A stretch of 64,000 nucleotides of DNA from Firmicutes bacterium CAG:345 (GTDB lineage Bacteria; Bacillota_I; Bacilli_A; RFN20; CAG-288). A model generated the notes under the pieces. It saw only the letters and a list, made by a program, of their open reading frames with translations, was not told the origin of the DNA and did no database searches. Within the stretch, counting starts at the first letter, position 1. Every line of letters starts with the position of its first letter. The stretch is taken from contig FR893375.1 in assembly GCA_000433315.1 (NCBI GenBank), positions 10,718-74,717 of the forward strand. Direction: 5' to 3'. The position numbers and the translations under genes were made by a program. Of the stretch, positions 1 through 64,000 are shown piece by piece.

Positions 1-170
1 GACTTTTAATCTCATTATAAAAAAATCCTTATCAAAAATAATAGAACAAAAGTCCATAGTCTCTATATCTAGAAAATCATCTTTATTAAACTTAAATAAC
101 AACGTTTAATAAAGGTTTTTTTATTTTCCTAACAATAGTAAATTTTTATCAAATTACAAAAAGGAGAAAT

Positions 171-1817
171 ATGAAAAAGATTAATTTACTTTCAGCTTTA
201 TTCTTATGCACTATTCTTGCTTCTTGTGCTTCTGAAAACACTTCTAGTTCTTCCTCATATAGTAGTTCATCAACAATTAGTTCTTCCTCATCTAGTAGTT
301 CATCAACAATTAGTTCTTCATCTTTTGTAGTTAGCTCTGTTTCATCAAGTTCGACTATTTCATCAAGCAGCACATCAAGTTCTAGCATTTCAAATAGTAG
401 TACAAGTTCTTCATCTATTTCTTCTTCAAGTTCTTCATCTATTTCTAGTTCAACAAGCGTTCCAAGTTATGAAGGAAATATTCTTTCTTTAAATTCTAAA
501 AATTTTAATAGTGTTGATGCTTTAGTCCTAAATAATATAACTCCAAATACTCAATACGAATCTGAATTTACTTTTGCTAAAAATGGTTCTTATCTTTCAT
601 CAAAAAGAATTACTGAAATTGAAAAAATTGAAGTTTTAGTATACGGAACATACGATAATTTAAAAATGTATGCTTCTGAAAATGCTGATGAAGAAAAATT
701 AATTACTGCCACAAAAGAAGAAAAAACATCAGAAAATGAAGCTCAGAATAATGTTTTATATACTTATTCTTTTGATACTCCAACAGATGTCTTCTATTTA
801 ACTAACCCTTCTACTTATAATGTCCAAGTCTTTACAATTGATATTTATTATAAAGGACAAATAAATGATGCTGAGCCTGAACCAGTAGAAAAAGACATTA
901 CAATTTCTAGAGCTCTTGAAATCGGAAATGCATTGAGCTCAAGTCGTGGAACAACAGAAACCACTTATATTATCAATGGTGTTGTCACAAATATTTCCGG
1001 AAAAGAAGTTACAATTACTCAGGATGATTCCAGCATTATCGCCTATGTTCCAACACCTGTCGAGAACCTTTATATAGGTTATTCTGTAGCTTTAGAAGGT
1101 AAAATTCAAAATTATTATGGCAAAATAGAAATTGTTGAATTCACACTTTTAGATTATCTTGCTGCAACATATAATGTTGATTTACAAGAATTTGAAAACG
1201 GAATAGTTAATGTATCAAAATCTAGTGATATCAACTATGGTGAAGAAATTACTTTAACTGCTGTCCCTAACGAAGGATATAAAGTCCTATCTTTATTCAT
1301 CGATAACGAAAGACAAAATCTTGATGAAAACAATTCTATTTCTCTAATAATGACTCATAATATTTCAGTAAAAGCTGAATTTATTTCTAATGATGTAGTT
1401 ATCGAAGAAACTGTTACTTTAAAATATGTTTTTGCCGATTATCCTGCAGGAACACAATATGCCACTGAAACTCATAAACTTGATGAAAACACTTCTATAT
1501 CAACTGAAAAAGCTCACTTTACTTCTGAGCTTCGTCTTTATAACAGCTCAACAAATGATAGTGTTGCAACAATACATTCCGCTAAGCCTATTAAATCAAT
1601 TTATTTCAATGCTGGATATAGTGCTTCTGAATTATCAGTTTATGGTTCTACTGATGGAGAAACATTTGAACTTATTTCAGCATTAGTAACAACTTCAGCA
1701 TATAAAGTGCTTTCTCTTGAAAACATTGAAGAATCTTCCTACACATATATTAAGCTTGATGTCACTGGTTCAAAGCAAGTTAGAATTAAAGACTTCAGCA
1801 TTGTAGTTGCAAAATAA
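171..1817 (+). CDS. Surface lipoprotein. Signal peptide with lipobox LASC, a Ser-rich low-complexity linker, an OB-fold-like region (tRNA_anti/nuclease-associated type) and a Listeria-Bacteroides-repeat-like segment.
   Basis: N-terminus MKKINLLSALFLCTILASCAS (lipobox). About 100 aa of poly-Ser/Thr/Ile encoded by a tandem 33/30-nt repeat at 261..323. Motif GVVTNISGKEVTITQDDSSIIAYVP...GKIEIVEF resembles an OB-fold. GEEITLTAVPNEGYKVLSLFIDN resembles a Flg_new repeat. RBS aaaggag lies 6 nt upstream. Confidence 0.6.
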   Translation: MKKINLLSALFLCTILASCASENTSSSSSYSSSSTISSSSSSSSSTISSSSFVVSSVSSSSTISSSSTSSSSISNSSTSSSSISSSSSSSISSSTSVPSYEGNILSLNSKNFNSVDALVLNNITPNTQYESEFTFAKNGSYLSSKRITEIEKIEVLVYGTYDNLKMYASENADEEKLITATKEEKTSENEAQNNVLYTYSFDTPTDVFYLTNPSTYNVQVFTIDIYYKGQINDAEPEPVEKDITISRALEIGNALSSSRGTTETTYIINGVVTNISGKEVTITQDDSSIIAYVPTPVENLYIGYSVALEGKIQNYYGKIEIVEFTLLDYLAATYNVDLQEFENGIVNVSKSSDINYGEEITLTAVPNEGYKVLSLFIDNERQNLDENNSISLIMTHNISVKAEFISNDVVIEETVTLKYVFADYPAGTQYATETHKLDENTSISTEKAHFTSELRLYNSSTNDSVATIHSAKPIKSIYFNAGYSASELSVYGSTDGETFELISALVTTSAYKVLSLENIEESSYTYIKLDVTGSKQVRIKDFSIVVAK

Positions 1818-1822
1818 ATTAA

Positions 1823-1855
1823 AAAGCATCATAAAAGCCTCCCGCAAAAAGGAGG
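1823..1855. terminator. Bidirectional rho-independent terminator between convergent genes.
   Basis: aaaagcctcc-cgcaaaaa-ggaggctttt: a perfect 10-bp GC-containing stem flanked by an A-run (5') and a T-run (3'). Confidence 0.8.
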
Positions 1856-1871
1856 CTTTTTAATTTAATAA

Positions 1872-2984
1872 TTATTTAACTATTTCTAGTTTACCATCGA
1901 CAAGTCGTTTTGTACTTTCTTTATCAAATAAGATAATACTATTTCCAACAAAATCAATTGAAACTTCTTCATTAACTTTATAGTCGATAATACCGAAGAT
2001 AACCGAAGTTAAAATATCTTCTCCAATATCAACCTTGACTGTTGTTTCCATACCAGCAGGAAGAGTTGAATATACTTTAGCTTTTAAACCATCTTCACAG
2101 ATACGGATGAATTCTGGTCTTATTCCTATTACAACATCTTCACTTGGTAATTCAAATTCATTATTTGCTTCAAATCTAGCAACAACATTATGGAATTTAA
2201 CTTCATAAGTATTTCCTTCGATTTGTTTTGCCTTTGCTTGAATAAAATTAATAGCTGGATTACCAACAAAGTCAGCAACAAATAAATTATTAGGATTTGA
2301 ATATACATATAAAGGTGGATCATATTGTTGAAGCAATCCATTTTTCATCAAACAAACTTCAGTAGCAAGAGTCATGGCTTCAAGTTGATCATGTGTAACA
2401 TAAACAAATGTTGAATTAGTTGAAGAATGTAAACGTTTTAATTCCGTTCTCATCTCTAAACGCAATTTAGCATCTAAGTTCGATAAAGGTTCATCCATAA
2501 ATAAAACTTTTGGATTAGGTGCTAGTGTTCTAGCAATAGCAACACGTTGTTGTTGTCCACCTGATAATTGACTTGGATATCTATCAAGATAATCTTCAAT
2601 TTTTAACATTTTGACAAGTTCATCAACTCTTGCTTTAATTTGATCTTTACTCCATTTAAGATTTTCAAGGCCAAAAGCAATATTCTTATAAACTGTCATA
2701 TGTGGCCATAAAGCATAGTTTTGAAATAAGAAACCAACATTTCTTTTAGCAGGAGAAATATTGATACCCTTTTTCGAGTCAAATACTGTAACACCATCGA
2801 TTATAATTTCACCAGATGTTGGAGTTTCAAGACCAGCAATCATTCTAAGTGTGGTAGTTTTACCACAACCTGATGGTCCTAAAAGGGTAACAAATCCACG
2901 ATCTTTGATAACCATATTAAGATTATCTACAGCAATGGAATCTCCCCATTTTTTTGTTATATTTTTTAAAATAATTTCAGGCAT
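1872..2984 (-). CDS. ABC transporter ATP-binding protein, MalK/UgpC/FbpC family with a C-terminal TOBE-like domain.
   Basis: Walker A GPSGCGKTT, signature LSGGQQQRVAIAR, Walker B LFMDEPLSNLD, H-loop VTHDQ. About 130 aa of C-terminal extension typical of MalK-type importers. Confidence 0.9.
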   Translation of the reverse strand: MPEIILKNITKKWGDSIAVDNLNMVIKDRGFVTLLGPSGCGKTTTLRMIAGLETPTSGEIIIDGVTVFDSKKGINISPAKRNVGFLFQNYALWPHMTVYKNIAFGLENLKWSKDQIKARVDELVKMLKIEDYLDRYPSQLSGGQQQRVAIARTLAPNPKVLFMDEPLSNLDAKLRLEMRTELKRLHSSTNSTFVYVTHDQLEAMTLATEVCLMKNGLLQQYDPPLYVYSNPNNLFVADFVGNPAINFIQAKAKQIEGNTYEVKFHNVVARFEANNEFELPSEDVVIGIRPEFIRICEDGLKAKVYSTLPAGMETTVKVDIGEDILTSVIFGIIDYKVNEEVSIDFVGNSIILFDKESTKRLVDGKLEIVK

Positions 2985-2987
2985 ATA

Positions 2988-4871
2988 TTAACCTCCTACA
3001 CCTTTATCAATAGAAGCTCCTGTTAATTTATTAACTACAACATTAATAATTAAAACCGAGAGAATGATAATTAAATTGATACCATTACTAATTTGTGTAC
3101 AATCATATTTTTCATAGTTTTGTAAAACTGCTGTTAAAATTGTACTACTACCTGTTAATAAAACGAATAAGGTCAACTCTCTCATACAGGAAACAAATGG
3201 TAGCAAATATCCTGAAATGAAACTTGATTTTTGAATAGGGAATAAAACCTTCACCATTCTCTTCCACCAAGGAACCCCAACAATTATTGCAGCTTCTTCG
3301 ATTTCATTCGATAATTGAAGCATAGCATTTGTTCCTGATTTAGAAGCAAAAGGTAAAAATTTAATAGAGCCAACAACAATGAGTAACACTAAAGAACCAT
3401 TTAAGAAACTTAATGCACTAGTATAAGAAAGAATCAAATATATAGTAGCGAATGACATTGCTGGAATTAAGTAAGGCAAGAAAGCTAAATTACTGACATA
3501 GTTAGATAATTTACTTCCACGTCTTTTAGCAACACCATATCCTACTAAAATACCAAACGTTCCAGCAATAAATGCACAGACAATAGAAATCCATAAAGAA
3601 TTTAAGAAAGCTTTCCAGATATCAGCATTTCTTAAAATACCAACAGATCCATAAATTGACTCATTAGTTTGTTCTGTTGTAATCCAATAATATAATGTAA
3701 ATGTTGAATAATCACCAGAAACTCTTAAGAATGATTCAAGAGCAAACGATACAAGAGGAATAATGGCAAAGAAAGCTGCATATAAAACAACAATTGTAGT
3801 AATAACTGGTTTTGCAACTTTTCCAAGTTTAACAAGAGAAATTTGTGAAGATTTACCTGTTACTGTGGTAAATGATCTTTTTGAATTAGTAATAAATTGA
3901 TTAAATAAGAGAATTACAATACTGAATAACATCAATACTGTAGCCATAACATAACCTTGACCTTTATATTGAGAACCATTAATAAGATTCTTCATTTGTA
4001 AAGAAAGAGTCATGAAACCACTTTTTGTTCCTAAAAATGCAGGAACTGTATAACTACTAATAGAACTAGCAAAAACTAATAATACTGTAGAAATAAGAGC
4101 AGGCATAACAATTGGTAAAGTGATTCTTCTTAAAATTTTGAATCGAGAAGCTTTCAAAATTGTAGCAGCCTCTTCTAAGTTTGCATCCATATTTCGCAAA
4201 ATACCACCAATTAAGATATAAGCAAATGGTGCATAGTGAATACCTAAACATATTGCACAAGGCCAGAATCCATAAACAAAGCTCGCTGGTACAGCAATAT
4301 GTGTCAGTGATTGGAGCATCCCTACTTGAGCTTGGGTGCCTTCCAAATAAACATTATTTTTGAAAAAGTTTTCCCAGAACATTGCAATCGACCAACTTGG
4401 CATAATATATGGGAAAACAAATACAGTTGAAATAAATTTTTTAGCTGGGAAATCACTTCTTGTAATAAGCCAAGCAATTCCTCCACCAACAAATAATGAA
4501 ATAAGACAAGCAACTAAAGCCATCAATACTGAATTTAATAAAGGCTTATAAAATACGTTGATAGAATAATAATAGTCTTCTTTTGATACTTCAGAAAATA
4601 TACCTATCCAATGGTCCATAGTTAGTGCACCAACAGCCTTATGAAGTCTTAATGATTCACCTTGATGGACAAGAATTGTATTATATAGAAGATATACTAA
4701 AGGAATAACAACAGTAATAGTTAATAATATTGCAAAAATAACTAATATAATATTTGATGGTTTAGAAAAATATGTTTTCAATGCATTTAATATTTTTCCA
4801 AACTTAGACAATTCATCTTTATTTTTGCCCTCAGGAGTCTTATTTTCATCTAAAGATAATGTTTCGTTCAT
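2988..4871 (-). CDS. ABC transporter permease, fused two-domain type (FbpB/ThiP/PotBC-like).
   Basis: 627 aa with about 12 predicted TM helices. Two copies of the binding-protein-dependent transport (EAA-loop) domain. Sits directly between the SBP and ATPase genes. Confidence 0.8.
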   Translation of the reverse strand: MNETLSLDENKTPEGKNKDELSKFGKILNALKTYFSKPSNIILVIFAILLTITVVIPLVYLLYNTILVHQGESLRLHKAVGALTMDHWIGIFSEVSKEDYYYSINVFYKPLLNSVLMALVACLISLFVGGGIAWLITRSDFPAKKFISTVFVFPYIMPSWSIAMFWENFFKNNVYLEGTQAQVGMLQSLTHIAVPASFVYGFWPCAICLGIHYAPFAYILIGGILRNMDANLEEAATILKASRFKILRRITLPIVMPALISTVLLVFASSISSYTVPAFLGTKSGFMTLSLQMKNLINGSQYKGQGYVMATVLMLFSIVILLFNQFITNSKRSFTTVTGKSSQISLVKLGKVAKPVITTIVVLYAAFFAIIPLVSFALESFLRVSGDYSTFTLYYWITTEQTNESIYGSVGILRNADIWKAFLNSLWISIVCAFIAGTFGILVGYGVAKRRGSKLSNYVSNLAFLPYLIPAMSFATIYLILSYTSALSFLNGSLVLLIVVGSIKFLPFASKSGTNAMLQLSNEIEEAAIIVGVPWWKRMVKVLFPIQKSSFISGYLLPFVSCMRELTLFVLLTGSSTILTAVLQNYEKYDCTQISNGINLIIILSVLIINVVVNKLTGASIDKGVGG

Positions 4872-4884
4872 TTTTACTCCTTAT

Positions 4885-4911
4885 CTTAGATAAAGTGGTG
4901 CAACTTTAAGC
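4885..4911. other. Intercistronic stem-loop between the SBP and permease genes. Possibly a partial terminator or mRNA stabiliser.
   Basis: agtggtgca-actttaagc-tgcaccact: perfect 9-bp stem. Confidence 0.4.
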
Positions 4912-4942
4912 TGCACCACTAAACTTCTTTTTTTAAAATTTA

Positions 4943-6163
4943 TTATTTGCCTTCGTATTGTTTGACAAATTTAGAAACATCGCCATAATTTTGAGCAACA
5001 ATTGTTGGATCTTCAACAACTAAGCGATCTTTCCACCATGCTAATTCTTTATCATTAGAAGCAATAGTAGTTGTGTGGTTAGTTGAATAATAACCAGCTT
5101 TTGATCCCCAAGCATTTTCAAATCCAGCCTTGGAAGTAATATAGCTTACTAATGCACAAGCTGCATAAGGATATTTAGCATTCGCAGCAACCATTGAATA
5201 CATCTTATAGCAAAATCCACCAAAACCATCAACTTTATTGTCACCTAATTCAATAGATGGGAAAGTCAAGTTAGCAACGTTTTCTTTTCCATAACCTTCT
5301 TCATCTTTTAAGTCTTTGATCTTATTATAATTGACTAAAGCAACTGTACCACCTTTAGCTTTTGCGGTATCTTTACAAGCAGTACCATCAGAGCTATGTG
5401 CTTGAGAATTCTTTAAGAATTCAGCAATCCATTTATAACCAATATTCTTATAATCTGATTCAGCAACATAATCTTTATGATAGAAATTCTTATATGCTAC
5501 TGTTAACTTATCAACCCATTCTTTAGAAGTTAACATAGTTAAGAAATTCATATTAACGTTTTCAGTAGTAGGAGTTTTAAATGATGGATTAGCAATATGT
5601 CCTTCATCGCTTGCAGAACCAGCAAGTTGCCAGACATTTGTTAAATAATTAGTTAATGAATGTTCTGTACCTTCACTATTGTAGTTATTGTACATGAAGA
5701 CTTTGTTCAAATAGACTGCTGCCATTGGAACAGTATCATCAGCTGCAACATTTTGTGCTGCTTCTTTTGGTACAAAGTTCAATAAATAATTTGGTGCAAG
5801 CATTTCACTTTGGAGCATATTACCATCTTGTAATAAGACCATATCTGCAATATAACTCTTACTTTGGAAAGCTGTTGACAAATGATTATATAAGTCGGCA
5901 TCACCTTCTTTAGTATTATTAACCTTAATACCTGTTTCTTCTGTAAAGGCTAAAATAGCTTTTTCTAATTGAGAAGAGTTTCCATAAACACTTACGGTAT
6001 TATTTCCTACTTCTTCTTTAGCCTTTGCAACAAGTTCAGCATAACTTAACTTTTCAGCATCTGAAATTGCCTCATTTTTGTTATTATTTCCAGAATTAGG
6101 AGAACAAGCTGCTAACATTGAACAAGCTGCCAATAAAACTGGAACAAATTTTTTCATTTTCAT
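4943..6163 (-). CDS. ABC transporter substrate-binding lipoprotein (family-1 SBP; Fe3+/thiamine/polyamine type, Mycoplasma p37-like).
   Basis: Lipoprotein signal MKMKKFVPVLLAACSMLAACSP. VSVYGNSSQLEKAILAFTEETGIKV resembles the N-terminus of family-1 SBPs. Heads an operon with a fused permease and a MalK-like ATPase. Confidence 0.65.
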   Translation of the reverse strand: MKMKKFVPVLLAACSMLAACSPNSGNNNKNEAISDAEKLSYAELVAKAKEEVGNNTVSVYGNSSQLEKAILAFTEETGIKVNNTKEGDADLYNHLSTAFQSKSYIADMVLLQDGNMLQSEMLAPNYLLNFVPKEAAQNVAADDTVPMAAVYLNKVFMYNNYNSEGTEHSLTNYLTNVWQLAGSASDEGHIANPSFKTPTTENVNMNFLTMLTSKEWVDKLTVAYKNFYHKDYVAESDYKNIGYKWIAEFLKNSQAHSSDGTACKDTAKAKGGTVALVNYNKIKDLKDEEGYGKENVANLTFPSIELGDNKVDGFGGFCYKMYSMVAANAKYPYAACALVSYITSKAGFENAWGSKAGYYSTNHTTTIASNDKELAWWKDRLVVEDPTIVAQNYGDVSKFVKQYEGK

Positions 6164-6346
6164 ATTTTCCTCCCGTGCTGAAACAAATGAATAATTTCAA
6201 CACACATATACTACAACCCTCTTTTTGTATTTTCAAGTAAGCGTTTACATTTTCTATACATTTTCTTTACAAAAAGTTTAAAAAGCGCTTAAAAAATCTT
6301 TATTTTGAATTTTTGAATGATATACTTATTAAGAGAGGCAATTAAA

Positions 6347-7213
6347 ATGAGTTTAGAAAATTTAAATAAAATGCTAAAAGATGCAGAAGATAATAACTAT
6401 GCCGTTCCCCAATTTAACGTTTGGAATTTAGAATGGATTTCTGCTGTTCTAGATAAATGCCAAGAACTAAAAACTCCTGTAATTCTTGGCGTATCACAAA
6501 ATGGTGCTAAATATATGGGTGGATTTTATGTCGTTACTCAAATGATAAAAGCATATATAAAGAAAAATAACATAACAATTCCTGTCGCAATTCATCTTGA
6601 CCACGCTTCTTCTTTTGAAGCATGTAAAGAAGCTATAGATGAAGGCTTTACTTCTGTAATGATAGATGCTTCAAGAAAACCTTTTGAAGAAAATTTAGAC
6701 ATTACCAAAAAAGTGGTTGAATATGCTCATCCAAGAAATGTTACAGTTGAAGCAGAACTTGGAAAGGTTGGAGGAAAGGAAGAAGAAGTAGTCGCTGAAT
6801 CTTTCTACGCTGATAAAAATGAATGCTTAAAGATGGTACAAGAAGCAAAAATTGATGCTCTTGCTCCTGCACTTGGATCTCAACATGGTTTTTATAAAGG
6901 CGAACCAAAATTAGGTTTAAAAGAAATGAAAGAAATACATGATTTGGTCAAATTACCTTTGGTTTTACATGGCGGTTCAGGAATTCCAGATGATCAAATT
7001 AAACAAACTATTAATTACGGAACGGTTAAAATTAACATCAATACAGATTGCCTTTGTGCTTGGGTTAAAATTGTTCATGAAATAATAAAAGAAAATCCAC
7101 AAGAAATAGATCCAAGAAAAATTATCGGACCTGGTAAAAAAGGAATACAAGATGTTATAGAAAATCGTTGTCTAGTTTTCGGATCCATTGGAAAGGCAAA
7201 TATCAATGGATAA
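6347..7213 (+). CDS. fba: Fructose-bisphosphate aldolase, class II.
   Basis: MSLENLNKMLKDAEDNNYAVPQFNVWNLEW..., HLDHASSFE, LHGGSG motifs. Start moved to the ATG at 6347 with RBS agagagg. Confidence 0.9.
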   Translation: MSLENLNKMLKDAEDNNYAVPQFNVWNLEWISAVLDKCQELKTPVILGVSQNGAKYMGGFYVVTQMIKAYIKKNNITIPVAIHLDHASSFEACKEAIDEGFTSVMIDASRKPFEENLDITKKVVEYAHPRNVTVEAELGKVGGKEEEVVAESFYADKNECLKMVQEAKIDALAPALGSQHGFYKGEPKLGLKEMKEIHDLVKLPLVLHGGSGIPDDQIKQTINYGTVKININTDCLCAWVKIVHEIIKENPQEIDPRKIIGPGKKGIQDVIENRCLVFGSIGKANING

Positions 7214-7946
7214 TCCTGGACTTTTCCAAGAAAGCAATAAAAAATATTCCATTACAAAAAGAATGATAATCTTCTTGATAGATGGAATATTAACTATCGG
7301 TACAATCTTCGCTTTATTTTTCGGAATATGCCAATTTATCATTCCTTCTTTAGCACATAATGAAATTTATAAATTAAATTCTTGGTATCAAGAAATTTGT
7401 ATTTCAGAAAATGTTCCTTATACAGAAGGAACATATGGAATTTACAAAGTTGATTCTAAAAAATATATATTGCAGCTTTCCGAACAAGGTATAGAAGAAG
7501 ATAAATTAATGGATACTTATCTTCAGAAAGTAGATGAGTTAGATGATAAATTAGCTAAAGTTGATGGTTACACTGAAACATATAGAAAATTCAATAGCAT
7601 TTATCTTTTGAATTTTATAAGTTGCATTTGCGTAAGTACTTTAATTTTTGAATTAATCATTCCTCTTTGCAATAAAAGACATAAAACTATTGGCATGATG
7701 ATTTTCAAATCAAATTTAGTAAATAGAGATAATATCGTTGCAAGTAACTCTAAAATTCTTTTGCGTTTCTTATTTATACAAATTATTGAATTAATTGCAG
7801 TATATCTTCTTATAAATTGGATAGGTATCCTTTTTGAAACATTAATTACTTTAGTATTAATATCTTTTACTGGAAATAGATATGCTTTGCACGATTTAGT
7901 TACAAATCTTCATGTTGAGGAACAATCAAAAAGCTTTACTGAATAA
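7206..7946 (+). CDS. RDD-family membrane protein with an inserted extracytoplasmic domain.
   Basis: KRMIIFLIDGILT (RDD signature), TM, a ~120-aa insert, TM segments, then KRHKTIGMMIFK. Same architecture as 58501..59637 and 59630..60670. Confidence 0.6.
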   Translation: MDNPGLFQESNKKYSITKRMIIFLIDGILTIGTIFALFFGICQFIIPSLAHNEIYKLNSWYQEICISENVPYTEGTYGIYKVDSKKYILQLSEQGIEEDKLMDTYLQKVDELDDKLAKVDGYTETYRKFNSIYLLNFISCICVSTLIFELIIPLCNKRHKTIGMMIFKSNLVNRDNIVASNSKILLRFLFIQIIELIAVYLLINWIGILFETLITLVLISFTGNRYALHDLVTNLHVEEQSKSFTE

Positions 7947-7995
7947 AGTGAACATATTTAATATGTTCACTTTTTTATAATAGAAAGAGAAAATT

Positions 7996-8649
7996 ATGAA
8001 CTATAATGAAGAATTTTTTACAAGATTACAAGAATTAATCAATCAATATAAAAATATTGATATTTCCGAAAATACTTTACTAATCGGAGCCTCACACTTT
8101 ACTTTTTGGAAGGAAAAGGCAGAAGAAGATCTTTCGCCTAACCTTAAAGCAATAAATTTTGGCATCGGAGGAACAACCGCTTTATTTTGGAAAATCAATA
8201 TGAATTTATTTAAAACTTTCAAATATCAACCCAAAAATATTTTATTGTCTATCGGTGGAAATGATATATCACAAAATTGTTCAAATGTAGAAACAATAAA
8301 TAGAATAATTTCTGTATTCAATCAAATCAAAGATATTTTTCCAAAAACTAATATGTACTTTGTTGGTATGTTTTCTAGCCCTTGTAAAATTAAAGATGGA
8401 AGAAATCAAAAGCAAAAAGAAGTATCTTTAGCAATTGATCAATATATTGAAACTGAAAAGGATAAAAATCTATTTTATATAGATACCCATAATTTTGTAT
8501 ATAAAAACAATAGTAATATTTTCGATAACGCTTATAATAAAAATATTGACTTAAATTTATTTTTAGATGATAATCTTCACCTTAATCAAAATGGATTCAA
8601 GCTTTTTGGTGAAACAATAAAAAAGTATTTTACTAGTAAATATCAATAA
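7996..8649 (+). CDS. SGNH/GDSL-family hydrolase, cytoplasmic.
   Basis: Blocks I LLIGASHFTFW, II GIGGTT, III SIGGNDIS, V DDNLHLNQNG. No signal peptide. Confidence 0.7.
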   Translation: MNYNEEFFTRLQELINQYKNIDISENTLLIGASHFTFWKEKAEEDLSPNLKAINFGIGGTTALFWKINMNLFKTFKYQPKNILLSIGGNDISQNCSNVETINRIISVFNQIKDIFPKTNMYFVGMFSSPCKIKDGRNQKQKEVSLAIDQYIETEKDKNLFYIDTHNFVYKNNSNIFDNAYNKNIDLNLFLDDNLHLNQNGFKLFGETIKKYFTSKYQ

Positions 8650-8758
8650 ACATTTTATTTATAAAAGTAAAAGTTGTTTCTATTGTTTAGCTATTTTATG
8701 CAATAAAAAAACTATTGTTATCAATATTAGTTATACTGAAAGCAATAGTTTTTATTTT

Positions 8759-11149
8759 TTATAAAGCTAAATTAGATTTATAGGTATCAATATCACTTTG
8801 AACTTTAGTAATTTCATCATTGAATGAAGTTTCATCGCCATCTTTTGTGACAGCCTTCATTTCAGACCAAGTCATTTCCATGCCTTCTGATCCAAATAAA
8901 GTTCCTATTTTTCCTGATTGAGCAGCAATATTTGTTCCAACGATTTTTAATTCATTATTTATATATAAATACGCCGAGGAATCTAAAACAACAAGTTTAA
9001 AACTAAACTCCATAGGTTCAACTAAATTATAAGAAGTAGAAGTACTTGGTGTATGATTGAAAGTCGCTGGATATAAAACTCCATTTTGCTTATTATCCCA
9101 TAATAAGAAACGAGTATCATAGCCTTCATTAAATCTAATTTCAATATGAGCATTAGGGTTATGTGCTGTAATAATCCATTTGCCTTCAAGAACAAAGTTT
9201 CTGTTTAAAATATTTCCATCACCATTGATAATAGTTGTAGAAGAACCTACTGCATCATATTTTTCTTTAGTTATATCTTCAATTTTACCTTGCCTTTTTG
9301 AATCAACAACGCATGTTGACTTATAAAAATCTATATCACCTTTTACTAATGAAATAGCATTATTATAAGCTCCTTCATCTGTCGCTTTATTAGCAACGGT
9401 TAAATTTTTCCAAGATACGGCAATGTTTTCACCACCAAATTTAATTGGAATTAAATCTGTTACATCTGGCAAATCAATAGCAACAGCTCTTAATGTTCCA
9501 TCGATATATAAATATGCATTATCATCAGTTACAACTAATTTAAACTTAACATTTAATTTTGAATCAAATTTATAACTGCTTGTTCCTCTGACATATCCAA
9601 AAGTAGCAACATCAAAAGAAGAAACATCACCACCATGGCCTCCCCAGAATAAAAATCTTTTTTCAGCATCTTCATTGAAGCAAATTTCAATATGAGGATT
9701 ATTGCCTAATTCTTTAATATCCCATCCTCCTTCAAGGACAAAGTTTCTAGAAAGAACAGTACCATTATCAAATAATGCTCTAGATTGGAGAACTGTATCT
9801 TCTAATGAAACATCAAAATCTTCTAATGATTTTTTAGTAGATTCTCCAATTTCACATCCAGCATTTAATAACTCATCAACAAAAATTTGATAATATTCAT
9901 TTTTAGGATGTGTATTATCTTTATACATCGATGGATCATGTCTATCAAATTTACTAGTGCTATCAACATATGTAATCCAATCTCTATCACCAGCCCATTT
10001 TTCCATTTCAGCATTAACAGCATCAACAATATCCCATTCACCATTATTTTGATAAGCTCTTTGAGTAATACCAAAATAATATAAATTTGTAGATGGATAA
10101 CTTTCATGGAATCTTCTTAATAATCTTTGAGTATTATTAATTGTTTGATTGATAGAAGCTTTATCATCATAGACATTATTTGTTCCTAAATGAATAGCAA
10201 TATTCTTTGGAGAATGATCGCCAAAAACTGTTTCATAATAAGTTTCCCAATCTTGTGTTGTTGTCGAAGATATGCCAAAAGCTTCTATATTATATTCAGG
10301 GAATTGTGTTGCATATCCTGTCCAGAAATTTCTGGCATCAAAATATGAATCTCCAACAAAATATGTTGTATCATCATTTTTATATTTTTTAGCAAGCTGC
10401 TTTGCATAACTTAAATAACCATTATCTTTATATTCGAAAGAATTTTCATCTACTTCATAGGCTATAACTTTAAACTTAGCACTATAGTGGGCACTTGTTG
10501 CTTCAACATCATACATACCTGCTTTTAATGGAGTAACAAGATGATTTTCTTCATCAATTTCTAAAGCTTTTGAATTATATTTATATGTCAGTTTTTCAAT
10601 ATGCTTTTCATTTTCATATTTTAAAACAAAATCTGATAATGGATAATTTCCTAAAGTTGCATAAACATTATTAATTGTCAATTTTCCATATTCTTGTAAT
10701 GTATTAACATAAAATTTAGTTTCAAAATGTATAGAAGATGCAGTAATCTCAACCATTTCGCCAACTTTTAAAACAGAAATAACATCATTTTCAATTTTTA
10801 TAGCTGTTTCATCATAAGTATAACTCAGTTTTTCACCCAAAGAACTATTTGAAAAAACAGGTTTAATTTCAAATGTATCATTTAAAGCTAAATCAATACT
10901 TTCAATACTAACTGTTCCATAATCAACATCGGTTGTTGAAGATGAACTTGAAGAAGATGATGAATTCAATGTGGAAGAACTAGTAGAAGAAGAACTTGAA
11001 GTAGAATTAGATGAAGTAGATGGTCTTACACTAGATGAACTTGTAGAAACACTTGAAGATGAACTACTAGATGAAGTAGTATTTCCACTACAAGATGCTA
11101 AAAGAGAAGGAAATAAAAGTAAACTTAATAATAAATATCTTTTTTTCAT
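8759..11149 (-). CDS. Large surface lipoprotein. Ser-rich linker, two Big_2-like Ig domains, an SGNH esterase domain and a tandem pair of about 130-aa lectin/jelly-roll-like C-terminal domains.
   Basis: MKKRYLLLSLLLFPSLLASCSG lipobox, then ~70 aa of poly-Ser. SGNH blocks YFVGDSYFD, HLGTNNV, DNTHP. Internal duplication NRNFVLEGGWDI...ICFNEDAEKRFLFWGG...KFKLVV..AYLYI versus NRNFVLEGKWII...IRFNEGYDTRFLLWDN...SFKLVV..AYLYI. Confidence 0.7.
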   Translation of the reverse strand: MKKRYLLLSLLLFPSLLASCSGNTTSSSSSSSSVSTSSSSVRPSTSSNSTSSSSSTSSSTLNSSSSSSSSSTTDVDYGTVSIESIDLALNDTFEIKPVFSNSSLGEKLSYTYDETAIKIENDVISVLKVGEMVEITASSIHFETKFYVNTLQEYGKLTINNVYATLGNYPLSDFVLKYENEKHIEKLTYKYNSKALEIDEENHLVTPLKAGMYDVEATSAHYSAKFKVIAYEVDENSFEYKDNGYLSYAKQLAKKYKNDDTTYFVGDSYFDARNFWTGYATQFPEYNIEAFGISSTTTQDWETYYETVFGDHSPKNIAIHLGTNNVYDDKASINQTINNTQRLLRRFHESYPSTNLYYFGITQRAYQNNGEWDIVDAVNAEMEKWAGDRDWITYVDSTSKFDRHDPSMYKDNTHPKNEYYQIFVDELLNAGCEIGESTKKSLEDFDVSLEDTVLQSRALFDNGTVLSRNFVLEGGWDIKELGNNPHIEICFNEDAEKRFLFWGGHGGDVSSFDVATFGYVRGTSSYKFDSKLNVKFKLVVTDDNAYLYIDGTLRAVAIDLPDVTDLIPIKFGGENIAVSWKNLTVANKATDEGAYNNAISLVKGDIDFYKSTCVVDSKRQGKIEDITKEKYDAVGSSTTIINGDGNILNRNFVLEGKWIITAHNPNAHIEIRFNEGYDTRFLLWDNKQNGVLYPATFNHTPSTSTSYNLVEPMEFSFKLVVLDSSAYLYINNELKIVGTNIAAQSGKIGTLFGSEGMEMTWSEMKAVTKDGDETSFNDEITKVQSDIDTYKSNLAL

Positions 11150-11300
11150 ATAACCTCAAAATAAGCGGTATAGCGCTTACACGTTGATTATACACGATTA
11201 CAATATTTATTTAATCATTAATTTTATTGATATTATATTTATAGTTTTTATCTCTATTTATTCAATTCATAATTTGATAGAATTTAAAAGAAGGTTAAAT

Positions 11301-11618
11301 ATGAAAACAAATAACATAGCAATGAAACAAATACTAATGGAAGCAGAAAAAGAAATCAATAAATTTTATAATTCTAAAAATTTTCTAGCTGCCATAATTA
11401 CTGGCGAAGAAAAAGAATTATCTTTTGATTTGTATTCCAAAGAAGATTTAAAAACTCAAAAACTTAAGAGCATCCAGTTAGTAAAAGAATACAAGCCGCT
11501 TTGGTTAATTTATGAAGAAGAAAATAACATATATATTTTTTTTAAAAATAGCAATGGAAATATTGAAAATATAACATTAGAAGATATTCCTCATTGCATA
11601 AATTATTCACGCATTTAA
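11301..11618 (+). CDS. Hypothetical protein (105 aa).
   Basis: ORF with a good RBS (aaaagaagg, 7 nt upstream of the ATG at 11301). The longer upstream extension in the ORF track has no RBS and reads through AT-rich promoter DNA. Confidence 0.5.
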   Translation: MKTNNIAMKQILMEAEKEINKFYNSKNFLAAIITGEEKELSFDLYSKEDLKTQKLKSIQLVKEYKPLWLIYEEENNIYIFFKNSNGNIENITLEDIPHCINYSRI

Positions 11619-11653
11619 AAAGATAGTTGGCAAGTTCCAACTATCTTTCTTTT

Positions 11654-12745
11654 TTATTTCTTTAACAAAGAAGTTAATTGTGAAACAATATCTCCGCTTC
11701 CGGTAACATTGATGCTTCCAATTTTATCTGATATCTTTTCTATAAATTCCATTTCTTTCAACTTATATAAAGTTGGGTTATCTTCCATCAATTTTGCAGT
11801 ATTGAGTAAAGATCTTGTCGAAGCAACTTCTTCACGTCTAGTAATAACATTAGCTTGTGCTTTTTTAGTTGCAATTAAAACAGTATTCATAATATCACGC
11901 ATATCGCCAGGAAGAATAATATCTTTGATTCCTACCTCAGTAATTGTAATATAATTTTTCTTTAAATCATCTTTGATAGCATCAAAAATATAATTTGCCA
12001 TCTCATTTCTGCTGTCTAAAACTTCATCCAAAGTTTTAGTTCCAACATAATCACGTGCAGCAAATTGTAATTTTAAATATATTTGGCGACTGTAATCTTC
12101 ATAGCATTCTATTACTTTAACAGGATCATCAACAAGATAATTACAAACTATATTAACACGAATAGTTGCCTTATCCTGTGTTAAAACCTCTTGTCCTGTC
12201 ATATCGATATTTGTTTCTCTAACTGGTATATTCTCATATGTAACAACCTGAAGGTTTTTCCAATAAAAATATCTGCCTGGCTCTAAAACTTCAGATAATT
12301 TACCATCGATAAAGAGCAAGCCCTTTTTAAATTCTTCAATCATAACTGAAATGAAATATTTAGAAGGTATTTTCTCAAAAAGATAAATTGGAAAATCATC
12401 GGCTACTTTTGTATTTTTATAACTTGTTTTTATGAAAGTATTAACCCTATTTTCCTTTGAAAAAATATGCAAGCCACTTTCAAGAAAACAATCATAATTA
12501 TCATCAACAAAATGAACGCCATACTCTTGATCGCCAACTTCGTAAAAATCAAACAAATCTTTAGCGCCTTCTTTTTCTAAAATATCTCTTTTAGAGATAT
12601 ACTTAGAAGAAATTTCTGCATTTAAATTTATTACTTCAATAAATGTTGATGGAAAATGATGATAAAGTCCAGCTTTAACAAACTTGATAAAACGACCTTT
12701 TTTAAACAATAAACCAACTTGATTTTGCTTAACTAATGTTTTCAT
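11654..12745 (-). CDS. SPFH/band-7 (stomatin/flotillin-like) domain protein, soluble, with an N-terminal partial repeat of the first SPFH beta-hairpin.
   Basis: C-terminal two-thirds match an SPFH domain (IRVNIVCNYLVDDP...LDEVLDSRNEM...ITITEVGIKDIILPGDMRDIMN...RREEVASTRS). No TM segment. The N-terminus QVGLLFKKGRFIKFVKAGLYHHFP repeats FKKGLLFIDGKLSEVLEPGRYFYW. RBS aaaggagga. Confidence 0.7.
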   Translation of the reverse strand: MKTLVKQNQVGLLFKKGRFIKFVKAGLYHHFPSTFIEVINLNAEISSKYISKRDILEKEGAKDLFDFYEVGDQEYGVHFVDDNYDCFLESGLHIFSKENRVNTFIKTSYKNTKVADDFPIYLFEKIPSKYFISVMIEEFKKGLLFIDGKLSEVLEPGRYFYWKNLQVVTYENIPVRETNIDMTGQEVLTQDKATIRVNIVCNYLVDDPVKVIECYEDYSRQIYLKLQFAARDYVGTKTLDEVLDSRNEMANYIFDAIKDDLKKNYITITEVGIKDIILPGDMRDIMNTVLIATKKAQANVITRREEVASTRSLLNTAKLMEDNPTLYKLKEMEFIEKISDKIGSINVTGSGDIVSQLTSLLKK

Positions 12746-12989
12746 ATATTTCTAAATCCTCCTTTGTAAATTAAAGAAATCATCCAATTTCTAAAGCGGT
12801 CTAATAATTAAGTAGATTCGATTTTATAACGGGAGCTAAGCTATGGCTATAATTTCAAAAAAACGATATCCTCAAAAGAACAAGGCTTTTCGAAATTTGT
12901 CTTATCCGAAGATAAAACGGGATGATTGTAGTCAGTCTGTATCTCTATAGATCAAATAGTTCTTGATTTTTTACTAATGAAAAAACCGA

Positions 12990-13160
12990 GGTCAAAAAAG
13001 AACGCGGAGAGTCGAACTCCAAAAATCAATTTCGATTACAACGACCATGCTAGTTGTCGGGATTAAAATTAAAGGAATACACGAATGTGCACCGCAATAT
13101 CTTTTAGAAATATCCGCACTAATTTTTTTCCAAAACCATTATACCACATAGCAAAAAAGA
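12990..13160 (-). ncRNA. Candidate structured RNA or long 5' leader transcribed toward the SPFH gene. Identity unresolved.
   Basis: Extended -10 promoter TGgTATAAT on the minus strand (plus coordinates 13138..13146). Downstream RNA contains a tRNA-like T-arm (u)GGAG-UUCGACU-CUCC(g) at 13001..13017 and a UUCG-tetraloop hairpin at 12909..12928. 526 bp with no long ORF. Confidence 0.3.
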
Positions 13161-13271
13161 AATTATATATTCTTAGAATATAAAAACTTCGCCTGAATTT
13201 TTAATAATTCTCTTTTCCTTACGTTTAAAACAAGACTAAAATATGCTAAAATAAAATAAGAAAGGCAAATA

Positions 13272-14546
13272 ATGAATAACAAATTTCTTCAACTAAAAGC
13301 ATTGAAACAAATCATCGATGAAAAGAAATCATTTCAATCAGTTTTGGAAAATATTGTAAGACAAAACAACTTGTCAGAAAATGATAAGGTTGTTTTTAAG
13401 CTTGATGTCCTAGGCAGTCTGCGTCATTTCTATCAACTTCAATATGAAGCTACCAAAGAATTTCCAGAGTTTATGCCCGACGATGATGAAATTTACTTAA
13501 TAATTATTGCCTTATATGAGCTTCGCTATCATAGCAAAGATTTAGCTGGTTATGAAGTAATAAATCAAACAACAGCAACTATAAAATTTATGAGTCTCAG
13601 GTTAGATTCTGAACAAGTAAAAAATAAATTAGAAGAAATAACAAAAAAGAAATTTGTTTTGCCAGAAGATTTAAAAAAGGATCTCTATGCTTATAACGCT
13701 TTGTTTTTTAATACTCCGAAATGGATAATAGAACTTTTAACTTCTGAATATGGCGATGATATCTGTATGAATTTTCTTCTTTCAAGTCAGAGAAAAGGAT
13801 CTCAATATCTTGCAATAAATACAATTTACCGCAAAATTGAAGACTTCTCGAACGATGTAAGATTTATTCATCCTCAAGTTCTCAATACTGCTTTAGAATA
13901 TCAAACAGGTAAATGTTCTAATTTAATCGAAGTAAAAAAAGGGGATTTATTTCCACAAGATTTATCAACTCAAATTATGTTGAATTCTTTGAATTATTGT
14001 TTCAAGCAAAAAACTCTTCATATAGGAGCAAAATCTGGTTCCATCATGGCTGAAGTCGCTATCAGAATTCATGATAATGGTGGATATGTTGATGCACTTT
14101 TCTCCAATGACAAAAAGTACTCTTCGGCAAAATATCTTTCTAGAAGATTAGGATTAGATAATACCCATATATTTTATGGCAGTCTTAAAATGATGAAGAC
14201 ATATAGTCCTTATAACTCATATGATATGGTCATATATTCTCCTAACTCTTCAAAATTAGGACAAGTCAGAAGAAGACCTGATATATTTCCAACACTTCAA
14301 AAAGAAGACATCTTTAAATATTGTGCTAAGTCATCTATCGATTTAAATGAAGTGAAAAAATTTGTTGCTAGCGATAGCTATTTAATATATCATGTTCCAA
14401 CAATTACTAAAGAAGAAACAATAAATATCATCAAAGATTTTCTCAGCAAAAATGATGATTTTATCTTAGAATATGAAAGACAAATTTTTCCTTATGAATA
14501 TGGTTCTGATGGATTATATTTTGCAGTTTTGAAGAAAATAAAATAA
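13272..14546 (+). CDS. RsmB/Sun-family (NOL1/NOP2) 16S rRNA m5C methyltransferase homologue lacking both catalytic cysteines. Likely a pseudoenzyme.
   Basis: Occupies the rsmB position upstream of rlmN-stp-stk-rsgA-rpe. NusB-like N-terminus. Motif IV DMVIYSPNSSKLGQVRRRPDI aligns to D..LLDAPCSGTGVIRRHPDI (PCS to PNS). Motif VI YHVPTITKEE aligns to Y.TCS..PEEN (TCS to PTI). Motif I LHIGAKSGS is degenerate versus LDLCAAPGGKT. Confidence 0.6.
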   Translation: MNNKFLQLKALKQIIDEKKSFQSVLENIVRQNNLSENDKVVFKLDVLGSLRHFYQLQYEATKEFPEFMPDDDEIYLIIIALYELRYHSKDLAGYEVINQTTATIKFMSLRLDSEQVKNKLEEITKKKFVLPEDLKKDLYAYNALFFNTPKWIIELLTSEYGDDICMNFLLSSQRKGSQYLAINTIYRKIEDFSNDVRFIHPQVLNTALEYQTGKCSNLIEVKKGDLFPQDLSTQIMLNSLNYCFKQKTLHIGAKSGSIMAEVAIRIHDNGGYVDALFSNDKKYSSAKYLSRRLGLDNTHIFYGSLKMMKTYSPYNSYDMVIYSPNSSKLGQVRRRPDIFPTLQKEDIFKYCAKSSIDLNEVKKFVASDSYLIYHVPTITKEETINIIKDFLSKNDDFILEYERQIFPYEYGSDGLYFAVLKKIK

Positions 14547-14555
14547 AGGTGAATT

Positions 14556-15599
14556 ATGAAAAATATCTATGGTCTAACTCTTGAAAAATTAACCGAAGAA
14601 ATGCTTTCATTAGAACAAAAAAGTTTTAGAGCAAAACAACTCTTCTCTTGGCTTTACGTTAAGAATGCAACATCATTTGATGAAATGAGTGATATATCTC
14701 TTAAATTCCGTGAAGTTCTTAAAGAAAAATATAGTATAGAAAAGCCAAAATTGTTTTTAAAACAAAAAAGCATTGATGGAACAACAAAGCTTCTTTTAGA
14801 AATGCGTGATGGAGAAAAAATAGAAACTGTTTTAATGCCATATAACTATGGAAATGCAATATGTATTTCAACTCAAGTTGGATGCAATATGGGATGTAAA
14901 TTCTGTGCCTCTGGTCTATTGAAAAGAAAAAGAAATTTATCGACAGAAGAATTAGTAGGGCAAGTTTTAATTCTCAATGATGTTCTTCGTGAAAATAATC
15001 AGAACCCTGTAACTCATGTTGTTGTAATGGGAACAGGGGAACCTTTTGATAATTATGATAATGTCATCGATTTTATCAGAATTATAAATTCACAATTTGG
15101 ATTAGCTATCGGAGCAAGGCATATAACCGTTTCAACATCTGGAATTGTTCCAGGAATTTTAAAATATGGAAAAGAAGGATTACAAATAAATCTAGCTGTT
15201 TCTCTTCACGCTCCTACAAACCAATTACGCGATATCATAATGCCTATAAACAAAGCTTATCCTTTGGAACAATTGATTCCAGCAATCGTTCAGTATGGAA
15301 AAGATAGCAATGGAAGAAGAGTAACTTATGAATACATTATGATTCAGGATTTTAATGATTCTGAAGAATGTGCTGATAAACTTATTGAATTAATTAAACC
15401 TACATTTGGATATGTAAATTTAATACCTTATAATCGTGTTATAGAAAATGATTTCTATCGTTCTTCTAATAATCGTATCCATCGTTTCCATGATAAATTA
15501 TTAAAGGCTGGAATAAAAGCTACAATCAGAAAAGAATTTGGAGCTGACATCGATGCAGCTTGCGGACAATTAAGAGCTAAATATGCAAACAAAAATTAA
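14556..15599 (+). CDS. rlmN: 23S rRNA/tRNA adenine-C2 methyltransferase RlmN (radical SAM).
   Basis: CNMGCKFCASG radical-SAM cysteine motif. GTGEP, RlmN/Cfr family length and synteny. Confidence 0.9.
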   Translation: MKNIYGLTLEKLTEEMLSLEQKSFRAKQLFSWLYVKNATSFDEMSDISLKFREVLKEKYSIEKPKLFLKQKSIDGTTKLLLEMRDGEKIETVLMPYNYGNAICISTQVGCNMGCKFCASGLLKRKRNLSTEELVGQVLILNDVLRENNQNPVTHVVVMGTGEPFDNYDNVIDFIRIINSQFGLAIGARHITVSTSGIVPGILKYGKEGLQINLAVSLHAPTNQLRDIIMPINKAYPLEQLIPAIVQYGKDSNGRRVTYEYIMIQDFNDSEECADKLIELIKPTFGYVNLIPYNRVIENDFYRSSNNRIHRFHDKLLKAGIKATIRKEFGADIDAACGQLRAKYANKN

Positions 15600-16326
15600 T
15601 GGTGCCACACTAACAAATATTGGCAGAAAAAGAACAAAAAATGAAGACGCAGCTTATTTTAATAGTTGCGAAGATTTTACTTTGCTGATGATTGCTGATG
15701 GTATTGGTGGTCATAAAAAAGGTGAAGTAGCAAGTGATATGACAATCAGTATCGTATCTAATAAAATTTCAAATTTTGAAAAAGCATTCAAATTAACAAC
15801 ATCAAGACGTTTGATTAAAAATGCAATTAAATATGCTAATAAAGAAGTGAATAATCTAAGTGTTAAACAAGAATATTTAGATATGGGTACTACTTTAGTT
15901 TTAGCTTTAGTGCTTAAAGAAAAAACTATAATTGCAAATATTGGAGATTCGCGACTATATCGCTTTGATAAAGAATTCGGTTTAACACAATTAACTGTAG
16001 ATCAAAATTATGTACAATATATGATTCAAATTGGAAAAATGACAAAAGAAGAAGCAAAAAATTCCAATAAAAAGAATGTTTTACTCAATGCATTAGGTGT
16101 TAATCCAAGTGTCTACTACGATGAACAAATTATCGACAATAACTACGATGCATTACTGCTATGCTCAGATGGATTATATAATATGGTTTCATTAGAAGAA
16201 CTAAATAAAATAATGTACTTAAATATTTCTGTTGAAGAAAAAGTAAAAAAGCTTATCGATACAGCCAACCGCAATGGTGGCTTTGATAATATAGGTGTAA
16301 GTTTAATGGAGGTAAAACAATGTTAG
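15583..16326 (+). CDS. prpC: PP2C-family Ser/Thr protein phosphatase (Stp/PrpC).
   Basis: MIADGIGGHKKGEVAS, TTLVLAL, LLCSDGL PP2C motifs. Overlaps the downstream kinase gene. Confidence 0.85.
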   Translation: MQTKINGATLTNIGRKRTKNEDAAYFNSCEDFTLLMIADGIGGHKKGEVASDMTISIVSNKISNFEKAFKLTTSRRLIKNAIKYANKEVNNLSVKQEYLDMGTTLVLALVLKEKTIIANIGDSRLYRFDKEFGLTQLTVDQNYVQYMIQIGKMTKEEAKNSNKKNVLLNALGVNPSVYYDEQIIDNNYDALLLCSDGLYNMVSLEELNKIMYLNISVEEKVKKLIDTANRNGGFDNIGVSLMEVKQC

Positions 16327-17198
16327 AAACAGGTAGTTTAATCGATGACCGTTATAAGATAATTAAAGTCTTAGGTGAAGGCGGAATGGCTGTTGTCTAT
16401 CTTGCTAAAGATGTGATTTCCAATAAAGATGTAGCTGTAAAAATAATAAAAGAAGAAACGATGAAAAATCCTGTAAATTTAACAAGATTCGAACGCGAAG
16501 CAAGAGCAGCTGCCTCATTAAATCATCAAAATATTGTCAGAGTAATAAATCTTGGTGCCCATGATAATCGCCCATATATGGTTAACGAATACATCAGAGG
16601 TAAAACTTTAAGAGATACTTTAAATGTTCGCGGTAAATTCTCTTTTTTAGAGGCCTGCGATATTATGTATCAACTTTGCTCTGCTGTCCTATTTGCTCAT
16701 CAACACGGAGTCATCCATAGAGATATTAAACCACAAAATGTTTTTATCACTGTCGATGGAACAGTAAAATTAGGCGATTTTGGAATTGCAACATTCCAAA
16801 ATTCCGCCCATGTCACCAGAAGTGAAGTAGTTGTTGGTAGCGTTCATTACTTAGCACCTGAGATATCACAAGGCAATCCAGCTACTCCACAAAGCGATAT
16901 TTATTCTTTAGGAATAACATTCTTCGAATTAATTACAGGACGTGTTCCTTTTGATGATGAATCCGCTCTAGCTGTTGCATTAAAACATATCAAAGAAAAA
17001 TTCCCATCTGTTAGAATATATAACCCTAAAACTCCTATTGTCATTGAAAAAATAATTACTAAGGCTTGTGCAAAATCGCCTTTAGATCGTTATCATTCCG
17101 TTGCAGACATGCGTAAAGATATTGAAAAAGTATTACATGACCCAAGTTGTTTAGAAGAAAAGAAAGGCTTCTTTGCACGTTTATTCCATCGTAAATAA
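16320..17198 (+). CDS. prkC: Ser/Thr protein kinase, kinase domain only (no TM or PASTA repeats).
   Basis: GEGGMAVVYLAKD (G-loop), VAVKII (VAIK), HRDIKPQNV, DFGIA, APE. Ends about 20 aa after the kinase domain, at 292 aa, whereas canonical PrkC is over 600 aa. Confidence 0.85.
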   Translation: MLETGSLIDDRYKIIKVLGEGGMAVVYLAKDVISNKDVAVKIIKEETMKNPVNLTRFEREARAAASLNHQNIVRVINLGAHDNRPYMVNEYIRGKTLRDTLNVRGKFSFLEACDIMYQLCSAVLFAHQHGVIHRDIKPQNVFITVDGTVKLGDFGIATFQNSAHVTRSEVVVGSVHYLAPEISQGNPATPQSDIYSLGITFFELITGRVPFDDESALAVALKHIKEKFPSVRIYNPKTPIVIEKIITKACAKSPLDRYHSVADMRKDIEKVLHDPSCLEEKKGFFARLFHRK

Positions 17199-17200
17199 TT

Positions 17201-18067
17201 ATGGAAAAAGGAATAATAATCAGCGGTACAAAAAGAGAATATCAAGTTTATATTCATTCTTCCAAAAACATCAAAAAAGCTGTAGTCCGAAAAACTTTAA
17301 TTTATAAATTCGGGCCTCTTTTTGTTGGAGATGAAGTTGATATCGATGAAGATGAAACAATTTGTAACCTCTATCCACGTAAAAATAGATTAATTCGACC
17401 TAAAGTTGCTAATGTTAGTTATGCGGCTATTTGTACATCAACAGCCGAGCCTTCTTTTACCTCATATCTTTTAGAAAAATATCTTACTTATTTGATTTAT
17501 TGCCACGTTACTCCTCTGATTTTCTTTACAAAAACAGATATGCTCGACAACAATGAATTAACAAGAATATTAAGCTATAAAAAATATTATGAAACACTAG
17601 GATATAAAACATTTATGATCAGCACTAAAAATTCTGAAACATTTATGCCTCTAAAAGAAATTATCAAAGATAAGAATGTTATATTTATGGGACAAACCGG
17701 AGTTGGAAAAAGTTCATCCTTAAATATGATTGATCCAACATTAGAAAGAAAAATAGGTGAGTATTCTAAAGCCCTTGGAAGAGGAAAGCATCAAACAAAA
17801 GAAGTTGTTCTTTTTCCTTATCAAAACGGATTTATCGGAGATACTCCTGGATTTTCTAGCTTAGAACTTCCGATGAAACAAGATGAACTAGCAGCTTGTT
17901 TCCCTGGATTTGAAAATTTTGCCCATCTTTGTTTTTATACAGATTGTCTTCATATTTTCGAAAAAAAATGTGAAGTAAAAAAACACATAGAAGAAGGCTT
18001 TATCAGCAAAGAAAGTTACGAAAATTATAAAAAAATGTTAGAAGAACTTAAGGAGAAAGGAAAATGA
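17201..18067 (+). CDS. rsgA: Ribosome small-subunit biogenesis GTPase RsgA (YloQ/CpgA).
   Basis: Circularly permuted GTPase: TKTDML (G4), GQTGVGKSS (G1), DTPGF (G3). C-terminal Zn-finger cysteines CFYTDCLHIFEKKC. Confidence 0.85.
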   Translation: MEKGIIISGTKREYQVYIHSSKNIKKAVVRKTLIYKFGPLFVGDEVDIDEDETICNLYPRKNRLIRPKVANVSYAAICTSTAEPSFTSYLLEKYLTYLIYCHVTPLIFFTKTDMLDNNELTRILSYKKYYETLGYKTFMISTKNSETFMPLKEIIKDKNVIFMGQTGVGKSSSLNMIDPTLERKIGEYSKALGRGKHQTKEVVLFPYQNGFIGDTPGFSSLELPMKQDELAACFPGFENFAHLCFYTDCLHIFEKKCEVKKHIEEGFISKESYENYKKMLEELKEKGK

Positions 18068-18726
18068 AAGATATTATTATAGCCCCTTCATTATTAGCAG
18101 CAAACTTTTTAAATCTTGAAAAAGAAATAACAAGATTAGAAGAAGCTAAAATTAAATGGCTTCATTATGATGTCATGGATGGACATTTTGTTCCAGCAAT
18201 ATCTTTCGGTTCAGAAATTTTAAAACAAATAAGTAATTTTACAGATCTTTTTTTAGATGTTCATATTATGGCCACTAATCCTGAACATTGTGCAAAATTA
18301 TTAATTGATGCTGGTGCAAATAATATTACATTCCATTATGAAGCAACAGGTGATGTAATAGAAACAATTAATAAGCTCCGAGAAATGTCTGCTGATATTA
18401 TGATTGGCATGAGCATAAAACCATTAACACCTGTCGATGAAATTTTAGAATATTTACCTTATTTAGATATGATTTTAGTTATGAGCGTTGAACCCGGAAA
18501 AGGTGGACAAAAATTCAATATTGAAGCTCTAGATAAAATAGAACAATTGCGAAGATATATTGATGAAAATTCATTTGAATGTCTCATCGAAGTTGATGGT
18601 GGAATCAATGGTGAAACTGGAAAAGATTGCGCTCTAGCTGGAGCAGATGTTTTAGTATCTGGAACATATTTATTTAGATCAGAAAATATAGAAAAATCTA
18701 TCGAAAAAATAAAAAATATAGATTAA
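18064..18726 (+). CDS. rpe: Ribulose-phosphate 3-epimerase.
   Basis: IAPSLLAANFLNLEKE...HYDVMDGHFVP...VHIM...MSVEPG...EVDGGI motifs. Downstream of rsgA as in Bacilli. Confidence 0.9.
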   Translation: MKDIIIAPSLLAANFLNLEKEITRLEEAKIKWLHYDVMDGHFVPAISFGSEILKQISNFTDLFLDVHIMATNPEHCAKLLIDAGANNITFHYEATGDVIETINKLREMSADIMIGMSIKPLTPVDEILEYLPYLDMILVMSVEPGKGGQKFNIEALDKIEQLRRYIDENSFECLIEVDGGINGETGKDCALAGADVLVSGTYLFRSENIEKSIEKIKNID

Positions 18727-18810
18727 CTTTTACAGTAATAAAATTGTGTATTAATAATTGACTTGTCAAAAATTTTAAATAAATTAATATATTTACAGGA
18801 GGCAAAATCT

Positions 18811-19458
18811 ATGTTTCAACAAGGAATAGTCATTTCTTCGACAGTAGCATTGCTCGGATTAATAATTTTAATATATTTAGGATATAAAATTATCCATGAC
18901 AAAATGTCTTTTTTATCAACATATCCTTCAGACTTAATAAATGATTCCAATTCAAAAGTTACTAAAACTATTCTCTATTGGCTATATTTAATTTTGTCCG
19001 GATTTAACTTCGTTTTTTTCTTTTTTACATTCAATACAAAAACGACTTTAATTGGTGGATGTATACTCCTTTTCGCATCATTATTAGCAATTATTTTGCC
19101 ATTCTTTAAAAATATAAAATCATTAAGTTATTACAGTATAATTTATTTTCTAATATCTTCCTTTGGCTCTTTAATGTGCGGACTTGGAGGAATTGTTGAA
19201 GTTCAAATTGCTGGACACTATTCTTATCCATTGTGGCTAGCTATCATTTTCATAATTATAGGTGTAATAGAATTTGGCTTAGTATTTGTTCCACCATTAT
19301 GGAATATTCAATTCAACCAAAAAACAGAAGAAAATGGAAAGACAATATATATTCGTCCTAAAAAATCAATTCTTTCATTGTTCCAATGGATTTATCTAGG
19401 AATTGGTTATATTCAATGTATTCTTTTATTAATTGCTTCTTTCCTTTTAAAATTATAA
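18811..19458 (+). CDS. Hypothetical integral membrane protein (about 6 TM).
   Basis: Hydrophobic throughout. Start moved to the ATG at 18811 with RBS acaggagg. Confidence 0.5.
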   Translation: MFQQGIVISSTVALLGLIILIYLGYKIIHDKMSFLSTYPSDLINDSNSKVTKTILYWLYLILSGFNFVFFFFTFNTKTTLIGGCILLFASLLAIILPFFKNIKSLSYYSIIYFLISSFGSLMCGLGGIVEVQIAGHYSYPLWLAIIFIIIGVIEFGLVFVPPLWNIQFNQKTEENGKTIYIRPKKSILSLFQWIYLGIGYIQCILLLIASFLLKL

Positions 19459-19466
19459 TTTTAATC

Positions 19467-19503
19467 TAAATAAAATAGTTGGAAATTTAGTTATGTAAAT
19501 TTC
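19467..19503. terminator. Bidirectional rho-independent terminator.
   Basis: agttggaaattt-agttatgt-aaatttccaact, a 12-bp stem followed by tttttt. Confidence 0.75.
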
Positions 19504-19511
19504 CAACTTTT

Positions 19512-20054
19512 TTAAATCTCTACAGAGCCTTCTGAAACTCGCATTGGATCAATCGGATTAAAATGATCGTAAAATAATATTCCGTTCAAATGATCAAATT
19601 CATGTTGCAAAGCAATAGCTAAATATCCTTTAGCTTCAACCACAACATCTTTTCCTTGTAAAATATCATAAGCAGCCATTTTAATTCGATAAGGACGTTC
19701 TACTAAGCCTTTATGAACACCATCAACTGATAAGCATCCTTCTCCACCACGAAGATAACATTTTTTAGCAGAAATAGATTTTAATCTAGGATTAACCAAA
19801 ACATATTCATAATGTTTTCCATCAGTATCATCAAGATAAATTGCAAACATTTTTATAGCTTTACCAATTTGAGGTGCAGCTAAACCAACACCAGCACGAA
19901 TATCATGTGCAGCAGCAAATTCATCATCTTGAGATTCTTTTAAATGCTGTATCATCTGTTTTCCTAGGTCTATATATTCTTTATCTAATGGCATAGGAAT
20001 ATCTATACATTTTTCATGTAATACTTTTTCCGTATCCTTATAAATTTTTAACAT
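19512..20054 (-). CDS. def: Peptide deformylase.
   Basis: GVGLAAPQIG, EGCLSV, HEFDHLNG motifs. Start at MLKIYKD with a GGAGG RBS (the longer track ORF would encode the RBS). Confidence 0.9.
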   Translation of the reverse strand: MLKIYKDTEKVLHEKCIDIPMPLDKEYIDLGKQMIQHLKESQDDEFAAAHDIRAGVGLAAPQIGKAIKMFAIYLDDTDGKHYEYVLVNPRLKSISAKKCYLRGGEGCLSVDGVHKGLVERPYRIKMAAYDILQGKDVVVEAKGYLAIALQHEFDHLNGILFYDHFNPIDPMRVSEGSVEI

Positions 20055-20153
20055 AACTAACCTCCACAATGTATTTTAACATACTTTATAACATTTTTCT
20101 TTATGGAAAAAGAAAAGATAAAATCATAAATTAAATTTATCATTGCAATCAAA

Positions 20154-20175
20154 AAGGATGTAAAAAATTACATCC
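20154..20175 (-). terminator. Rho-independent terminator of the yjcZ-like gene.
   Basis: Minus-strand gggatgta-atttttt-acatcc followed by ttttt. Confidence 0.6.
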
Positions 20176-20186
20176 CTATTCATATT

Positions 20187-20354
20187 TTAATAACCGGCAC
20201 CGCACCTGTTATTTCCCCAGCCACAGCCGATAATAACAAGTAAAATAAAAATGACAAGAATTATAGCAAACCATCCACCAATACCATTATTTGTATTAGT
20301 TGGATATGCATAACCTGTGCCACCATAAGGATAATTTTGTCCGTAATAGTACAT
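20187..20354 (-). CDS. yjcZ: YjcZ-like small sporulation-family protein (55 aa). Not in the ORF track because it is under 60 aa.
   Basis: Minus-strand AGGAGGTG-n5-ATG. MYYYGQNYPYGGTGYAYPTNTNNGIGGWFAIILVIFILLVIIGCGWGNNRCGAGY: a Gly/Tyr-rich N-terminus plus a single TM, as in the Bacillus YjcZ family. Own terminator. Confidence 0.6.
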   Translation of the reverse strand: MYYYGQNYPYGGTGYAYPTNTNNGIGGWFAIILVIFILLVIIGCGWGNNRCGAGY

Positions 20355-20447
20355 AAGCACCTCCTAATTTAGTGTATGTTAAATATCAATTCTTGTTCAT
20401 AATGTCCGCAATAAATAGTTTTATGCATAGAATATATGGAGGGAACT

Positions 20448-20837
20448 ATGAGTAAATTTGAAGAATTCAAAGAATTTTGTAAAACAAAGCCATTTCTAAT
20501 TGAAAAAATTCACAAAAAAGAAACCACATGGCAAGAATTATATGAAATCTATGATATCTATGGTAAAGATGCAGATATATTTAATGAAGAAGGAAAAAAG
20601 GAAGAAGAAAAAGTAGAAGAAACATCTGATTCAGAAGAAGAAAAAAAAGATGATAATAAAAAAGAAACTAGTGGCATTCTTGATTTATTAGGAAACTTTG
20701 ACCCAGACAAATTAGCTGATGGTTTAAATGGAGTCAAAAAAATACTGGCAGTCCTTGGAGAAGTTACAAAACCAGAAGAAAATGAGTATGTAACTAAAAG
20801 AAAAATGACAAGACCATATCAAAGGAGTGATGATTAA
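20448..20837 (+). CDS. ylbD: YlbD-like putative coat protein.
   Basis: SKFEEFKEFCKTKPFLIEKIHKKETTWQELYEIYDIYGKDADIF matches the YlbD-like family N-terminus. Acidic Lys/Glu-rich middle. RBS ggaggg. Synteny ylbD-ylbE-ylbF. Confidence 0.6.
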   Translation: MSKFEEFKEFCKTKPFLIEKIHKKETTWQELYEIYDIYGKDADIFNEEGKKEEEKVEETSDSEEEKKDDNKKETSGILDLLGNFDPDKLADGLNGVKKILAVLGEVTKPEENEYVTKRKMTRPYQRSDD

Positions 20838-21047
20838 TGCGAGAAGATGTTATAATAAGACTTGATGAGAAGCCGGATTATTATATTTTTCTTCGAGAAA
20901 AAACCTCTTTGGCATCGTGAGTTAACATTCCATCCTGAAGAATTCGAAGAATTTCTTGCTTCTTATAAGTATAAAAGACATTTAAGAATGGTAGATAAAT
21001 TAGAAAATTTATCATTGATGATGTCCTTAGCTAAGGAGTTAATGTGA
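20838..21047 (+). CDS. ylbE: YlbE-like protein, interrupted by a +1 frameshift in an A6 run (20898..20903).
   Basis: Frame 1 from ATG 20838 (overlapping TAATG, RBS aaaggag) gives MREDVIIRLDEKPDYYIFLREK and then stops at 20919. Frame 2 continues PLWHRELTFHPEEFEEF...AKELM. Joined, this resembles YlbE (..FIRMNPIWYRKLTRNP..). Confidence 0.5.
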
Positions 21048-21370
21048 ACACAGAAACATTCATACAAAAAAGAGATGAATTAATCTCAAAAATTAAAGAA
21101 CTAGATCTTTATAAAGAATACAAAAAATTAGATAGTTTAATCTATGAAGATAAAATCATTCAAGAATTAAACACAAAAAAAGAAAAACTTCTTCAAGATT
21201 ATAAATTTGCTTCAGAAGATTTGCAAAATAAAATATTGCAAGAAATTCTTTCAGTTCAAAAAGAAATAGAAAAGCAGCCACTAGTTATACGTTATAACAA
21301 AATAAAAAAAGAGTTAAAAGAATTAGTTGAACCTTTGAATACAAATATAATACAAAAAGTTTACTTTTGA
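21044..21370 (+). CDS. ylbF: YlbF/YmcA/YheA (RicF/RicA, Com_YlbF) family protein.
   Basis: GTG start with RBS aaggag. About 110-aa helical protein at the ylbF position. Confidence 0.5.
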   Translation: MNTETFIQKRDELISKIKELDLYKEYKKLDSLIYEDKIIQELNTKKEKLLQDYKFASEDLQNKILQEILSVQKEIEKQPLVIRYNKIKKELKELVEPLNTNIIQKVYF

Positions 21371-22908
21371 ATTTTAATTGTTATTTCCTCACTAGAAACA
21401 TCTTCTATACTAATAGTGTAAGGAATTGAAGAACCGTCATTAAAAAAATATTTATTCAAATTTTTTCCTTTAGTAAAAAGATCTGAGTTATCAGCAACTG
21501 GTTTAGATATATACTCTAAATCTCCACAATTATTAGCCGAAACTAATTCAACCAGTCTATTATTTTTATCTATCAAACTTCTAGTACTGGTATTATTATT
21601 CACAATTGCGACAGAGGCTCCTTTTTCTATATAATAAACTAAATTATTAACATAAGAACTCTGAATAGTATTTCCTTTAAAATAGCCTATTCTTGCATCT
21701 ACATGATAAATTCTTAGTCCTGAATCAGTAAACATTCTTGCATTATTTCCTAAATATTTCGACTTAGAATCTTTTGAGTTCAATCCTTCAGGAACATAAT
21801 ATTCCAAAATAAGATATTCATCAAAAGCTGTACCATTATAATTATTTGCTATTATATATGCTTCACCACTAGAATAAAAAGGCTTTATCTTTATTTCACC
21901 TTCCCCTATTATTTCTTTTGGAGAAATCCAATTTAATAAATACTTAGAAAAAGCCATATGATCACCGATATTATAGTCCATCATATCTAATCCACCGACT
22001 GGATACTCTGGATTTTCTTTGCTATTTGCATAACTATAATAATCTTCAAGGCCTAAAATATGTCCAGTTTCATGAATATATGTATGTGCATCTGGAAGAA
22101 ACCCGGTTAGAAGGCTTTGATAATTTCCCTCTGTCATAAAAAAATAACTTCCCCATGAAAAGGTGCCTACTTTATATTTCAAATTTTCTTGAGAACGACC
22201 ATTAGCAGTAGTAAAAGCCCAGGCTAATTGAGACTCATTATCATACATCGAATTATAAATAAACCAAACGGCATCAAAATAGCCATCTTTATTTTGATCA
22301 TATTTTTCAAAATTGATATTTGGATTATTATTTAAAACATCTTCGATTATTGTTATTGTAAGATCATTGCTAATACTTGAAAGCGAGATGGAATTATTTT
22401 TACTTTCAGTTGCACTTTTCAAAAGATTTGAATAATAACTCAAAGGTCGATCAATATTAACAACATTAGTTACTTCACCATTTAATGTCAATTTTGAATA
22501 ACTGCTCTTTTCATAAAAAGATTTTACAGATTCCCATCCGACTATTGAATTTCCTTCACCAAAAAAAGCTTCATTCAATGTTTCCTTAAAATCCTTATTT
22601 CTCATTGTTGGAACATTAGAAAAATTAGAATATTTTTCATCTTGAAACGAAACTGGAACAACTAAAATATTTTGGTCACCAACACTATTTAAAGCTTGAT
22701 ATCCATTAGAAGATAGAATTTTATTATTGTCAACATGATCTTGCCAATTTCTAACATTTCCATCATCATAAAATGTTGGTGATTCTATTTTTTCACTATA
22801 AAATAAAAATTTATTTTGGATATAGTTATAGCCAAAATACGCAGAAACGGCTACTAAGGATATAAAAAAAACAGAAATAAAAATTTTTGCTTTTTTTCTT
22901 TTAGCCAT
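21361..22908 (-). CDS. Membrane-anchored zinc metallopeptidase, M6 (immune inhibitor A)-like.
   Basis: N-terminal signal anchor IFISVFFISLVAVSAYFGY. HETGHILGLEDYY matches the M6 motif HExxHxLGLxDEY. 515 aa. Confidence 0.6.
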   Translation of the reverse strand: MAKRKKAKIFISVFFISLVAVSAYFGYNYIQNKFLFYSEKIESPTFYDDGNVRNWQDHVDNNKILSSNGYQALNSVGDQNILVVPVSFQDEKYSNFSNVPTMRNKDFKETLNEAFFGEGNSIVGWESVKSFYEKSSYSKLTLNGEVTNVVNIDRPLSYYSNLLKSATESKNNSISLSSISNDLTITIIEDVLNNNPNINFEKYDQNKDGYFDAVWFIYNSMYDNESQLAWAFTTANGRSQENLKYKVGTFSWGSYFFMTEGNYQSLLTGFLPDAHTYIHETGHILGLEDYYSYANSKENPEYPVGGLDMMDYNIGDHMAFSKYLLNWISPKEIIGEGEIKIKPFYSSGEAYIIANNYNGTAFDEYLILEYYVPEGLNSKDSKSKYLGNNARMFTDSGLRIYHVDARIGYFKGNTIQSSYVNNLVYYIEKGASVAIVNNNTSTRSLIDKNNRLVELVSANNCGDLEYISKPVADNSDLFTKGKNLNKYFFNDGSSIPYTISIEDVSSEEITIKIQK

Positions 22909-22910
22909 TT

Positions 22911-23264
22911 TTAATCTCCATAGTCAGAGCCACGACTATTATCATCAATTATGACATGTATTCTATTTGCTAAATCTGTAATAGTTGCAAATTTTGCGTT
23001 TTGATGTTCATCAATATTTGTCATTGGATCATCATCGTCTGCAGTAAATACCATTACTCTATTTTGATAAGTTAACTCATCCATTTTATCTAAAATATGT
23101 TGAAAATGTTCAGGAAAAAGATTTTTAAAATTCATAAGTGTAGTATAAAAACCTGGTTCAATATAAAAAATAGAACCATCAGAATTTCCGTAACATGCAC
23201 AAAATCTATTTCTTAAATCAATCATGATTTTTCTATCATCCCACTCAGGATATTTACTCTTCAT
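22911..23264 (-). CDS. Hypothetical acidic cytoplasmic protein (117 aa), co-operonic with the metalloprotease.
   Basis: 2-nt gap to the downstream protease gene. No recognisable motif. Confidence 0.4.
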   Translation of the reverse strand: MKSKYPEWDDRKIMIDLRNRFCACYGNSDGSIFYIEPGFYTTLMNFKNLFPEHFQHILDKMDELTYQNRVMVFTADDDDPMTNIDEHQNAKFATITDLANRIHVIIDDNSRGSDYGD

Positions 23265-23306
23265 ATTAATACCTCGTCGTATTAATTATAACACGAGCAA
23301 TATTCT

Positions 23307-24047
23307 TTAAAAAGATATAGTCAAAACCTTTTGTCCATCAGTATTTATGCAAATTATATTCATTTTATGTTTTTGAGCAAATAAAACACATTCTGTAGAA
23401 ATCGGCGAAGAAAAATCTTTTGTAAATTTAAAAAAATCATCAAAAGATATTTCATTATAGATATTTCCTTCTTTATCACATAATCCCGGCATGTCTTTAA
23501 AAAGATAAAAAACTTTTAAATTCAATGAACTAGCAATTATTGCTGCCGATAAATCAGATCCTTCTCTTTTTAAAGTAACCGGTTCCTTATTTTTATCTCT
23601 TCCAATAAAACCAGGAACAACAAGAATATCTTCTATTTTCAAATATTTTTTTATTTTTTTAGAATTAAACCACTTTTTATTATCTTGAATTATCAGTCCT
23701 AATTCTATATAGCTAAAACTTTTTACATGTATTTTTAGATTTCTTAAATCTGAAGTTACTTTTAAAACAGAATAAGTTTCACCTATCGCTTTTAAACGAT
23801 CTTCTTCTTGTAACGTTAAATTATGGTTAACTGAATTTAATAATCCATCCGTAGAATAAGGATCTAAATTTCTTCCAATTGCTGAACATACTAAAACAAT
23901 TTTATCTTTTTGGCACTTTCCAAAAATATAATGATAAACATTATCTCTTTTGCCTTCATTTTTTAAAATTGCTCCACCTACTTTTATTACTTTAACCACA
24001 ACCAATTTTATGTATAAAAGTAAAAATCTATACTTTATATTTAGCAT
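23307..24047 (-). CDS. Aspartokinase-like amino-acid-kinase domain protein lacking ACT regulatory domains.
   Basis: VIKVGGAIL, IVLVCSAIGR...STDGLL, AIGETYSV, ILVVPGFIGRDKNKEPVTLKREGSDLSAAIIASSL...KDMPGL all align to the aspartokinase catalytic domain. Only about 230 aa. The N-terminal 17 aa of the track ORF overlap the yabO promoter, so the true start may be internal. Confidence 0.55.
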   Translation of the reverse strand: MLNIKYRFLLLYIKLVVVKVIKVGGAILKNEGKRDNVYHYIFGKCQKDKIVLVCSAIGRNLDPYSTDGLLNSVNHNLTLQEEDRLKAIGETYSVLKVTSDLRNLKIHVKSFSYIELGLIIQDNKKWFNSKKIKKYLKIEDILVVPGFIGRDKNKEPVTLKREGSDLSAAIIASSLNLKVFYLFKDMPGLCDKEGNIYNEISFDDFFKFTKDFSSPISTECVLFAQKHKMNIICINTDGQKVLTISF

Positions 24048-24069
24048 TAATTTGTTTTATACTAAAAAC

Positions 24070-24321
24070 ATGAGAATAGATAAATATTTAAAAGTAACCC
24101 GTTTAATCAAAAGAAGAGAAGTTGCTAAAACATTATGCGATAAACAATGTGTATTAATAAATGGAAAAGCTGCCAAACCAGCTTCAGAAATAAAAGAAAA
24201 CGATGAAATTGTAATCAATTCACCAAATGGTCGTACTATAAAAATTAAAATTAAAACAATAGCTAATTTTGCAACAACAGATCAAGCTAAAGAAATGTAC
24301 GAAGTTATCTCTCAAGAATAA
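24070..24321 (+). CDS. yabO: S4-domain RNA-binding protein (YabO/Hsp15-like).
   Basis: MRIDKYLKVTRLIKRREVAKTLCDKQCVLINGKAAKPASEIKENDEIVI is an S4 fold. Synteny with yabP-yabQ-divIC. Confidence 0.75.
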   Translation: MRIDKYLKVTRLIKRREVAKTLCDKQCVLINGKAAKPASEIKENDEIVINSPNGRTIKIKIKTIANFATTDQAKEMYEVISQE

Positions 24322-24360
24322 AACACATATTTTTCTCATATTTTAATATGAGGTAAAAAT

Positions 24361-24627
24361 ATGGAAAACGAACAACAAAATAAAATAACACTAATCAATC
24401 GAAAGAAAATGATTATTGAAGGAGTCAAAAAACTTATCGCATTTGATGATAAAGAATTTCAAATGGAAACCAACCTTGGAAATTTAAAAATAACAGGAGT
24501 TAATTTAGGATTAGATGGCATGGATACAGCAAAAGAAATTCTATCTATTCAAGGAACGATTAACAGTCTTAAATATGATGCAGAGATTTCTTCTAAAGAA
24601 AGCATATTAAAGAAATTATTCAAGTGA
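24361..24627 (+). CDS. yabP: Sporulation protein YabP.
   Basis: ITLINRKKMIIEGVKKLIAFDDKEFQMETNLGNLKITGVNLGLD...IQGTINSLKY matches the YabP family. Confidence 0.75.
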   Translation: MENEQQNKITLINRKKMIIEGVKKLIAFDDKEFQMETNLGNLKITGVNLGLDGMDTAKEILSIQGTINSLKYDAEISSKESILKKLFK

Positions 24628-24827
24628 CCTCACTTAGAGAACAAGCAGGCGTTATTTTTGGATCGTTTCTTTTTGGTTTTTTTGTCTTTCTAACATATGA
24701 TTTTTCAACAGATTATTTTTTCGCTTCCATGGAAAATTATTTCTATTTCCATTCTATTTTTTATTATTTTTATTTTATAGTAGTACATACTATATTTTTA
24801 TCAACGAAACTTGTCATCGAATCATAA
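24624..24827 (+). CDS. yabQ: Spore cortex protein YabQ-like small membrane protein.
   Basis: Overlaps the yabP stop (ATGA). Small hydrophobic protein at the yabQ position. Confidence 0.5.
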   Translation: MTSLREQAGVIFGSFLFGFFVFLTYDFSTDYFFASMENYFYFHSIFYYFYFIVVHTIFLSTKLVIES

Positions 24828-25010
24828 ATATTTTTTATCCTCTTTCTATAATTTTAGGCTTTTATATTTATTTCAAATTTTTCAGATTATATTTTTTAAG
24901 AAGCTATAGCAATTTAATTATTAAAATAAAATGCAAAATTATTAATCCAATCACTAGACTTAAAAGAAACACATGTGCTAAACTAGAACATAGTAGAAGG
25001 CTTAAAAAAA

Positions 25011-25283
25011 ATGAAAGAAAGAAGAAAAAAAGAAAAAATAATCGGCTGGACAGCGCTTAGTATTTCTATCGCTATTTTCTCTTCTTTTTTAGGCATATAT
25101 GTTTCAAAACAAATAGAACAACAACGCTTGCAACAACAAATAAATGAGGCGCAAAAAGCTTTAGATGAAGCATTTGATTTATCTCAAAAACTCGAAGATG
25201 ATGAATATTATCAAATATATACTCCAAATGGTAATTACCTTATAACAAAAGATGGAAAAATATTAATTGACTTTGGCAAATAA
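25011..25283 (+). CDS. divIC: Septum formation initiator DivIC/FtsL-like protein.
   Basis: Basic N-terminus, a single TM, then a coiled-coil. Synteny follows yabQ. Confidence 0.6.
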   Translation: MKERRKKEKIIGWTALSISIAIFSSFLGIYVSKQIEQQRLQQQINEAQKALDEAFDLSQKLEDDEYYQIYTPNGNYLITKDGKILIDFGK

Positions 25284-25332
25284 CGACAGATTTTTAACCT
25301 CGATTCGATATTATTAAATCGAGGTTTTTTAA

Positions 25333-27351
25333 TTGAAAGACAAAATACTAGCATTTTTTAAAGAAAAACAAAATGTACTTTGGCAAACATGTATTATTCT
25401 TTGCAGTTTTTATGTTGCCTTTAGTAATGATTCTTTTTCACTTAATCCATACTTTTTAATTCTTCTTTTATTATTGACTAAAAATGGTAATATCATTTTT
25501 ATAATATTTTCAATTAGCGCATTGATTCTCGGATCTTTTTTAAAATCAATAAATTATGGCATAGAACTGAGTCTTGCATGTTTTCTTTATTTAGTACTTT
25601 TATTCTTTCCAAGATATAAAAAATCTTATAGACAGCTATATATAACAAATACACTTTATTTCTTAGCATTCATATCTATATACTTGCTTAAGAAAAGTCC
25701 AACAAGTATTTTAATCAATTTTGGAATATCATATTTAATAGTTCAATTTTTTACTTTTTATTTAAATCAAAATGAAAAGAATAATCTATTTTATGGGACT
25801 TATATTTTTTTGCTGATAGGAATGTTTAAACAAAACTATTTAATTTTTAAAATATTATTCTATTTAGTAATTCTTTTAAATTTGAAAAACGAAAATTTAT
25901 CTGAACGTTTTAGTCTAATTTTCATAGAAAGTTTAATTTCATATTCATTTTATTTAGAATCTCAAGAAGAAATTCTCTCAATTATAATTTCATCGTTCTT
26001 TGCTTCGCTCATATTAAAACAAAAATTTAGAATTCCAATATTTGTAATTCTATATTCTATTCTTTTCAGTATTAAATATCCTGCAACTTTTTATAAAACT
26101 ACCAGCTTGTATCTTCCAATTATTTCTTTATGTATATACTATTTAATAGTAAAAAAAGAAGATATCATTGTAGTTCATTCTTCCGAAACTTCTCTTCTAG
26201 CAAAAATCAAAAATATCTCAGATTACCTCATGTTAATAGAAGAAAAACTACCAATACCTAATATTGAAATTCCAAATATAAAAGAAAATTTGAAATTAAA
26301 CCAATGCAAAAATTGTTCAAAAGCTCAAAATTGTACAAATGTTGCAAACTTATCTGAAGTTCTTCCATCATCCTTACAAAAAAATTTTAAAAAAGAAATT
26401 TTAACCTCCTGTCCAAATGGAAGTAAACTTATTTATCGTTATAAAGTTGTTAAAGACATGGTGAATCTTGAAATGAAAAATTCAATGATTGAAGAAGGAA
26501 AGCAAAGTGCAATTAAGACAATAATCAAACCATTAAAAGAACTTTGTGATCCAAAATTAATAACAATTGACAGCAATTATTTCAATAATATCTTCGGCGA
26601 TAATGTGATTACTTATTTTGCTGATAATTATTTAAAATCCACAAAAAAACTTACACCGCAACAAATAAATATAATAGAAAAAGCAGCAAATAAAACTATA
26701 AGTAAAGATACCTATTATTCCCTTTTATTTCAATCATATACATATAAATTTATTCCAAATAAAATTCATTTTACTTTTGATTATGCAACTAAAAGTTTTT
26801 CTAGACAAAATGGAGATAGTATAATTTTATTTCAAGACGAATCATATTTTGAATTTGCTCTTTTTGATGCCATGGGGCATTTTGAATCATCAGGAAAATA
26901 CTCATTATTCGCAAAAAGGCTTTTTGAAATAACAAGACATAAAGGCAATGATTTTTTCGAAAGAATAAAAGAATTAAACAAAATATTAATTTGTCAATCA
27001 ACAGTTGAAAATTATATCGCAGCAGATTTTTTTATCAAAGATCAAAATTCAAATAAATATTTATTATATAAATTTGGTTCAGCAAAAACTATTCTAAAAC
27101 ACAATCATAAAACAATAGAATTTACTAATTTTTTACCGCCACTTGGAATAATAAAAGATTTAAAAAACGAACCTTTTATTATCGAATTAGAGGATAAAGA
27201 TACTATTATATTTTCAACCGATGGAATTGAAAGTATAGAAAAAATAGACTTCAATAATAATCAAAGTTCTCTTCAAATATTAAATGATTATCTAAGTAAG
27301 CATCAATTAACTGATGATTCAACAATTTGCCAACTTATCTATAAAGCTTAA
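25333..27351 (+). CDS. spoIIE: Stage II sporulation protein E (SpoIIE)-like: polytopic membrane domain plus a C-terminal PP2C phosphatase domain.
   Basis: About 10 N-terminal TM helices. C-terminal FALFDAMGHFESSG and IIFSTDGIES match PP2C motifs. Located between divIC and tilS, as spoIIE is in Bacillus. Confidence 0.65.
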   Translation: MKDKILAFFKEKQNVLWQTCIILCSFYVAFSNDSFSLNPYFLILLLLLTKNGNIIFIIFSISALILGSFLKSINYGIELSLACFLYLVLLFFPRYKKSYRQLYITNTLYFLAFISIYLLKKSPTSILINFGISYLIVQFFTFYLNQNEKNNLFYGTYIFLLIGMFKQNYLIFKILFYLVILLNLKNENLSERFSLIFIESLISYSFYLESQEEILSIIISSFFASLILKQKFRIPIFVILYSILFSIKYPATFYKTTSLYLPIISLCIYYLIVKKEDIIVVHSSETSLLAKIKNISDYLMLIEEKLPIPNIEIPNIKENLKLNQCKNCSKAQNCTNVANLSEVLPSSLQKNFKKEILTSCPNGSKLIYRYKVVKDMVNLEMKNSMIEEGKQSAIKTIIKPLKELCDPKLITIDSNYFNNIFGDNVITYFADNYLKSTKKLTPQQINIIEKAANKTISKDTYYSLLFQSYTYKFIPNKIHFTFDYATKSFSRQNGDSIILFQDESYFEFALFDAMGHFESSGKYSLFAKRLFEITRHKGNDFFERIKELNKILICQSTVENYIAADFFIKDQNSNKYLLYKFGSAKTILKHNHKTIEFTNFLPPLGIIKDLKNEPFIIELEDKDTIIFSTDGIESIEKIDFNNNQSSLQILNDYLSKHQLTDDSTICQLIYKA

Positions 27352-27391
27352 TATTTCAGTTATTTAACTAAAAAAATGTTAAAATATAAAT

Positions 27392-28654
27392 ATGAAATTT
27401 AGTCGTTTACAAAAATCATTATCAAATCAAAATATTACTGCTGAAAATGAAATTCCTGTAGCTTTTTCTGGCGGTCCTGACTCTATTTTTTTAACAGAAG
27501 GATTAATCAAATTAGGGTATAAACCATTGCTTATATATATCAATTACCATGATTCTCCAACTGTATATATAGAAGAAAAAATAGTAAAGCAATACTCTCA
27601 AATAAATAAATTAAAACTCATAGAACATGAAGTTAATATACCTGATAATGTTAATTTTGAAGATGAAGCAAGAAAAATAAGATATAAATTTTTTAGTGAT
27701 GTAATTAAAATTCACCCTAACAAATTCATCTTAACAGCTCATCACAAAAACGACGATATTGAAACTATGATTTTACAGATAAATCGCAATAACATCGTAG
27801 ATTATTATGGACTTAAAGAAAAAAATGATATATTTGGAGTTACTGTAATAAGACCTATTTTAAATTACACAAAATTAGAAATAATCGAATATTTAACCAA
27901 AAATAACATTTCTTTTTATGATGATCCAACAAATTATGAACAAGAAAGACAAAGAAATATTCTTAGAGCAAATCTAAAAAATATCGATTATAATCATTAT
28001 AAGAATTTAAAAATTTCTTTAAATCAAAAAGTTAAAGAAGAAAAAAATAAAATCAAAAATATCGCAAATGGCAAATATATTTCCAAGAAAATATATAGCA
28101 CTCTTAATGATAATGAAAAAAAGCGTTTATTAAACTTTCTATTAAACTATAACTTAGGATATTCAAATAGCAATTTAATAAACATCTGTCTAATGAGATT
28201 AAAAAGTAATAAATCATTTGAAGAAAATTTAAAAAATAACATATCTTTATTTCAAGATAAAAATAATTTCTTTTTTGGAACCACAACAGATAAAAGAAAT
28301 TATTCCTACATAATTGAAAAAGAAGGCTATTATAAATTTAAAGAATTTGATATAGAAATAAAGCTTGGAAATTTCAACATCAAGGATTTTCCTATTTTTA
28401 TTGAAACTCCCAAACAAAAAGATATTATTGAAACTAATATAAAGCAAAATAATGTAATAAAATTTTTAAAACATCATAATGTTCCTAATTTTTTAATCAA
28501 TATTTTTCCAATAATAAAAAACAAAGATAAAAAAATAATTTATGTTCCTTTTTATGAAGATATCATTGAAAATAAAATAAAAATAAACTTGAAATTAATT
28601 ACATTAAAGGAGCACAAAGACGGAAAAGATGTTCTTGTATTTTATCCTTTTTAG
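27392..28654 (+). CDS. tilS: tRNA(Ile)-lysidine synthetase.
   Basis: PP-loop AFSGGPDSIFL, TAHHKNDDIET motif. Its 3' end overlaps the convergent cls gene by 56 bp. Confidence 0.8.
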   Translation: MKFSRLQKSLSNQNITAENEIPVAFSGGPDSIFLTEGLIKLGYKPLLIYINYHDSPTVYIEEKIVKQYSQINKLKLIEHEVNIPDNVNFEDEARKIRYKFFSDVIKIHPNKFILTAHHKNDDIETMILQINRNNIVDYYGLKEKNDIFGVTVIRPILNYTKLEIIEYLTKNNISFYDDPTNYEQERQRNILRANLKNIDYNHYKNLKISLNQKVKEEKNKIKNIANGKYISKKIYSTLNDNEKKRLLNFLLNYNLGYSNSNLINICLMRLKSNKSFEENLKNNISLFQDKNNFFFGTTTDKRNYSYIIEKEGYYKFKEFDIEIKLGNFNIKDFPIFIETPKQKDIIETNIKQNNVIKFLKHHNVPNFLINIFPIIKNKDKKIIYVPFYEDIIENKIKINLKLITLKEHKDGKDVLVFYPF

Positions 28655-30074
28655 GTCTATTTTTATATTCTAAATATGTAAGCTTATGCGATTTTGAAAT
28701 ATCATTAACTGCAATTTGAATAGTTTCTATTACTTCTTTTTTTCCAAACATTAAAGCTGTTACTTCAAAATTCATAGAAAATGAACGAACATCTAAATTT
28801 GCTGTTCCAATTGAAGCTACTCTGTCATCACAAACAACCATTTTAGAATGAATAAAACCAGGATATAAATAAACATTAATGCCTGCTTTTAATAATTCTT
28901 CCAAATAAGAATATGTAACATGATAAACAGTCTTTTTATCCGGAACACCAGGAATAACTAAATTGATATCAACTCCGCTTAATTTTGCAATAAGCAAGGC
29001 ATCAATAAAACTTTTATCAGGAATAAAATATGGTGTTTCTAAATAAATTGTATGATGAGCAATGCCTATCATTTTTAAATAACTTCTTTTAATTTCTTCT
29101 TTATCACTATCAGGACCAGAAGAAACAATTTGTATAGGATTAACATGTTCTGTTTTTTCCTTAATATTTTTTTCAAAATATTTTACCGCTTTAAAAATCT
29201 CACTTGAAGACATCTTATTTTTCTTCGAAATTTTATTATGATCAGAATAAGAAAAATCTTGTAAAAATCTAACTTGTAATAAAGAAACAGCTTCTCCAAC
29301 AATTCTAAGATGTGTATCTCTCCATGGCTTTATTTTCTTATCTTGAGACAGATAATCAACGCCTATATTCATTCCTCCAACATATCCTATTTTATTATCT
29401 ATAACAACAATTTTGCGATGATTACGATAGGCAAAATTATGATTAATCAAAGTAAAATGCGATGAGAAAAATGGTCTTACAATTCCACCAGCTTTAATAA
29501 ATTTTCTCAAAAAACTATAAGTGGTTTTAGGATTTCCTGAATCATCGAAAACTAAAATTACTTTTAGACCTTCTTTTGCTTTTTCAGTCATAGCATCTAA
29601 AAATCTTCTTCCTGCATCATCTTTTTTAAATAAATAATATAAAACAAAAACAGTCTCTTTAGCTTCTTTAATATCTTTTATTTGATCTTCATACATTTCA
29701 TGAGCATCAGTATAAATCTTTGTTTCATTATAAGTAGTACATTGCAAATATTCATTTGAATTTAATTTGATTAATTCTCTAATTTCTCTATCATCGCTCT
29801 CATAAAATTTTAAATTTCCATATGCAAATTCATGAGCAATCATATTATCAGCTATTTTTTTTCGTCTAGACCATCTTTTTCTATTAATTTTTGGTCCTTT
29901 TCCTACGAAGAAATAAATAATCCATGACAGTATTGGAAAAGCTAAAAATGCAAAAATCCATGGCAAAATAGATTTTGGGTCTTTTCTTTCCAAGAAGACT
30001 AAAAACAAAATCATGAAAAAATTAATTATAAATACAATCAATATAGTTAAATAAATAATTTCAGCAGTAGTCAT
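28599..30074 (-). CDS. cls: Cardiolipin synthase.
   Basis: Two N-terminal TMs. Two HKD motifs: HRKIVVIDNKIGYVGGMNIGVDY and HSKMVVCDDRVASIGTANLDVRS. Confidence 0.9.
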   Translation of the reverse strand: MTTAEIIYLTILIVFIINFFMILFLVFLERKDPKSILPWIFAFLAFPILSWIIYFFVGKGPKINRKRWSRRKKIADNMIAHEFAYGNLKFYESDDREIRELIKLNSNEYLQCTTYNETKIYTDAHEMYEDQIKDIKEAKETVFVLYYLFKKDDAGRRFLDAMTEKAKEGLKVILVFDDSGNPKTTYSFLRKFIKAGGIVRPFFSSHFTLINHNFAYRNHRKIVVIDNKIGYVGGMNIGVDYLSQDKKIKPWRDTHLRIVGEAVSLLQVRFLQDFSYSDHNKISKKNKMSSSEIFKAVKYFEKNIKEKTEHVNPIQIVSSGPDSDKEEIKRSYLKMIGIAHHTIYLETPYFIPDKSFIDALLIAKLSGVDINLVIPGVPDKKTVYHVTYSYLEELLKAGINVYLYPGFIHSKMVVCDDRVASIGTANLDVRSFSMNFEVTALMFGKKEVIETIQIAVNDISKSHKLTYLEYKNRPKKDKIQEHLFRLCAPLM

Positions 30075-30079
30075 AGCTT

Positions 30080-30880
30080 TTATCTCCCCTTTCTAAACTC
30101 AATATCTTCTATAATAGGTAAATCTAATTCATGTACAAAACGTACTGCTAAACTATTAGCATGATCATCATTTAACTGATAAGGAGCATGTGCATCTAAT
30201 CCTAGAGTGAATTGTGCTCCCATTTTCTTCGCAAGTTTAAAAAATTCTTTATTAGGATAAATATATCGATCTATTTCTCCTATTCTTCTTTTTCCATTTC
30301 TTAAACCTGCAACATTAACTTCTAAAGGTATTCCCAAAGAAATTGATTTTTCAATTAAACATTTCGAAACTTTAATAACATCTCTATCAATAACAGGGAC
30401 AGCAGCCATAAAATAATCCGGATGTGCAAATATTGAAAACATATTAGTATTTAGTGCAGCAATAGCAGTATCTTTATAAGCATACATATTTGATGCTGTC
30501 GGCTGTCCAAACCTTGCAATGATCTGATGGTGATCATCCATCATACTATGGTTTCCTAAAATTAAATAATCAATGATTCCAGCTTGGAGAATTTCTTTAT
30601 AATATGGAAAATAATAAGAAAAACCTTCTGCCTCATATCCTAAAAATATTTCTATTCTATCTTTATATATTTTTTTTAACTTATTTATAGAATCATAATA
30701 GTCTTGAGACATAATATATTCCCCACGAACATTAGGCTCAGAAAAGCTCGGCAACATAACATGGTCAGAGAATCCTAAAGTATCAAATCCTCCAGCAATA
30801 GCTTCATGAACATATTCTTCATCTGTACCTATAGCATGATTGCAGCGAAATGTATGAGTATGATAATTTTTCTTAAACAT
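30080..30880 (-). CDS. PHP-domain phosphoesterase (HisJ-type histidinol-phosphatase family).
   Basis: MFKKNYHTHTFRCNHA..., GFSDH, HPD, LDAHAP metal-binding motifs. Start at the second ATG with RBS gagagg. Confidence 0.75.
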   Translation of the reverse strand: MFKKNYHTHTFRCNHAIGTDEEYVHEAIAGGFDTLGFSDHVMLPSFSEPNVRGEYIMSQDYYDSINKLKKIYKDRIEIFLGYEAEGFSYYFPYYKEILQAGIIDYLILGNHSMMDDHHQIIARFGQPTASNMYAYKDTAIAALNTNMFSIFAHPDYFMAAVPVIDRDVIKVSKCLIEKSISLGIPLEVNVAGLRNGKRRIGEIDRYIYPNKEFFKLAKKMGAQFTLGLDAHAPYQLNDDHANSLAVRFVHELDLPIIEDIEFRKGR

Positions 30881-31634
30881 TTTTCGACCTCTCATAATCG
30901 AAATCTATATATTCTAAGTATAAACCTTCTGCTGGTGCTTTAGTCCTCTTTCCAAATAAAATCCCCCTATTAAGCCTATCTTCAATATCTTTTAAACTAC
31001 AACGACCAAAAGAATATTCTAAAGCAATACCAACCATATAGCGTACTTGGTAACGCAAAAAACTTTTTCCAATAAAGCGAATATGTATTTCATCATCAAC
31101 TTTTTTTGCATATGCATTATTAATCGTTAGTATAGTATTTTCCTTTTCTTCTATCGAAGAAGCAAATCCTTTAAAGTCATGTTCTCCTATAAATAACTTT
31201 AAAGCAGTATTCAATTTCTCAAAATCTACTTCAAAAAAAGGATGATATGTTAAATCAAACCTGAAAGGATCAACACTATCTCCAATATGAACTCTATATA
31301 AATAAGTTTTGCTTTTAGAGTCATAGCGAGCAGAAAAATCTTCTCCAACTTCTTTAATATCTATAACTTGAATATATAATGGAAATAATCTATTTAAAGC
31401 ATATTTCAACTTATCCATCTTCATTTTTTCTTTCGACGTTTTAAAATTTCCACCCATAAAAATGGCATGAACACCTCTATCTAAACGTGAAGAAAGACAG
31501 AATTTTATTTTTTCATCATAAATTCTAGAAAGTGTATCTTCAAACAAATTCTGAACCGTATTTAAACCCGGTTGCTTTTGAGAACCATAGAAATTTGTTC
31601 CTTTATAAGAAAAAATAATCAAATAATTTTTCAT
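30873..31634 (-). CDS. truA: tRNA pseudouridine(38-40) synthase TruA.
   Basis: YKGTNFYGSQKQ, RLDRGVHA (catalytic Asp), typical length. Confidence 0.9.
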   Translation of the reverse strand: MKNYLIIFSYKGTNFYGSQKQPGLNTVQNLFEDTLSRIYDEKIKFCLSSRLDRGVHAIFMGGNFKTSKEKMKMDKLKYALNRLFPLYIQVIDIKEVGEDFSARYDSKSKTYLYRVHIGDSVDPFRFDLTYHPFFEVDFEKLNTALKLFIGEHDFKGFASSIEEKENTILTINNAYAKKVDDEIHIRFIGKSFLRYQVRYMVGIALEYSFGRCSLKDIEDRLNRGILFGKRTKAPAEGLYLEYIDFDYERSKNV

Positions 31635-32491
31635 TTAAATAACTCTAAAAACATTTGAAATAAATCATAATTCATTCCAAAGCAAGCTAAAGTAATAGAA
31701 CCAGCAAATACTATCATCATTGCGATTAAAAATATGGTATCAGCTACTGACCAATGCATTACTTTATAATGTGTTCTTTTAGCTTTAGGATCATATCCAC
31801 GACATTCCATTGCAATGGCTAAATCACCACTTCTCATCAATGAAGATGAAAATAAAGGAATAATAAGTGAAGTGATAGCTTTTATTTTTTCTTTAAATTT
31901 TCCTTCTTTAAAATCAACTCCACGTGAAGCTTGAGCTTTCATCAATCTTTGAGTATCTTCCATCAATGTAGGAATAAATCTTAAAGCCAAAGCTAAAATC
32001 ATAGCAAAAGCCGTAACAGGAATTTTAATCCATTTTAAAGGGGTCATTAAAAATTCAAGTCCAAAAGTAATCTCCATCGGTGCCGTTGTTGTAGTCAAAA
32101 TTGAAGTTGTCATAATCATTAAAAACAAACGTACAAAAATATAAGCTGTATTATATAAAGCCGCATAATACAATTTAAAGCCATTTATATCAAAATATCC
32201 ACCAGTTTGATTCATCGGCGTAAAAATGTTAAAAATTAAAATAAATACCGCCATTAACCACATAGCTTTAAAAGCTTTTAAAACACCACGGATAGATACT
32301 TTTCCTAAAAGCATAACTATGAATAAACCTAAAAACAAAAAGCCATAAACTATAAAATTTAAAGGAGTTGATCCATAGTTTAAAAATATTGCAACAATTA
32401 CTGAAATCATTCCAATAATTTTTACTCTAGCATCAAGTTTATGAATTGAAGTTTGATAAGGACGATAACGTCCTAAAGCCATATTATTCAT
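31631..32491 (-). CDS. ecfT: ECF transporter transmembrane T component.
   Basis: CbiQ-family TM protein with the conserved ALALRFIPTLMED..AQASRG motif. Follows ecfA1/ecfA2. Confidence 0.85.
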   Translation of the reverse strand: MNNMALGRYRPYQTSIHKLDARVKIIGMISVIVAIFLNYGSTPLNFIVYGFLFLGLFIVMLLGKVSIRGVLKAFKAMWLMAVFILIFNIFTPMNQTGGYFDINGFKLYYAALYNTAYIFVRLFLMIMTTSILTTTTAPMEITFGLEFLMTPLKWIKIPVTAFAMILALALRFIPTLMEDTQRLMKAQASRGVDFKEGKFKEKIKAITSLIIPLFSSSLMRSGDLAIAMECRGYDPKAKRTHYKVMHWSVADTIFLIAMMIVFAGSITLACFGMNYDLFQMFLELFK

Positions 32492-33362
32492 TTTTTCCCT
32501 CCACTCTAGCTATTTCTTTAGCAAGTGAAGAAACATCTTTAATTTTTCCTAAATCAATATTCAAACCATTTTTTATTAAGCTTCGAGCAACCGAAAAGAC
32601 TTTAGGTGGTTCTATCTTTAAATTAGTAAGAACATCTTCCTTTTGAAATAATTCTAAAGGCGTGGAAACACTTTTTAATTCACCATGATCCATAACACCA
32701 ACTTTGGTAGCATATCTAAGTACAATGTCCATATTATGAGTTACCAAAACAATACTTGTACCAGAATCATAAATTTTTTTGAAAAGCTGCATAATGTCAT
32801 CTTCACCTTTAGGATCAAGACCAGCAGTAGGTTCATCCAAGACTAAAATTTTTGGTTTTAAAGCAATTATTCCAGCAATAGCAGCTCTTCTTTTTTCACC
32901 GCCAGAAAGTTCGAAAGGAGCTCTTTCATAATAGCTCTCATCTAATCCTACTAAATTTAAAGCTTCCATCGCTATTTTTTTAGCTTCTTCTTCCTTTATG
33001 TCAAAATTTTTAGGACCAAACATTACATCTTTTAATACAGTTGATTCAAAAAGTTGATATTCTGGAAACTGAAAAACCATACCACAATACGAACGTAATT
33101 TTTTTATTCCTTTTTTCTTTTTCTTTTGAAGCTTGGCATCATTTCCATCTATAAAGAAATCATCGATTTTAATCGTTCCCTTATTAGGCCAAAGTAACCC
33201 ATTCAAATGTTGTGCTAAAGTGGTTTTACCAGATCCAGTTTCTCCAATCAAAGCAAAAAATGAATGATCCTCTATTTCTAAATTAATATTTTTTAAGGCA
33301 TGCGCAACTAATGGATCACCAGAATTATAATCAAAATAAATACTTTTAAATTCTATCGACAT
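32484..33362 (-). CDS. ecfA2: ECF transporter ATPase EcfA2.
   Basis: GETGSGKTT, LSGGEKRRAAIA, LVLDEPTAGLD, VTHNMD. Confidence 0.85.
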   Translation of the reverse strand: MSIEFKSIYFDYNSGDPLVAHALKNINLEIEDHSFFALIGETGSGKTTLAQHLNGLLWPNKGTIKIDDFFIDGNDAKLQKKKKKGIKKLRSYCGMVFQFPEYQLFESTVLKDVMFGPKNFDIKEEEAKKIAMEALNLVGLDESYYERAPFELSGGEKRRAAIAGIIALKPKILVLDEPTAGLDPKGEDDIMQLFKKIYDSGTSIVLVTHNMDIVLRYATKVGVMDHGELKSVSTPLELFQKEDVLTNLKIEPPKVFSVARSLIKNGLNIDLGKIKDVSSLAKEIARVEGKNE

Positions 33363-34207
33363 AATCTATCCACCAATTCATCTATATTATCGACACCATT
33401 AATATCGATACCATATTTTTCTAATTCGTTCTTTAATTGCTTATAAAAAGGAATAGTCAAATCTATTTTTTTCATAAGAACTTCATCACTAAAGACATCA
33501 TCAGGGGTTCCCTCTTTAACAACTTTTCCCTTATTTATCACTATAACGTGATCAGATTGATAAGCTTCTTCAATATCATGTGTAATAGAAATAATGGTTA
33601 AATCAGGATTTTCTTTTTTCATATTTCTTATCAAAGTACGAATATCATTTCTACCTTGAGGATCTAACATCGAAGTAGCTTCATCTAAAACTAAAATTTC
33701 AGGATGTCGCACTAAAGTTCCAGCAATAGCTACTCTTTGTTTTTGCCCACCAGAAAGTGAAGAAGGCTCACGTGATAAATATTCATACATTCCAACCTTC
33801 TTAGAATATTCTTCAACTAAAACTTTCATTTGATCATAAGGCATTGCAACATTTTCCAAACTAAAGGCAATATCATCCTGAACAGTTGAACCGATAAACT
33901 GGTTATCAGGATTCTGAAAAACCATACCTATCTTCTTTTGCAAACTTTGGTAATTATTTTCAGTCATTTTAATTCCATCAATATAAACACCATCGTTTTC
34001 ATTTCCATCAGTAAAAGCTTCAAGTATACCTACTATTATTTTTGCAATTGTACTTTTACCCGACCCATTATGACCAATAAGAGCCACATACTCACCCTTA
34101 TTTATAGTAAATGAAACATCATTGATTGTGCATTTGCTTGCTTCAACTACATCTTTATTTTGTTCATAGCTAAAATAAACATGACTAAATCTTATCGCTT
34201 CACTCAT
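33353..34207 (-). CDS. ecfA1: ECF transporter ATPase EcfA1.
   Basis: GHNGSGKST, LSGGQKQRVAIAG, LVLDEATSMLD, ITHD. Confidence 0.85.
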   Translation of the reverse strand: MSEAIRFSHVYFSYEQNKDVVEASKCTINDVSFTINKGEYVALIGHNGSGKSTIAKIIVGILEAFTDGNENDGVYIDGIKMTENNYQSLQKKIGMVFQNPDNQFIGSTVQDDIAFSLENVAMPYDQMKVLVEEYSKKVGMYEYLSREPSSLSGGQKQRVAIAGTLVRHPEILVLDEATSMLDPQGRNDIRTLIRNMKKENPDLTIISITHDIEEAYQSDHVIVINKGKVVKEGTPDDVFSDEVLMKKIDLTIPFYKQLKNELEKYGIDINGVDNIDELVDRLCR

Positions 34208-34578
34208 TTTTCACCTTTTCTATTTTTTCTTCGCAATTGCAATTTTTGCTTACGCTTGTCAACATATTCAGGATCAAGATATTTTTTATCAAAATAAGAT
34301 TTAAGACAAACATAAATAATAAAAGCTAATAAACTTGCTCCTAATAAACTTCCAAAAACAATAAGAACAATCATTCTAGTTTTTTCATCGCCATTAGAAA
34401 CACCATACATAATTCCAAGAATCATTGCATAGCAAAAAATAATTGCTAAGCTTCCATAAATAATTCTTTTGGTTGATTTTTTGCTAATATCTTTTTTTAA
34501 TCTTTCTATCTTTTCTTTTTCATTAAGAGTATTATTTTGTTCATTTATCAAATCAGACATTTTCTTTATCTCCAACAA
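34204..34578 (-). CDS. Hypothetical 2-TM membrane protein.
   Basis: ORF with two hydrophobic helices and a basic C-terminal tail. Translationally coupled to ecfA1. Confidence 0.4.
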   Translation of the reverse strand: MLEIKKMSDLINEQNNTLNEKEKIERLKKDISKKSTKRIIYGSLAIIFCYAMILGIMYGVSNGDEKTRMIVLIVFGSLLGASLLAFIIYVCLKSYFDKKYLDPEYVDKRKQKLQLRRKNRKGEK

Positions 34579-35047
34579 ATTCAGGAACTAAGATTTTTCC
34601 ATGATATTTAGTCAATTTTATTCCAGCCATATTAAGCATTTTTTTACTTGCGATAGTCGAGTTTGTATTTTCATATTTATCACTCAAATAAATAACTTCT
34701 TTAATTCCAGATTGAATAACCGCTTTAGCACATTCATTACAAGGAAACAAAGTAACATAAATTTTAGAATTCTTTAAATCATGATTAGAATTTAAAATAG
34801 CATTAAGCTCTGCATGGCATACATATGGATATTTTGTTTCAAGTTCTTTTCCTTCTCTTTCCCATGGAATTAAATTATCGTCAACACCAATTGGCATTCC
34901 ATTATATCCCAAAGAAAGTACCTTGTTATCTTGTGAAACAATGCAAGCTCCTACTTTCGTTGAAGGATCTTTGCTTCTTTTTGAACTCAATATTGCAATT
35001 CCCATAAAATATTCATCCCATGAAATATAATTCTTTTCTAAAACCAT
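34553..35047 (-). CDS. dCMP deaminase (ComEB-type cytidine/deoxycytidylate deaminase).
   Basis: CHAELNAI and PCNECAKAV zinc-binding motifs. WDEYFMGIA N-terminus typical of dCMP deaminase. Confidence 0.85.
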   Translation of the reverse strand: MVLEKNYISWDEYFMGIAILSSKRSKDPSTKVGACIVSQDNKVLSLGYNGMPIGVDDNLIPWEREGKELETKYPYVCHAELNAILNSNHDLKNSKIYVTLFPCNECAKAVIQSGIKEVIYLSDKYENTNSTIASKKMLNMAGIKLTKYHGKILVPEFVGDKENV

Positions 35048-35324
35048 ACTAAAGCCCCCACAAAATCTTTCTCTTTATTATATCTAGAATTTAAATTATC
35101 TTCAATTAATACATTTTAAAAATTCAATTGAAAATAGAAAAATTAGCAATAAATATAATAAGAAATAAATTTATTGAAACAATTTTACTCAATTTATAAA
35201 CATTGTTTTCTTAAAAAATCATAATTATTATTAATTAATTTATATTAGTTAAAATAAATTAAAGCAATCATTTTAAATCGATGTTTTTCTTCAGCGTTTT
35301 TATTATTTTACATTGCTGCACTAC

Positions 35325-35353
35325 TTGAAAGAAAAGAAAAAAAGCGGTAAAAT
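35325..35353 (+). promoter_or_regulatory. Sigma-A-type promoter for the yeeN-ung operon.
   Basis: TTGAAA, 17-nt spacer, TAAAAT, about 28 nt upstream of the RBS agagagg. Confidence 0.5.
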
Positions 35354-35381
35354 TAATAAGATATATAAAGAGAGGTAATAT

Positions 35382-36101
35382 ATGGGACGTGCACACGAAG
35401 TACGCGCTGCAAGTATGGCAGCCACAAACGCAAGAAAAAGTGCGTTATATATGAAAGCATCTAGCGAAATCTATCTTGCTGCAAAATCTGGTACTCCAGA
35501 CCCAAGAGAAAATTTAGCTCTTAGATCAGCTATTGAAAAATGGAAAGCTCAAGATGTCACAAGAGAAGTCATCGAAAGAGCTATTGCAAAAGCTAAAGGC
35601 GGTTCGGCTGATAGCTACGAAGCAGGAAGATACGAAGCATTTGGACCTGGCGGTACAGCAATTGTTATCAACACATTAACAGATAATAACAAAAGAGCCT
35701 TTGCAAATGTAAGAGCTGCTGTTACACATCATGGTGGAACTATTTCTGACAGAAGTGGTTCAGCTGCATTCCACTTTGAAGATGCCGGTGTTATTGAATT
35801 TGTTGGAAACGATGTTGATGCTTTAACAGAAACTTTAATATTAAATGAAGTTGACGTAAAAGAAGTTAAACAAGTTGAAGATAACGTTATCAAAGTTTTA
35901 GTTTCTCCAAAAGAATTAGCAAAAGCTAAAGATGTTTTAAATCAAAATGGCGTTGAAAAATTTGATGTAGCCGAAACTAAAATGATTCCAGTCGATGTCG
36001 TCGATCTCGATGGAGAAGAAAAGCAAAAATTAAAGAACTTACTCGATGCTCTTGATGAAGTCGAAGATGTTCAATCAGTTTTCCATAACGCAAATATCTA
36101 A
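35382..36101 (+). CDS. yeeN: YebC/PmpR-family transcriptional regulatory protein (YeeN subgroup).
   Basis: MGRAHEVRAAS...IYLAAKSGTPDPRENLALRSAIEKWKAQDV...GRYEAFGPGGTAIVINTLTDNNKR resembles the YeeN-type YebC family. Confidence 0.85.
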   Translation: MGRAHEVRAASMAATNARKSALYMKASSEIYLAAKSGTPDPRENLALRSAIEKWKAQDVTREVIERAIAKAKGGSADSYEAGRYEAFGPGGTAIVINTLTDNNKRAFANVRAAVTHHGGTISDRSGSAAFHFEDAGVIEFVGNDVDALTETLILNEVDVKEVKQVEDNVIKVLVSPKELAKAKDVLNQNGVEKFDVAETKMIPVDVVDLDGEEKQKLKNLLDALDEVEDVQSVFHNANI

Positions 36102-36102
36102 T

Positions 36103-36783
36103 ATGATAAACGATATATTCCAAAATTTAGATAATAGTTATCAAGACTTGGAATTATCACCAGAATTTAAAGAAAATTTAAATAAAACGGTTCTTAAAGC
36201 ATATGCAGAAAGAACCGTTTTTCCTTCCATAGAAAATTTATTTAAAGCTTTAAATTTAACACCTTTAAACAAAGTAAAAGTTGTTATCTTAGGCCAAGAC
36301 CCCTATCAAACTAAAGGTTTTGCTTCTGGACTAGCTTTTGGTGTAAATCCTGGTGTAAAAATTCCAAAAAGTCTCAAAAATATTTTGATCGAATTAAATA
36401 ATGACTTAAATTTATCAATTGATACATCAATAGGACATTCATTAAAAGGATGGGCTGAACAAGGAGTACTATTGCTGAACACTATTTTAACAGTTGAAGA
36501 AGGAATATCTTTATCTCATAAAGATTTTAAATGGCAAGATTTCACAGATGCAATCATAAAAAAAATAAATGGTCTAAATCACAAGGTAGTATTTATTTTA
36601 TGGGGGAAAAACGCTCAAGAAAAGGAAAAAATTATCAATTCTAAAAATATCATAATAAAAAGTGCACACCCTTCTCCACTTTCTGCACATAATGGTTTTT
36701 TCGGTAGTCATCCATTTTCTAAAACAAATAAAATACTTCTAGAAAATAAATTAACTCCTATCGATTGGTCAAAAATCGATTGA
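36103..36783 (+). CDS. ung: Uracil-DNA glycosylase.
   Basis: VVILGQDPYQ, GLAFGV, LLLNTILTVEEG, HPSPLSA motifs. Start at MINDIF (227 aa). Confidence 0.9.
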   Translation: MINDIFQNLDNSYQDLELSPEFKENLNKTVLKAYAERTVFPSIENLFKALNLTPLNKVKVVILGQDPYQTKGFASGLAFGVNPGVKIPKSLKNILIELNNDLNLSIDTSIGHSLKGWAEQGVLLLNTILTVEEGISLSHKDFKWQDFTDAIIKKINGLNHKVVFILWGKNAQEKEKIINSKNIIIKSAHPSPLSAHNGFFGSHPFSKTNKILLENKLTPIDWSKID

Positions 36784-39493
36784 TTTTTTCCTTGATACTA
36801 TATTTTTTATTACCTGTTTCTAAAACATCAGTTATTTTCATATCTATGAATGGAAAACATGAAAAGCTTATAAAAAAGCTTAAAAGAAGAGTCAATAATG
36901 AAGAAATAATACCCGCTTTATAATCTGTATTGCTCATAACATTAGACAAAATATTTTCCAAAGAAATTTGCATAATATAAACTGTAAAAAAAGAAATAAC
37001 ACCTGGTATTAAAGAATAAAAAACAGCTAAAGCATGATATTCATTTTTTATATCATGCTTTTTTATTCCAAGTAAATTTTTCATCATAATGACATTTTTA
37101 TCCTCTATAACAACTAATAAAATTGAAAAAGCCAATAAAAAGGTAGCTATTAAGCATGATAATCCTGAAAAAAAATAAAGTACATTTTTAATTAAATTTA
37201 TTATCGGCCGTATACTATTTTCAATTTTTTCACCACAAATTTGAAAATAATAATTTGGATAATTCTTTTGAAATTCATTTTTTATATTATTTATATTTGC
37301 ATTTTCATCATAAGTCAAAATTATTTTAGAAATATTGCATGCCTCCTCATTTAATAACTTTGTAATTCCAAAAATGGTCCAGAATTCTGCATTTTGATAA
37401 ATTTTATTTTTTTCATCCATTATAATTTCCGCTACTTCCAAATCTCCAGTTTTAAAAATATGATAGTACTTTTCTTTTTTATAAATTGTTTTAGCTAAAT
37501 AAGCATAATGTATTTTATTTGATAAATTTAAATTTATTCCTAATTTTTTAGCAAGAGATGATGATATTTTTATTCTTCCTTTTAAATCTTCTGAATCAGA
37601 AATAGTTTCTAGCAAAAAATTATTTTTATTAGAACTCGAATAAATATCACCTCCAGCGATATTATCATCTATTTTCATATTTAAAGAAGTCAATATCGGC
37701 GTAGTAGAAATATCATATTTATCAATCAATTTATTGATTTTATCTTTTCCATAAGCAACATAAAAAGGACGATCAAAGCCAGCATAAATTCCTTCATCTC
37801 CATATTGATACATTCCTGTTGTCAATGAATATTTTTGTAATCCTGCCTTACTTTTGCCTATTCTTATAACTTCTTCTAAATCAATTCTCTCACTAGTTCT
37901 TTCATAAAAACATATTCGACAAGGAAATGTTTCATCTAGAATATAAGGATTATAATTTTTAAATCTATTATCATTTAATAATTTAAAAAGAAACTCCTCC
38001 TTTTTATCTTCGCTGATTAAGCAATAACTTTTTCTTTTATATGTCCAAGGATATTTATCTGTGGACTCTAAATTATCACTATAAAGCAATTCCATTTCAT
38101 CAATTAAAAAATGTTTCAAAAAATTTCCACTACAATGAACCAGTGATATATTTTCTCCTAAAAATATTTTTTTAACTCTAATTAAATATTCAAAATGATA
38201 ATTCCATTCAATATTGGAAAACTGAAAATATAAAAATATATTATTATCTTCACAGACATTTTGTATTTTCTTGTTTTTAAAAATATCTTTGTATTGTCTT
38301 TCATTTAAAATCAAGTATATTTCGTCATACTTCATATTATTATCTTTTACAGAAACATTTGCCTCATAAGGTAATTTAAAATTTTTCAAAAGTGATGTAT
38401 CTAATGTCGGAATATTTACTTCCTTATCATTTATCAATAAATTAACTTTGTTCTTATTAGGAAAATTACTTTCAAAATTAATATCAAAATAAAAACCTTT
38501 TTCTAAAATATCATCTTTATATATCCAATATAATTTATCTATTTCTGAATCCAAAATATTTTTCTTTTCATCATTTAAGGAAACGTAGTTTTTCTTCTCG
38601 ACAGAAATAGAATTCTTTACTATATTGCTAGTCAATGACTTTTCAATATCTTTTGATACACCAATAGTTAAAAGATTAGCAATTCCAAAAGTAACTAAAG
38701 CTACTATAATAGTAAGCATAGTACACATCGTTCTAAATTTATTATAAATGATTTTTCGAATACTCTTTTTTGTATACCTTAATTTTATATTTTCTTTTTC
38801 TGAAATTATTAATCTTTTCTTCTCGACAATTTGATTTTCTTTTATTTTAATTGCTTTTCCATCGACAAAATTAATTATTCCAGATTTAGAGCATATTTCA
38901 TCTTTTTGATGAGTTATTACAATGACTAAACTTCTTTGAGCATAATTTTCTAAGATTAAATTTACTTTTTCTCTAAGTTTTTTATTCAAACCATTTAATG
39001 GTTCATCCAAAAAATAAATATAACTCTTTTTTATTAAACATCTTGCAATATTTACTCTCGCTTTTTCCCCTCCAGAAATTTTATTTATAGTCTTATTTCT
39101 TATTTTGAATATTTCTAATTCCTTTAATATTTTATATATTATTTTTCTTCTTTCTTTTTTCTTTTTAATATTGTTTTGCAGAATAAAATCTAAATTGTCA
39201 TAAATAGTTAGTTCTTTTTCCATCTCAGCATTCTGAAACGAAATAGACAATTTATTTTTTCTAATTTCATCTAGTTCTTTCTCATTCATTTTATTAATTT
39301 CTTTTGAAAATAACTTTATTGAACCTTCATATTTTTTTATTTTTCCTAATAAAACATTTAAAAAAGTACTTTTGCCAGAACCTGAATGACCAATTATATA
39401 ATATAATCCTGTATTACTAAATTTCAGATTAACATTATCTAATGCTTTAACACCATTAGAATAAATCACCGTTAAATTTTCACACTCTAACAT
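36758..39493 (-). CDS. Fused ABC transporter: N-terminal ATPase plus a C-terminal MacB/FtsX-type permease with a large extracytoplasmic domain (911 aa).
   Basis: GHSGSGKSTF, ISGGEKARVNIAR, IYFLDEPLNGLN, ITHQ. About 690 aa downstream with a TM, a large loop, and C-terminal FtsX-like TM helices. Confidence 0.75.
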   Translation of the reverse strand: MLECENLTVIYSNGVKALDNVNLKFSNTGLYYIIGHSGSGKSTFLNVLLGKIKKYEGSIKLFSKEINKMNEKELDEIRKNKLSISFQNAEMEKELTIYDNLDFILQNNIKKKKERRKIIYKILKELEIFKIRNKTINKISGGEKARVNIARCLIKKSYIYFLDEPLNGLNKKLREKVNLILENYAQRSLVIVITHQKDEICSKSGIINFVDGKAIKIKENQIVEKKRLIISEKENIKLRYTKKSIRKIIYNKFRTMCTMLTIIVALVTFGIANLLTIGVSKDIEKSLTSNIVKNSISVEKKNYVSLNDEKKNILDSEIDKLYWIYKDDILEKGFYFDINFESNFPNKNKVNLLINDKEVNIPTLDTSLLKNFKLPYEANVSVKDNNMKYDEIYLILNERQYKDIFKNKKIQNVCEDNNIFLYFQFSNIEWNYHFEYLIRVKKIFLGENISLVHCSGNFLKHFLIDEMELLYSDNLESTDKYPWTYKRKSYCLISEDKKEEFLFKLLNDNRFKNYNPYILDETFPCRICFYERTSERIDLEEVIRIGKSKAGLQKYSLTTGMYQYGDEGIYAGFDRPFYVAYGKDKINKLIDKYDISTTPILTSLNMKIDDNIAGGDIYSSSNKNNFLLETISDSEDLKGRIKISSSLAKKLGINLNLSNKIHYAYLAKTIYKKEKYYHIFKTGDLEVAEIIMDEKNKIYQNAEFWTIFGITKLLNEEACNISKIILTYDENANINNIKNEFQKNYPNYYFQICGEKIENSIRPIINLIKNVLYFFSGLSCLIATFLLAFSILLVVIEDKNVIMMKNLLGIKKHDIKNEYHALAVFYSLIPGVISFFTVYIMQISLENILSNVMSNTDYKAGIISSLLTLLLSFFISFSCFPFIDMKITDVLETGNKKYSIKEKINRFLTNR

Positions 39494-41454
39494 ACTTCAT
39501 CCGCCAAACTTAACACTAGATTTTTCTTTTTTAATAAATATAAAACTAATGAAGAAGCTATTAATGATAAAGTAAAAATGACAATTAGCATAATAATATT
39601 ATTAATATTTATAAAAGTAAAATCTAAAAAAGTAATAAATCCATATTTTTTTATCAAACAATTAAATATAACCACTTCTATCAATTTAAAAAGGAAAAAT
39701 AATAAAAAAGAAATAAAAGAGTAAATAAATGATAAAGAATAATAAATCATCTCAAAATTATTTTTCTTAAGATGAAAAGTTATAAACAGAGCTAAAATCT
39801 TTTTTTGTTCTTCGTATATTGTACCTATAGTAAAAAGTTCTAATAAAAAAGCCCCTATGGCAATTAAAATCAAAAAAATTTCCATTATCGAAAGAAAACT
39901 ATTTACAATACTCTCGCTATTTTCAATATAAGATAATGCTGTAGAAGTAACTTCAAATGAATCATTTAAATATTTTTTTAATTCAGTAGGTTCATCAGTT
40001 ACAATTAATGCTTTATAAGACTTTACAAAATCATCTTCTGTAGCATTTTTTATTCTATCGATAATTGTAACTTTCTTTTCAAATATCTCACTTGCATTAA
40101 TTAAATTATAGGTACTTAATTTTCGATACATATTTTCATAAGAATAATAGACTTTTCCACTATTGAGTCCTATTATTTCATCCACTATCCCAACAATAAT
40201 ATAATTTTGATTAAACATCACAGTGTCAAAACATTTTTGACTATTTTTTTCCGAAATAATTTGAACCGCTTTATTAATTTCTATCTTCTTCCCTAACAAT
40301 TCATCTAAATTCATTTTCAATTCAGAAGATAGAACATTATTTACTAAAATTTCATTATCATGGAGAATATTTCTACCACAAAGTAATTTAAAATTATTTT
40401 CTCCTATTATTGGTTCAAAATTAGCATCGATATATTCTGTTTCATCAGAATTTAAAACTTTAATAGTATTTCCTAAAATATAGTCAAAAGAAATATATAG
40501 TTCATATTTTTTCTCCAATTCACTTGGAAAAGTCTTTTTAACTAATGATAAATTGTCATCTAATTTTTCATTTTCAATTTTTGATACATGACAAACATTA
40601 TAATTTGCAAATGATTTTGCTGCATCAAAAAATATATTTCTTGTATTGCTCATAACATCGAGAAATAAGCTCATCATTGAAAAAACTAAAGTTAAAAAGA
40701 ACATTGAAATCAAGCTTCTCCCTAATTTACTTTTCAAAAAAATACATCCAATTTTTAAAGAATACTTTATTTTTATATTTTTTTCTTCAATTTCTTCTTT
40801 AAAAGATATAGATTTCTTTTCAAAATTTTCTTTTTCAAATTTTAATGTCAAATTTTTATTTTCTAATAAATAAACCTTATCTCCATATGCATAGGCAAAA
40901 TTTTCTCTATGCGTAACCATAATGACAAGTATATTTAAAGAGAGTTCCTTAAAAAGGGAAATAAAATACTTGGCATTTTCTTCATCTAAAGAACCCGTAG
41001 GTTCATCTAATAACAAAACATCTGGATTTACTATTAATGCTCTAGCAATTTGAACTCTTGCTAGTTGTCCTCCAGATAATTCATCAATATTTCGATCTTT
41101 CAAATCATAAATTCCAATTTTCTTTAAAATGCACTCGGATTTTTCTGATATTGTTTTTTTATCAATCCCTTTTGCAATTAAAGGAATCTTAATATTATCA
41201 ATAACACTTATATTTTTTATAAAAGTTGGAGATTGAAAAACTAAACTTACAATTACATTTTCCGGCATTATTTGGATTTTTCCCTTTTGCATTTTTATAT
41301 CTTTATCTATTAAATATAAAAGAGTAGATTTTCCAGTTCCAGAACGACCTAAAATAATAACAAACTCTCCTGCTTTTGCACTAAAATTTAAATTTCTAAA
41401 GATAGTTTGTTTATTATAAGAATAGTTTAGATTTCTAATAAAAATAGTTGCCAC
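39487..41454 (-). CDS. Fused ABC transporter: N-terminal ATPase plus a C-terminal membrane domain (655 aa), paralogue of the downstream gene. GTG start.
   Basis: GRSGTGKSTL, LSGGQLARVQIARAL, LLLDEPTGSLD, VTHR. Multiple C-terminal TM helices. The start codon GTG (plus-strand cac 41452..41454) lies inside an inverted repeat. Confidence 0.7.
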   Translation of the reverse strand: MATIFIRNLNYSYNKQTIFRNLNFSAKAGEFVIILGRSGTGKSTLLYLIDKDIKMQKGKIQIMPENVIVSLVFQSPTFIKNISVIDNIKIPLIAKGIDKKTISEKSECILKKIGIYDLKDRNIDELSGGQLARVQIARALIVNPDVLLLDEPTGSLDEENAKYFISLFKELSLNILVIMVTHRENFAYAYGDKVYLLENKNLTLKFEKENFEKKSISFKEEIEEKNIKIKYSLKIGCIFLKSKLGRSLISMFFLTLVFSMMSLFLDVMSNTRNIFFDAAKSFANYNVCHVSKIENEKLDDNLSLVKKTFPSELEKKYELYISFDYILGNTIKVLNSDETEYIDANFEPIIGENNFKLLCGRNILHDNEILVNNVLSSELKMNLDELLGKKIEINKAVQIISEKNSQKCFDTVMFNQNYIIVGIVDEIIGLNSGKVYYSYENMYRKLSTYNLINASEIFEKKVTIIDRIKNATEDDFVKSYKALIVTDEPTELKKYLNDSFEVTSTALSYIENSESIVNSFLSIMEIFLILIAIGAFLLELFTIGTIYEEQKKILALFITFHLKKNNFEMIYYSLSFIYSFISFLLFFLFKLIEVVIFNCLIKKYGFITFLDFTFININNIIMLIVIFTLSLIASSLVLYLLKKKNLVLSLADEVC

Positions 41455-41503
41455 ACTTTATATAAACAATTCTACTTGTTTTTTTGAGTGTGACAACTAT
41501 TTT
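41441..41503 (-). terminator. Long inverted repeat after atpC. Candidate atp operon terminator or translational control element that overlaps the start codon of the next gene.
   Basis: Plus-strand aaaatagttgccacac (41441..41456) is the reverse complement of gtgtgacaactatttt (41488..41503), 15 of 16 matches. A 31-nt loop, followed by UUUUUAUU on the minus-strand mRNA. Confidence 0.45.
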
Positions 41504-41917
41504 AAATTCTTTTTTTTCCTGGATAGTTTAATAAATTTAATTTTGCTCTTTGTTCAGAAATTTCACTTTGTATATCTGAAATACTTCTTCGATTATTTGC
41601 TGATTTTAAACGTTTTTCTGCATTTTCCAATAGTTCAGTAACAACTTTATAATCAATTTGATTTTTATAAAATGTTGCATCAGCAATAATTGTAACAGAA
41701 TCTGTTTTATTCTCTATATTCATTACACCATTTGTAATAACTAAATCATAAATATGCATCGAAGTTGTGTAATGAAAAACAGCAGGAACAAGAGGTGTAA
41801 TTAAATCTTCATGCCCTGGTAAAATTTCTAACCAACCAGTACTGCTTTTGACATTAAGTTTATCTACTCCATCTCTATCAATTACAATTCCTAATGGAGT
41901 AACTACTTGCAAATGCA

Positions 41918-41918
<1 letters not shown>
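41502..41918 (-). CDS. atpC: F0F1 ATP synthase epsilon subunit.
   Basis: 138 aa. Follows atpD with an ATGA overlap. Beta-sandwich plus helical hairpin typical of epsilon. Confidence 0.85.
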
Positions 41919-44213
<2,295 letters not shown>

Positions 44214-44214
44214 A

Positions 44215-45732
44215 TTATTCTTTCTTGCTCAAATATAATTTTTGAAATTCGAGCATTGCTAATTTAAAATCTTCAATTAGTTTATTGTCAAATATCATCT
44301 TTTCTTTTAACCTTAAAACCAATTCTTCATAATTTGTATGAATATACGCTTTCATTTCTTCTAAATAGGTAGAAACTTCATTAATTTCAATAGCATTTAG
44401 ATAGCCATACTTAACATTAAATAATTCAAGAATTTCATCTATTGTTGTCAAAGGATGATATTGAGATTGCTTTAATACTTCCATGCACCTTCTACCATGA
44501 TTTAAAACTTTTTGAGTTTCCGCATCAAGATCCGATCCAAATTGAGCAAAAGCAGCCATATCTTGATAATTAGCTAAATCGATTTTTAATGATCCAGCCA
44601 CTTGTTTCATAGCCTTGGTTTGAACTGCTGATCCAACACGAGAAACTGATAAACCTGAATCGATCGCCGGTCTTTGTCCAGCATTAAATAATTCGCTCAT
44701 CAAAAAGATTTGACCATCAGTAATGGAAATAATATTTGTTGGAATATAAGCAGAAATATCACCTGCTTGTGTCTCAACTATTGGTAAAGCTGTAATAGAA
44801 CCACCACCATGTTCCTTGTTCAATCTACAAGATCTTTCCAAAAGTCTTGAATGTAAATAGAAAACATCGCCAGGATAAGCTTCACGACCAGGAGATCTCT
44901 TCAATAATAAAGATAAAGCACGATAGCTAACAGCATGTTTAGATAAGTCATCATAAACAATTAAGACATCTTTTCCTTGTTCCATAAAATACTCAGCTAT
45001 AGCACAACCTGCATAAGGAGCAATATATAACATAGGAGCTTGTTCAGAAGCAGAAGCAGATAAAACTATTGTATAGTCCATTGCACCTTCTCTTCTAAGT
45101 TTTTCAGTTAATCTGGCAACTGTAGAATTTTTTTGTCCAATAGCAACATAAATACAAATCATATTTTTATTTTTTTGATTTATTATTGTATCTATTGCCA
45201 AAGCAGTTTTTCCAGTTTGTCTATCACCAATAATTAATTCTCTTTGTCCTCTACCGATAGGAATCATAGCATCGATAGCTTTAATTCCTGTTTCTAAAGG
45301 AACATCAACGCTTTTTCTTGTCATGACACCTGGAGCTATTTTTTCAACAGGACGAAATTCTGTAGTTTTAATCTCTCCATTTCCGTCAATCGGTTGTCCT
45401 AAAGCATTTATAACACGTCCAAGAAGAGCCTCACCAACAGGAACTGAAAATACTTGTTTCGTTCTTTTAACAATATCGCCTTCTTTAATAAAATCAGCAT
45501 TACCAAACAAAACAGCACCTACAGAATCCTCATTAAGATTCATAACTAGACCATATACATCATGGGGGAATATAAGTAATTCACCATTCATAGCATTTGA
45601 AAGACCATAAATAGTAGCAATACCATCGCCAAAAGTAACAACAGTTCCTACATCATTATCTTCTAATTTACTATCATAATCGTTGATTTGTGCTTTTATA
45701 AGAGCACTGATTTCTGATGGTTTGATTTCCAT
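44215..45732 (-). CDS. atpA: F0F1 ATP synthase alpha subunit.
   Basis: GDRQTGKT (P-loop), 505 aa. Confidence 0.95.
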
Positions 45733-46275
45733 TTATTCGCCCTCCTCAACTTGTGTTTTTAAAGTATCATTCATAGCAATTAAAGAACTATCAAATAGGC
45801 GATCATCAATAAATATTTTTACACCGCCAATCAAATTCTTTTGCAATATAAATTTTGATTTAACTTCAGCTTTTAACTTTTTACTTATAGCCGAAGTCAA
45901 TTTGTTTTTCATTTCATTTGATAATTCAAAAGCTGTATAACAAATTCCGCATTTAATGCCTTCAATATTATCAGCTTCTTTTACCGTTTCTTCTAAAATA
46001 TCAACTAAATAAAAGCTTCTTTTGTTATCGAGAATGATTTTCAAATAATTACATAATTTATTAGAAATTATTTTTCTATCTTTTAATTCATTTAAAATAT
46101 TAATTTTTTTAAATTTATCAAAAGAAGGTGAAATCAAAAATTTTTTGAAGACAATATCATTATTTAAATATTCTAAAAAATCTTCAATTTCTTTTTTTTC
46201 TTCAGATATATGTTCTCGTTCCATTGCTGTAAAATAAGCTGCAGCATAGCGTGAAGAAGCTTTCAATCTATTCAT
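45733..46275 (-). CDS. atpH: F0F1 ATP synthase delta subunit.
   Basis: 180 aa. Position between atpF and atpA. OSCP-like. Confidence 0.8.
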   Translation of the reverse strand: MNRLKASSRYAAAYFTAMEREHISEEKKEIEDFLEYLNNDIVFKKFLISPSFDKFKKINILNELKDRKIISNKLCNYLKIILDNKRSFYLVDILEETVKEADNIEGIKCGICYTAFELSNEMKNKLTSAISKKLKAEVKSKFILQKNLIGGVKIFIDDRLFDSSLIAMNDTLKTQVEEGE

Positions 46276-46817
46276 TATTTTTCTTCCTCATTTAATGAAT
46301 CAATAAAATTATTTAAAACTTTTTCGTTATCATCTTCATTGATTTCACGTTGCAAAATCTTTTCAGATGCTTGAAAAGCAACATCAATGATTTCTCTTTT
46401 TATATCATCTTTTGCTCTTCTTCGAGATTCTTCAATGTCTTTATCAGCAGCAATTTTTAAATTGCGTACTTCTTCTTTAGTAGCATTGATAATTTTATTC
46501 TTTTCATTTTCTGCAGTTTTTTGTGCTTCAACAATAATATCTTGCGCTTTAATTTTAGCAACTTTAATTTCTTCTTGTGATTTAGAAAGATACTCATTTG
46601 CTGACAATCTTTTTTCTTCAGCTTCCTTAATATTTGCTTCGATATGATCTTGTCTTGTTGTGATTATTTTTCTAACAGGTTTAAACAAAAGTATAAAAAA
46701 CGCTGCAACCAAAACTAACATTGCAATAAATTGCACTAAAAATGGTTGCCAACCACTTGGAAAAAGCTTATCTATAATGTCCTGAGCACCAGGAAATAAA
46801 GATTGTAAAACTAACAT
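46275..46817 (-). CDS. atpF: F0F1 ATP synthase B subunit.
   Basis: A single N-terminal TM followed by a long charged helix. Position in the operon. Confidence 0.8.
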   Translation of the reverse strand: MLVLQSLFPGAQDIIDKLFPSGWQPFLVQFIAMLVLVAAFFILLFKPVRKIITTRQDHIEANIKEAEEKRLSANEYLSKSQEEIKVAKIKAQDIIVEAQKTAENEKNKIINATKEEVRNLKIAADKDIEESRRRAKDDIKREIIDVAFQASEKILQREINEDDNEKVLNNFIDSLNEEEK

Positions 46818-46826
46818 AAGACAATA

Positions 46827-47072
46827 TTACATTACACCGAAAACAATAAGTAAAATAGCAATTAAAAGACCATATAAAGCAGATGTTTCTGTTAATGCAC
46901 AACCAAGAAGCATAGTAGAACGAATTTTCTTATAAGCATCTGGATTACGACCAACAGAACTAACCGCACTAGCTGCACACATACCTTCTGAAATACCAGG
47001 TCCGACAGCAGCAAGAACTGCAATACCAGCACCAATAGCAGCAAGTCCTCTTACCAAACTATTTGCATCCAT
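46827..47072 (-). CDS. atpE: F0F1 ATP synthase C subunit.
   Basis: 81-aa hairpin proteolipid with GLAAIGAGIAVLAAVGPGI. Glu in the second helix. Confidence 0.85.
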   Translation of the reverse strand: MDANSLVRGLAAIGAGIAVLAAVGPGISEGMCAASAVSSVGRNPDAYKKIRSTMLLGCALTETSALYGLLIAILLIVFGVM

Positions 47073-47097
47073 ATATAAACCTCCTTAGATACCATAA

Positions 47098-47838
47098 TTA
47101 ATCTTTTGCAACAACTGCAACTTTTTGTTCCAAATCTTCAGCATCTGGAACCTCATTACTAATAAACAACATTGATAATAATACAAAAACTGTTGTTTGA
47201 ATAAAACCAGAGAATAAATCAAAATACATATGAAGAATCGGAGTAATAAAAGGAGCTATAAAGAAAGACAATCCTCCGAAAATCATAGCGCTTAAGTTCT
47301 CTAATAAAGAATAAACCAAATATAACATAATCCAACCAGCTAAAGCGTTGGCGAATAAACGCAAAGATAAAGATAAAAGTGGAGCAAAAAGAGAGAAAAT
47401 ACCTACAATAGGAATTGGGAAAACAAATTGCTTAAAATATTTCCATTTATTGTAATATAGCGATGTGATATTAATCATTAAAAATGTCACTAATGCTAAC
47501 ATAAATGGAATCCAATAGAAAGTTAAAGGAGAAGGAAGACCAGAAACGCCTATCAAAAATGATCCAAAAATATATGCCGCTAAAAAGCCAAAATATGGAC
47601 TCAAAAATTTAAATTGTTTTCCCATATTTTCTTCAACTAATGAATCTATATATCCAACATAAGTTTCTGCAATAAAAACAATTCCCTTAGGTCTTTTTAA
47701 AGGATCGGTAAAGTGGGCTTTAATTTTAACAACAATGCAAAAAATTAATAATATGCACATAAGAATTATGCTGCTATAAATTTCGCCTGGTAATCCTTCA
47801 GTTGCATGGACCCCTAAACTAAACAATATACTACTCAT
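47098..47838 (-). CDS. atpB: F0F1 ATP synthase A subunit.
   Basis: Polytopic. Conserved LSLSLRLFANALAG motif (essential Arg). Start at MSSILF with RBS aaggatgtggg. Confidence 0.85.
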   Translation of the reverse strand: MSSILFSLGVHATEGLPGEIYSSIILMCILLIFCIVVKIKAHFTDPLKRPKGIVFIAETYVGYIDSLVEENMGKQFKFLSPYFGFLAAYIFGSFLIGVSGLPSPLTFYWIPFMLALVTFLMINITSLYYNKWKYFKQFVFPIPIVGIFSLFAPLLSLSLRLFANALAGWIMLYLVYSLLENLSAMIFGGLSFFIAPFITPILHMYFDLFSGFIQTTVFVLLSMLFISNEVPDAEDLEQKVAVVAKD

Positions 47839-48235
47839 TTCCCACATCCTTGATAAATGGCAAGTATAACCCAATTCTATAAACTATATAAGAAATACCT
47901 ATCGCTATAGGGTTTATAACTCTTATTGAATAGTACCATAAAATTAAAGATAAGGCAATTGGAATTAAAAGAATAATATATCGCACAAAAAAATCAATTC
48001 TAAAAATGCCTTTAGATTTTGTTGCCAAAACCCCATCTACTGATTTTATAAATAAAAAATAATTTAAATTTGCAAAAGGAATAGCAGTCAAAACTCCTAA
48101 TGGCCAATCAATATTCCCATTAAAGAATAAAAAGAATAATGAGAAAAACAAAACAAGCAAAAACAAATTTCCGAGTAAAATCACTCGATATTCACTTTTG
48201 ATGCTATAGAACCAGTTACCAAAACTTTTTGCCAT
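47831..48235 (-). CDS. atpI: ATP synthase protein I-like small membrane protein.
   Basis: 134 aa, 3-4 TM, first gene of the operon. Assigned by position only. Confidence 0.45.
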   Translation of the reverse strand: MAKSFGNWFYSIKSEYRVILLGNLFLLVLFFSLFFLFFNGNIDWPLGVLTAIPFANLNYFLFIKSVDGVLATKSKGIFRIDFFVRYIILLIPIALSLILWYYSIRVINPIAIGISYIVYRIGLYLPFIKDVGNE

Positions 48236-48302
48236 AATTTTATTATACTCAAAAAGTATTTTTCAAAAAGACAAAAAACTGACAAAAATCAATTTATGAC
48301 AA

Positions 48303-49085
48303 TTAAAAATCTAAAGGCAATCGCAAATTCATTGAAGAAAAGCCTAATTCTTTTAATTTTTTCTTAATTCCAATTGGATTAGGGAGATTTGAATATTCAA
48401 AATTCAATTTTGAATCCAAGTTTAAAAAATAGTTTTCTTCAAAAATTGAACAAACAGAAATATGGCCAATCGCTCCATGTTTTAAATATTCTTTAATCTT
48501 TTCATCATTTCCACAATAGACATTAGTAAATTTGGATAATTTTTCTATCTTAAAAAAATCATTATTGCAATCTTTAATTCCATAAAAATTTTTACAATTA
48601 TTGCATATCTTTTTATAGCCATCAATAGAAATTGTACTATTAGTTCTTTTCTTTATATCATAAATAATAAATTGATATTGTTTAAATCTATTAAATATTT
48701 GAACAAAATGTTTTATAATTCCGCTTTCTTTTGGAAGATAATAGCATGGAATACGCAAAAGAATCTTAAAATCTTTAGGTATTTTTAATGATGATATTTT
48801 ATCGATAACTTTTTGCGTACAATCTTCACAGATGCATAGTATTTTTTGAAATTTATATAGTGCTAAAAAATCTATCAAACTCTGAACTTCTTTTTCGGTC
48901 AAACTATCGCCTTCACCAGTACTTCCAGCAATTAAATAACCATCATGATAATGTTCAGTTTTTTTTATTAATTTTTTTAATATATCAAAATCAATTTGAT
49001 TATTATCATCAAAAGGCGTCACCAATGCATTTATTAATTCATATTTCATAATATAAAATATGTTTATAAAAATTAATAAGAACAA
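48303..49085 (-). CDS. Dihydrodipicolinate synthase/N-acetylneuraminate lyase (DapA) family protein, short form.
   Basis: ALVTPFDDNNQIDFDILKKLIK...YLIAGSTGEGDSLTEKE matches the DapA N-terminal motif. YGIKDCNND may hold the Schiff-base Lys. Only about 250 aa. The start may be the internal ATG at 49049. Confidence 0.5.
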   Translation of the reverse strand: MFLLIFINIFYIMKYELINALVTPFDDNNQIDFDILKKLIKKTEHYHDGYLIAGSTGEGDSLTEKEVQSLIDFLALYKFQKILCICEDCTQKVIDKISSLKIPKDFKILLRIPCYYLPKESGIIKHFVQIFNRFKQYQFIIYDIKKRTNSTISIDGYKKICNNCKNFYGIKDCNNDFFKIEKLSKFTNVYCGNDEKIKEYLKHGAIGHISVCSIFEENYFLNLDSKLNFEYSNLPNPIGIKKKLKELGFSSMNLRLPLDF

Positions 49086-49121
49086 ACTAAAAACTATTTT
49101 TCTTAAAATTCAAAAAAACTA

Positions 49122-49150
49122 TTGCAAAATAATATCTTAACTGATAGAAT
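49122..49150 (+). promoter_or_regulatory. Sigma-A promoter for the tRNA pair.
   Basis: TTGCAA, 17-nt spacer, TAGAAT. The tRNA 5' end lies 12 nt downstream. Confidence 0.6.
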
Positions 49151-49161
49151 TAAACATGCGC

Positions 49162-49237
49162 GGATGCTTAGCTCAGTTGGGAGAGCGTTTCTTTCACACG
49201 GAAGAGGTCACAAGTTCGATCCTTGTAGTGTCCACCA
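49162..49237 (+). tRNA. tRNA-Val (anticodon CAC).
   Basis: Manual cloverleaf. Acceptor GGATGCT/AGTGTCC with two G-U pairs. D-arm GCTC-AGTTGGGA-GAGC. Anticodon loop TTCACAC. T-arm ACAAG-TTCGATC-CTTGT. Encoded CCA. 76 nt. Confidence 0.7.
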
Positions 49238-49252
49238 TAAATGAAAGCAATT

Positions 49253-49328
<76 letters not shown>

Positions 49329-49343
49329 TTAAGAAAATATAGC

Positions 49344-49370
49344 TGGTACTGCAAAGTATCAGTTTTTTTA
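49344..49370 (+). terminator. Rho-independent terminator of the tRNA operon.
   Basis: ctggtact-gcaa-agtatcag (8 bp including one G-U, GNRA loop) followed by ttttttt. Confidence 0.75.
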
Positions 49371-49673
49371 TTATCACGCTTTTCTGAATGCCATATTTTC
49401 AAAAATGACAAATAAATTCCTATTTAAATTCTAAAATATGTAGAATTAAAAAATAATAGGTTGTATAATTTGTACATAGTTAATGATTACGAAAAAATTA
49501 GCTATATGAATGCAATTGGATACTATTTTTTGTATATATGCAACTTCTTATAACTAATCTACATTTTTTTATTTAAATCATAATAAATAAATGTAGATTA
49601 GATAATTAAATTATATTATTTATTCTAAGAAAATCTTTTATATGTATATGTTGCTTTATGTAAAGGAGAAAAA

Positions 49674-50543
49674 ATGAATAACAAAATCGCTTTTATAGTA
49701 GACTCTACAACTATTGTCCCTGAAGAATTTGTTCAAGCCTTCCGATATGAACAAGTTTCACTCCATGTAATGATTGAAGGAAAAGAAGAAAGAGAATTAG
49801 ACCTAAAAGATGAAGACATTATTTCACGCTTGGAAAGCACAAAAAATTTAAAATCTTCTTCCCCTTCTACCGGTGAATTTCTCTTAGCTCTAGAAAAATT
49901 ATTTTCTGAAGGATATGAAGACATTATCATTATGACCATGTCAAAAGAAAATTCTACAACCTATAATGTCGCAAATATGGCTATTGATTCTTTAGATGAT
50001 GATCAAAAAAATCATGTATATAATGTTGATACCAATATTAATAACTACGGAATAACCAATATTTTAATAGCCCTTTCCTATTGGAGAGATAAAGATATCT
50101 CCGGAAAAGATTTAGCAGCTAAAGCTAATATTTATTGCCACGATTCCCACCTCGCTTTTACTCTTTTAGATTTAGTACATCTTTTTAGAGGTGGTAGACT
50201 TTCAAAAATTTCTTGTGCAATTGGTCTTTTATTTAAAATAAAACCAGTAATTGAAATGATTGATGGAAAATTAGAATTAACTAAAAAAGAAAGAGTTACA
50301 CCAAAAATCATTTCCTACTTTATGAATTTTATAGAAGAATATTCCAAAAAATATAAAAAAGTCTATTTAAGATTTGCCTATCTTGGCCCAAATAAAGAAA
50401 ACATCGATAAAATGGAAAAGATGGTAAAAGAAAAATATCAAAACATATCGATTTCAACGATTGATAGAGTTGGCCCAGTCTTCCTTGTTCATCTAGGAAA
50501 CGATGGCTTTGGAATTAGTATTACAGGTGTAGATGATCAATAA
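49674..50543 (+). CDS. DegV-family fatty-acid-binding protein.
   Basis: IAFIVDSTTIVPEEF and SSSPSTGEF motifs. 289 aa. Confidence 0.85.
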   Translation: MNNKIAFIVDSTTIVPEEFVQAFRYEQVSLHVMIEGKEERELDLKDEDIISRLESTKNLKSSSPSTGEFLLALEKLFSEGYEDIIIMTMSKENSTTYNVANMAIDSLDDDQKNHVYNVDTNINNYGITNILIALSYWRDKDISGKDLAAKANIYCHDSHLAFTLLDLVHLFRGGRLSKISCAIGLLFKIKPVIEMIDGKLELTKKERVTPKIISYFMNFIEEYSKKYKKVYLRFAYLGPNKENIDKMEKMVKEKYQNISISTIDRVGPVFLVHLGNDGFGISITGVDDQ

Positions 50544-50548
50544 AAAAA

Positions 50549-51628
50549 CTATATTTCAAAATCACCTTTTTTAATAATTCCTAGTTTTCTAAATAATAAA
50601 TCAAATAAGAAAACTAAAATTATTGGAGCTATAAAATGAAGAACTAAAATTCCAATATAAGCCATAGGATTATTATATCCCATACTCTCTAAAGTTCCTA
50701 ATTGTCCAACAAGTCCACACGTTCCCATTCCAGCACCTGCAGGTGTAGATGTCATTTTAAATACTGCTGTTGAAATAGGGCCTAAAATAGCACTTGTTAA
50801 TATAGTTGGAAGCCAAATAACTGGCTTTTTTAATATATTTTTAAATTGAAGCATTGAAGTCCCAATTCCAATAGATATAACTTTTCCAATATTGTTATCT
50901 CTGATAGATTGCACAGCAAATCCAATCATTTGCACCGAGCATCCGACAACCGCTGCACCACCAGGAATTCCTCCAAGTGATAAAGCTATTGCTATAGCTG
51001 CTGAAGAAATAGGAGCAGTTAAAGCCATTCCCATAATTACAGCAATAACAATTCCCATTGGAATTGGAGCATATTCTGTTGCAGTATTAATAAGCCATTG
51101 AATTCCATAAATTATCTGATTCAATGGAAATTCTAATGCACACCCAACAGCATATCCAATTATAATCATAAAAAATGGTATTAAAAGAATATCGACTGGT
51201 GTTTTTTTCTTAAAAATCAAACGATATATTTCTATAGCAGCAATTACAGCAAAATAAATTAATAAAGGATTATTATTCGCCTTGCCACCAGTAAAACTAA
51301 TAGAAGCACTTAACGCCCCAACAGCAGTCGCAGCAATTACTGGGAGTGGTTCTAATTTCAATGCTAATGCAATACCACATCCAATTCCAGGAGCCATCAA
51401 CCCCTGTAAAATGCTTCCGATATTAATAATAAAATCAACATTAGATAATTGGCCTATCTGCTTTATTATCGTGCCCACAATAAGCGTGGCAAAAAGACCA
51501 TAAGCCATCCCATTAGTCGTTTTTATCACATAATTTAATATTTTCTTTCCTAACTCTTTCCAATTTATTTTCTTTTTTGAAGAAAGATTTTGGTCATTAT
51601 TCTGTTCTATTTGTTGTTTTTCTTCCAT
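50549..51628 (-). CDS. Polytopic membrane protein, possibly a PTS-EIIC-like transporter.
   Basis: A Lys-rich N-terminal cytoplasmic tail, then about 10 Gly/Ala/Ile-rich TM helices. No firm motif. Confidence 0.35.
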   Translation of the reverse strand: MEEKQQIEQNNDQNLSSKKKINWKELGKKILNYVIKTTNGMAYGLFATLIVGTIIKQIGQLSNVDFIINIGSILQGLMAPGIGCGIALALKLEPLPVIAATAVGALSASISFTGGKANNNPLLIYFAVIAAIEIYRLIFKKKTPVDILLIPFFMIIIGYAVGCALEFPLNQIIYGIQWLINTATEYAPIPMGIVIAVIMGMALTAPISSAAIAIALSLGGIPGGAAVVGCSVQMIGFAVQSIRDNNIGKVISIGIGTSMLQFKNILKKPVIWLPTILTSAILGPISTAVFKMTSTPAGAGMGTCGLVGQLGTLESMGYNNPMAYIGILVLHFIAPIILVFLFDLLFRKLGIIKKGDFEI

Positions 51629-51753
51629 ATGTCCCTCATTTTCAAAAAAAATTATAAACTTTATCTATTAATAAGTATATATTTATTATCTATTATTCAA
51701 AAAAAGTGTTGAGTAATAGAATAATATTTCTATCTTTCAACACAATTTATAAA

Positions 51754-52608
51754 TTATTTTGTATGAACAATATATGAGGTTACACCAAGAATTGTCTCAC
51801 CATCAATTTGAAGTGAACGAGGTGAATTAAATTCAACTTTGATTGTGTTTCCAGAAAATATTGAAACATTTTTCTTATATTTAACATGTTCACCTTTAAA
51901 TATTTTAGAAAATATAATCAACGTTTTTAATCGACTATACCCATGCATAACCATACAAGAAACTTTTTTATCACTAGAATTACGATCTTGAAGCGGAGTA
52001 ACTTTCATACCTCCACCATAATATTTTCCCTTCATAGTAGGAGCGAGCCAAGCTTTTTTTATAGTAACAGGTTTATTGTCATCAACTGTAACAGTTGCTG
52101 TTGTGCTCTTATAAAACATTAACATTCCTTTAATGGCAATAGAAGCATAATTAACATTTTTAGTTGATGCTCTTTGAATTTCATCACCTTTTTCACAGCA
52201 ATAACCATCTATTCCAAATCCAACACCATTAATAAAGCGATAATCTTTTCCTTTAACAGTTACTATTGGTAAATCCTTGATAAATTCATTAATTCTTACT
52301 GCTCTAGAATCTTCAAAATTTGCTACATCAGTATAAAAATCATTTCCAGATCCAGAAGGACAATAATCTATTTCACATTTAATATCAAGATTACCTATTT
52401 CATTGACGAAATGATTAAGTGTTCCATCGCCACCTGTTAAAATTACTTTATCCTCTATACTTTTTTCTTCTAAATATTTTTTCAAATCAACAATTTTTGT
52501 CAAATCTTCGAAAACGGAATCACTAGAAATTTTACCTTCTAATGCTTTTCTAGAGTTTTCTTCACCTTTATGATTATTAGCTAATGAATTAAAAAGAACG
52601 TATGTCAT
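51754..52608 (-). CDS. Diacylglycerol/lipid kinase catalytic-domain protein (DagK/YegS family).
   Basis: VILTGGDGTLNHFVN (GGDG motif). About 284 aa. Adjacent to plsC. Confidence 0.75.
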   Translation of the reverse strand: MTYVLFNSLANNHKGEENSRKALEGKISSDSVFEDLTKIVDLKKYLEEKSIEDKVILTGGDGTLNHFVNEIGNLDIKCEIDYCPSGSGNDFYTDVANFEDSRAVRINEFIKDLPIVTVKGKDYRFINGVGFGIDGYCCEKGDEIQRASTKNVNYASIAIKGMLMFYKSTTATVTVDDNKPVTIKKAWLAPTMKGKYYGGGMKVTPLQDRNSSDKKVSCMVMHGYSRLKTLIIFSKIFKGEHVKYKKNVSIFSGNTIKVEFNSPRSLQIDGETILGVTSYIVHTK

Positions 52609-53469
52609 TTAAACCTCCTTTTCGTTTTTTAAATCTTCATCTATAATATTTCTTACTTTTTCAGATAATTCTATAGTATTCATTGTTCGAATATCATCAT
52701 ATAAAACATCGATGATATCCATCTCTACAATTGTTCTTTTAAAAGGAAAATTTTTATGAATTTTTTCAGTATTCTTCATGCTGACAATAACTATTGGTTT
52801 TTGTGCCACTGTAGCAATTTTAAAGCTTCCTGGTTTAAATTCTCCTAATTTACCATCTAACGATCTTGTTCCTTCAGGAAATATACCTATATTAGTAATA
52901 TTATTTTCTAATAAATCAATAGCTTTATAAATAGTTTTAATACCTTCTCTTAAAGATTCTCTATTCAATTTTAGATATAAATTTCTATTCATATATCTAT
53001 TTCCAAAAGGGATTTTAAAATTCGAAGGCTTAGAAATATAAGCGATATTATAATCTTTTAGTACATAACTTTGGATCATATTGTCAAATTTTGAACGATG
53101 ATTGCTAACCAAAAGGAAATGAGTATCTTCAGGCATTTTCTCTAATCCTTTAACCTTTATAGTAATTCTACCGCAACCTATTAAACAGCTATATCCCAAA
53201 TTGAACATAAAATGATAAAACTTACTTATAGATTTATATTGTTTTGTTTTAGAACATGTAAATGACATTCCAAAAACAAACAAATATAAAAGTATCCATA
53301 ATCCAGCAAAAGTAATAACAGGAGTTAAAATTATCCACCACCATGAACTCCAATTATATAAGCTTTCTACTATTAGTATAATAATTGAAGAAATAATTGA
53401 AAGCGAATCAATTATTATCGAAGCAATGGAATGAATAATTTTAATTTGACTATTATTTTGTGTTTTCAT
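52609..53469 (-). CDS. plsC: 1-acyl-sn-glycerol-3-phosphate acyltransferase.
   Basis: N-terminal TMs. LVSNHRSKFD (HxxxxD) and FPEGTRS motifs. Confidence 0.8.
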   Translation of the reverse strand: MKTQNNSQIKIIHSIASIIIDSLSIISSIIILIVESLYNWSSWWWIILTPVITFAGLWILLYLFVFGMSFTCSKTKQYKSISKFYHFMFNLGYSCLIGCGRITIKVKGLEKMPEDTHFLLVSNHRSKFDNMIQSYVLKDYNIAYISKPSNFKIPFGNRYMNRNLYLKLNRESLREGIKTIYKAIDLLENNITNIGIFPEGTRSLDGKLGEFKPGSFKIATVAQKPIVIVSMKNTEKIHKNFPFKRTIVEMDIIDVLYDDIRTMNTIELSEKVRNIIDEDLKNEKEV

Positions 53470-53665
53470 AAATAAATTATACTTCTTATTTTTTGGTTAA
53501 ACAATAAAAAAGAATTTTGTTCTTTTTTGTCACATTTTTTGAAAAAACATATTTTCAGCAAAGACAAAATTTTTTGTCAAAATTTAATTTTTGTATACAT
53601 AGCAAGCTATCTAAGAATTACATTCTATGTTAATATATTAAAGATATATAGAAACGGAGGAACTG

Positions 53666-54562
53666 ATGAAAAAATTTTTTTCTAATTTTTTAAAGGAACT
53701 TAAAGAACTAAGTTGGGTTAATTTTTTAGCATTATTTATAGCTGGTATCATTAATTCTGTTGGAGTAACTATGTTTTTGCAGCCAGTTTCTCTTTACGAT
53801 AGTGGCATATCTGGTACTTCAATGTTTCTCGATCAAATAACTCCAGAATTTTTAACATTGTCTTTGTTTTTAGTTTTATTAAACGTTCCAATTTTTATAT
53901 TTGGATTTAAAAAACAAGGAGCTTGTTTTACTGTATATTCTCTTTTTACTGTTATAATTTATTCTCTAAGTGCTTGGTTGATAACTGACGTTCTTCCAAT
54001 TGACGTATCTACTTCTTCTCCAGTTGCTGGAAATGATTTACTTTTATGCGCTATGTTTGGCGGTATTCTTTCTGGTATTGGATCAGGTTTAGCTGTACGC
54101 TTTGGAGGCGCTATGGATGGTATAGAAGTTTTAGCTGTAATTTTTAGCAAAAAACTAGGAATAACTGTCGGAACTTTTGTTATGAGTTATAACCTTATTC
54201 TTTATATCATATGTGGAATTGTCGTCCAAAGTTGGACGTTGCCATTATATTCAATAATCACTTATCTTTGCGGATTAAAAACAGTAGACTTTATCGTCTA
54301 TGGTATCGATAAAAATAAGGCCGCTATGATTGTTACAACAAAAGATCAAGAAGTTGCCGCTGAATTATCCAAAACATTTAGAGGTCTAACAATTATCCCA
54401 GCCAAAGGCTATTACTCAAATACTGATAGAAAAATAATTTACATCGTTGTCAACAGATTTCAAGTTATTAAAATGAAAAACATCGTTCATACAATAGATG
54501 ATAAAGCATTTATCACTATTTCCGATGTTACTGATATTTTTAAAGCTAATATTGAAAAGTAG
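53666..54562 (+). CDS. yitT: YitT-family membrane protein (DUF161 plus a C-terminal DUF2179).
   Basis: FIAGIINSVGVTMFLQPVSLYDSGISG and duplicated TM repeats. The C-terminal soluble domain ITISDVTD fits DUF2179. Confidence 0.75.
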   Translation: MKKFFSNFLKELKELSWVNFLALFIAGIINSVGVTMFLQPVSLYDSGISGTSMFLDQITPEFLTLSLFLVLLNVPIFIFGFKKQGACFTVYSLFTVIIYSLSAWLITDVLPIDVSTSSPVAGNDLLLCAMFGGILSGIGSGLAVRFGGAMDGIEVLAVIFSKKLGITVGTFVMSYNLILYIICGIVVQSWTLPLYSIITYLCGLKTVDFIVYGIDKNKAAMIVTTKDQEVAAELSKTFRGLTIIPAKGYYSNTDRKIIYIVVNRFQVIKMKNIVHTIDDKAFITISDVTDIFKANIEK

Positions 54563-54606
54563 AAAAATATAAGATTGAATTTATTATTTTATTAAAGAGG
54601 AGTACT

Positions 54607-55308
54607 ATGTCTTATATAGAAATTAATAACGTTTGCAAAGAATATAAAAGTGGCGATAATACCATTAAAGCTCTAGATAACATTTCTTTTTCTATCGATA
54701 AAGGAGAATTTGTTATCATTTTAGGCTCTTCTGGTGCTGGAAAAACTACATTGCTAAATATTTTAGGAGGTATGGATAATTTAACTTCAGGAAACTATAT
54801 AATTGATGACAAGGATATTGGAAAAGCTTCTTATAAAGAACTAGAATCGTTCAGAAGAAATGATATAGGATTTGTTTTTCAATTTTATAATTTAATGAAC
54901 AATCTTTCAGCTTATGAAAATGTTAATATCGCTGCTAGTATTGTAAATAATCCTTTATCAACATCAAAATTATTGGAAAATGTCGGTTTAACGAAAAGAA
55001 TGAAAAATTTTCCTTCTCAATTATCAGGTGGAGAACAACAAAGAGTATCTATTGCAAGAGCAATAGTAAAAAATCCAAAATTATTATTATGTGATGAACC
55101 TACTGGCGCCCTCGATAGTAAAACCGGAAAAGAAATTATTAAACTTTTACTTTCACTATGTGAAGAATATCAAACTACCATCGTCGTAGTAACTCACAAT
55201 TCTAATCTTGCTGAATTAGGAACTCGTCTAATTAGAATTGGCGATGGTAAAATTATCGAAAATAAAAAAATAGAAAATCGTAAGAAAGTTGATGATATAG
55301 TATGGTAA
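54607..55308 (+). CDS. ABC transporter ATP-binding protein (LolD/MacB-ATPase type).
   Basis: GSSGAGKTT, FVFQFYNL (Q-loop), LSGGEQQRVSIARA, LLCDEPTGALD, VTHN. Confidence 0.9.
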   Translation: MSYIEINNVCKEYKSGDNTIKALDNISFSIDKGEFVIILGSSGAGKTTLLNILGGMDNLTSGNYIIDDKDIGKASYKELESFRRNDIGFVFQFYNLMNNLSAYENVNIAASIVNNPLSTSKLLENVGLTKRMKNFPSQLSGGEQQRVSIARAIVKNPKLLLCDEPTGALDSKTGKEIIKLLLSLCEEYQTTIVVVTHNSNLAELGTRLIRIGDGKIIENKKIENRKKVDDIVW

Positions 55309-57767
55309 AAAAGAATTTATCAACATCCGCTATACTTTTTAAAGATTTGTTGAGAACTTTAAAAAAAGATTGGAAGCAATTCATCTCTATAATTTTAATT
55401 TCACTTCTTTCTACTTGTTTATTTGCCGGTTTAATTTCTAATGCTAATAAGCTTGAAAAAAGAGCAAATAATTTATATTCTTCATGCAATTATGCTGATA
55501 TATATGTAACTACTAATAGCTATGATAAAAAAGATATTATAAATTTGCCTTCACAAATTGAAGAAATTGAAACTATAGAAAAAAGAACTTATATGCCTGT
55601 AGATTTTAAGAAAAATGGCATAAATATAATTGTTTCAGACTCAGAAAATACATTATCTCATCCAATCCTTATTTCCGGTGAATATGGCTATCTTGCTATG
55701 GGAAAATTTTTACAAAGTGAAAATTTAAAAATAGGCGATTCTTTTTCTATAACTTGTAACAATTTCTTAAAAAATTCACTTTTAGAATATAGTAGGATAT
55801 TAGATAATTTAAAGACAAATGACACTAATATTTTGTTGGAATCAAAAATTAATTTCAGTATAAAAATAACCGGAGAAATGTATCATCCAGAAGGGGTACA
55901 AAATTCTTCTTTTTCTTCATCATTAGGATATATGTCTCCTGAGTATTTAAAAGAACTAATTTTAAATTTGATAAAAAATAATTATAATTATGATTCTCTT
56001 GATGGTTTAATTAGTCTATTCATGGGTTCTTCTTTAGAAGATCTCATTTCTTCCAAGTTAGACTCATTTTCTAATCAATATTTAATAAAAGCAAAAAATT
56101 CCCTCAGTAACGACAATACTTTAGAACAAATTAGACAATATTACGAAAACAAAAAAGAAAACAATTTAATGTTAGCCACCGAAAAAGAATATCTTGAATC
56201 CTACCAAATGTTGAATCAAGATGTTACTCAAGCAGGAAAATTACCATATGTTTTCCCAATAATTTTCTTTTTAGTATCCGCCTTAATCATTTTAACAACA
56301 ATTACACAAATAATAATTAAACAAAGATCACAAATTGGATGTTTAAAAGCAATTGGGGTCCCTCGAAAAAATATCTACATTCACTATATGGGAATAGGAA
56401 CTTTTTTAACTCTTTTTGGATCACTTCTTGGAATGATATTGGGGCCAATTATTATTCCACCTGTTCTTGAAGTTAAATACAATTTACTCTGGGATTTACC
56501 AAAAACCACCACTCCTTTTTTCTCTTGGCAAGCCTTATTAATGCTTATATCAATGTTATTAATTACTATAATTTGTGGATTTTTTGTCTCACGAAATGTC
56601 ATTAAAGAGAAACCCGTAAAAACATTAAGACCAAAAATAAGCGTTGCTCAAAAACATGTACCAAATCCCAATAGTTTTTATTATAAGCATACCTCTTTGT
56701 CTTTAAAAATGGCTTTGAGAAATATTTCTAAAAGCAAGGCTAAAACAATTATGGTAATATTAGGAACCTTAGGTTGTTCATCTTTAGCTGTTTGTGGGTT
56801 TGGAATTATGGATACTTTAAATTATGGAATATTCTATGATTACAATGCCAATATCAATATGAAAATCTCCGCTGAAGGATTAGAAAATAATAAAAACATA
56901 AAAGAAGATATTTATACTATTGAAGGCGTAGAAAAAGTTGAAATTGTTTCAAGTTATAGCGCTACTTTAATTTCAGAAACATCCTATATAATTTCTCCTG
57001 TTTATCTTCTTGAAAATAACTCTTCATATTTTCCAGCTATCAACGAACATCCAGGTTTAAATATTGATAAAACTACTGCCGATAAATTAAATCTTAAAGT
57101 TGGAGATGAGATAGACATTTCTATTAATTCAAATTCTTATACCAAAAAAATCAATAGAATTTTCGAATCATCAATACTTCACGGAATCTATGATTTATCC
57201 GCTAATTATTCAGAAAATATAAGTTCAGTTCCCGTATATTACATTTATGGAAAAAAAGATATCTCCAATGATAATCTCAAAGAGAATCTTTTACAAAGCA
57301 ATTTATTTAGCTCAATAAATACTTATGATGATATGATGACTAGAGCACATGAAATCATGTCTTCAATTGAACTGATGACCGATGTTATAAAAATCTTTGC
57401 AATTTTATTATGTATTGTTGTTATCTATAATCTCTCTTCTTTAAATATCTCTGAAAGAACTAGAGATATTGCTACAATGAAGGTTTTAGGATTTAAATTT
57501 AAAAGCATTGCTTCAACATTAACAATAGAATTGATGGTTGATGCTGTTATTGGAGGTCTTCTCGGTTTACTATTTGGTTTTCCAATGACATATATGGTTT
57601 TAAGTGTTAATATCACTTCACTTTTAACCTTTATGTATCACATTTATTGGTATTCATATATGTATGGATTTTTAGTTACCGGTGGAACTGCTTTAGTTGT
57701 ATCCTTGTTTTTAAACAAAAAAATTAAAAAGGTTAAAATGGTTGAATCATTAAAATCAATCGAATAA
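55302..57767 (+). CDS. ABC transporter permease, FtsX/MacB family with duplicated FtsX domains (821 aa).
   Basis: Two TM clusters, each followed by an FtsX-like 3-TM module (GFKFKSIASTLTIELMVDAVIGGLLG). Large extracytoplasmic domains. Overlaps the upstream ATPase stop. Confidence 0.8.
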   Translation: MVKKNLSTSAILFKDLLRTLKKDWKQFISIILISLLSTCLFAGLISNANKLEKRANNLYSSCNYADIYVTTNSYDKKDIINLPSQIEEIETIEKRTYMPVDFKKNGINIIVSDSENTLSHPILISGEYGYLAMGKFLQSENLKIGDSFSITCNNFLKNSLLEYSRILDNLKTNDTNILLESKINFSIKITGEMYHPEGVQNSSFSSSLGYMSPEYLKELILNLIKNNYNYDSLDGLISLFMGSSLEDLISSKLDSFSNQYLIKAKNSLSNDNTLEQIRQYYENKKENNLMLATEKEYLESYQMLNQDVTQAGKLPYVFPIIFFLVSALIILTTITQIIIKQRSQIGCLKAIGVPRKNIYIHYMGIGTFLTLFGSLLGMILGPIIIPPVLEVKYNLLWDLPKTTTPFFSWQALLMLISMLLITIICGFFVSRNVIKEKPVKTLRPKISVAQKHVPNPNSFYYKHTSLSLKMALRNISKSKAKTIMVILGTLGCSSLAVCGFGIMDTLNYGIFYDYNANINMKISAEGLENNKNIKEDIYTIEGVEKVEIVSSYSATLISETSYIISPVYLLENNSSYFPAINEHPGLNIDKTTADKLNLKVGDEIDISINSNSYTKKINRIFESSILHGIYDLSANYSENISSVPVYYIYGKKDISNDNLKENLLQSNLFSSINTYDDMMTRAHEIMSSIELMTDVIKIFAILLCIVVIYNLSSLNISERTRDIATMKVLGFKFKSIASTLTIELMVDAVIGGLLGLLFGFPMTYMVLSVNITSLLTFMYHIYWYSYMYGFLVTGGTALVVSLFLNKKIKKVKMVESLKSIE

Positions 57768-58415
57768 TATTTTGGTTATCTCATCTAGTAATAAAGCAAT
57801 TTTATCTTTATTTTTAGAAGATTCATTATAATCTTCATTTCCAATATTTAAAATATAATCCCGTATTTCCTCAATTAACTTTTTAAACGATACAACTAAT
57901 TTATCTTTATATTTATCCAAAAAACGATCAGAAAACTTTTCTGGCCATTTGTTCATTTCTTGTAAAGTTAATTTAATCTTATCAAAATCTTTTTCTATTA
58001 TGCTCTTTATAAATGAATTAAACAATTCAACTATATTTTTTACTTCTAAAGAAGCCGTTATCTTTAAAGGATTTTTATTTTTAAATTTATCAAAAAGTTT
58101 TTGAAGATTTTTATATTTTAAAAGTAGAACATCATTCATGTAGTCGCCAAATTTTTCAGATATAAAATAAGCCAAAATACTTTTATCAAACTCATCTTTA
58201 AATTTATTTATTTCATCATAAAAAAATTTTTTATCATAGCTATTAGGCATATTAATCACTCTTTTTTCCTTTGTAGGAATAAGAACCGGGCAATCTTTTA
58301 AATCCATTTTAAACCTATAGCTTTTATTAAACTGCACCAATTCTTCAAAAGTCAAATTATACTTTTGTGCAATATCATAAAGTGTTTCTTTTTCTTTTCC
58401 AATATATAGATTCAT
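57756..58415 (-). CDS. Hypothetical protein with an N-terminal LysM-like motif.
   Basis: ETLYDIAQKYNLTFEELVQFN resembles a LysM helix-loop. Remainder is Lys/Asp/Phe-rich with no signal peptide. Confidence 0.4.
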   Translation of the reverse strand: MNLYIGKEKETLYDIAQKYNLTFEELVQFNKSYRFKMDLKDCPVLIPTKEKRVINMPNSYDKKFFYDEINKFKDEFDKSILAYFISEKFGDYMNDVLLLKYKNLQKLFDKFKNKNPLKITASLEVKNIVELFNSFIKSIIEKDFDKIKLTLQEMNKWPEKFSDRFLDKYKDKLVVSFKKLIEEIRDYILNIGNEDYNESSKNKDKIALLLDEITKILFD

Positions 58416-58500
58416 ATTTACCTCTTTAAATTATATGAGGAATATGCAAAAACACGAATAAAAACTTTAAAAAAAAGAAAAAAATGTTATAATCAATGCA

Positions 58501-59637
58501 ATGAATACAGAAGAAAACAATCAAGAACAAAAATATTTAGATATTTATCCTATTTCCAAAGGAAAAAGAATCCTTACTTTTTTAGCTGATTTTTTTATCA
58601 CACTTATAACATCAATTTTTTTATTTAATATTATAATTTATCCAATTGGCAAAACTATTGCTAAAACAGATGAAAAGACCAATGAAATTTATACACTAGA
58701 AAAAGAAAAATACGATTTACTATACGATAGCAAAATTCTTTTTTATGATTCTGATTATAAATATAGTTATATCAACAATTTAGAAACCAGCATGAAAAAA
58801 TTCATATATTACTATACCGGTGACAATACTGATTTAGAAAATGAATTTATTCGTCATTTTTATATAGATTTGAGGAACAAAGATTTAAACTTTTTATTAA
58901 ATTTTTATAAAAATAACAATAAATCTGGCATAGAATTTTTTGATTATGACAACTTAGATTCAAATGGTCTTCCTACACTTATCGATCAATATAAAGAAGA
59001 TTTTTCTGATTATTTAAAATATCCTGAAGACAATAAAGGAACTTCATCCGAGGCCAATTATAATAAATTTTATCAAAATTTCTTTACTAATATTTATGGT
59101 AATCTTTTAAAAGATATTATAGAAAATGATTTTGAATTTCCTGGGCATGAATTATCTTATAATGAAATAGAAAAAAATATCGCCACTCTTGAAAGAAGCA
59201 ATACCTCTTTAATTACTATTTGCAGCTTTATCTCCTATTTCATCACAATAATATGTTTTTATGTTTTAATTCCATTTTTAACAAGCAGAGGAAAAACACC
59301 CGCTACCTACTTTATGAGAATAGAAAGAACCAAAAAATATAATTTAAATTTATGTGGTATTTTCGAAAAAATATCCTCTCTTATATTCTATATAATTTCT
59401 TTTATGCCATCTTTATTATTTATTTCTTTTCCAACAATTGCTTTTGCTGATTTATTTTCAAATACAGTACTTTTAGTATTATCAGGAATTACAGCAATAT
59501 ATCTAATTATTTCATTCATTGTACTTTTATTTAATAAATACAACCAAACACTATCCGATCTATCTAGTCAAACAATATTAATTGCAACTGAAGATTTAGA
59601 TTCTATTTATCGCTTGAAAGGAACTAATAATGGATAA
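58501..59637 (+). CDS. RDD-family membrane protein with a large inserted extracytoplasmic domain.
   Basis: KGKRILTFLADFFITLITSIFLF (R/D signature), TM, a ~190-aa insert, TMs, then SRGKTPATYFMRI. Confidence 0.55.
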   Translation: MNTEENNQEQKYLDIYPISKGKRILTFLADFFITLITSIFLFNIIIYPIGKTIAKTDEKTNEIYTLEKEKYDLLYDSKILFYDSDYKYSYINNLETSMKKFIYYYTGDNTDLENEFIRHFYIDLRNKDLNFLLNFYKNNNKSGIEFFDYDNLDSNGLPTLIDQYKEDFSDYLKYPEDNKGTSSEANYNKFYQNFFTNIYGNLLKDIIENDFEFPGHELSYNEIEKNIATLERSNTSLITICSFISYFITIICFYVLIPFLTSRGKTPATYFMRIERTKKYNLNLCGIFEKISSLIFYIISFMPSLLFISFPTIAFADLFSNTVLLVLSGITAIYLIISFIVLLFNKYNQTLSDLSSQTILIATEDLDSIYRLKGTNNG

Positions 59638-60670
59638 TACATACAATGTTCATAATGAAGAAGAAAACAATTCATTAAATATTAATATCAATTACGTTCG
59701 CCCAATTTTCCATCGCCGTGTATTAGCAAATATGATAGATTTTTTTATTTTTGCCTTCTTATGGCTTATCTCTTTTACAATAGCTGGAAACATAGCTAAA
59801 TCAACAAATTCTTATAAAGAAAAACAAAATTATATCAATACCATACATTTAAATAGTGATTTATATAAAATTGATAATACTGGAAAAATATATTCTGTTA
59901 TCTCATATTACAATCATTACCAATTAAACACTACCACACAAGAAAAGAATAAATTACGTGAACATATTGATAATTTTATTGTTTTCATTTCCAATGAATA
60001 TGGTGAAGAAAGCAAAGAAGAAATTCAAAAAATGTATGATGATTTTCGTCTTAATGATAATATGAAAGAAGATGGTATTCCTTATTTCATTGTTTCTGAT
60101 AATAAAATTATAGAAAATAATAATAGTGAAAATAATAATATAACACCAACAGATTATGTAAATATCTATACAAACTTTATAGATAATACTTGCAACGGAT
60201 ACCTTCTATCAATCGACAAAACATTATACGAATACACTTCTTTTTTATCAAAAACCATTATTTTTTGGGAATTAATACCAACATTTTTCTTTTCAGGTAT
60301 TCTAACGTGGCTAGTCCCACCATTAGTTTTTAAACGTGGTCGTAAAACAATTGGAAAACTCATATATAAAATAAGTGCTGTAAATTCAAAATATTTAAAT
60401 CTATCCATCGGAAAAACTATCGCAAGATTTTCCATTTTCTTTTTTGGAATAATCACACTATCTTTTGTAACTTTAGGTGTCCCGATGATTATATCATTTT
60501 CAATGATGGCTTTTTCTAAACAAAAACAAAGTTTTCCAGATTACATGTTAGGAATCTATGAAGTCAATACTTCCGAAGACAAAGTATATTTTTCAAAAGA
60601 AGAAATTATTTCAGAATATTTAAATAAAGACAACTCAGCAGAAGAGTTCAAAATGATAGATCGCCTTTAA
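59630..60670 (+). CDS. RDD-family membrane protein, tandem paralogue.
   Basis: HRRVLANMIDFFIFAFLWL, TM, insert, TMs, then FKRGRKTIGKLIYKI. Overlaps the upstream gene by 8 nt. Confidence 0.55.
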   Translation: MDNTYNVHNEEENNSLNININYVRPIFHRRVLANMIDFFIFAFLWLISFTIAGNIAKSTNSYKEKQNYINTIHLNSDLYKIDNTGKIYSVISYYNHYQLNTTTQEKNKLREHIDNFIVFISNEYGEESKEEIQKMYDDFRLNDNMKEDGIPYFIVSDNKIIENNNSENNNITPTDYVNIYTNFIDNTCNGYLLSIDKTLYEYTSFLSKTIIFWELIPTFFFSGILTWLVPPLVFKRGRKTIGKLIYKISAVNSKYLNLSIGKTIARFSIFFFGIITLSFVTLGVPMIISFSMMAFSKQKQSFPDYMLGIYEVNTSEDKVYFSKEEIISEYLNKDNSAEEFKMIDRL

Positions 60671-60791
60671 AAACAACTTTTAAAAAATACAAAAATGTTA
60701 CTTTAAAATTAGTTATTAATAATTATGTTATTTACTTCACATTCAAAAATTCTCATGTTATAATTATTAAGAACCTTAGGAGGTTGGATTT

Positions 60792-61454
60792 ATGTCAAGA
60801 GAAGAAAAAGATGCCCGTTATGTTAAAATTGCCCAAGATATCTGTGGAAAAATTTTAACTGGTGAATATCCTGAAGGAACACTTTTAAAAGGACGTTCTG
60901 TTTTAGGTGGATATTATGGTGTTTCTCCTGAAACAATGAGAAAAGCATTTGCAATTCTTTCAAGAGAAAAAATTGTTGAAATTAAAAGAGGTGTAGGTGT
61001 TTTCGTTGACTCAGCTCTACGTGCCCAACAATTCGCCGAAAAATGGAAATCAAAAACTCGTGTCAGCTCTAAATACGATACAATTAATGAAATCTTTGAA
61101 GAAAAGGCTGAACTAGATAAAAAATTAAATGAAGCTATAAAAGATTTACGTGATGCTTTCATGTTCCAAACAAATGAATCTGTCTCTTTCTCTGAAGTTG
61201 AAATTCCTGTCGGTTCCTGGATTGATGGCAAAACTATTGGTGAAGTATATTTTTGGAACTATACTGAAGCTACCATTGTTGCCGTTGTTACACCAATGTT
61301 AACTCAAACTTCTCCTGGCCCTGATTTTCCACTTCATGTCGGTGATAAACTCTTGTTTGTTGGAAAAGACTCTTTAAGTTTTGATCGTGTCTTATCATTC
61401 TTAACTTATGGTATCATCTCTGATGAAGAAGCAGAAGCTGAAACACAAGAATAA
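60792..61454 (+). CDS. GntR-family HTH regulator fused to a TrkA-C (RCK_C) domain.
   Basis: N-terminal YVKIAQDICGKILTGEYPEGTLL...VSPETMRKAFAILSREKIVEIKRGVGVFV is a GntR winged HTH. C-terminal EIPVGSWIDGKTIGEV...GDKLLFVGK is TrkA-C. RBS aggaggt. Confidence 0.75.
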   Translation: MSREEKDARYVKIAQDICGKILTGEYPEGTLLKGRSVLGGYYGVSPETMRKAFAILSREKIVEIKRGVGVFVDSALRAQQFAEKWKSKTRVSSKYDTINEIFEEKAELDKKLNEAIKDLRDAFMFQTNESVSFSEVEIPVGSWIDGKTIGEVYFWNYTEATIVAVVTPMLTQTSPGPDFPLHVGDKLLFVGKDSLSFDRVLSFLTYGIISDEEAEAETQE

Positions 61455-61466
61455 AATTATATAAAT

Positions 61467-61493
61467 AAAAACTGCCAAAAAGCAGTTTTTTTA
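61467..61493. terminator. Bidirectional rho-independent terminator.
   Basis: aaaaactgc-caaaaa-gcagttttt flanked by an A-run and a T-run. Confidence 0.75.
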
Positions 61494-61547
61494 TTTACAT
61501 TTTTTTCATAAAAAAACCTTAACTTTCGTTAAGGATTTTAAGGTGAA

Positions 61548-61781
61548 TTAATCAGCAAAAGTTAAGTGTCCAGTAAGGATTACCCAAATAAAATCAATCC
61601 AACCAAAGACAATACCACCGATTGTAACAGCAATAGCTAAAATAAGATTGACAATATCTTTCTTATTTAATGCTGCGCTCCAACGAACTACAACTTCGGT
61701 GACCCAGTTAACACCAGGAATGATTAAAAGAATGAGCTTAAGAATAAGACTAAGTTTATTAAATTCTTTATAAAGCATCAT
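61548..61781 (-). CDS. Small 2-TM membrane protein (77 aa), hypothetical.
   Basis: Two hydrophobic helices (LILKLILLIIPGVNWV; LILAIAVTIGGIVFGWIDFIWVIL). Confidence 0.45.
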   Translation of the reverse strand: MMLYKEFNKLSLILKLILLIIPGVNWVTEVVVRWSAALNKKDIVNLILAIAVTIGGIVFGWIDFIWVILTGHLTFAD

Positions 61782-61857
61782 TTATTCCTCCTTACATTAC
61801 AATATACCATATTAGCATTATTTTTAGAATATTTAATTCGATTTTATTTTATATAAT

Positions 61858-63072
61858 TTAATAATCCATAACTAATTTTCTGAAAGGCACTATTTTTTCT
61901 TTCTTTTTTTCATATATATATTTTTGAATTATTTTTCTTCCAAAACAGTTATTTAATATTTCATCTTCTTCTAAATACTTTAAAGACTCTAAAAGACCTT
62001 TAGGTAAAATATCATTTTCGTCTCCTTTTCTTAAAGGATGCTCTAAGCCATCAATACCGGCGGAAATAATTCCAGCTAATAAAAGATATAATTGTGCTGT
62101 ACTATCAACAAAACGCAGCTCAATTCTTGTTCGCGACTGTTTGGCACTAGGAATACGTATCGCAGCTTCTCTATCATTAAAAGAATAAAAAATACCACTA
62201 GGAGACTCTAAACCACTATGCAATCTCAAATATGAATTATCTATTGTCGCACTCAACGCAGTTAATGCTTTGATATGTCTTAAGATTCCATTTGTAAAAT
62301 TTATACCAAAATCAGAAAAATGATGTTCATTAGTTTCATCATAAAACATATTGTTTTTTTTGAAATTCCAAATCGAACAATTTATATGCATTCCAGATCC
62401 GGGAAGTCCCTTAAATGGTTTAGGCAAAAAAGTAGCAATACATTTATTTTTTAGTGCTGTTTCTTTTATTGTCTCTTTATAAATATAAAATGTATCAGCT
62501 ATACTCATAGGATCAGAAAAAAGATAATTAATTTCGTTTTGACCAGGTCCAACTTCATGGTGGAAAGATGAAACATTAAAATTTCTTTTTAAAAGGTTTT
62601 CGACACATATTTTTCTTAAATATGTTGATTTTTGATCCTGACGTATGGAAAAATAAGTTCCATCATCAATAGGATCAAGAGTCTCTTCATCGACAATATA
62701 AAATTCTGGCTCTATTCCGACATTCAAAAAATATCCTTTAGAATTTAATATTTTAATTTGTTTATTTAATATTTCACGTGGATCAAAAACTGTTGTTTCT
62801 TCATTTTCTTCTTGCAAAAAACCAAATATTTCCAATGTATTATCAGAAATGAAATAATGAGAATTTTCATCGAGACAAATTACTCTATCAGAATTATCAG
62901 CTGTTCCAATTCCACATAAAGATGATCCGTCACATTTAACAAGATTATTATAAATATCTTTTAAAGCTGATGCAGGAAATTCTATAGATCTTTTTTCTCC
63001 TAATATATCAACAATAGAAATTCGCAAAAAACTAATATTGTTTTCCCGAATTAACGAATTTAATATTTCCAT
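61858..63072 (-). CDS. glnA: Glutamine synthetase family protein (GlnA-like).
   Basis: N-terminal beta-grasp ISFLRISIVDILGEKRSIEFP...CDGSSL. Catalytic-domain motifs GMHINCSIW, ELRFVDSTAQLY, GIEPEFY. Start at MEILNSL with RBS gtagggg. Confidence 0.7.
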   Translation of the reverse strand: MEILNSLIRENNISFLRISIVDILGEKRSIEFPASALKDIYNNLVKCDGSSLCGIGTADNSDRVICLDENSHYFISDNTLEIFGFLQEENEETTVFDPREILNKQIKILNSKGYFLNVGIEPEFYIVDEETLDPIDDGTYFSIRQDQKSTYLRKICVENLLKRNFNVSSFHHEVGPGQNEINYLFSDPMSIADTFYIYKETIKETALKNKCIATFLPKPFKGLPGSGMHINCSIWNFKKNNMFYDETNEHHFSDFGINFTNGILRHIKALTALSATIDNSYLRLHSGLESPSGIFYSFNDREAAIRIPSAKQSRTRIELRFVDSTAQLYLLLAGIISAGIDGLEHPLRKGDENDILPKGLLESLKYLEEDEILNNCFGRKIIQKYIYEKKKEKIVPFRKLVMDY

Positions 63073-63118
63073 AATTTCCCCTACTATAAAAATTATGGGA
63101 ATACTCATATAATTAGAA

Positions 63119-63142
63119 CAAAAAAGGGGTGAACATCACCCC
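63119..63142 (-). terminator. Rho-independent terminator downstream of the ECF S-component gene.
   Basis: Minus-strand ggggtga-tgt-tcacccc followed by ttttttt. Confidence 0.75.
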
Positions 63143-63167
63143 ACAAAAAATTAATTGATAAAAATAC

Positions 63168-63812
63168 TTAACCTATAATTAATTGAACTTGCTTCGTCAT
63201 TTTTTGTAATGGAATATATAAAGCTCCACCAATAACTAATACAGCGGCTAAACTAATTGCATTATATGGAAGGTTATAATATACAAAAGAATAATAGAAT
63301 GGTTGCATATTATCAGGAGCATATTCTCCAAAAAGAAAAGCACCAGAAATAGAAGATGATAGATATTTAATTACAAATCCAAGAATTGCAGCAACGAAGA
63401 ATGACCAAGGTTTATTCTTATAATATAACTTTGAAAATAAACCACCCATTAATCCTATACCAGCAAAAGGAATAATATAATCAAGAAATACAGATGCCCA
63501 ATGATAAACAACACCATCCATCATAAGATTGATTAAACTATAACAAGCACCTACAACAAAACCATAAACAGGTCCTAAATAAAGTCCAGAAATAACTATT
63601 CCTAGCCCTTCAAGTGAGATAGAACCACCCTGTGGCATTTTTGGTAACCCATAAGTTAAAAAAGATAGTACAAAACTTAATGCCACAAATAAAGCAGACA
63701 TTGATAATTTTCTAATTTGTCGTCTAACTTTGTAACCATCAACACTTTTTGAATTAGGATGCTTAACAATCTTTTTTTCTTCTAATTCACTTTGCAAATT
63801 CTCTGTATCCAT
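63168..63812 (-). CDS. thiT: ECF transporter substrate-specific S component, probably thiamine-specific (ThiT-like) given the upstream TPP riboswitch.
   Basis: About 6 TM helices and of S-component size. Strong RBS aaggagg. TPP riboswitch immediately upstream. The EcfAA'T module is encoded at 31631..34207. Confidence 0.65.
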   Translation of the reverse strand: MDTENLQSELEEKKIVKHPNSKSVDGYKVRRQIRKLSMSALFVALSFVLSFLTYGLPKMPQGGSISLEGLGIVISGLYLGPVYGFVVGACYSLINLMMDGVVYHWASVFLDYIIPFAGIGLMGGLFSKLYYKNKPWSFFVAAILGFVIKYLSSSISGAFLFGEYAPDNMQPFYYSFVYYNLPYNAISLAAVLVIGGALYIPLQKMTKQVQLIIG

Positions 63813-63854
63813 TAAAAAACCTCCTTGAAAGCAAAGAGGCAAACAAAACAAAAT

Positions 63855-63945
63855 TATGTTATCTCTTCGCTAGCATTATCTAGATCAGATACGGTCGATT
63901 CAACATCAGAATCCTCTCAGCCTTATGTTTAAAGCTCCCATAAAA
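63855..63945 (-). promoter_or_regulatory. TPP (thiamine pyrophosphate) riboswitch.
   Basis: Minus-strand GGGAGC...GGCUGAGAGGAUUCUGAUGUUGAAUCGACCGUAUCUGAUCUAGAUAAUGCUAGCGAAGAGAU matches the THI-box consensus (CUGAGA ... ACCnnnnnCUGAUCUGGAUAAUGCCAGCGnAGGGA). Confidence 0.85.
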
Positions 63946-64000
63946 AGTATAATTTTTTACTCAATATTTTTCAAGATAATTTTATAATCCGTGCTTATCT

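Follow-up and report, generated by a model that had tools for sequence, protein, structure and literature searches.

The 796-aa lipoprotein of Firmicutes bacterium CAG:345 analysed here is, on balance, predicted to be a cell-surface carbohydrate O-acyl, most likely O-acetyl, esterase. This reading was adopted because distant relatives that lack its C-terminal modules are located in sugar-uptake or glycosidase operons (33 of 44 loci). The host is prevalent in the human gut but uncultured, and every one of its surface proteins bears the label ‘unknown’, under which this one too is deposited. The literature found on CAG-345 consists of Mendelian-randomisation association papers only. The gene lies in a 64,000-nucleotide stretch of contig FR893375.1, referred to below as the window.

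Acetyl groups shield dietary fibres and host glycans from glycosidases and therefore, esterases govern substrate access in the gut. The predicted CAG:345 esterase is a fresh variation on a familiar enzyme design and does not represent a novel kind of system. Its SGNH clade is uncharacterised, and the module repeated at its C-terminus, here called the C-module, is undescribed in any domain database. One characterised member would provide annotation for the entire clade and could bring two new families, one of esterases and one of binding modules, into the catalogue of carbohydrate-active enzymes. A functional foothold in CAG:345 would be gained as well, with no current concept being overturned.

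Table 1. Features of the lipoprotein gene and its convergent neighbour (positions are those of the window)
Feature	Position	Strand	Basis
Signal-less SGNH hydrolase ORF, 217 aa; S33, G58/59, N89, D192, H195	7996..8649	+	ORF list
AT-rich hairpin with A-run and T-run flanks, between the convergent genes	8707..8753	.	folding
Lipoprotein ORF, 796 aa	8759..11149	-	ORF list
C-module copy 2, aa 622-796; N666, H668, R680, W684, D685, Y727	8762..9286	-	same fold
C-module copy 1, aa 440-617; N484, H486, R498, W502, Y546	9299..9832	-	repeat, model
SGNH hydrolase catalytic domain, aa 240-438	9836..10432	-	Pfam, motifs, Foldseek, profile matches
Ig-like beta-sandwich domain 2, aa 151-232, abuts SGNH directly	10454..10699	-	repeat, model, family HMM match
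Ig-like beta-sandwich domain 1, aa 75-150	10700..10927	-	repeat, model, family HMM match
Ser/Thr-rich flexible linker, aa 21-72, 52 aa	10934..11089	-	composition
Lipoprotein signal peptide, lipobox L17-A18-S19-C20	11090..11149	-	translation
Shine-Dalgarno-like GAGG, 4 nt 5' of the ATG at 11149	11154..11157	-	read from sequence

Surface anchor, spacer and catalytic domain

The N-terminus of the protein is rich in Lys and Arg, continues into a hydrophobic stretch and ends in a lipobox, reading MKKRYLLLSLLLFPSLL-ASC. This is the pattern of bacterial lipoproteins, that is, a positive N-terminus, a hydrophobic core and a lipobox of the form [LVI][ASTVI][GAS]C, and both the lipoprotein and its lipobox had been recognised in the initial annotation. 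A Cys-containing lipobox is also present in every aligned homologue whose N-terminus is complete. Judged from these residues, the mature protein would begin at a lipidated Cys20 and, once exported, would be anchored to lipid through this residue. The sole NCBIfam match to the whole protein, which is sub-threshold, falls in the lipoprotein signal region. A promoter scan gave 28 matches versus 28.1 in shuffled sequences and, as the matches are no commoner than in the shuffles, no promoter is claimed.

The linker is 67% Ser and 83% Ser plus Thr; its presence had been noted previously, with a length of ~70 aa that overestimates the 52 aa measured. Phase variation by slippage of its repeats was considered and rejected, as tandem-repeat DNA in the linker is weak (TRF scores of 31–45). 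The window belongs to a low-GC genome (about 28%) and encodes several Ser-linker lipoproteins. The two Ig-like repeats that follow (aa ~75–150 and 151–232) are 33% identical (E 5e-10) and appear in the AlphaFold model as all-beta sandwiches with block-mean pLDDT of 84–95. In Foldseek, chains of about the combined length of the pair match the tandem Ig-like domains of Leptospira LigA (8gyr), an assignment made by target length, and these we take to be of the Big_2 type. The Ig-like pair called earlier is confirmed. Its description as Big_2-like is one of structural resemblance to LigA, and Pfam Big_2 (PF02368) has no match in the 796-aa protein at E ≤ 0.1; the domains are therefore termed Ig-like, with Big_2 membership putative. 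Together, the linker and the two Ig-like spacer domains would distance the enzyme from the membrane.

The catalytic domain matches Pfam Lipase_GDSL_2 (PF13472) at aa 264–422 with 53.1 bits versus a cut-off of 32.9, and this is the sole Pfam family that matches the protein at E ≤ 0.1. The catalytic motifs are G266-D267-S268, G292, G322-T-N324-N325 and D411-x-x-H414 (DNTH), in the canonical S-G-N-H order. When loss of the catalytic Ser or His was checked by alignment, the complete catalytic set proposed from the first reading was intact, with all blocks invariant in 12 aligned family members. Roles predicted by motif position are Ser268 as the nucleophile and Gly292 and Asn324 as the oxyanion hole, with Asp411 and His414 as the remaining pair. 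Such a site would cleave ester substituents using an Asp411-His414 relay.

The domain has an alpha/beta/alpha SGNH fold in the AlphaFold model, with Foldseek TM values of 0.72–0.77 to the SGNH-sized PDB chains 7pzg, 6njc, 3p94 and 4iyj. Structure matches of this size comprise the Phocaeicola vulgatus sialate O-acetylesterase (TM 0.75–0.77), PAF-AH Ib and Bacteroides GDSL proteins. Profile matches in the PDB are to the Bacteroides GDSL proteins 4iyj, 3p94 and 4hf7, to PAF-AH Ib and to the acetyl esterase 5b5s. The P. vulgatus enzyme and the PAF-AH Ib-like SGNH esterases are acetyl-specific (PMC10017367, PMC9487903). By profile and by fold, the nearest solved relatives of the domain are acetyl-specific short-chain esterases, and acetyl is the probable acyl group. 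The assignment to the secreted esterases made at the outset is partly supported: the protein is a predicted surface-tethered SGNH hydrolase with an intact catalytic set, and its SGNH-sized fold matches are short-chain acetyl esterases. The lipid-acting PAF-AH is also among the closest SGNH structures, which counts against the glycan-esterase reading.

The tandem C-terminal modules

The two C-modules are 38% identical over 176 aa (E 1e-34). Each unit of ~175 aa consists of a beta-sandwich of ~140 aa and then a two-helix hairpin; in the model of a 175-aa module, the strands fall within aa 5–147 and the hairpin spans aa 152–169. The tandem repeats of the initial annotation are therefore real, while the size given for them, ~130 aa, was too small. 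The module is modelled confidently (pLDDT 90.8) as a ConA/galectin-like beta-sandwich with a C-terminal helical hairpin. Both the 796-aa protein and the C-module were searched by fold with Foldseek against the PDB. Here, the best neighbours of the module are the GH32 C-terminal domain, CBM66, galectins, sialidase lectin domains and the C-terminal domains of PL7 and GH43, that is, overwhelmingly glycan-binding or glycan-processing domains. At the level of fold, the lectin-like appearance noted earlier is thus borne out, and glycan binding by the modules is probable.

In sequence, the module stands apart. The ConA-like fold is shared with CBM66, the GH32 C-terminal beta-sandwich and galectins at an identity of only 5–16%, and the C-module differs from CBM66 and galectin in having the extra two-helix hairpin and its own N-x-H ... 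R-F-L-L-W-D ... Y signature and in being nearly confined to one SGNH clade. Pfam searches with 11 module sequences gave no described lectin, CBM or ConA-like family; their sole matches are scattered and single-member, with E ≥ 0.03, to unrelated families. The family profile of the module found nothing among PDB sequences at E ≤ 10. Over 159 copies, the signature residues are conserved as N in 88%, H in 89%, R in 96%, W in 89%, D in 85% and Y in 90%. This polar and aromatic set suggests a conserved, putative ligand site.

The module is rare and closely tied to its catalytic partner. Its carriers number 181 among 1.84 billion representative proteins, and of the 100 listed ones with a length of 500 aa or more, 83 have it after the SGNH subfamily of the window protein, with a median gap of 20 aa. 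Copy number ranges from 1 to 4 in the listed representatives and reaches 6 in a genome locus. As read from these sequences, such a rare, near-obligate fusion is a pattern typical of a dedicated substrate-binding module. A few giant C-module proteins also bear a RicinB lectin, CBM96, a rhamnosidase domain or a dockerin, and Big_2 domains were picked up in 3 out of 23 giant module carriers. Members of the SGNH clade itself were found in the genomes of 79 species associated with the gut, most of them Clostridia or reduced-genome Bacilli. Antigenic (diversifying) variation was considered and rejected, as 13 full-length variants within the species differ at ≤ 5 sites, with none in C2.

In the proposed mechanism, the two modules, nearly linker-free from the catalytic domain, would bind the polymeric glycan substrate, with two copies giving added avidity. 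The first module may also help to form the substrate cleft, as does CBM35 in RiCE17, the acetyl-mannan esterase of Roseburia intestinalis (CAZy CE17; 6HFZ/6HH9). In that enzyme, the C-terminal beta-sandwich that comes after the SGNH domain clamps the substrate and cooperates in its recognition, and the gene is encoded alongside a sugar ABC transporter and glycosidases (PMC10154613, PMC9487903). The likeness extends to a gut Firmicute host, a Lipase_GDSL_2-type SGNH domain on the N-terminal side with the beta-sandwich directly after it, and the same kind of gene context in the more distant relatives of the window protein. However, the analogy is one of domain order alone, since the C-terminal domain of RiCE17 is a CBM35 and here it is ConA-like; no CBM35 is found among the top structural neighbours of the C-module, where ConA-like domains appear instead. 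6HFZ and 6HH9 are also absent from the PDB profile matches at E ≤ 1. A substrate clamp in the 796-aa protein is only putative because the inter-domain geometry of the whole-protein AlphaFold model is uncertain (pTM 0.59).

A bolder proposal is that the C-module is a new carbohydrate-binding family that co-evolved as a substrate clamp with an unclassified SGNH clade, the two together forming a new carbohydrate-esterase family that de-acylates a specific dietary or host glycan. This is possible, although we regard it as doubtful. This family would work at the cell surface of uncultured Firmicutes of the gut, among them Bacilli with reduced genomes such as CAG:345. No names for relatives of the Ig-SGNH part were found among the homologues retrieved.

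Gene neighbourhoods and candidate substrates

Module-less relatives share 30–42% identity with the protein in the best aligned segments over the Ig-SGNH part, and in the 33 loci mentioned above, the sugar-uptake or glycosidase genes are no more than about 4 kb away. The layout seen most frequently is an operon on one strand comprising an SBP, two permeases, a MalK-type ATPase, the Ig-SGNH gene and then GH36/GH2; in other loci GH43 adjoins the Ig-SGNH gene. Among module-bearing relatives, 7 of 35 have GH2, GH43 or CUT1-component neighbours. The context argument therefore rests mainly on the more distant relatives, as the other 28 module-bearing loci are without GH or CUT1 neighbours. Glycan is the probable substrate, and the context of the relatives leans toward a dietary or plant-type glycan over sialic acid. 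In high-GC relatives, stop-to-stop ORFs antisense to the query gene came out on top of the neighbour clustering and were set aside as artefacts.

Another reading takes the protein for a surface lipase, lysophospholipase or short-chain esterase. It would then supply a bacterium of reduced genome with fatty acids or other acyl groups released from lipids of the host or the diet, and would resemble the GDSL-type surface lipoproteins of mycoplasmas. Such a role would suit the low GC content and Ser-linker lipoproteins of the window, the Pfam family name ‘GDSL-like lipase/acylhydrolase’ and the presence of the phospholipid acetylhydrolase PAF-AH Ib among the nearest solved structures. Lipid scavenging is nonetheless unlikely: fusion to one to six lectin-fold modules and operons with glycoside hydrolases and sugar transporters in relatives are both unexpected for a lipase, and lipid-metabolism genes are not recurrent among the neighbours.

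A sialate O-acetylesterase that strips 9-O- or 7-O-acetyl groups from mucin sialic acids, opening the way for its own or a neighbour's sialidases, with the modules binding host sialoglycans, is quite unlikely. The P. vulgatus/Bacteroides sialate O-acetylesterase (7PZG, 6NJC) and PAF-AH Ib-like esterases do share the SGNH sub-fold (TM 0.64–0.77), with catalytic residues in the same S-G-N-H blocks, although block I is GNS in the P. vulgatus enzyme versus GDS in the lipoprotein. They differ from it in being single-domain proteins of ~200–230 aa with 16–19% identity and without Ig or lectin-fold modules. For 7PZG/6NJC in particular, a TM of 0.75 goes with an identity of 17–19% and a profile E of 0.0018–0.003, and uncharacterised Bacteroides GDSL proteins and one PAF-AH Ib subunit score higher. 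The SASA/NanS-type (CE6) enzymes are marked by a block III that is atypical in lacking Asn (HQGE motif) and by a Gln beside the catalytic Ser (PMC9487903); here, block III is the canonical GTNN and block I is GDSYF without Gln next to Ser. In addition, the seven most recurrent named neighbour families across 79 loci, which cover the CUT1 sugar ABC transporter, GH43, GH36 and GH2, contain no sialidase or Nan enzyme, and no sialic-acid genes are present among the window ORFs scanned.

Alternatively, the protein could act on the peptidoglycan, teichoic acid or capsule of its own cell, as an Ape1-like O-acetylesterase or an AlgX/PatB/OatA-C-like O-acetyltransferase with modules that bind the polymer. 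Extracytoplasmic SGNH proteins with appended or inserted beta-sandwich glycan-binding modules perform such tasks in other bacteria, as in Ape1 (SGNH plus CBM35) and the alginate O-acetyltransferase AlgX (SGNH plus CBM) (PMC9487903). The gene also stands alone among housekeeping genes, in the window (Fba, RDD protein, SPFH protein, RsmB and RlmN, with no glycan-utilisation locus) as in most module-bearing relatives. In Ape1, however, the CBM35 is inserted within the SGNH domain, whereas the modules here are C-terminal. AlgX and PatB1-type transferases are circularly permuted (H-S-G-N in AlgX) (PMC9487903) and AlgX has an MBOAT partner, whereas the lipoprotein has the canonical order and no MBOAT or AT3 acetyl-donor partner among its identified neighbours, which include Fba, RsmB and the RDD and SPFH proteins. 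Esterase rather than transferase chemistry is what we infer. With more distant relatives clearly in catabolic operons, modification of the cell's own envelope is quite improbable. Ten further large window ORFs yielded no peptidoglycan genes, a result that carries no weight either way. Sialate and peptidoglycan O-acetylesterases had been offered as example functions, and neither is singled out by hallmarks or neighbours. The nearby ABC transporter of the window was rejected as a sugar importer and hence as a glycan-uptake context, as it has a fused permease of the PhnU2/Fbp type and is not CUT1.

The convergent SGNH neighbour

The 217-aa neighbour is predicted to be a separate cytoplasmic SGNH esterase. 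It matches Pfam PF13472 (E 2.8e-11, 44.7 bits) and PF00657 (E 3.9e-9), is 25% identical to the SGNH domain of the lipoprotein (E 3e-12) and has a hydrophilic N-terminus without a signal-like stretch, in agreement with its first description as a convergent signal-less paralogue. The idea that the two genes form one host-glycan or cell-wall modifying system finds no support. They are convergent, and the 109-nt spacer between them folds with an MFE of -20.5 kcal/mol (z = -2.8 versus shuffles). The hairpin in it is likely a bidirectional terminator; it was found by folding and missed by a terminator scan, as it is AT-rich and fails the GC-rich consensus of the scan.

A two-step version, in which the surface enzyme partly deacylates a polymer and the cytoplasmic enzyme finishes the imported oligosaccharides, would fit two SGNH genes 109 bp apart, and glycan utilisation offers known cases of an extracellular esterase paired with an intracellular one (PMC10154613). 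It is very unlikely given the convergent orientation with a terminator-like hairpin in between and the lack of an adjacent sugar transporter in the window. Further, in 80 loci examined by tblastn, the neighbour adjoins the lipoprotein gene only in a same-species contig, and a word-indexed search for its homologues returned its own species cluster and fragments only. The motifs of the neighbour are G31-A32-S33-H34 (GAS, not GDS), G56-I-G-G59, G87-G-N89-D90 and D192-x-x-H195, and its best PDB sequence matches are 7pzg and 6njc (E 4–5e-6).

Gene, anchor and catalytic domain of the lipoprotein

The window has a G+C content of about 28% and reads cleanly in translation table 11, and the initial annotation had placed the reading frames of both the lipoprotein and its SGNH-type neighbour exactly (see table). 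Both products are identical to deposited proteins of Firmicutes bacterium CAG:345, an uncultured bacterium of the human gut: the lipoprotein to CDD22931.1, labelled 'unknown', and the neighbour to CDD22930.1, 'uncharacterized protein BN617_00640'. In addition, a 60-kb Logan contig has the same gene order as the window, and 13 full-length lipoprotein variants from other assemblies differ at five positions or fewer. Because of these matches, the shared gene order and the near-identical variants, the lipoprotein reading frame is a real, conserved gene of an often-sampled species. The adjoining RlmN is named from a 'Bacilli bacterium' MAG. Deposited CAG:345 contigs reach lengths of 1.67 Mb.

Positions of the two genes (window coordinates) and of the lipoprotein domains (residues)
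Feature	Position	Strand	Basis
Lipoprotein gene	8759..11149	-	ORF, 796 aa
Neighbour gene	7996..8649	+	ORF, 217 aa
SGNH hydrolase domain	residues 240-438		Pfam Lipase_GDSL_2, 53.1 bits vs cut-off 32.9
C-module copy 1	residues 440-617		internal repeat
C-module copy 2	residues 622-796		internal repeat

The lipoprotein begins with MKKRYLLLSLLLFPSLL-ASC, which contains a textbook lipobox (L17-A18-S19-C20), and a GAGG motif lies 4 nt 5' of the ATG. This is followed by a Ser/Thr linker spanning residues 21-72 (67% Ser, 83% Ser plus Thr), which at 52 residues is shorter than the approximately 70 first proposed and whose DNA is only weakly tandem-repeated. Next come two homologous units, residues ~75-150 and 151-232 (33% identity, E 5e-10), which form beta-sandwiches in the AlphaFold model. 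Foldseek with the full-length model returned matches about the size of two such units to the tandem Ig-like domains of Leptospira LigA (8gyr), a match assigned to this region by target length, the output being without query ranges. These units had been described as Big_2-like Ig domains; the model and the LigA match support the Ig-like part, and a Pfam scan did not recognize Big_2 in either unit.

The catalytic domain carries every SGNH motif (G266-D-S268, G292, G322-T-N324-N325 and D411-N-T-H414), all invariant in a 12-member family alignment. The protein is a true member of the SGNH superfamily (Lipase_GDSL_2), with the complete catalytic set originally claimed for it. By profile and fold, the domain is nearest to acetyl-specific SGNH esterases, among them the Bacteroides GDSL proteins 4iyj, 3p94 and 4hf7, PAF-acetylhydrolase Ib and the acetyl esterase 5b5s. 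The Pfam name and the PAF-acetylhydrolase similarity would fit an esterase that scavenges lipids, but this is unlikely, as neither lectin-fold modules nor glycosidase operons suit such an enzyme. The P. vulgatus sialate O-acetylesterase aligns with a TM of 0.75-0.77 and 17-19% identity, and the fold is thus compatible with a sialate O-acetylesterase. This similarity is generic, however, block III is the canonical GTNN instead of the NanS/SASA hallmark (PMC9487903), and the genomic context of relatives points to plant-type glycosidases, making this specificity improbable. By the tests run, the lipoprotein belongs to none of SASA/CE6, CE17 and the AlgX/PatB1 families.

The C-terminal module

The remainder of the protein consists of two copies of one module, here called the C-module, which are 38% identical (E 1e-34). 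The repeats noticed initially are thus real; the unit comprises about 175 residues and not ~130, because a conserved two-helix hairpin ends each copy. Neither a Pfam scan of 11 module sequences nor a profile search of all PDB sequences gave anything credible, and the module fits into no family described so far. The module alignment served to model copy 2, with a confident result (pLDDT 90.8, pTM 0.89). In Foldseek this model matched galectins and CBM66 (E ~1e-5, TM 0.44-0.55), and the best matches of the full-length model were tandem-repeat galectins and laminin LG pairs, fitting the two-module region. Because of these matches the predicted fold is a classic glycan-recognition sandwich, which bears out the lectin-like character first suggested. 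Conservation across 159 near-complete copies is strong for a polar/aromatic signature of N (88%), H (89%), R (96%), W (89%), D (85%) and Y (90%). In copy 2 it corresponds to N666, H668, R680, W684, D685 and Y727, and copy 1 has all of it except the Asp.

Only 181 of 1.84 billion representative proteins contained the C-module in a profile search, and the 149 of them that were listed were used for domain mapping. In 83 of the 100 proteins of at least 500 residues, the module is preceded by the same SGNH subfamily, and the median distance from the end of the SGNH domain to the start of the next module is 20 residues. These 83 have one to four copies, and one genome locus of an Anaeroplasmataceae MAG has six. 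Fragments and a handful of giants account for the exceptions to this pairing, and a few of the giants also carry a RicinB lectin, CBM96, rhamnosidase domain or dockerin. Because it is rare, variable in copy number, conserved at a polar/aromatic site and essentially tied to one catalytic clade, the C-module behaves like a dedicated substrate-binding module. Three points are new: a rare ConA-like module family, undescribed so far and marked by its own signature; the near-exclusive pairing of this family with an SGNH clade that is itself unclassified; and its use in a stalked lipoprotein by a reduced-genome gut bacterium. To a specialist this is no surprise, though it gives a useful lead for annotation and a candidate for a new CBM/CE family.

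Some relatives have an extra module of ~180 residues, X, between the SGNH domain and the C-module. By profile comparison, X and the C-module are distantly homologous (hhalign probability 89%, E 2.4e-6); X does not have the conserved H/R/W signature and reads NNPW in place of NN-x-H. It occurs at loci L002, L003, L004, L007, L008, L009 and L012, from Neoclostridium-like and other Clostridia MAGs, and in the C-module proteins P0003, P0011 and P0014. Paralogous Ig-SGNH-C genes stand in tandem at two loci of Anaeroplasmataceae MAGs (L024:5752-11854 and L031:5761-10235), the first gene having six C-modules in L024 and three in L031, which shows copy-number expansion in mollicute-like gut bacteria.

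Relatives, genomic context and proposed function

In a word-indexed search the lipoprotein had only 22 relatives at the 90%-cluster level, none of them named. A pattern scan of one genome per species gave 79 loci, mostly from gut MAGs of Clostridia (Christensenellaceae, Borkfalkia, Gallimonas, Neoclostridium) and reduced-genome Bacilli or 'Mollicutes' (Onthovivens, Anaeroplasmataceae, CAG:449). Identity to the closest of them is only 34%, and the scan turned up neither a nearer relative nor a genome of the same species. The family architecture is [Ig]1-5 - SGNH - [X] - [C]0-6.

For genomic context, neighbouring ORFs were clustered and cluster representatives scanned for families. Relatives lacking the module have sugar-uptake or glycosidase genes within ~4 kb at 33 of 44 loci, most commonly as SBP, permease, permease, MalK-type ATPase, Ig-SGNH, and GH36 alpha-galactosidase and/or GH2 on one strand; at other loci GH43 adjoins the Ig-SGNH gene. 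Such neighbours accompany 7 of the 35 module-bearing relatives: GH2-gene-GH43-GH43 in two Bacteroidales-labelled MAGs, GH43 in three and CUT1 components in two. No sialidase or Nan enzyme is among the seven most recurrent neighbour families named. The same-strand operon of SBP, two permeases, a ~550-aa MalK-like ATPase with TOBE/OB domains and a module-less Ig-SGNH gene recurs at L039, L043, L049, L053, L057, L060, L062, L063, L071, L073, L074 and L077, in most with GH36 and/or GH2 3' of the Ig-SGNH gene, and is a good experimental entry point to the substrate of the whole clade. At L074, for instance, the module-less gene spans 5917-6861 and adjoins GH36 and GH2.

The analysis shows how the protein is built and folded, which residues are conserved, how the domains are coupled and in what context the genes of relatives lie; the chemistry, the acyl group, the glycan substrate and the binding role of the modules are inferred. 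With somewhat better than even confidence, the lipoprotein is an esterase, lipid-anchored at the cell surface, that removes O-acyl and probably O-acetyl groups from carbohydrates. Here, the lipid anchor would hold the protein at the cell surface, the linker and Ig domains would serve as a stalk, the two lectin-fold modules would grip the polymer, and the SGNH domain would strip ester substituents via Ser268, Gly292/Asn324 and Asp411-His414. The glycan esterase with lectin-like modules proposed initially is thus supported; its suggested sialate or peptidoglycan specificity is not. Such a protein would work as other multi-modular carbohydrate esterases do, RiCE17 being the closest in domain order. 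In RiCE17, the substrate is clamped by the SGNH domain together with a CBM35 at the C-terminus (PMC10154613, PMC9487903). The almost linkerless junction between SGNH domain and first module, a family-wide trait, recalls this arrangement, although the pTM of the full-length model is only 0.59.

In the window the gene stands alone among housekeeping genes, which would suit an enzyme acting on the cell's own envelope glycans. Against this, the blocks do not follow the permuted order of AlgX/PatB1-type transferases, no partner of the MBOAT or AT3 kind lies nearby, and the architecture is not that of Ape1, whose CBM is inserted; we regard it as improbable too. A scan of ten further large window ORFs for peptidoglycan genes gave none, which is uninformative.

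The SGNH neighbour and other genes in the window

Pfam and motifs confirm that the neighbour is, as proposed, a genuine SGNH hydrolase without a signal, with GAS instead of GDS in block I and the other motifs complete. Among solved structures it comes closest to the P. vulgatus and B. vulgatus sialate esterases (E 4-5e-6). That it forms a two-gene system with the lipoprotein, as first envisaged, is very unlikely. The two catalytic domains are only 25% identical, the genes adjoin only in a same-species contig among 80 loci, and a word-indexed search found no neighbour homologues outside its own species cluster. The genes converge on a 109-bp spacer with an AT-rich hairpin between A- and T-runs (-20.5 kcal/mol, z = -2.8), and are therefore separate transcription units. 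Hence the loci, search and spacer folding gave no support for a functional pair. Extra SGNH genes of the lipoprotein-type subfamily also cluster beside Ig-SGNH-C genes in other reduced-genome Bacilli, namely Candidatus Onthovivens (L022:2281-3231, 5899-8235 and 8264-9211) and Firmicutes bacterium CAG:449 (L036:3-485); these are not orthologues of the neighbour.

A second lipoprotein, 171..1817 (+), 548 aa, has the same tether design, with a lipobox (ILASC) and a Ser-rich linker of ~80 residues; its sole Pfam match is Flg_new_2/InlB B-repeat (E 4e-9), with none in NCBIfam. CAG:345 seems to use the Ser-linker stalk for its surface proteins in general. A nearby ABC importer, 1872..6163 (-), comprises a 406-aa lipoprotein SBP (weak SBP_bac_8), a fused double permease (627 aa, best match PhnU2-type) and a UgpC/PotA/MalK-like ATPase (370 aa). 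It was considered as a CUT1 sugar system, the type found beside esterase relatives, and is instead of the fused-permease PhnU2/Fbp-like type.

Two RDD-family membrane proteins are encoded at 7188..7946 (+) and 59630..60670 (+). The former, read from a TTG, overlaps the end of an aldolase gene by 26 nt; its true start is probably downstream, because on the Logan contig the gene was called at only 246 aa. Two genes of membrane biology in this reduced genome encode a 672-aa protein whose C-terminus is a SpoIIE/PP2C phosphatase domain (25333..27351, +) and a cardiolipin-synthase-like PLD protein (28599..30074, -). Divergent from the lipoprotein gene is a small ORF, 11184..11618 (+), of 144 aa from a TTG and 105 aa on the Logan contig, which has a hydrophobic N-terminus and no credible family match; a GC-containing, terminator-like hairpin lies 3' of it (11619-11648).

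Follow-up and report, generated by a model that had tools for sequence, protein, structure and literature searches.

The window analyzed here is a stretch of 64,000 nucleotides from Firmicutes bacterium CAG:345, in which the genes for a slipin-family SPFH protein (start at 12745, minus strand) and RsmB (start at 13272, plus strand) diverge from a gap at positions 12746 to 13271. What does this gap contain? A preliminary description, made by reading the letters, had called its 526 bp free of open reading frames (ORFs) and had proposed a structured RNA or long leader of the SPFH gene, having recognized no tRNA, tmRNA, or RNase P by eye. The ORFs in the gap were indeed limited to 32 to 39 codons, and ARAGORN and Rfam likewise returned no tRNA, tmRNA, or RNase P there; the two real tRNAs of the window (ARAGORN; Rfam RF00005) lie outside the gap, at 49162-49328. 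A scan with Rfam 15 at gathering thresholds identified no known family for the leader, whether from the window or from 20 related loci, and at E ≤ 10 it gave, for the window and its relatives, nothing beyond sub-threshold fragments, mainly of the T-arm described below, with no T-box, tRNA, or tmRNA in the window region. No description of a slipin leader RNA was found in the literature, with most subscription journals outside the coverage of that search, and no further copies of the gap region, as repeats or mobile elements, were found in the window. We propose, with a probability of roughly 0.7, that positions 12746-13146 (minus strand) comprise a promoter and a 5' leader of approximately 390 nt, a divergent member of a widespread RNA family that is absent from Rfam 15. 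From sequence comparison, it is very probable that the region is a conserved structured leader.

Neighboring genes in the window encode slipin, RsmB, RlmN, a PP2C phosphatase, a kinase, RsgA, Rpe, and GDSL lipases, and no TROVE/rsr gene was present among them. The slipin gene product, named "slipin family protein" by NCBI, matched Pfam Band_7 at 1.9e-29, and its identity to any homologue was at most 47%. In the predicted structure, beta repeats at the N terminus are accompanied by an SPFH domain and a long helix; the best Foldseek scores were to stomatin and HflK/C, and the longest alignments were to the major vault protein, MVP (420 to 469 columns, E ~1e-9). The nearest RsmB relatives (41 to 55% RsmB identity) carry mfd or priA upstream without slipin, and the locus is non-syntenic in them. 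Synteny anchored on rsmB gave nothing, and the leader family was found by anchoring on slipin. A replication origin, considered because the genes diverge and the GC skew dips locally, was ruled out; the skew falls window-wide, and gene orientation is mixed.

The genome scan yielded at least 599 slipin relatives, from which 80 species-level loci were kept. The 121-nt domain at the 3' end of the leader was present in 68 of the 80 (E ≤ 4e-8), always upstream and on the sense strand, and nhmmer and blastn searches with the window leader gave colinear matches upstream of slipin homologues. Dozens of species share, upstream of slipin, the order promoter, 5' hairpin block, T-arm, and 3' domain. The full family arrangement consists of an extended -10 promoter, the 5' block, a tRNA-like module, a variable linker, the 121-nt domain, and the ribosome-binding site of the first gene of the slipin operon, whose start lies 31 to 47 nt past the 3' domain; the window retains the promoter, a shortened 5' block, the T-arm, the 3' domain, and the ribosome-binding site (Table 1). 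In four genomes that were checked, an extra gene encoding 205 to 227 amino acids, matching no Pfam family, lies ahead of slipin, and the leader is found 31 to 42 nt before the extra gene. Such placement before the first gene, even where that gene is not slipin, is expected of a 5'-untranslated-region (5'-UTR) element. In a metagenome pattern scan, 3 of 80 among the matches listed were confirmed by the model, the scan returning mostly chance matches, and a slipin start followed in all three confirmed cases.

Table 1. Features at the slipin locus (window coordinates)
Feature	Position	Strand	Basis or remark
Extended -10 promoter TGGTATAAT	13138..13146	minus	Exact sequence match; putative promoter
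5'-proximal hairpin AUAUUU-CUAAA-AGAUAU	13097..13113	minus	MFE fold; sequence not conserved
Conserved 5' block CGGUGCAC-AUUC-GUGUAU	13077..13094	minus	Only regex match in the 64-kb window
Variable region with AU-rich hairpins	13022..13076	minus	No conservation detected
T-arm UGGAG-UUCGACU-CUCCG	13005..13021	minus	Direct reading and hairpin scan
U-rich stretch CGUUCUUUUUUGACCUCGGUUUUUUC	12975..13004	minus	Comparison with relatives
UUCG-tetraloop hairpin, 8 bp	12899..12918	minus	Directly 5' of P1; MFE fold
3' domain, 121 nt	12782..12902	minus	Helices P1, P2, P3, P4, P5, P5a
Shine-Dalgarno GGAGG of slipin	12758..12762	minus	20 nt past the 3' domain end
Slipin-family SPFH gene	11654..12745	minus	363 aa; downstream of leader

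The 3' domain carries the strongest comparative signal. A hand-drawn structure of 35 pairs was scored on a MAFFT alignment of 30 sequences, in which 84.9% of cells could pair, compared with 40 to 46% in slid controls, and 264 cells showed double changes, compared with 88 in shuffles. With 73 sequences, 89.4% of cells paired, double-change cells numbered 828 versus 252 in shuffles and approximately 180 in slid controls, and the covariation score was 0.78 versus 0.10 to 0.14 in controls. The shuffle controls ignore relatedness; the slid controls correct for it and remained far lower than the real alignment. RNAalifold drew 25 pairs, of which 22 had compensatory changes. A leave-one-out covariance model, R3, built from other genomes only, matched the window at full length (12783-12902, minus strand) with 64.7 bits and E=3.3e-16, its only match in 64 kb, and model R1 scored the same domain at 71.6 bits. 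The folding energy of the window leader did not depart from that of shuffled sequences (z=-0.26 for the whole; -0.4, -2.1, and 0.0 for the parts), and folding of the single sequence is therefore uninformative. The significance of the leader comes from the comparison with other genomes, since the features of the window by themselves do not go beyond chance. The long structured leader put forward in the preliminary description is thus supported by a promoter, a T-arm, and a domain of 35 covarying pairs that are all conserved in relatives; covariation across related genomes and conservation of the hairpins, on which that description had made its proposal depend, were both found, the latter for the family-defining helices.

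The 3' domain has the same length in the window as in most relatives and is predicted to form a rod of six helices with invariant internal loops. Its conserved unpaired elements are GCCUUG, GGAUAUCG, CCA, CCCG, CUUAA, and ACCGC, and the family invariants are CCUUG, GGAUAYCG, and CCG. Within the species, 0 of 121 sites varied compared with approximately 2 expected, variation too low to show selection. The end of the domain is 37 nt from the slipin start codon in the window and 37 to 47 nt from it in most relatives. In the window as in relatives, no terminator was found in the interval from the domain to the start codon, nor was a conserved helix found that would sequester the slipin Shine-Dalgarno sequence. 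An attenuator formed by a weak hairpin and seven U residues, also suggested previously, did not hold up; the hairpin and its U-run (at 12857-12863) are an AU-rich local form of P3/GGAUAYCG/P4, and relatives show neither a U-run at this place nor a terminator ahead of the start codon. An 8-bp stem capped by a UUCG tetraloop was confirmed, 10 nt away from the span 12909-12928 first given for it. Its sequence is not conserved, some relatives having, by eye, an unrelated small hairpin at that place, and position alone may be what it shares with them. A sense-strand upstream ORF from an AUG or GUG after P1 was rejected, the start codon being absent in three relatives (L065, L058, and L048). The rhtB small RNA (RF01814) was also rejected, with a score of 18.4 bits and E=4.7 at 12802-12874 against a gathering threshold of 55 bits; the string AGCCAU..UUAGCUCCCG common to rhtB and the window corresponds to P5/P5a of the 3' domain.

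At the other end of the leader, the TGgTATAAT box of the preliminary description was located exactly, and a box occupies the same place in relatives. A -10 hexamer was present upstream of the 5' hairpin block in all 50 related loci compared, 38 of which had the TG extension, at a spacing of 39 to 59 nt (approximately 90 nt in two loci); the 43 nt between TGGTATAAT and the 5' block in the window are within the family position. TGNTATAAT is not enriched in the window (9 copies versus 9.5 expected). We infer a transcription start near 13131 on the minus strand, which would give the leader its length of about 390 nt from the putative promoter to the start codon. The 5'-proximal hairpin occupies the same position as a variable hairpin that precedes a conserved GCGG in relatives. 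The 5' block, with the family consensus CGGUGCRY-(GA GG..CC AAA)-RYGUAU, was found by regular expression on the sense strand of 50 of 80 slipin loci, with one chance match antisense, and its stem covaries among relatives (GUGCGC/GCGUAU, GUGCAU/AUGUAU, and GUACAC/GUGUAU). In the window, the base stem GUGCAC/GUGUAU is retained and the flanks are present, and the distal GA-GG..CC-AAA extension of the relatives is deleted. In relatives, too, the 5' block and the T-arm are separated by a stretch that varies in length, the counterpart of the variable region of the window. An acceptor-like pairing of GUGCACG with the sequence after the T-arm was considered and rejected; it fits some genomes and fails in two others (L052 and L028), and the local hairpins covary.

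The conserved 5' UUGCAAGG motif of the family is absent from the window. Among relatives, the complement between this motif and the invariant CCUUGC was found in 31 of 51 loci, compared with approximately 0.16 expected per stretch. Covariation cannot test this long-range pairing, because CCUUG is invariant, and the window lacks the 5' motif. As a separate observation, the UUGCAAGG motif is palindromic as DNA, lies at the transcription start, and might act as an operator.

The T-arm pattern recognized in the preliminary description exists and is a covarying feature of the family, lying 4 nt from the coordinates first assigned to it (13001-13017). In the window, it has a 5-bp stem, the loop UUCGACU, and a closure of the G53-C61 type; the family loop is UUCGAAU. 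A canonical T-arm was present in 61 of 70 related leaders, its stem 100% paired among relatives with double changes at four of the five pairs, and strains of the same species carried the stem variants GGGG..CCCU and GGAG..CCCU. In relatives, the T-arm is the first part of a tRNA-like module, followed by a closed acceptor-like hairpin and a D-like arm, in which 91% of cells pair. Model R2, describing this module, matched 55 related loci at E < 1e-3 and in the window matched only the T-loop core (13007-13019, 7.4 bits), with no full-length match. The acceptor-like hairpin and the D-like arm have both degenerated in CAG:345 into the U-rich stretch, and the T-arm is the only part of the module left. 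With the module eroded and the UUGCAAGG motif missing, the CAG:345 copy of the leader may work differently or in part only. A simple scan scored the T-arm together with this stretch as terminator-like. A remnant of a tRNA 3' end or attachment site was rejected, since it would require an acceptor strand beginning AAGAACG, and what relatives have at this place is a closed hairpin with a D-like arm. The module also precedes slipin in two Bacteroidota loci (L091 and L094), where the Firmicute 3' domain is missing and the 3' part is of another kind.

Comparison with known RNAs sets this module apart from tRNA and tmRNA and brings it close to YrlA. The leader shares the 5-bp T-arm with tRNA and tmRNA, and in relatives the Rfam models align to the 18-nt T-arm only; the window leader has no cloverleaf, acceptor ends, or tag ORF. 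ARAGORN forced two odd "tRNAs" on relatives, with anticodons at positions 37 and 40, and one relative, L070, contains a 30-bit pseudo-tRNA. YrlA RNA (RF02553) has the same permuted order of T-arm, closed acceptor-like hairpin, and D-like arm, with GG in the loop of the D-like arm in both, an arrangement that can form a tRNA elbow. In one relative (L026), cmscan aligned YrlA with the leader in the matching register, at 14.2 bits against a gathering score of 69. In contrast to YrlA, the slipin module belongs to an mRNA leader, flanked on one side by a 5' hairpin block and on the other by a 121-nt 3' domain that has no counterpart in YrlA; the window has no YrlA match, and no Ro-binding stem or nearby rsr gene was seen. 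Orphan leaders of the riboswitch type in Firmicutes, among them the yjdF, ydaO, and raiA-type motifs, are likewise long, covarying, multihelix RNAs with invariant internal loops, located in the 5' UTR directly ahead of one gene family and behind a promoter of their own (here putative). The slipin leader shows a conserved, aptamer-like architecture; unlike these RNAs, it holds a tRNA mimic, and no terminator or Shine-Dalgarno-sequestering platform was recognized in it.

On balance, we lean toward the view that the leader controls the slipin operon in cis. It would be transcribed as part of the slipin mRNA, as the conserved promoter position and spacing suggest. The 3' domain would fold to a defined shape beside an unstructured ribosome-binding site and, alone or with a ligand or factor, would set translation initiation of the operon, the stability of its mRNA, or both. 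The tRNA-like elbow could provide an internal surface for docking, or a tRNA-binding factor could use it as a handle. Under this model, P1/P3, GCCUUG, and GGAUACCG are the parts of the leader expected to affect expression. A more far-reaching proposal, which we regard as speculative, is that the leader represents a new class of functional RNA with an essential tRNA mimic. It would then be either a riboswitch-like sensor of the SPFH operon, acting through the internal tRNA elbow or a recruited tRNA-binding factor, or the RNA subunit of a slipin ribonucleoprotein (RNP), a vault-like or Y-RNA-like bacterial particle made from one transcript.

To our knowledge, few large bacterial RNAs have many covarying helices yet no assigned function. 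Those described before have repeatedly opened new biology, including riboswitch ligands, OLE, ROOL/GOLLD, and Y RNAs. The leader described here is widespread and linked to one protein family only, the poorly understood soluble slipin-type SPFH proteins, and it offers a concrete handle on the role of slipin and on the timing of its production. No description of bacterial mRNA leaders with an embedded tRNA mimic in the style of YrlA was found, and the leader offers a second, independent setting in which to study the purpose of bacterial tRNA mimics. Cultured carriers (Dielma fastidiosa, Robinsoniella peoriensis, Oscillibacter valericigenes, and Hominibacterium faecale) make the family directly testable.

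The alternative that survives best, although we consider it unlikely, is that the leader RNA is mainly a structural or functional partner of slipin, the two forming an RNP from one transcript, with the RNA possibly cut off the mRNA. The tRNA-like elbow and the rod domain would then be protein-binding surfaces. There are precedents in YrlA RNA, encoded beside Ro (Rsr), in OLE RNA beside the Oap proteins, and in vault RNA with the SPFH-containing MVP. The tight linkage of RNA and slipin across Firmicutes, the module preceding slipin in the two Bacteroidota loci, its YrlA arrangement, and the missing Shine-Dalgarno-sequestering or terminator platform are all consistent with a partnership. So is the predicted domain layout of slipin, with MVP giving the longest Foldseek alignments even though stomatin and HflK/C score best. 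Vault RNA and MVP are likewise a structured RNA linked to a protein with beta repeats, an SPFH fold, and a long helix, a resemblance that we treat as analogy only, given that the best structural matches of slipin are stomatin and HflK/C. However, the spacing of 31 to 47 nt is fixed even before a first gene other than slipin, a better fit to a 5'-UTR element, and no processing site or terminator that would free the RNA was found. RNA binding by slipin is conjecture, and the likeness to MVP is largely explained by the common SPFH fold.

The features peculiar to the CAG:345 copy allow another reading, one that we judge quite improbable. In this particular organism, the promoter would produce a small RNA of approximately 130 nt ending at the T-arm and U-runs (~12996-13004), and slipin would have a nearer promoter, uncoupling the upstream half of the region from the 3' domain. 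The T-arm plus CGTTCTTTTT is terminator-like in the simple scan, a weak promoter-like TAGCCA-17-TAAAAT lies at 12849-12821, and only the CAG:345 lineage shows decay of the acceptor and D-like parts into U-runs. Against these points, the stem has just 5 bp and stands 5 nt away from the U-run, relatives have no U-run at this position, and the putative internal promoter, lying inside the conserved 3' domain, would cut short what is otherwise a complete domain (64.7 bits).

A T-box-like, tRNA-sensing riboswitch is a very improbable identity for the leader. In T-boxes, the antiterminator bulge UGGNACC-GCG pairs with the tRNA 3' end, and the 7-nt internal loop GGAUACC of the slipin leader, followed by G(U/C)G, resembles this sequence; the family is also long, found mainly in Firmicutes, and has tRNA-related features. 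However, the Rfam T-box model matched neither the window region nor L026, a relative of normal GC content, at E ≤ 10, and the nucleotide ahead of GG is variable and paired. No specifier loop, Stem I platform, or terminator/antiterminator pair was seen, and slipin is linked neither to aminoacylation nor to amino acid supply.

It is hardly tenable that the gap is an ordinary spacer, made up of two divergent promoters with chance hairpins, a decayed tRNA gene, or the remnant of an integration site. The locus is non-syntenic in the nearest RsmB relatives, the absence of a slipin homologue above 47% identity suggests acquisition, and the folding z-scores and the count of TGNTATAAT are unremarkable, all of which would suit a spacer. 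This reading is contradicted by the match to a covariance model from other genomes (E=3e-16) and by hundreds of compensatory changes; in relatives, moreover, the T-arm is followed by a closed hairpin and a D-like arm and not by a tRNA 3' end, and a conserved promoter lies ahead. The 34-codon basic peptide proposed for the plus strand (12843-12947) is extremely improbable, for although the ORF (12843-12950) and a GGGAG motif upstream of it exist, it is antisense to the covarying 3' domain, has no conserved counterpart (the longest antisense ORFs in 24 relatives range from 7 to 124 codons with no common sequence), matches no Pfam family, and has no plus-strand promoter found before it. The 526-bp unannotated gap, now probably accounted for by a leader RNA, belongs to a very prevalent organism; the assembly collection has 2,548 indexed blocks containing the exact CAG:345 slipin protein.

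The 526-bp gap between the slipin and rsmB genes contains ORFs of 32 to 39 codons only. The promoter TGGTATAAT was an exact match; for the motif TGNTATAAT, 9.5 occurrences were expected in the window and 9 were counted. The T-arm and the 8-bp UUCG hairpin of the preliminary description both exist but had been misplaced, at 13001-13017 and 12909-12928, respectively. The leader folded no better than shuffled sequences (z = -0.26 overall; best single part, -2.1). Rfam 15 at gathering thresholds returned two tRNAs and a TPP riboswitch, all outside the gap; relaxed to E ≤ 10, the scan gave only noise in the gap region (at most 18.6 bits), and ARAGORN gave nothing there, in agreement with the earlier failure to see a full tRNA, tmRNA, or RNase P. 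Considered in isolation, the features of the gap are not beyond chance.

Features of the leader, its relatives and the window (L numbers are slipin loci from other genomes, in locus coordinates)
Feature	Position	Strand	Detail
Slipin-type SPFH gene	11654-12745	minus	Pfam Band_7 at 1.9e-29
rsmB	13272-14546	plus	other flank of gap
Promoter TGGTATAAT	13138-13146	minus	exact match
5' hairpin block	13077-13094		single match in window
T-arm-like hairpin	13005-13021	minus	UGGAG-UUCGACU-CUCCG
UUCG hairpin	12899-12918	minus	8 bp
3' domain, model built without window	12783-12902	minus	64.7 bits, E = 3.3e-16
U7 run	12857-12863	minus	
13-codon ORF	12742-12783	minus	AUG AUU UCU ... AUA UGA
Lipoprotein gene	8759-11149	minus	796 aa, predicted
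tRNA-Val(CAC) and tRNA-Thr(UGU)	49162-49328	plus	adjacent
TPP riboswitch	63845-63951	minus	RF00059
L026, UUGCAAGG	about 2551-2575		
L029, insertion	about 2767-2868		Oscillospiraceae MAG
L091, tRNA-like module	2596-2680		Flavobacterium sp. xlx-214
L094, tRNA-like module	2624-2680		Larkinella knui
L066, upstream gene	2360-2977		
L057, upstream gene	2330-2977		
L080, upstream gene	2340-3023		
L027, upstream gene	2345-2983		
L099, slipin frame	3257-4312		

Slipin and RlmN proteins identical to those of the window are those of Firmicutes bacterium CAG:345, a Bacilli MAG; this slipin is found in 2,548 indexed blocks of the assembly collection, and a 1.67-Mb contig carries it too. The gap was near-identical in ten other strains, whose differences include the T-arm stem variants GGGG..CCCU and GGAG..CCCU. 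The closest RsmB homologues were just 41 to 55% identical and carried mfd/pth or priA upstream of rsmB, with neither a slipin gene nor similar DNA there, and no homologue of the window slipin exceeded 47% identity. The slipin gene and its leader thus appear to be a lineage-specific insertion at the rsmB site, which makes other slipin genes the useful comparison.

A slipin-alignment scan with one genome per species yielded at least 599 confirmed relatives, and the best 80 loci were kept. Comparison of the window leader with the 700 nt upstream of these slipin genes (nhmmer and blastn) revealed colinear matches in Dielma fastidiosa, in Erysipelotrichaceae and "Mollicutes" MAGs, and in several Clostridia. 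At 130 to 155 nt ahead of the slipin start, the blocks GCCUUG...GGAUAYCG recurred in 22 loci (exact pattern) or 32 (looser pattern) among the best 80 of at least 599. The excised 3' domain measured 121 nt in the window, as in most genomes. RNAalifold gave 25 pairs, with compensatory changes in 22, and the structure was refined by hand to 35 pairs: helices P1 (10 bp), P2 (3 bp), P3 (8 bp), P4 (4 bp), P5 (5 bp), and P5a (4 bp) and a lone G-C pair. With 30 MAFFT-aligned sequences, 84.9% of cells were paired, against 40 to 46% in slid controls, and 264 double-change cells were counted, against 88 in shuffles and 73 to 109 in slid controls. For 73 model-fitted sequences the values were 89.4% against 33 to 46%, and 828 against 252 in shuffles and about 180 in slid controls. 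The structured leader proposed in the preliminary description, together with the covariation it suggested seeking in related genomes, was thus borne out by comparison of slipin loci: these data show that the slipin 5' UTR contains an RNA of several domains, conserved and with covariation.

A covariance model seeded in part with the window detected the 3' domain at E ≤ 4e-8 in 68 loci among the 80 (best 80 of at least 599), in every case upstream of slipin on the same strand as that gene, and detected none in the loci of rsmB relatives or in the rest of the window. Because the window was in that seed, we rebuilt the model without it; the rebuilt model matched the window at full length, as its sole match in 64 kb. 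Residue by residue, the window retains GCCUUG, GGAUAUCG, CCA, CCCG, CUUAA, ACCGC, and most pairs. In L029, an insertion of ~100 nt splits the domain directly after GGAUACCGUGUUA, and the first model then matches over model positions 38-95 only; the extra sequence may be a small mobile insertion or may have arisen in assembly.

In relatives, the 3' domain is preceded, in this order, by the promoter, a 5' hairpin block, and a tRNA-like module. The block, CGGUGCRY-(GA-GG..CC-AAA)-RYGUAU, has covarying stems and was found in 50 of the 80 loci (best 80 of at least 599) on the sense strand, against a single chance match on the antisense strand. A -10 hexamer preceded it by 39 to 59 nt (about 90 nt in two loci) in 50 of 50 loci, with a TG extension in 38, typically TGGTAAAAT, and usually a TGAAAA-like -35. 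In the window the distal half of the hairpin is deleted and TGGTATAAT lies 43 nt upstream of the block; since this spacing matches the family position, the promoter originally proposed is the family promoter. The nearly invariant UUGCAAGG, missing from the window, lies within the first 15 nt or so of the RNA in relatives, at the inferred transcription start, often within the palindrome CTTGCAAG and the inverted repeat GCTTG..CAAGC. Its sequence complements the invariant CCUUGC bulge, and 31 of 51 loci have this complement (expected, about 0.16 per stretch). In the RNA it could pair with the bulge; in the DNA it could serve as an operator bound by a repressor. CCUUG never varies, so covariation is silent on the pairing.

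A canonical T-arm was present in 61 of 70 leaders, followed directly in relatives by a closed hairpin of 6 to 9 bp and a D-like arm, whose stems (CCA/UGG, CCG/CGG, CCU/AGG) covary and whose loop contains GG. Pairing reaches 87.6 to 91% of cells across the module and 100% in the T-stem. YrlA has the same order (T-arm, closed acceptor, D-arm), and cmscan aligned L026 to it in this register, though the score was just 14 bits (cut-off, 69). ARAGORN forced odd tRNAs in two related loci, and a third gave a 30-bit Rfam tRNA. A covariance model of the module reached E < 1e-3 in 55 loci, among them L091 and L094, Bacteroidota loci where it lies about 350 to 400 nt upstream of slipin and the Firmicute 121-nt domain was undetected. 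This suggests a second leader variant, with the tRNA mimic as the older, common part. The module has eroded to the T-arm in CAG:345, because the model finds the T-loop core alone (7.4 bits) and the acceptor-like hairpin and D-like stem have decayed to U-runs. The T-arms of the two genuine tRNA genes in the window differ from that of the leader, so the hairpin was not copied from either.

Between the end of the 3' domain and the start codon there are 37 nt in the window and 37 to 47 nt in most loci; this interval contains a plain AGGAGG, and no terminator was found there in the window or relatives. In the Clostridia loci L066, L057, L080, and L027, an unannotated gene of 205 to 227 aa intervenes; about 18 nt separate it from slipin, except in L080, where it runs into the slipin start, and the leader lies 31 to 42 nt ahead of this first gene. 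The L066 copy, the one searched, had no Pfam match. The N-terminal regions look related by eye, and the product may be a functional partner of slipin. L078 has two small ORFs before slipin, with looser spacing (about 84 nt). A slipin start follows each of three model-confirmed metagenome matches, among those listed. Because its spacing to the first gene is fixed, slipin or not, the leader appears to be a 5'-UTR element of the slipin operon.

We infer a cis role for the leader, in translation initiation or in the stability of the mRNA; no expression platform was identified in it. The invariant internal loops may serve for binding or for tertiary contacts, and the tRNA elbow may offer a docking surface or a handle for a factor. 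The main rival would be an RNA-protein partnership of the leader with slipin. The predicted slipin (pLDDT 82), with N-terminal beta repeats, SPFH domain, and long helix, offers no more than an analogy with major vault protein, to which Foldseek aligned it whole over 420 to 469 columns, the longest alignments, but its best structural matches are stomatin and HflK/C. The weak hairpin with U7, once read as an attenuator, proved to be P3, the junction, and P4 of the 3' domain, where relatives have no U-run, and the 34-codon plus-strand ORF is antisense to this covarying domain and not conserved; both were rejected. Also rejected were a T-box (no model match at E ≤ 10 in the window leader or the L026 leader), the rhtB sRNA (18 bits against a cut-off of 55), and readings of the gap as a replication origin, a repeat or mobile-element copy, or a tRNA remnant or attachment site.

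The Rfam scan suggested earlier, run on the window and relatives, found no Rfam 15 family covering the leader. Full-text searches combining slipin, SPFH, stomatin, or tRNA-like with RNA motifs, motif-discovery papers included, returned nothing relevant; because subscription journals lay outside their scope, literature novelty is absence of evidence. We classify the family among known kinds, as a structured 5' leader incorporating a YrlA-like tRNA mimic, of which the window copy is a reduced member.

Several minor observations were made. The 13-codon ORF starts just inside the 3' end of the 3' domain and stops at an AUGA that includes the slipin start codon; it is probably fortuitous, because it has no Shine-Dalgarno sequence and its start codon is missing in several relatives. 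Slipin residues 1-175 form two or three beta-rich repeats echoing the SPFH domain start (NQVGLLFKKGRF... / FKKGLLFIDGKL...), with no obvious N-terminal membrane anchor by eye. After 25 slipin codons the L099 contig turns abruptly to a type-IIA topoisomerase-like (TOPRIM) frame, which probably reflects chimeric assembly or sequence inserted into slipin. The TPP riboswitch, at the window's right-hand end, scored barely above threshold (56.4 bits; gathering score, 54.3) and adjoins a minus-strand ORF (63168-63851). In the predicted lipoprotein, the signal peptide is followed by a very long Ser/Thr-rich linker; the protein also has a GDSL lipase domain and, at its C terminus, two repeats, each about 150 aa long.

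Follow-up and report, generated by a model that had tools for sequence, protein, structure and literature searches.

The window analysed here, a stretch of 64,000 nucleotides, contains an rsmB-like ORF on the + strand (13272..14546; 424 aa plus stop) that encodes the RsmB fold at full length and lacks the cofactor site and the catalytic cysteines. The gene is a positional orthologue of rsmB, which encodes the 16S rRNA m5C967 methyltransferase, and its product has turned into a pseudoenzyme. The inactivation is ancient and common to a large family of uncultured, mostly small-genome Bacilli. From the sequences we infer, with moderate confidence, that this catalytically dead orthologue is retained for a non-catalytic role, probably in binding RNA or the pre-30S particle.

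Fold, operon position and orthology

The rsmB-like ORF runs from an ATG to a stop codon, with a ribosome-binding site (GAAAGG) 7 nt upstream. Homology of the encoded protein to RsmB was far above chance. PF01189 matched aa 266-400 with 38.7 bits (cutoff 27), and phmmer matched the protein to E. coli RsmB (1sqf) with an E value of 1.5e-6. NCBIfam RsmB equivalog models aligned with it from end to end; the scores were 69-108 bits, under the cutoffs of 269-540 (PRK14902, 107.7 vs 319 bits; PRK10901, 89 vs 375; TIGR00563, 68.9 vs 269), and the protein thus falls below the curated RsmB cutoff. When the dead-family profile was aligned with live RsmBs by hhalign, the probability was 100 and the E value 5.4e-69 over 423 columns. 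The AF2 model had a pLDDT of 85 and a pTM of 0.83, and its best Foldseek matches were the E. coli Fmu structures 1sqg and 1sqf (TM 0.85, full length). The profile alignment and the structural comparison with E. coli RsmB had both been proposed as checks in the first-pass annotation. The HMM and hhalign alignments confirmed the homology and placed no Cys at motif IV or VI, and the Foldseek result argues against a non-RsmB fold.

The protein keeps the three-domain architecture of RsmB (NusB-like N-terminal, N1/central and Rossmann methyltransferase domains). E. coli RsmB/Fmu (1SQF/1SQG; EC 2.1.1.176) and the B. subtilis-type RsmB (YloM) have the same three domains, length and slot before rlmN. 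In the N-terminal helical NusB-like domain (aa 1-130; 13272..13661, +), delimited from AF2 helices, LRH (aa 50-52) is a motif of the family and DDDEIYL (aa 70-76) a motif of the clade. The central N1/ferredoxin-like domain (aa 131-245; 13662..14006, +) contains YNALFFNTPKW (aa 141-151), which is conserved in dead and live families, and QDLSxQ (aa 229-234), which is invariant within the close clade. The Rossmann-type methyltransferase-like domain (aa 246-424; 14007..14543, +) was assigned from PF01189, the strand/helix pattern and Foldseek.

We considered whether the function resides in the N-terminal domain, which would act in transcription antitermination or in the transcription of rRNA operons, the methyltransferase-like domain having a passive scaffolding role. 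The N-terminal domain resembles the all-helical NusB in topology, is as conserved in the close clade as the remainder of the protein (2.55 bits), and has the clade-invariant motifs DDDEIYL and LRHF. However, the NusB profile (PF01029) matched with an E value of only 0.12 (13.2 bits, under the cutoff of 23.1). The FVNxxLR motif of the live RsmB N-terminal domain, which occurs in NusB too, is lost and its columns are not conserved; unlike NusB, the domain is also fused to two more RsmB domains. Across the whole dead family, conservation peaks in the C-terminal half of the methyltransferase-like domain (1.67 bits vs 1.34 bits for the N-terminal domain). A purely NusB-like function is accordingly quite improbable.

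The rsmB-like gene is the first of an operon with the order rsmB-like, rlmN, PP2C, kinase, rsgA and rpe. The rlmN gene (radical SAM 23S rRNA/tRNA m2A methyltransferase, PF21016 and PF04055; 14556..15599, +) starts 9 nt past the rsmB-like stop. It overlaps by 17 nt with the gene of a prpC-like PP2C phosphatase (15583..16326, +), which is followed by a prkC-like Ser/Thr kinase gene with the kinase domain only (16320..17198, +), rsgA, encoding the 30S assembly GTPase (17201..18067, +), and rpe, encoding ribulose-phosphate 3-epimerase (18064..18726, +). A gene for a conserved membrane protein (18763..19458, +) ends the row, in relatives too, and a bidirectional terminator-like hairpin (19477..19508) separates the operon from the convergent def gene. 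A promoter-like site with an extended -10 (TG) was found at 13224..13252 (+), ~20 nt 5' of the rsmB-like start codon; its match to the consensus is weak. The 526-nt upstream spacer (12746-13271) gave no Rfam match at E <=1 for a leader RNA other than noise and no tRNA or tmRNA, and its folding z-scores were 0.0 and +0.6.

In Bacillota, rsmB lies 5' of rlmN-prpC-prkC-rsgA-rpe, and the rsmB-like gene occupies this position. The first-pass annotation had placed it there, and the downstream genes for RlmN, PP2C, Ser/Thr kinase, RsgA and Rpe were all identified. An rsmB-like gene precedes rlmN-PP2C-STK-(rsgA)-rpe in the comparison loci L001-L008, L010-L016 and L019; in L018 it occupies the same slot, but without rlmN. 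In another genome (L017), a live RsmB is encoded between priA and rlmN (priA-rsmB-rlmN). Dead and live RsmB thus share the slot beside rlmN, and a paralogous rather than orthologous origin was rejected on this synteny. The paralogue reading is also disfavoured by the finding that neither the window nor L001-L009 contains a second RsmB-family ORF; coverage for a live RsmB in carrier genomes extended to the 64-kb window and flanks of ~10 kb.

The same surroundings bear on the possibility that dead RsmB, instead of being a stand-alone RNA chaperone, regulates or scaffolds another protein as its partner. Candidate partners are a live RsmF-type m5C methyltransferase paralogue, RlmN and RsgA; alternatively, the PP2C/kinase pair might use the protein as a substrate or adaptor. 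Pseudoenzymes often partner active paralogues, as METTL14 does with METTL3. METTL14, whose Rossmann methyltransferase fold has a degenerate cofactor site, is retained as an RNA-binding/scaffolding subunit. In two other dead-RsmB lineages, a live RsmF-type enzyme (LDMCAAPGGKS, DAPCSGSG, YSTCS, PUA domain) is encoded 5-6 kb from the operon. Linkage of the rsmB-like gene to rlmN, PP2C, kinase and rsgA is tight and probably includes translational coupling, and a conserved DUF1904-like acidic protein is encoded directly upstream of dead rsmB in many relatives. However, the window contains neither an RsmF-type gene nor the DUF1904-like gene, and L001-L009 contain no RsmF-type gene either. METTL14 is the obligate partner of an active paralogue, whereas no partner is known for dead RsmB, and E. 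coli RsmB is not known to require one. We regard such a partnership as unlikely.

Loss of the cofactor site and catalytic cysteines

Motif I is degenerate: LHIGAKSGSIM (14016..14048, +; LHIGAKSGS is aa 249-257) replaces LDxCAAPGGKT, with H250, G252, S255 and I258 in place of E. coli D252, C254, P257 and K260. The acidic position of motif II (E. coli D277) is a Phe277 codon (14100..14102, +), and the motif III Asp is replaced by Ser304. The motif IV region is spanned by DMVIYSPNSSKLGQVRRRPD (aa 318-337). Its remnant SPNSS (14238..14252, +) stands against DAPCS; in the alignment of E. coli D322-A-P-C325-S with S323-P-N-S326-S, Ser323 takes the place of the Asp and Ser326 (14247-14249) that of the Cys. 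In the motif VI remnant SYLIYHVPTITKEET (14376..14420, +), which includes YHVPTITKEE (aa 373-382), E. coli T374-C375-S aligns with V375-P376-T377. Pro376 (14397-14399) thus replaces the nucleophilic Cys; Y373, T377 and E382 are kept. Three independent alignments agreed that neither catalytic position is a Cys.

The protein has lost all that S-adenosylmethionine binding requires: motifs I to III and the Asp of motif IV. Both catalytic cysteines are gone, the motif VI nucleophile being aligned with Pro376 and the motif IV base with Ser326. These losses, with that of FVNxxLR, set the protein apart from live RsmB. The first-pass annotation had described motif I as degenerate, which the key positions bear out, and had reported the cysteine losses as PCS to PNS in motif IV and TCS to PTI in motif VI. 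Both losses stand; the register was off by one in each case, the replacing residue being Ser326 and not Asn325 in motif IV, and Pro376 and not Thr377 in motif VI.

Other parts of RsmB are common to live and dead proteins, namely SxPxW...YG, R-x-N, S-x-LG-x-R-x-x-P-D, Y-x-x-x-T...E and P...DG-[FY]-x-A. The loop KLGQVRRRPD 3' of motif IV (14253..14282, +) has G330, R333 and P336, which are conserved in both families, and the C-terminal motif PxExxSDGxYxA (14490..14525, +) is kept as in live RsmB.

Constraint in the dead family is distributed accordingly. Residues 141-165 and 361-415 are conserved in dead and live families. Conservation in the dead family is lowest, at ~1.1-1.3 bits, in the SAM-binding half (aa 241-310), which in live RsmB is among the most conserved parts, at ~2.1-3.0 bits. 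These data also bear on whether dead RsmB is still an enzyme that performs Cys-free RNA chemistry with SAM bound non-canonically or with another cofactor. The protein retains its general fold and the loops that line the cleft, and some pseudoenzymes are reported to rely on relocated catalytic residues (PMC10211241). However, the four cofactor-contacting motifs are all lost and their positions are unconserved in the dead family (motif I columns: top-residue frequency <=0.32; 1.19 bits). The cofactor-binding half, besides being the least constrained region, has the lowest AF2 confidence within the methyltransferase-like domain. A conserved Cys is absent from all dead-family columns. Residual catalysis of this kind is very improbable. 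A relocated nucleophile was ruled out, since no dead-family column exceeds 28% Cys and the four cysteines of the query are not conserved.

Distribution of the dead family and selection

The nearest full-length cluster representatives (n=146; >=380 aa) comprised 116 Cys-less and 30 live proteins. The first-pass annotation had asked whether orthologues share the substitutions, and they do: the nucleophile and motif I were absent in 116/146 representatives, in 119/119 further relatives and in 8 close homologues. Among the Cys-less representatives, the motif VI Cys and motif I were each found in 0/116. The motif II D/E was present in 30/30 live vs 1/116 dead representatives, and D252, P257 and K260 were each present in 30/30 live ones. 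The former nucleophile position is hypervariable among the 116 (P, N, S, Y, F, H, Q and others), and position 376 is polymorphic even within the species (strain variant P376Q). The motif IV Cys was kept in 7 of the 116 and gone in 109; in the further subgroup, Ser occupied this position in 119/119. Loss in the opposite order would trap RNA in covalent adducts; the nucleophile or the SAM site is therefore expected to have gone first and the motif IV Cys later. The counts fit this prediction: Cys IV alone remained in 7 of the 116 representatives, and Cys VI alone in 0.

The dead family is large. The 90%-identity cluster of the rsmB-like protein contains 312 sequences, the same protein occurs on >20 independent contigs, and at least 235 dead-RsmB sequence clusters were found, including MAGs labelled Erysipelotrichaceae and Tenericutes. 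One dead-RsmB record is labelled Treponema. A profile search with the 116-sequence alignment against a set of 5.8 billion proteins returned 30 matches and added little taxonomy. In a neighbour-joining tree, subject to rooting and long-branch effects, the live RsmBs formed one cluster with the dead ones outside. Full-text literature searches turned up no account of an RsmB that lacks the cysteines or the SAM site.

The rsmB-like gene is evidently under purifying selection over a long divergence. It had a dN of 0.072, a dS of 1.9 and an omega of 0.038, a value that is approximate because dS is saturated in the sole informative pair; the omega values of operon neighbours were 0.018-0.078. Within the species (window vs L012-L014), aligned genes differed by <=8 nt each and operon genes by 0-4 nt, too little for an informative dN/dS. 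The gene is intact in 8 genome species at 32-50% protein identity. A decaying pseudogene or an assembly artefact was rejected on the basis of the 312-member cluster, the >20 independent contigs and the omega of 0.038. The proposal in the first-pass annotation that the protein is a catalytically dead pseudoenzyme kept intact at 424 aa is thus supported by the lost motifs, by the sharing of their loss among relatives and by purifying selection.

The rsmB-like protein evolves faster than RlmN and the kinase (32-50% identity vs 66-85%) and is the least conserved protein of the operon. This would fit a functionless decaying relic kept only as the operon head, for its promoter or for translational coupling. 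Against such a relic, the Cys-less members of the 146 full-length representatives (>=380 aa) persist down to 19% identity, and 8 close-clade homologues with 33-55% identity share 65 invariant columns, in addition to the low dN/dS. Furthermore, family-specific conserved residues (R51, H52, K89, P131, T310, E360) have arisen in dead RsmB. The 9-nt gap to rlmN means that no overlap forces conservation of the gene. A relic is therefore extremely unlikely.

Possible non-catalytic role and known precedents

Since the gene is preserved here and in hundreds of relatives despite the lost cofactor site and cysteines, dead RsmB probably has a job other than methylation. With cofactor binding and both cysteines discarded, any activity of the protein would be methylation-independent by definition. 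The parts of the protein that stay conserved, together with precedents in the same fold family, suggest that it still works as an RNA-binding module. Conserved in this way are SxPxW...YG (the N1 motif), a loop with PxSS-LG-x-R-x-x-P-D, a strand with Y-x-V-x-T...E and, towards the C terminus, P...SDG-Y-x-A. They would line the substrate side of the active-site cleft, as in live RsmB, while the cofactor side drifts freely. Most likely, dead RsmB would bind nascent 16S rRNA or a pre-30S particle independently of methylation and, being co-expressed with RsgA and RlmN, serve as a placeholder or folding chaperone. The putative target is the helix 31 / 3' major domain region, which RsmB recognises on free 16S rRNA via nucleotides 960-975 (PMC3439901). 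The mode of RNA recognition may have changed in the dead family, because several residues invariant in the N-terminal domain of live RsmB (R4, P91, A94 and N116/L119/R120 of FVNxxLR) were not kept.

Methylation-independent function has precedents. The NOP2/NSUN1 and NSUN4 proteins share the methyltransferase fold of dead RsmB (Foldseek E 1e-14 to 1e-7), and the Nop2 and NSUN4 structures matched were bound to pre-60S and mitoribosomal large-subunit assembly intermediates, respectively. Catalytically inactive NOP2/NSUN1 rescues rRNA processing (PMC9561284). However, NOP2/NSUN1 and NSUN4 retain their cysteines and SAM sites and are enzymatically active; that they have a non-catalytic role is known from engineered mutants. 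In dead RsmB the inactivation is natural and family-wide, and the target subunit would be the 30S rather than the large subunit. In E. coli, the inactive variants RlmB(E198A) and RlmL(N309A) stimulate 50S assembly (PMC11194073). These bacterial rRNA methyltransferases aid assembly without methylation, as proposed for dead RsmB, but they are laboratory mutants of other folds and families that act on the large subunit. RlmN and RluC require catalysis (PMC11194073); methylation-free assembly help is therefore not a general principle. In E. coli, deletion of both rsmB and rsmD reportedly leaves ribosome assembly unimpaired (PMC3439901), which weakens the chaperone role, and a methylation-independent role in assembly is therefore not established for live RsmB.

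It is an old question, so far addressed mainly via engineered point mutants, whether the methyl group or the protein itself is the reason why bacteria retain non-essential rRNA methyltransferases. A dead RsmB family under selection in a ribosome-biogenesis operon is a natural separation-of-function experiment. We tentatively propose, as somewhat short of an even chance, that a radiation of uncultured, mostly small-genome Bacilli swapped its only RsmB for a naturally inactive form, which it has retained over a very long period. If so, m5C967 is missing from these Bacilli, and RsmB serves small-subunit biogenesis in a selectable way that is independent of methylation and has gone unseen in E. 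coli knock-outs.

Members of the dead family are labelled '16S rRNA (cytosine967-C5)-methyltransferase' in IMG, 'hypothetical protein' in NCBI and 'SAM-dependent methyltransferase ... catalytic core domain-containing protein' in UniRef. Because pipelines assign such enzyme-type labels to dead RsmBs, the predicted rRNA modification maps of gut Bacilli with dead RsmB are probably wrong at position 967.

Catalytic and cofactor motifs of the RsmB-like protein

The rsmB-like ORF (13272-14546, + strand) extended from ATG to stop over 424 aa and was preceded by a GAAAGG Shine-Dalgarno sequence. It opened a compact gene row made up of rsmB-like, rlmN, PP2C phosphatase, Ser/Thr kinase, rsgA, rpe, and membrane protein genes. 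rlmN (domains PF21016 and PF04055) started 9 nt past the rsmB-like stop, several genes of the row overlapped their neighbours, and a bidirectional terminator-like hairpin (19477-19508) separated the end of the row from the convergent def gene. Gene order and Pfam domains bore out the rsmB position proposed in the first-pass annotation. The window is AT-rich (28% G+C) and its gene content was ordinary Bacillota housekeeping (e.g., spoIIE, tilS, F-type ATP synthase, ECF transporter). The PrkC-like Ser/Thr kinase (16320-17198) had only 292 aa, the kinase domain alone, with no space for the transmembrane segment or PASTA repeats found in B. subtilis PrkC; despite its short length, it was the best-conserved operon protein across species. 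The spacer 5′ of the operon (12746-13271) was unusually long (526 nt) and contained no called gene; ARAGORN and Rfam found nothing in it, and its folding energy was no better than that of shuffles. A tRNA T-arm-like hairpin in the spacer (13005-13021, - strand; GGAGTTCGACTCTCC followed by a T run) is possibly a tRNA remnant or the terminator of the Band-7 gene's neighbour.

The query passed the Pfam RsmB/F domain model PF01189 (38.7 bits vs. threshold 27; aa 266-400) and gave full-length alignments for four of the five RsmB equivalog models in NCBIfam, scoring 69-108 bits against cutoffs of 269-540; no NCBIfam model beyond these live-RsmB equivalogs matched it. E. coli RsmB (Fmu; 1sqf) was the sole solved structure reached by sequence (phmmer, E 1.5e-6). 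The RsmB fold was upheld by an AlphaFold2 model that drew on 8 homologues (mean pLDDT 85, pTM 0.83), whose top structural matches were E. coli Fmu 1sqg/1sqf at full length (TM 0.85). The next matches were archaeal and eukaryotic NOL1/NOP2/Sun proteins; Nop2 and NSUN4 were among the matches, there bound to ribosome assembly intermediates.

Three independent alignments were compared: phmmer to 1sqf; a 147-sequence MAFFT alignment that included E. coli residues 9-397 for numbering; and a profile-profile alignment of 116 relatives with 30 live RsmBs (probability 100, E 5.4e-69, 423 columns). All three aligned motif IV of E. coli (D322-A-P-C325-S) with S323-P-N-S326-S of the query and motif VI (T374-C375-S) with V375-P376-T377, and inspection of the profile columns revealed cysteine at neither position. 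The earlier claim that both catalytic cysteines are lost was confirmed, but its register was off by one in each motif: motif IV Cys is replaced by Ser326 rather than Asn325, and motif VI Cys by Pro376 rather than Thr377. Motif I was degenerate, as first described (LHIGAKSGSIM where live RsmB has LDxCAAPGGKT). The other acidic positions were occupied by Phe277 (motif II), Ser304 (motif III Asp), and Ser323 (motif IV Asp). None of the query's own four cysteines was conserved in the homologues compared, and no column of the Cys-less family exceeded 28% Cys, leaving no candidate substitute. Because the glycine-rich loop, SAM-holding acidic residues, nucleophile, and a conserved substitute are all missing, loss of methyltransferase activity is as secure as sequence analysis allows, and cryptic catalysis is unlikely. 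One strain variant (protein P0020) carried P376Q (codon 376, 14397-14399); such intraspecific polymorphism at the former nucleophile position is what an unconstrained site would show.

Distribution and genomic position of dead RsmBs

HMMER, run exhaustively over 1.84 billion cluster representatives, returned 1684 matches at E ≤1e-3, and 146 full-length proteins, mostly from the best 150 of these matches, were classified. Motif VI Cys was missing in 116 of the 146, and all 116 lacked motif I (hereafter dead RsmBs); 109 had neither cysteine and 7 had motif IV Cys alone. The other 30 retained motif I, both cysteines, and the acidic residue of motif II, and were ordinary live RsmBs. Motif VI Cys without motif IV Cys was found in none of the 146; in Trm4/Nop2, according to King and Redman, this combination reportedly traps covalent RNA adducts. 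Among 119 further relatives of one subgroup (5.8-billion protein set), some of them on 1.4-1.6 Mb contigs, the motif IV position was Ser in all 119 and motif VI Cys in none. The losses are common to orthologues and constitute a family trait rather than an accident.

Named carriers were MAGs labelled Bacilli, Bacillota, Erysipelotrichaceae, 'Tenericutes bacterium', and Candidatus Scatoplasma. One further record, CP031517.1 (L015), labelled Treponema rectale, contained a Bacillota-type operon with dead rsmB (8001-13599) in a spirochaete-labelled record, with a glgC-glgD-glgA cluster upstream. RlmN and the kinase of this record share 64% identity with the window's proteins, so it may reflect horizontal transfer or mislabelling. 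Dead RsmBs are named 'hypothetical protein' (NCBI) or '16S rRNA (cytosine967-C5)-methyltransferase' (IMG) in databases.

In all eight genome species examined (loci L001-L008), dead rsmB lay 5′ of an rlmN-PP2C-kinase-(rsgA)-rpe row, and the same row followed the gene in every other locus retrieved for a Cys-less member (L010-L016, L018, and L019), which together cover five subgroups. The row lacked rlmN in L018; rsgA was missing in L008 and L016, where the kinase was followed directly by rpe. In L017 this slot, flanked by priA and rlmN, was occupied by a live RsmB (P0079) with a NusB domain, motif I, and both Cys. When scanned with a live-RsmB HMM, neither the 64-kb window nor L001-L009 yielded a second family member. 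Because dead and live proteins share this slot and no second member was found in these regions, the dead protein is the positional orthologue of rsmB, probably inactivated in place.

Constraint and possible function

For two related genomes (L010 vs. L011; 90% protein identity), the rsmB-like gene showed dN 0.072, dS 1.9, and omega 0.038, an approximate ratio because dS is saturated; operon neighbours had omega 0.018-0.078. The gene clearly shows suppressed non-synonymous change. The conspecific contigs differed too little from the window to be informative on dN/dS. Across species, the rsmB-like protein was the fastest-evolving operon member (32-50% identity; RlmN, 66-78%; kinase, 74-85%); 65 columns were invariant among eight homologues at 33-55% identity. 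The first-pass view of a pseudoenzyme kept intact is supported by the 424-aa ORF, the approximate omega, these invariant columns, and the family-wide motif loss. Retention for some function is well supported, and a functionless relic is unlikely in view of the low omega (saturated dS) and the invariant columns.

The SAM-binding half of the Rossmann domain (query aa 241-310) is among the most conserved regions of live RsmBs (~2.1-3.0 bits per 15-residue window) and is the least conserved region of the dead family (~1.1-1.3 bits). Conservation of the N1 motif Y-x-S-L-x-x-N-x-P-x-W...Y-G (aa 141-161) matches that of live RsmBs. Also kept, though less strictly than in live RsmBs, are the best-preserved segments of the dead family: the loop P-x-S-S-x-L-G-x-x-R-x-x-P-D (aa 324-337), the strand and turn G-G-x-L-x-Y-x-V-x-T...E (aa 368-382), and a C-terminal F-L...P...(S-D-G)-x-Y-x-A motif. 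The query's clade is additionally invariant at F-x-Q-D-L-S-x-Q and S-D-G. The dead family gained R51-H52, K89, P131, T310, and E360, and lost N-domain residues invariant in live RsmBs (R4, FVNxxLR motif). Overall, constraint persists on the substrate side of the cleft and has been lifted from its cofactor side; the N-terminal domain is remodelled.

We favour the possibility that dead RsmB binds nascent 16S rRNA or a pre-30S particle independently of methylation, because it is presumably co-expressed with the 30S assembly GTPase RsgA encoded in its gene row, and because of the Nop2 and NSUN4 structures and the following precedents. At an early assembly stage, RsmB recognises free 16S rRNA via the hairpin at nt 960-975 (PMC3439901), NOP2, of the same fold family, works as an assembly factor independently of catalysis (PMC9561284), and engineered dead RlmB and RlmL stimulate ribosome assembly in E. 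coli (PMC11194073). Against such binding, no assembly defect is seen in E. coli without rsmB and rsmD (PMC3439901), and the N-terminal domain of dead RsmB has diverged. A NusB-like transcription role is an alternative. That a dead rRNA-modifying enzyme is kept as an assembly factor is an established concept; what appears to be new is that dead RsmB occurs naturally and widely in bacteria. A full-text literature search revealed no description of RsmB without cysteines or SAM site, and Grosjean et al. tabulated RsmB in Mollicutes as present or absent only (PMC4014445).

Dead RsmB may alternatively be a partner or scaffold of another protein, in view of two kinds of neighbour. In two other lineages, fully live RsmF-type m5C methyltransferase genes with a PUA domain (L018 14296-15302; L019 14044-15275; both - strand) lie 5-6 kb from dead rsmB with LDMCAAPGGKS, DAPCSGSG, and YSTCS intact, which argues that loss of chemistry is specific to the RsmB orthologue; no RsmF-type gene was found in the window. 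A conserved ORF of ~170-184 aa, which matches DUF1904 (PF08921) weakly and ends in a strongly acidic C-terminal tail, lies directly 5′ of dead rsmB in most related lineages (L002 7249-7776; L003 8055-8573; L005 9360-9869; L006 9386-9886; L007 8012-8512; L008 7877-8392; L009 6301-6825; L016 7422-7976; L018 4400-4936; L019 6441-6968). Neither the 64-kb window nor L017, the one live-RsmB locus examined, contains this ORF. Its product could be a functional partner of dead RsmB.

Other features of the window and related loci

A 796-aa lipoprotein (8759-11149, - strand) has a long Ser/Thr-rich linker past the lipobox, a GDSL/SGNH hydrolase domain, and a ~120-aa module in two internal copies; a second, small GDSL protein (7996-8649) adjoins it. 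The fructose-bisphosphate aldolase gene of one conspecific strain (L014 3076-3942) is split into ORFs of 178 and 95 aa, possibly a strain-specific pseudogene or a sequencing error. A 227-aa ORF (63168-63851) has a TPP riboswitch (63845-63951, - strand; 56.4 bits vs. gathering score 54.3) at its 5′ end.

Follow-up and report, generated by a model that had tools for sequence, protein, structure and literature searches.

The small gene ylbE is split by a frameshift in the window, the 64,000-nucleotide stretch of DNA analysed here, and is a single intact gene at each of the other conspecific loci compared. The lesion is derived and private to one strain. We conclude that it is probably a recent, strain-private inactivating mutation in an uncultured human-gut Bacilli species with 28% G+C. 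The finding is an ordinary one, a frameshift allele of a known family in a known neighbourhood, and a strain-private frameshift in a small gene is routine and carries little weight on its own.

The ylbE locus in the window

Taken as a whole, the window has a G+C content of 28% and is densely coding under translation table 11. The features at the locus are as follows.

20448 to 20837, forward strand: ylbD-like gene, 129 aa according to conspecific gene calls; Pfam PF14071 (YlbD_coat), 63.8 bits
20837 to 20920, forward strand: ylbE 5' fragment; codons 1-21 native, then six out-of-frame codons and a TGA at 20918-20920
20898 to 20903, forward strand: A6 run, the ylbE lesion; GAAAAAACCT in the window versus GAAAATCCT in all other strains, T replaced by AA, net +1 nt
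20904 to 21047, forward strand: ylbE 3' part in the +1 frame (PLWHRELTF...AKELM), with TGA at 21045-21047; the conspecific allele apart from the frameshift
21044 to 21370, forward strand: ylbF (ricF)-like gene with a GTG start; Pfam PF06133 (Com_YlbF), 33.5 bits

The TAA of the ylbD-like gene (20835-20837) and the ATG of ylbE (20837-20839) overlap by one base (TAATG), and AAAGGAG at 20821-20827 lies 9 nt 5' of the ATG. A preliminary description of this DNA had recognized both the overlap and the ribosome-binding site but had placed the ATG at 20838; it had likewise found the frame-1 stop but had set it at 20919, off by one. Frame 1 comprises 27 codons and reads MREDVIIRLDEKPDYYIFLREKTSLAS, with residues 1-21 identical to those of the conspecific 69-aa YlbE. 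Across the A6 run, the +1 frame reads ...EKKPLWHRELTFHPEEFEEFLASYKYKRHLRMVDKLENLSLMMSLAKELM and ends at the TGA at 21045-21047; translation bears out the A6 run at 20898-20903 and the continuation to AKELM that had been described. The GTG of the ylbF-like gene at 21044 overlaps this stop, with AAGGAG 5 nt 5' of the GTG.

Deletion of one A from the A6 run gives a 69-aa product that scores 27.3 bits against Pfam PF14003 (YlbE), a thin margin over the gathering cutoff of 27. The match extends across the junction (residues 16-66, profile positions 4-54 of 61), which upholds the earlier proposal that the joined product resembles YlbE. By itself, the frame-2 ORF scores 20 bits against this profile and the 5' fragment gives no score; of the YlbE domain, the 27-aa 5' product reaches just the first few positions. 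Like the members of PF14003 and Bacillus subtilis ylbE, the repaired product matches the profile and its gene lies between YlbD_coat and Com_YlbF genes, whereas in the window copy, unlike in those members, the frame is lost after codon 21 or 22 and the full domain cannot be encoded. It is not an uninterrupted single ORF, being split by the +1-nt lesion at 20898-20903. Judged from its sequence, the window ylbE is a disrupted member of the family, a pseudogene allele. An NCBIfam search of the ylbD, ylbE and ylbF products returned no model, a PDB sequence search with YlbE returned no significant solved-structure relative, and a promoter and terminator scan around the ylbD-ylbE-ylbF cluster returned nothing distinctive.

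Conspecific strains and related species carry an intact ylbE

A YlbF protein identical to that of the window is listed in 3132 blocks of a public assembly collection, from which we conclude that the organism is very common in human-gut metagenomes; its exact proteins occur in 1156-3607 collection blocks, and the organism is extremely prevalent in public human-gut assemblies. Ten long contigs that carry this YlbF match the window at 99.5-99.9% identity across 6.3 kb, and each encodes an uninterrupted 69-aa YlbE between ylbD and ylbF. The replacement of T by AA in ylbE is the sole indel in 6.3 kb between these contigs and the window. At the site, the conspecific codons are CGA GAA AAT CCT (R-E-N-P; …RENPLW…), against CGAGAAAAAACCT in the window.

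AAAAT was found at 35 of 35 conspecific loci (about 33 distinct contigs, from look-ups plus one pattern scan), all of which encode the intact 69-aa gene. That pattern scan, of metagenome contigs and with any 1-3 bases allowed after AAAA, added five contigs to this count, all AAAAT. By exact look-up, the intact 69-aa YlbE is present on at least 1000 public contigs and the 60-aa frame-2 product of the A6 allele on one, while hypothetical A5 (Lys22) and A8 versions of YlbE are absent from the collection. The allele states seen at the site are two, the ancestral AAAAT and the private A6, with no A5, A7 or A8 in the collection. Because the conspecific loci all read GAAAATCCT, the A6 state of the window is derived, by T→AA. 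The description had named an indel in the homopolymer as one possible cause of the frameshift; a one-base net shift stands, but since T is replaced by AA the event is not a pure change in homopolymer length. The intact conspecific YlbE proteins carry a precomputed PF14003 match.

The window carries the I29 allele of a neighbouring 90-aa protein, which is otherwise rare; over 12.3 kb, the strains with this allele show just 13-22 mismatches to the window. These closest relatives are 99.8-99.87% identical to the window, and their ylbE site is intact. A scan of genome contigs recovered relatives at 68-71% identity alone, and no representative of the species itself. Among these relatives, Clostridium sp. 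CAG:288 (71% identity) reads GAA AAT CCT at the site and a mouse-gut Bacilli MAG (L011; 68% identity) reads GAA AAA CCA, a natural in-frame A5 with Lys. Both related species examined (L011 and L012) have a single 69-codon ylbE ORF with the same gene overlaps and with ylbD-like and ylbF-like flanks. The pattern is that of a unitary pseudogene, with intact orthologues and a lesion absent from the closest relatives.

These comparisons settle several points of the preliminary description. The ylbD-ylbE-ylbF cluster it named is present, with PF14071 upstream and PF06133 downstream, and recurs in the conspecifics and the two related species. Its argument that frame 2 is the native reading, made from the ylbF GTG overlapping the frame-2 stop, agrees with the one 69-codon ORF found in all of these genomes. 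The comparison of orthologous loci that it had put forward as a check shows the two halves to be one intact gene in 35 of 35 conspecifics and in the two related species.

Most other shortened ylbE alleles in the P0004 protein cluster are cut off by the end of a contig or have a chimeric end; the sole distinct ylbE frameshift among them is P0004, on one 1.4-kb contig. We saw no sign of recurrent ylbE inactivation in this cluster. Two conspecific ylbE proteins, P0015 and P0016, are 81 aa long, having been translated through the TGA stop (…AKELMWTQKHSYKKEMN) into ylbF, which indicates that code 4 has been wrongly applied to some public contigs of this low-GC organism. For the window, a reading of TGA as Trp (code 4) was rejected: read-through in frame 1 adds no more than a brief nonsense tail, and the window is filled with long ORFs under table 11.

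A second private frameshift lies in a yabQ-like gene

Conspecific contigs could be set against about 95% of the window, and three or more of them covered ~76%. The compared parts contain two coding indels, one in ylbE and one in a yabQ-like gene; all remaining indels are intergenic, and no coding indel was found in a non-sporulation gene.

24624 to 25060, forward strand: yabQ-like gene, directly 3' of yabP, with GTG at 24624; carries the second strain-private frameshift, not flagged earlier

The window has T5 at 24701-24705 of this gene versus T6 in 22 of 22 conspecific loci. Frame 0 keeps 27 native codons and ends at 24827 in the window, and the rest of the gene lies in another frame. The intact conspecific product (145 aa) matches Pfam Spore_YabQ over the full model at 19.6 bits, below the threshold of 27. 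In B. subtilis, yabQ is essential for cortex formation.

A private 1-nt deletion at 25292 (GACAGATT[A]TTTAACC), present in none of the 21 conspecific loci that cover the site, falls between the TAA of a 90-aa gene (25281-25283) and a terminator-like hairpin at 25296-25327 (AACCTCGATT...AATCGAGGTT, then a T run). The TTG start of spoIIE (25333) comes almost directly after the T tract of this hairpin. The deletion looks neutral. With those at 20898 and 24701, it makes three private 1-nt indels in 4.4 kb, a rather high indel-to-SNP ratio; the private substitutions comprise 18 synonymous, 20 nonsynonymous and 3 intergenic changes, with no nonsense change. Of all coding bases, 6.2% belong to sporulation-associated genes, as do 8.3% of coding A/T runs of at least 5 bases. 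The spoIIE, yabP, ylbD and yjcZ-like genes are intact in the window. When the same-strain census was carried past the right end of the window, only other strains were returned.

Two intergenic differences lie further along the window. At 50542-50557, between the convergent genes 49674-50543 and 50549-51628, about 53 nt are missing relative to six of six conspecific contigs; the missing piece, a terminator-like hairpin, contains an inverted repeat (CTATTAAGG...CCTTAATAG) and, after it, a T run. At 49556-49562, a private complex variant comprises two substitutions and one extra C in 7 nt, again relative to six of six conspecific contigs.

Origin of the A6 allele and alternative explanations

The A6 allele is confined to one strain, for which three assemblies have it: the NCBI MAG GCA_900521125.1, ENA ERZ1314534 NODE_1020 and Logan ERR209142_801. 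All three come from different pipelines and are 100% identical to the window; for contig ULJZ01000265.1 of GCA_900521125.1, the identity holds wherever the two are comparable, and we therefore take the window to be that MAG. Run ERR321150 contains the same strain, and its contigs end before ylbE. Because three pipelines give one sequence, a pure assembler artefact is removed, and the agreement of three assemblers favours a true mutation. The three assemblies very probably share one sample or one set of reads, however, and would then not be independent biological replicates; their agreement leaves an artefact at the library or read level untouched.

The strain might have a truly intact AAAAT (GAAAATCC in 20880-20920), with the extra base present in the reads or the consensus alone through an error of sequencing, library preparation or assembly. 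Such an error is favoured by the restriction of the allele to assemblies that go back to a single strain and probably to a single sample, by coverage labels of about 6 in this metagenome (5.96 for ERZ1314534 NODE_1020; the SPAdes contig headers of ~6 are modest), by the unpolished state of metagenome-assembled genomes and by the two further private 1-nt indels within 4.4 kb. It has to account, however, for an identical sequence from three independent assemblers and for a change that is not a run-length miscall: T→AA combines a substitution with an insertion, which is atypical of homopolymer miscalls in short reads. At runs of 4-6 nt, short reads very seldom contain indel errors, and de Bruijn assemblers require repeated k-mers, both of which speak against an error here. 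The placement of the indels bears on the same question. If the two coding indels were random, the probability that both would fall in sporulation genes is about 0.004-0.007, a post hoc figure with n = 2 (the value of about 0.007 is for errors scattered at random over the 805 coding A/T runs at least 5 bases long), and the non-sporulation genes in the compared ~95% of the window have no coding indel at all. This placement fits selection-filtered real mutations better than random error. We regard an artefact as unlikely, though it is the most serious of the alternatives, and infer that the lesion is present in the DNA and not in the reads alone, with probable loss of ylbE function.

Two further readings accept the lesion as real and would keep the gene in use. 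In one, full-length YlbE is made from the A6 run by programmed +1 frameshifting or transcriptional slippage. Genes that use such devices include prfB (+1), dnaX and the IS3 family (-1), and poly-A transcriptional slippage rescues genes in endosymbionts. As in those systems, the frame junction in the window falls at an A run, and the product would be regained by a +1 shift on AAA-A; tRNA-Lys can re-pair in the +1 frame on AAA-A, A runs promote polymerase slippage, and the 3' frame is undamaged. Unlike in those systems, the site is not conserved, the run is short, stimulatory elements are lacking and the intact gene is the norm. None of the 35 conspecific loci has the run, nor does Clostridium sp. 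CAG:288; the A site holds no stop codon (the next 0-frame codon is an ordinary ACC), and no Shine-Dalgarno-like stimulator is evident upstream. The 20895-20995 segment is less stable in folding than its shuffled versions (z = +1.43), of which 191 of 200 fold at least as well. A6 is also shorter than the tracts known for efficient transcriptional slippage. Slippage-dependent expression, which the preliminary description had offered as one option, is therefore effectively refuted as a conserved mechanism by the occurrence of A6 in no other strain, and we consider it highly improbable in any form. In the other reading, the site is a phase-variable contingency switch or ylbE is a functional split gene. 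A mononucleotide run close to the start of a gene, where the lesion does lie, is a typical position for a switch, but this run is just 6 nt long and newly created, and other strains show no run-length polymorphism at the site. A split gene would have to start its 3' ORF at TTG 20862 or ATG 20865, neither of which has a ribosome-binding site, and its 27-aa 5' product would hold the first few YlbE domain positions alone. There is very little chance that either is correct.

Predicted course and consequences of the mutation

Under the preferred reading, an inactivating mutation has struck codon 22, whose ancestral form is AAT (Asn), within GAA AAT CCT. The replacement of T by AA could have arisen in one complex event, or in two steps, from AAT to AAA (Asn to Lys, A5) followed by +1 slippage to A6. 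The A5 intermediate would have been viable, because one related species natively reads GAA AAA CCA, but it was found in no strain, a point against the mutational reading. The event appears recent, since the 3' part has no further private changes.

A ribosome that starts at the native ATG would drop out of the YlbE frame after codon 21 or 22 and would terminate once 27 codons have been read, in the initial part of the YlbE domain match. In the 3' ORF, the earliest in-frame start codons, TTG 20862 and ATG 20865, both lack a Shine-Dalgarno sequence. With no separate ribosome-binding site, the 3' part is probably silent, and full-length YlbE is predicted not to be made. Traces of YlbE (...REKPLW...) could still arise through spontaneous +1 slippage of tRNA-Lys on AAA-A or through RNA polymerase dropping one A. 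With its own AAGGAG and GTG, ylbF should continue to be expressed, and its translational coupling to ylbE would be lost.

Sporulation genes and significance

According to Galperin et al. 2012 (PMC3533761, Table 4), ylbE is a sporulation gene that most Bacilli have and all clostridia lack. The same study lists ylbD among Bacilli-specific spore coat genes, and describes yabQ as essential for mature spore formation and as missing, among other sporulation genes, from several non-sporogenous clostridia (Galperin et al. 2012, PMC3533761). The ylbE and yabQ-like frameshifts together suggest either sporulation decay or a shared error source. Because both coding indels in the compared parts of the window fall in sporulation genes and none in housekeeping genes, we tentatively raise the possibility, itself rather doubtful, that the strain is an asporogenous variant, at an early stage of sporulation-gene decay, of a prevalent and normally spore-forming gut Bacilli species. 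As in the decay of sporulation genes in asporogenous Firmicutes, one strain is disrupted (in ylbE and the yabQ-like gene) and its relatives keep ylbE; in contrast to that decay, the comparison here covers two genes in a 64-kb window, where spoIIE, yabP, the yjcZ-like gene and ylbD remain intact. Should the read data and the remainder of the genome agree, the strain would offer a cheap, testable case of within-species sporulation loss in a very common gut species. The practical use is an annotation flag, marking ylbE and the yabQ-like gene as disrupted in MAG GCA_900521125.1.

Other strains of the species have shortened genes of their own. These include an acyltransferase (L045, 1818-2345; 175 versus 286 aa), a DAG kinase (L050, 963-1817; 121+51 versus 284 aa) and SpoIIE (L026, 1556-3367; 603 versus 672 aa). 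The genes in L045, L050 and L026 are disrupted by substitutions, not indels, and sporadic gene disruption is a normal background in the conspecific population. The conspecific contig ERZ28757441 contig_6998 (L029/L044) is 1,672,785 bp long, which suggests a small genome.
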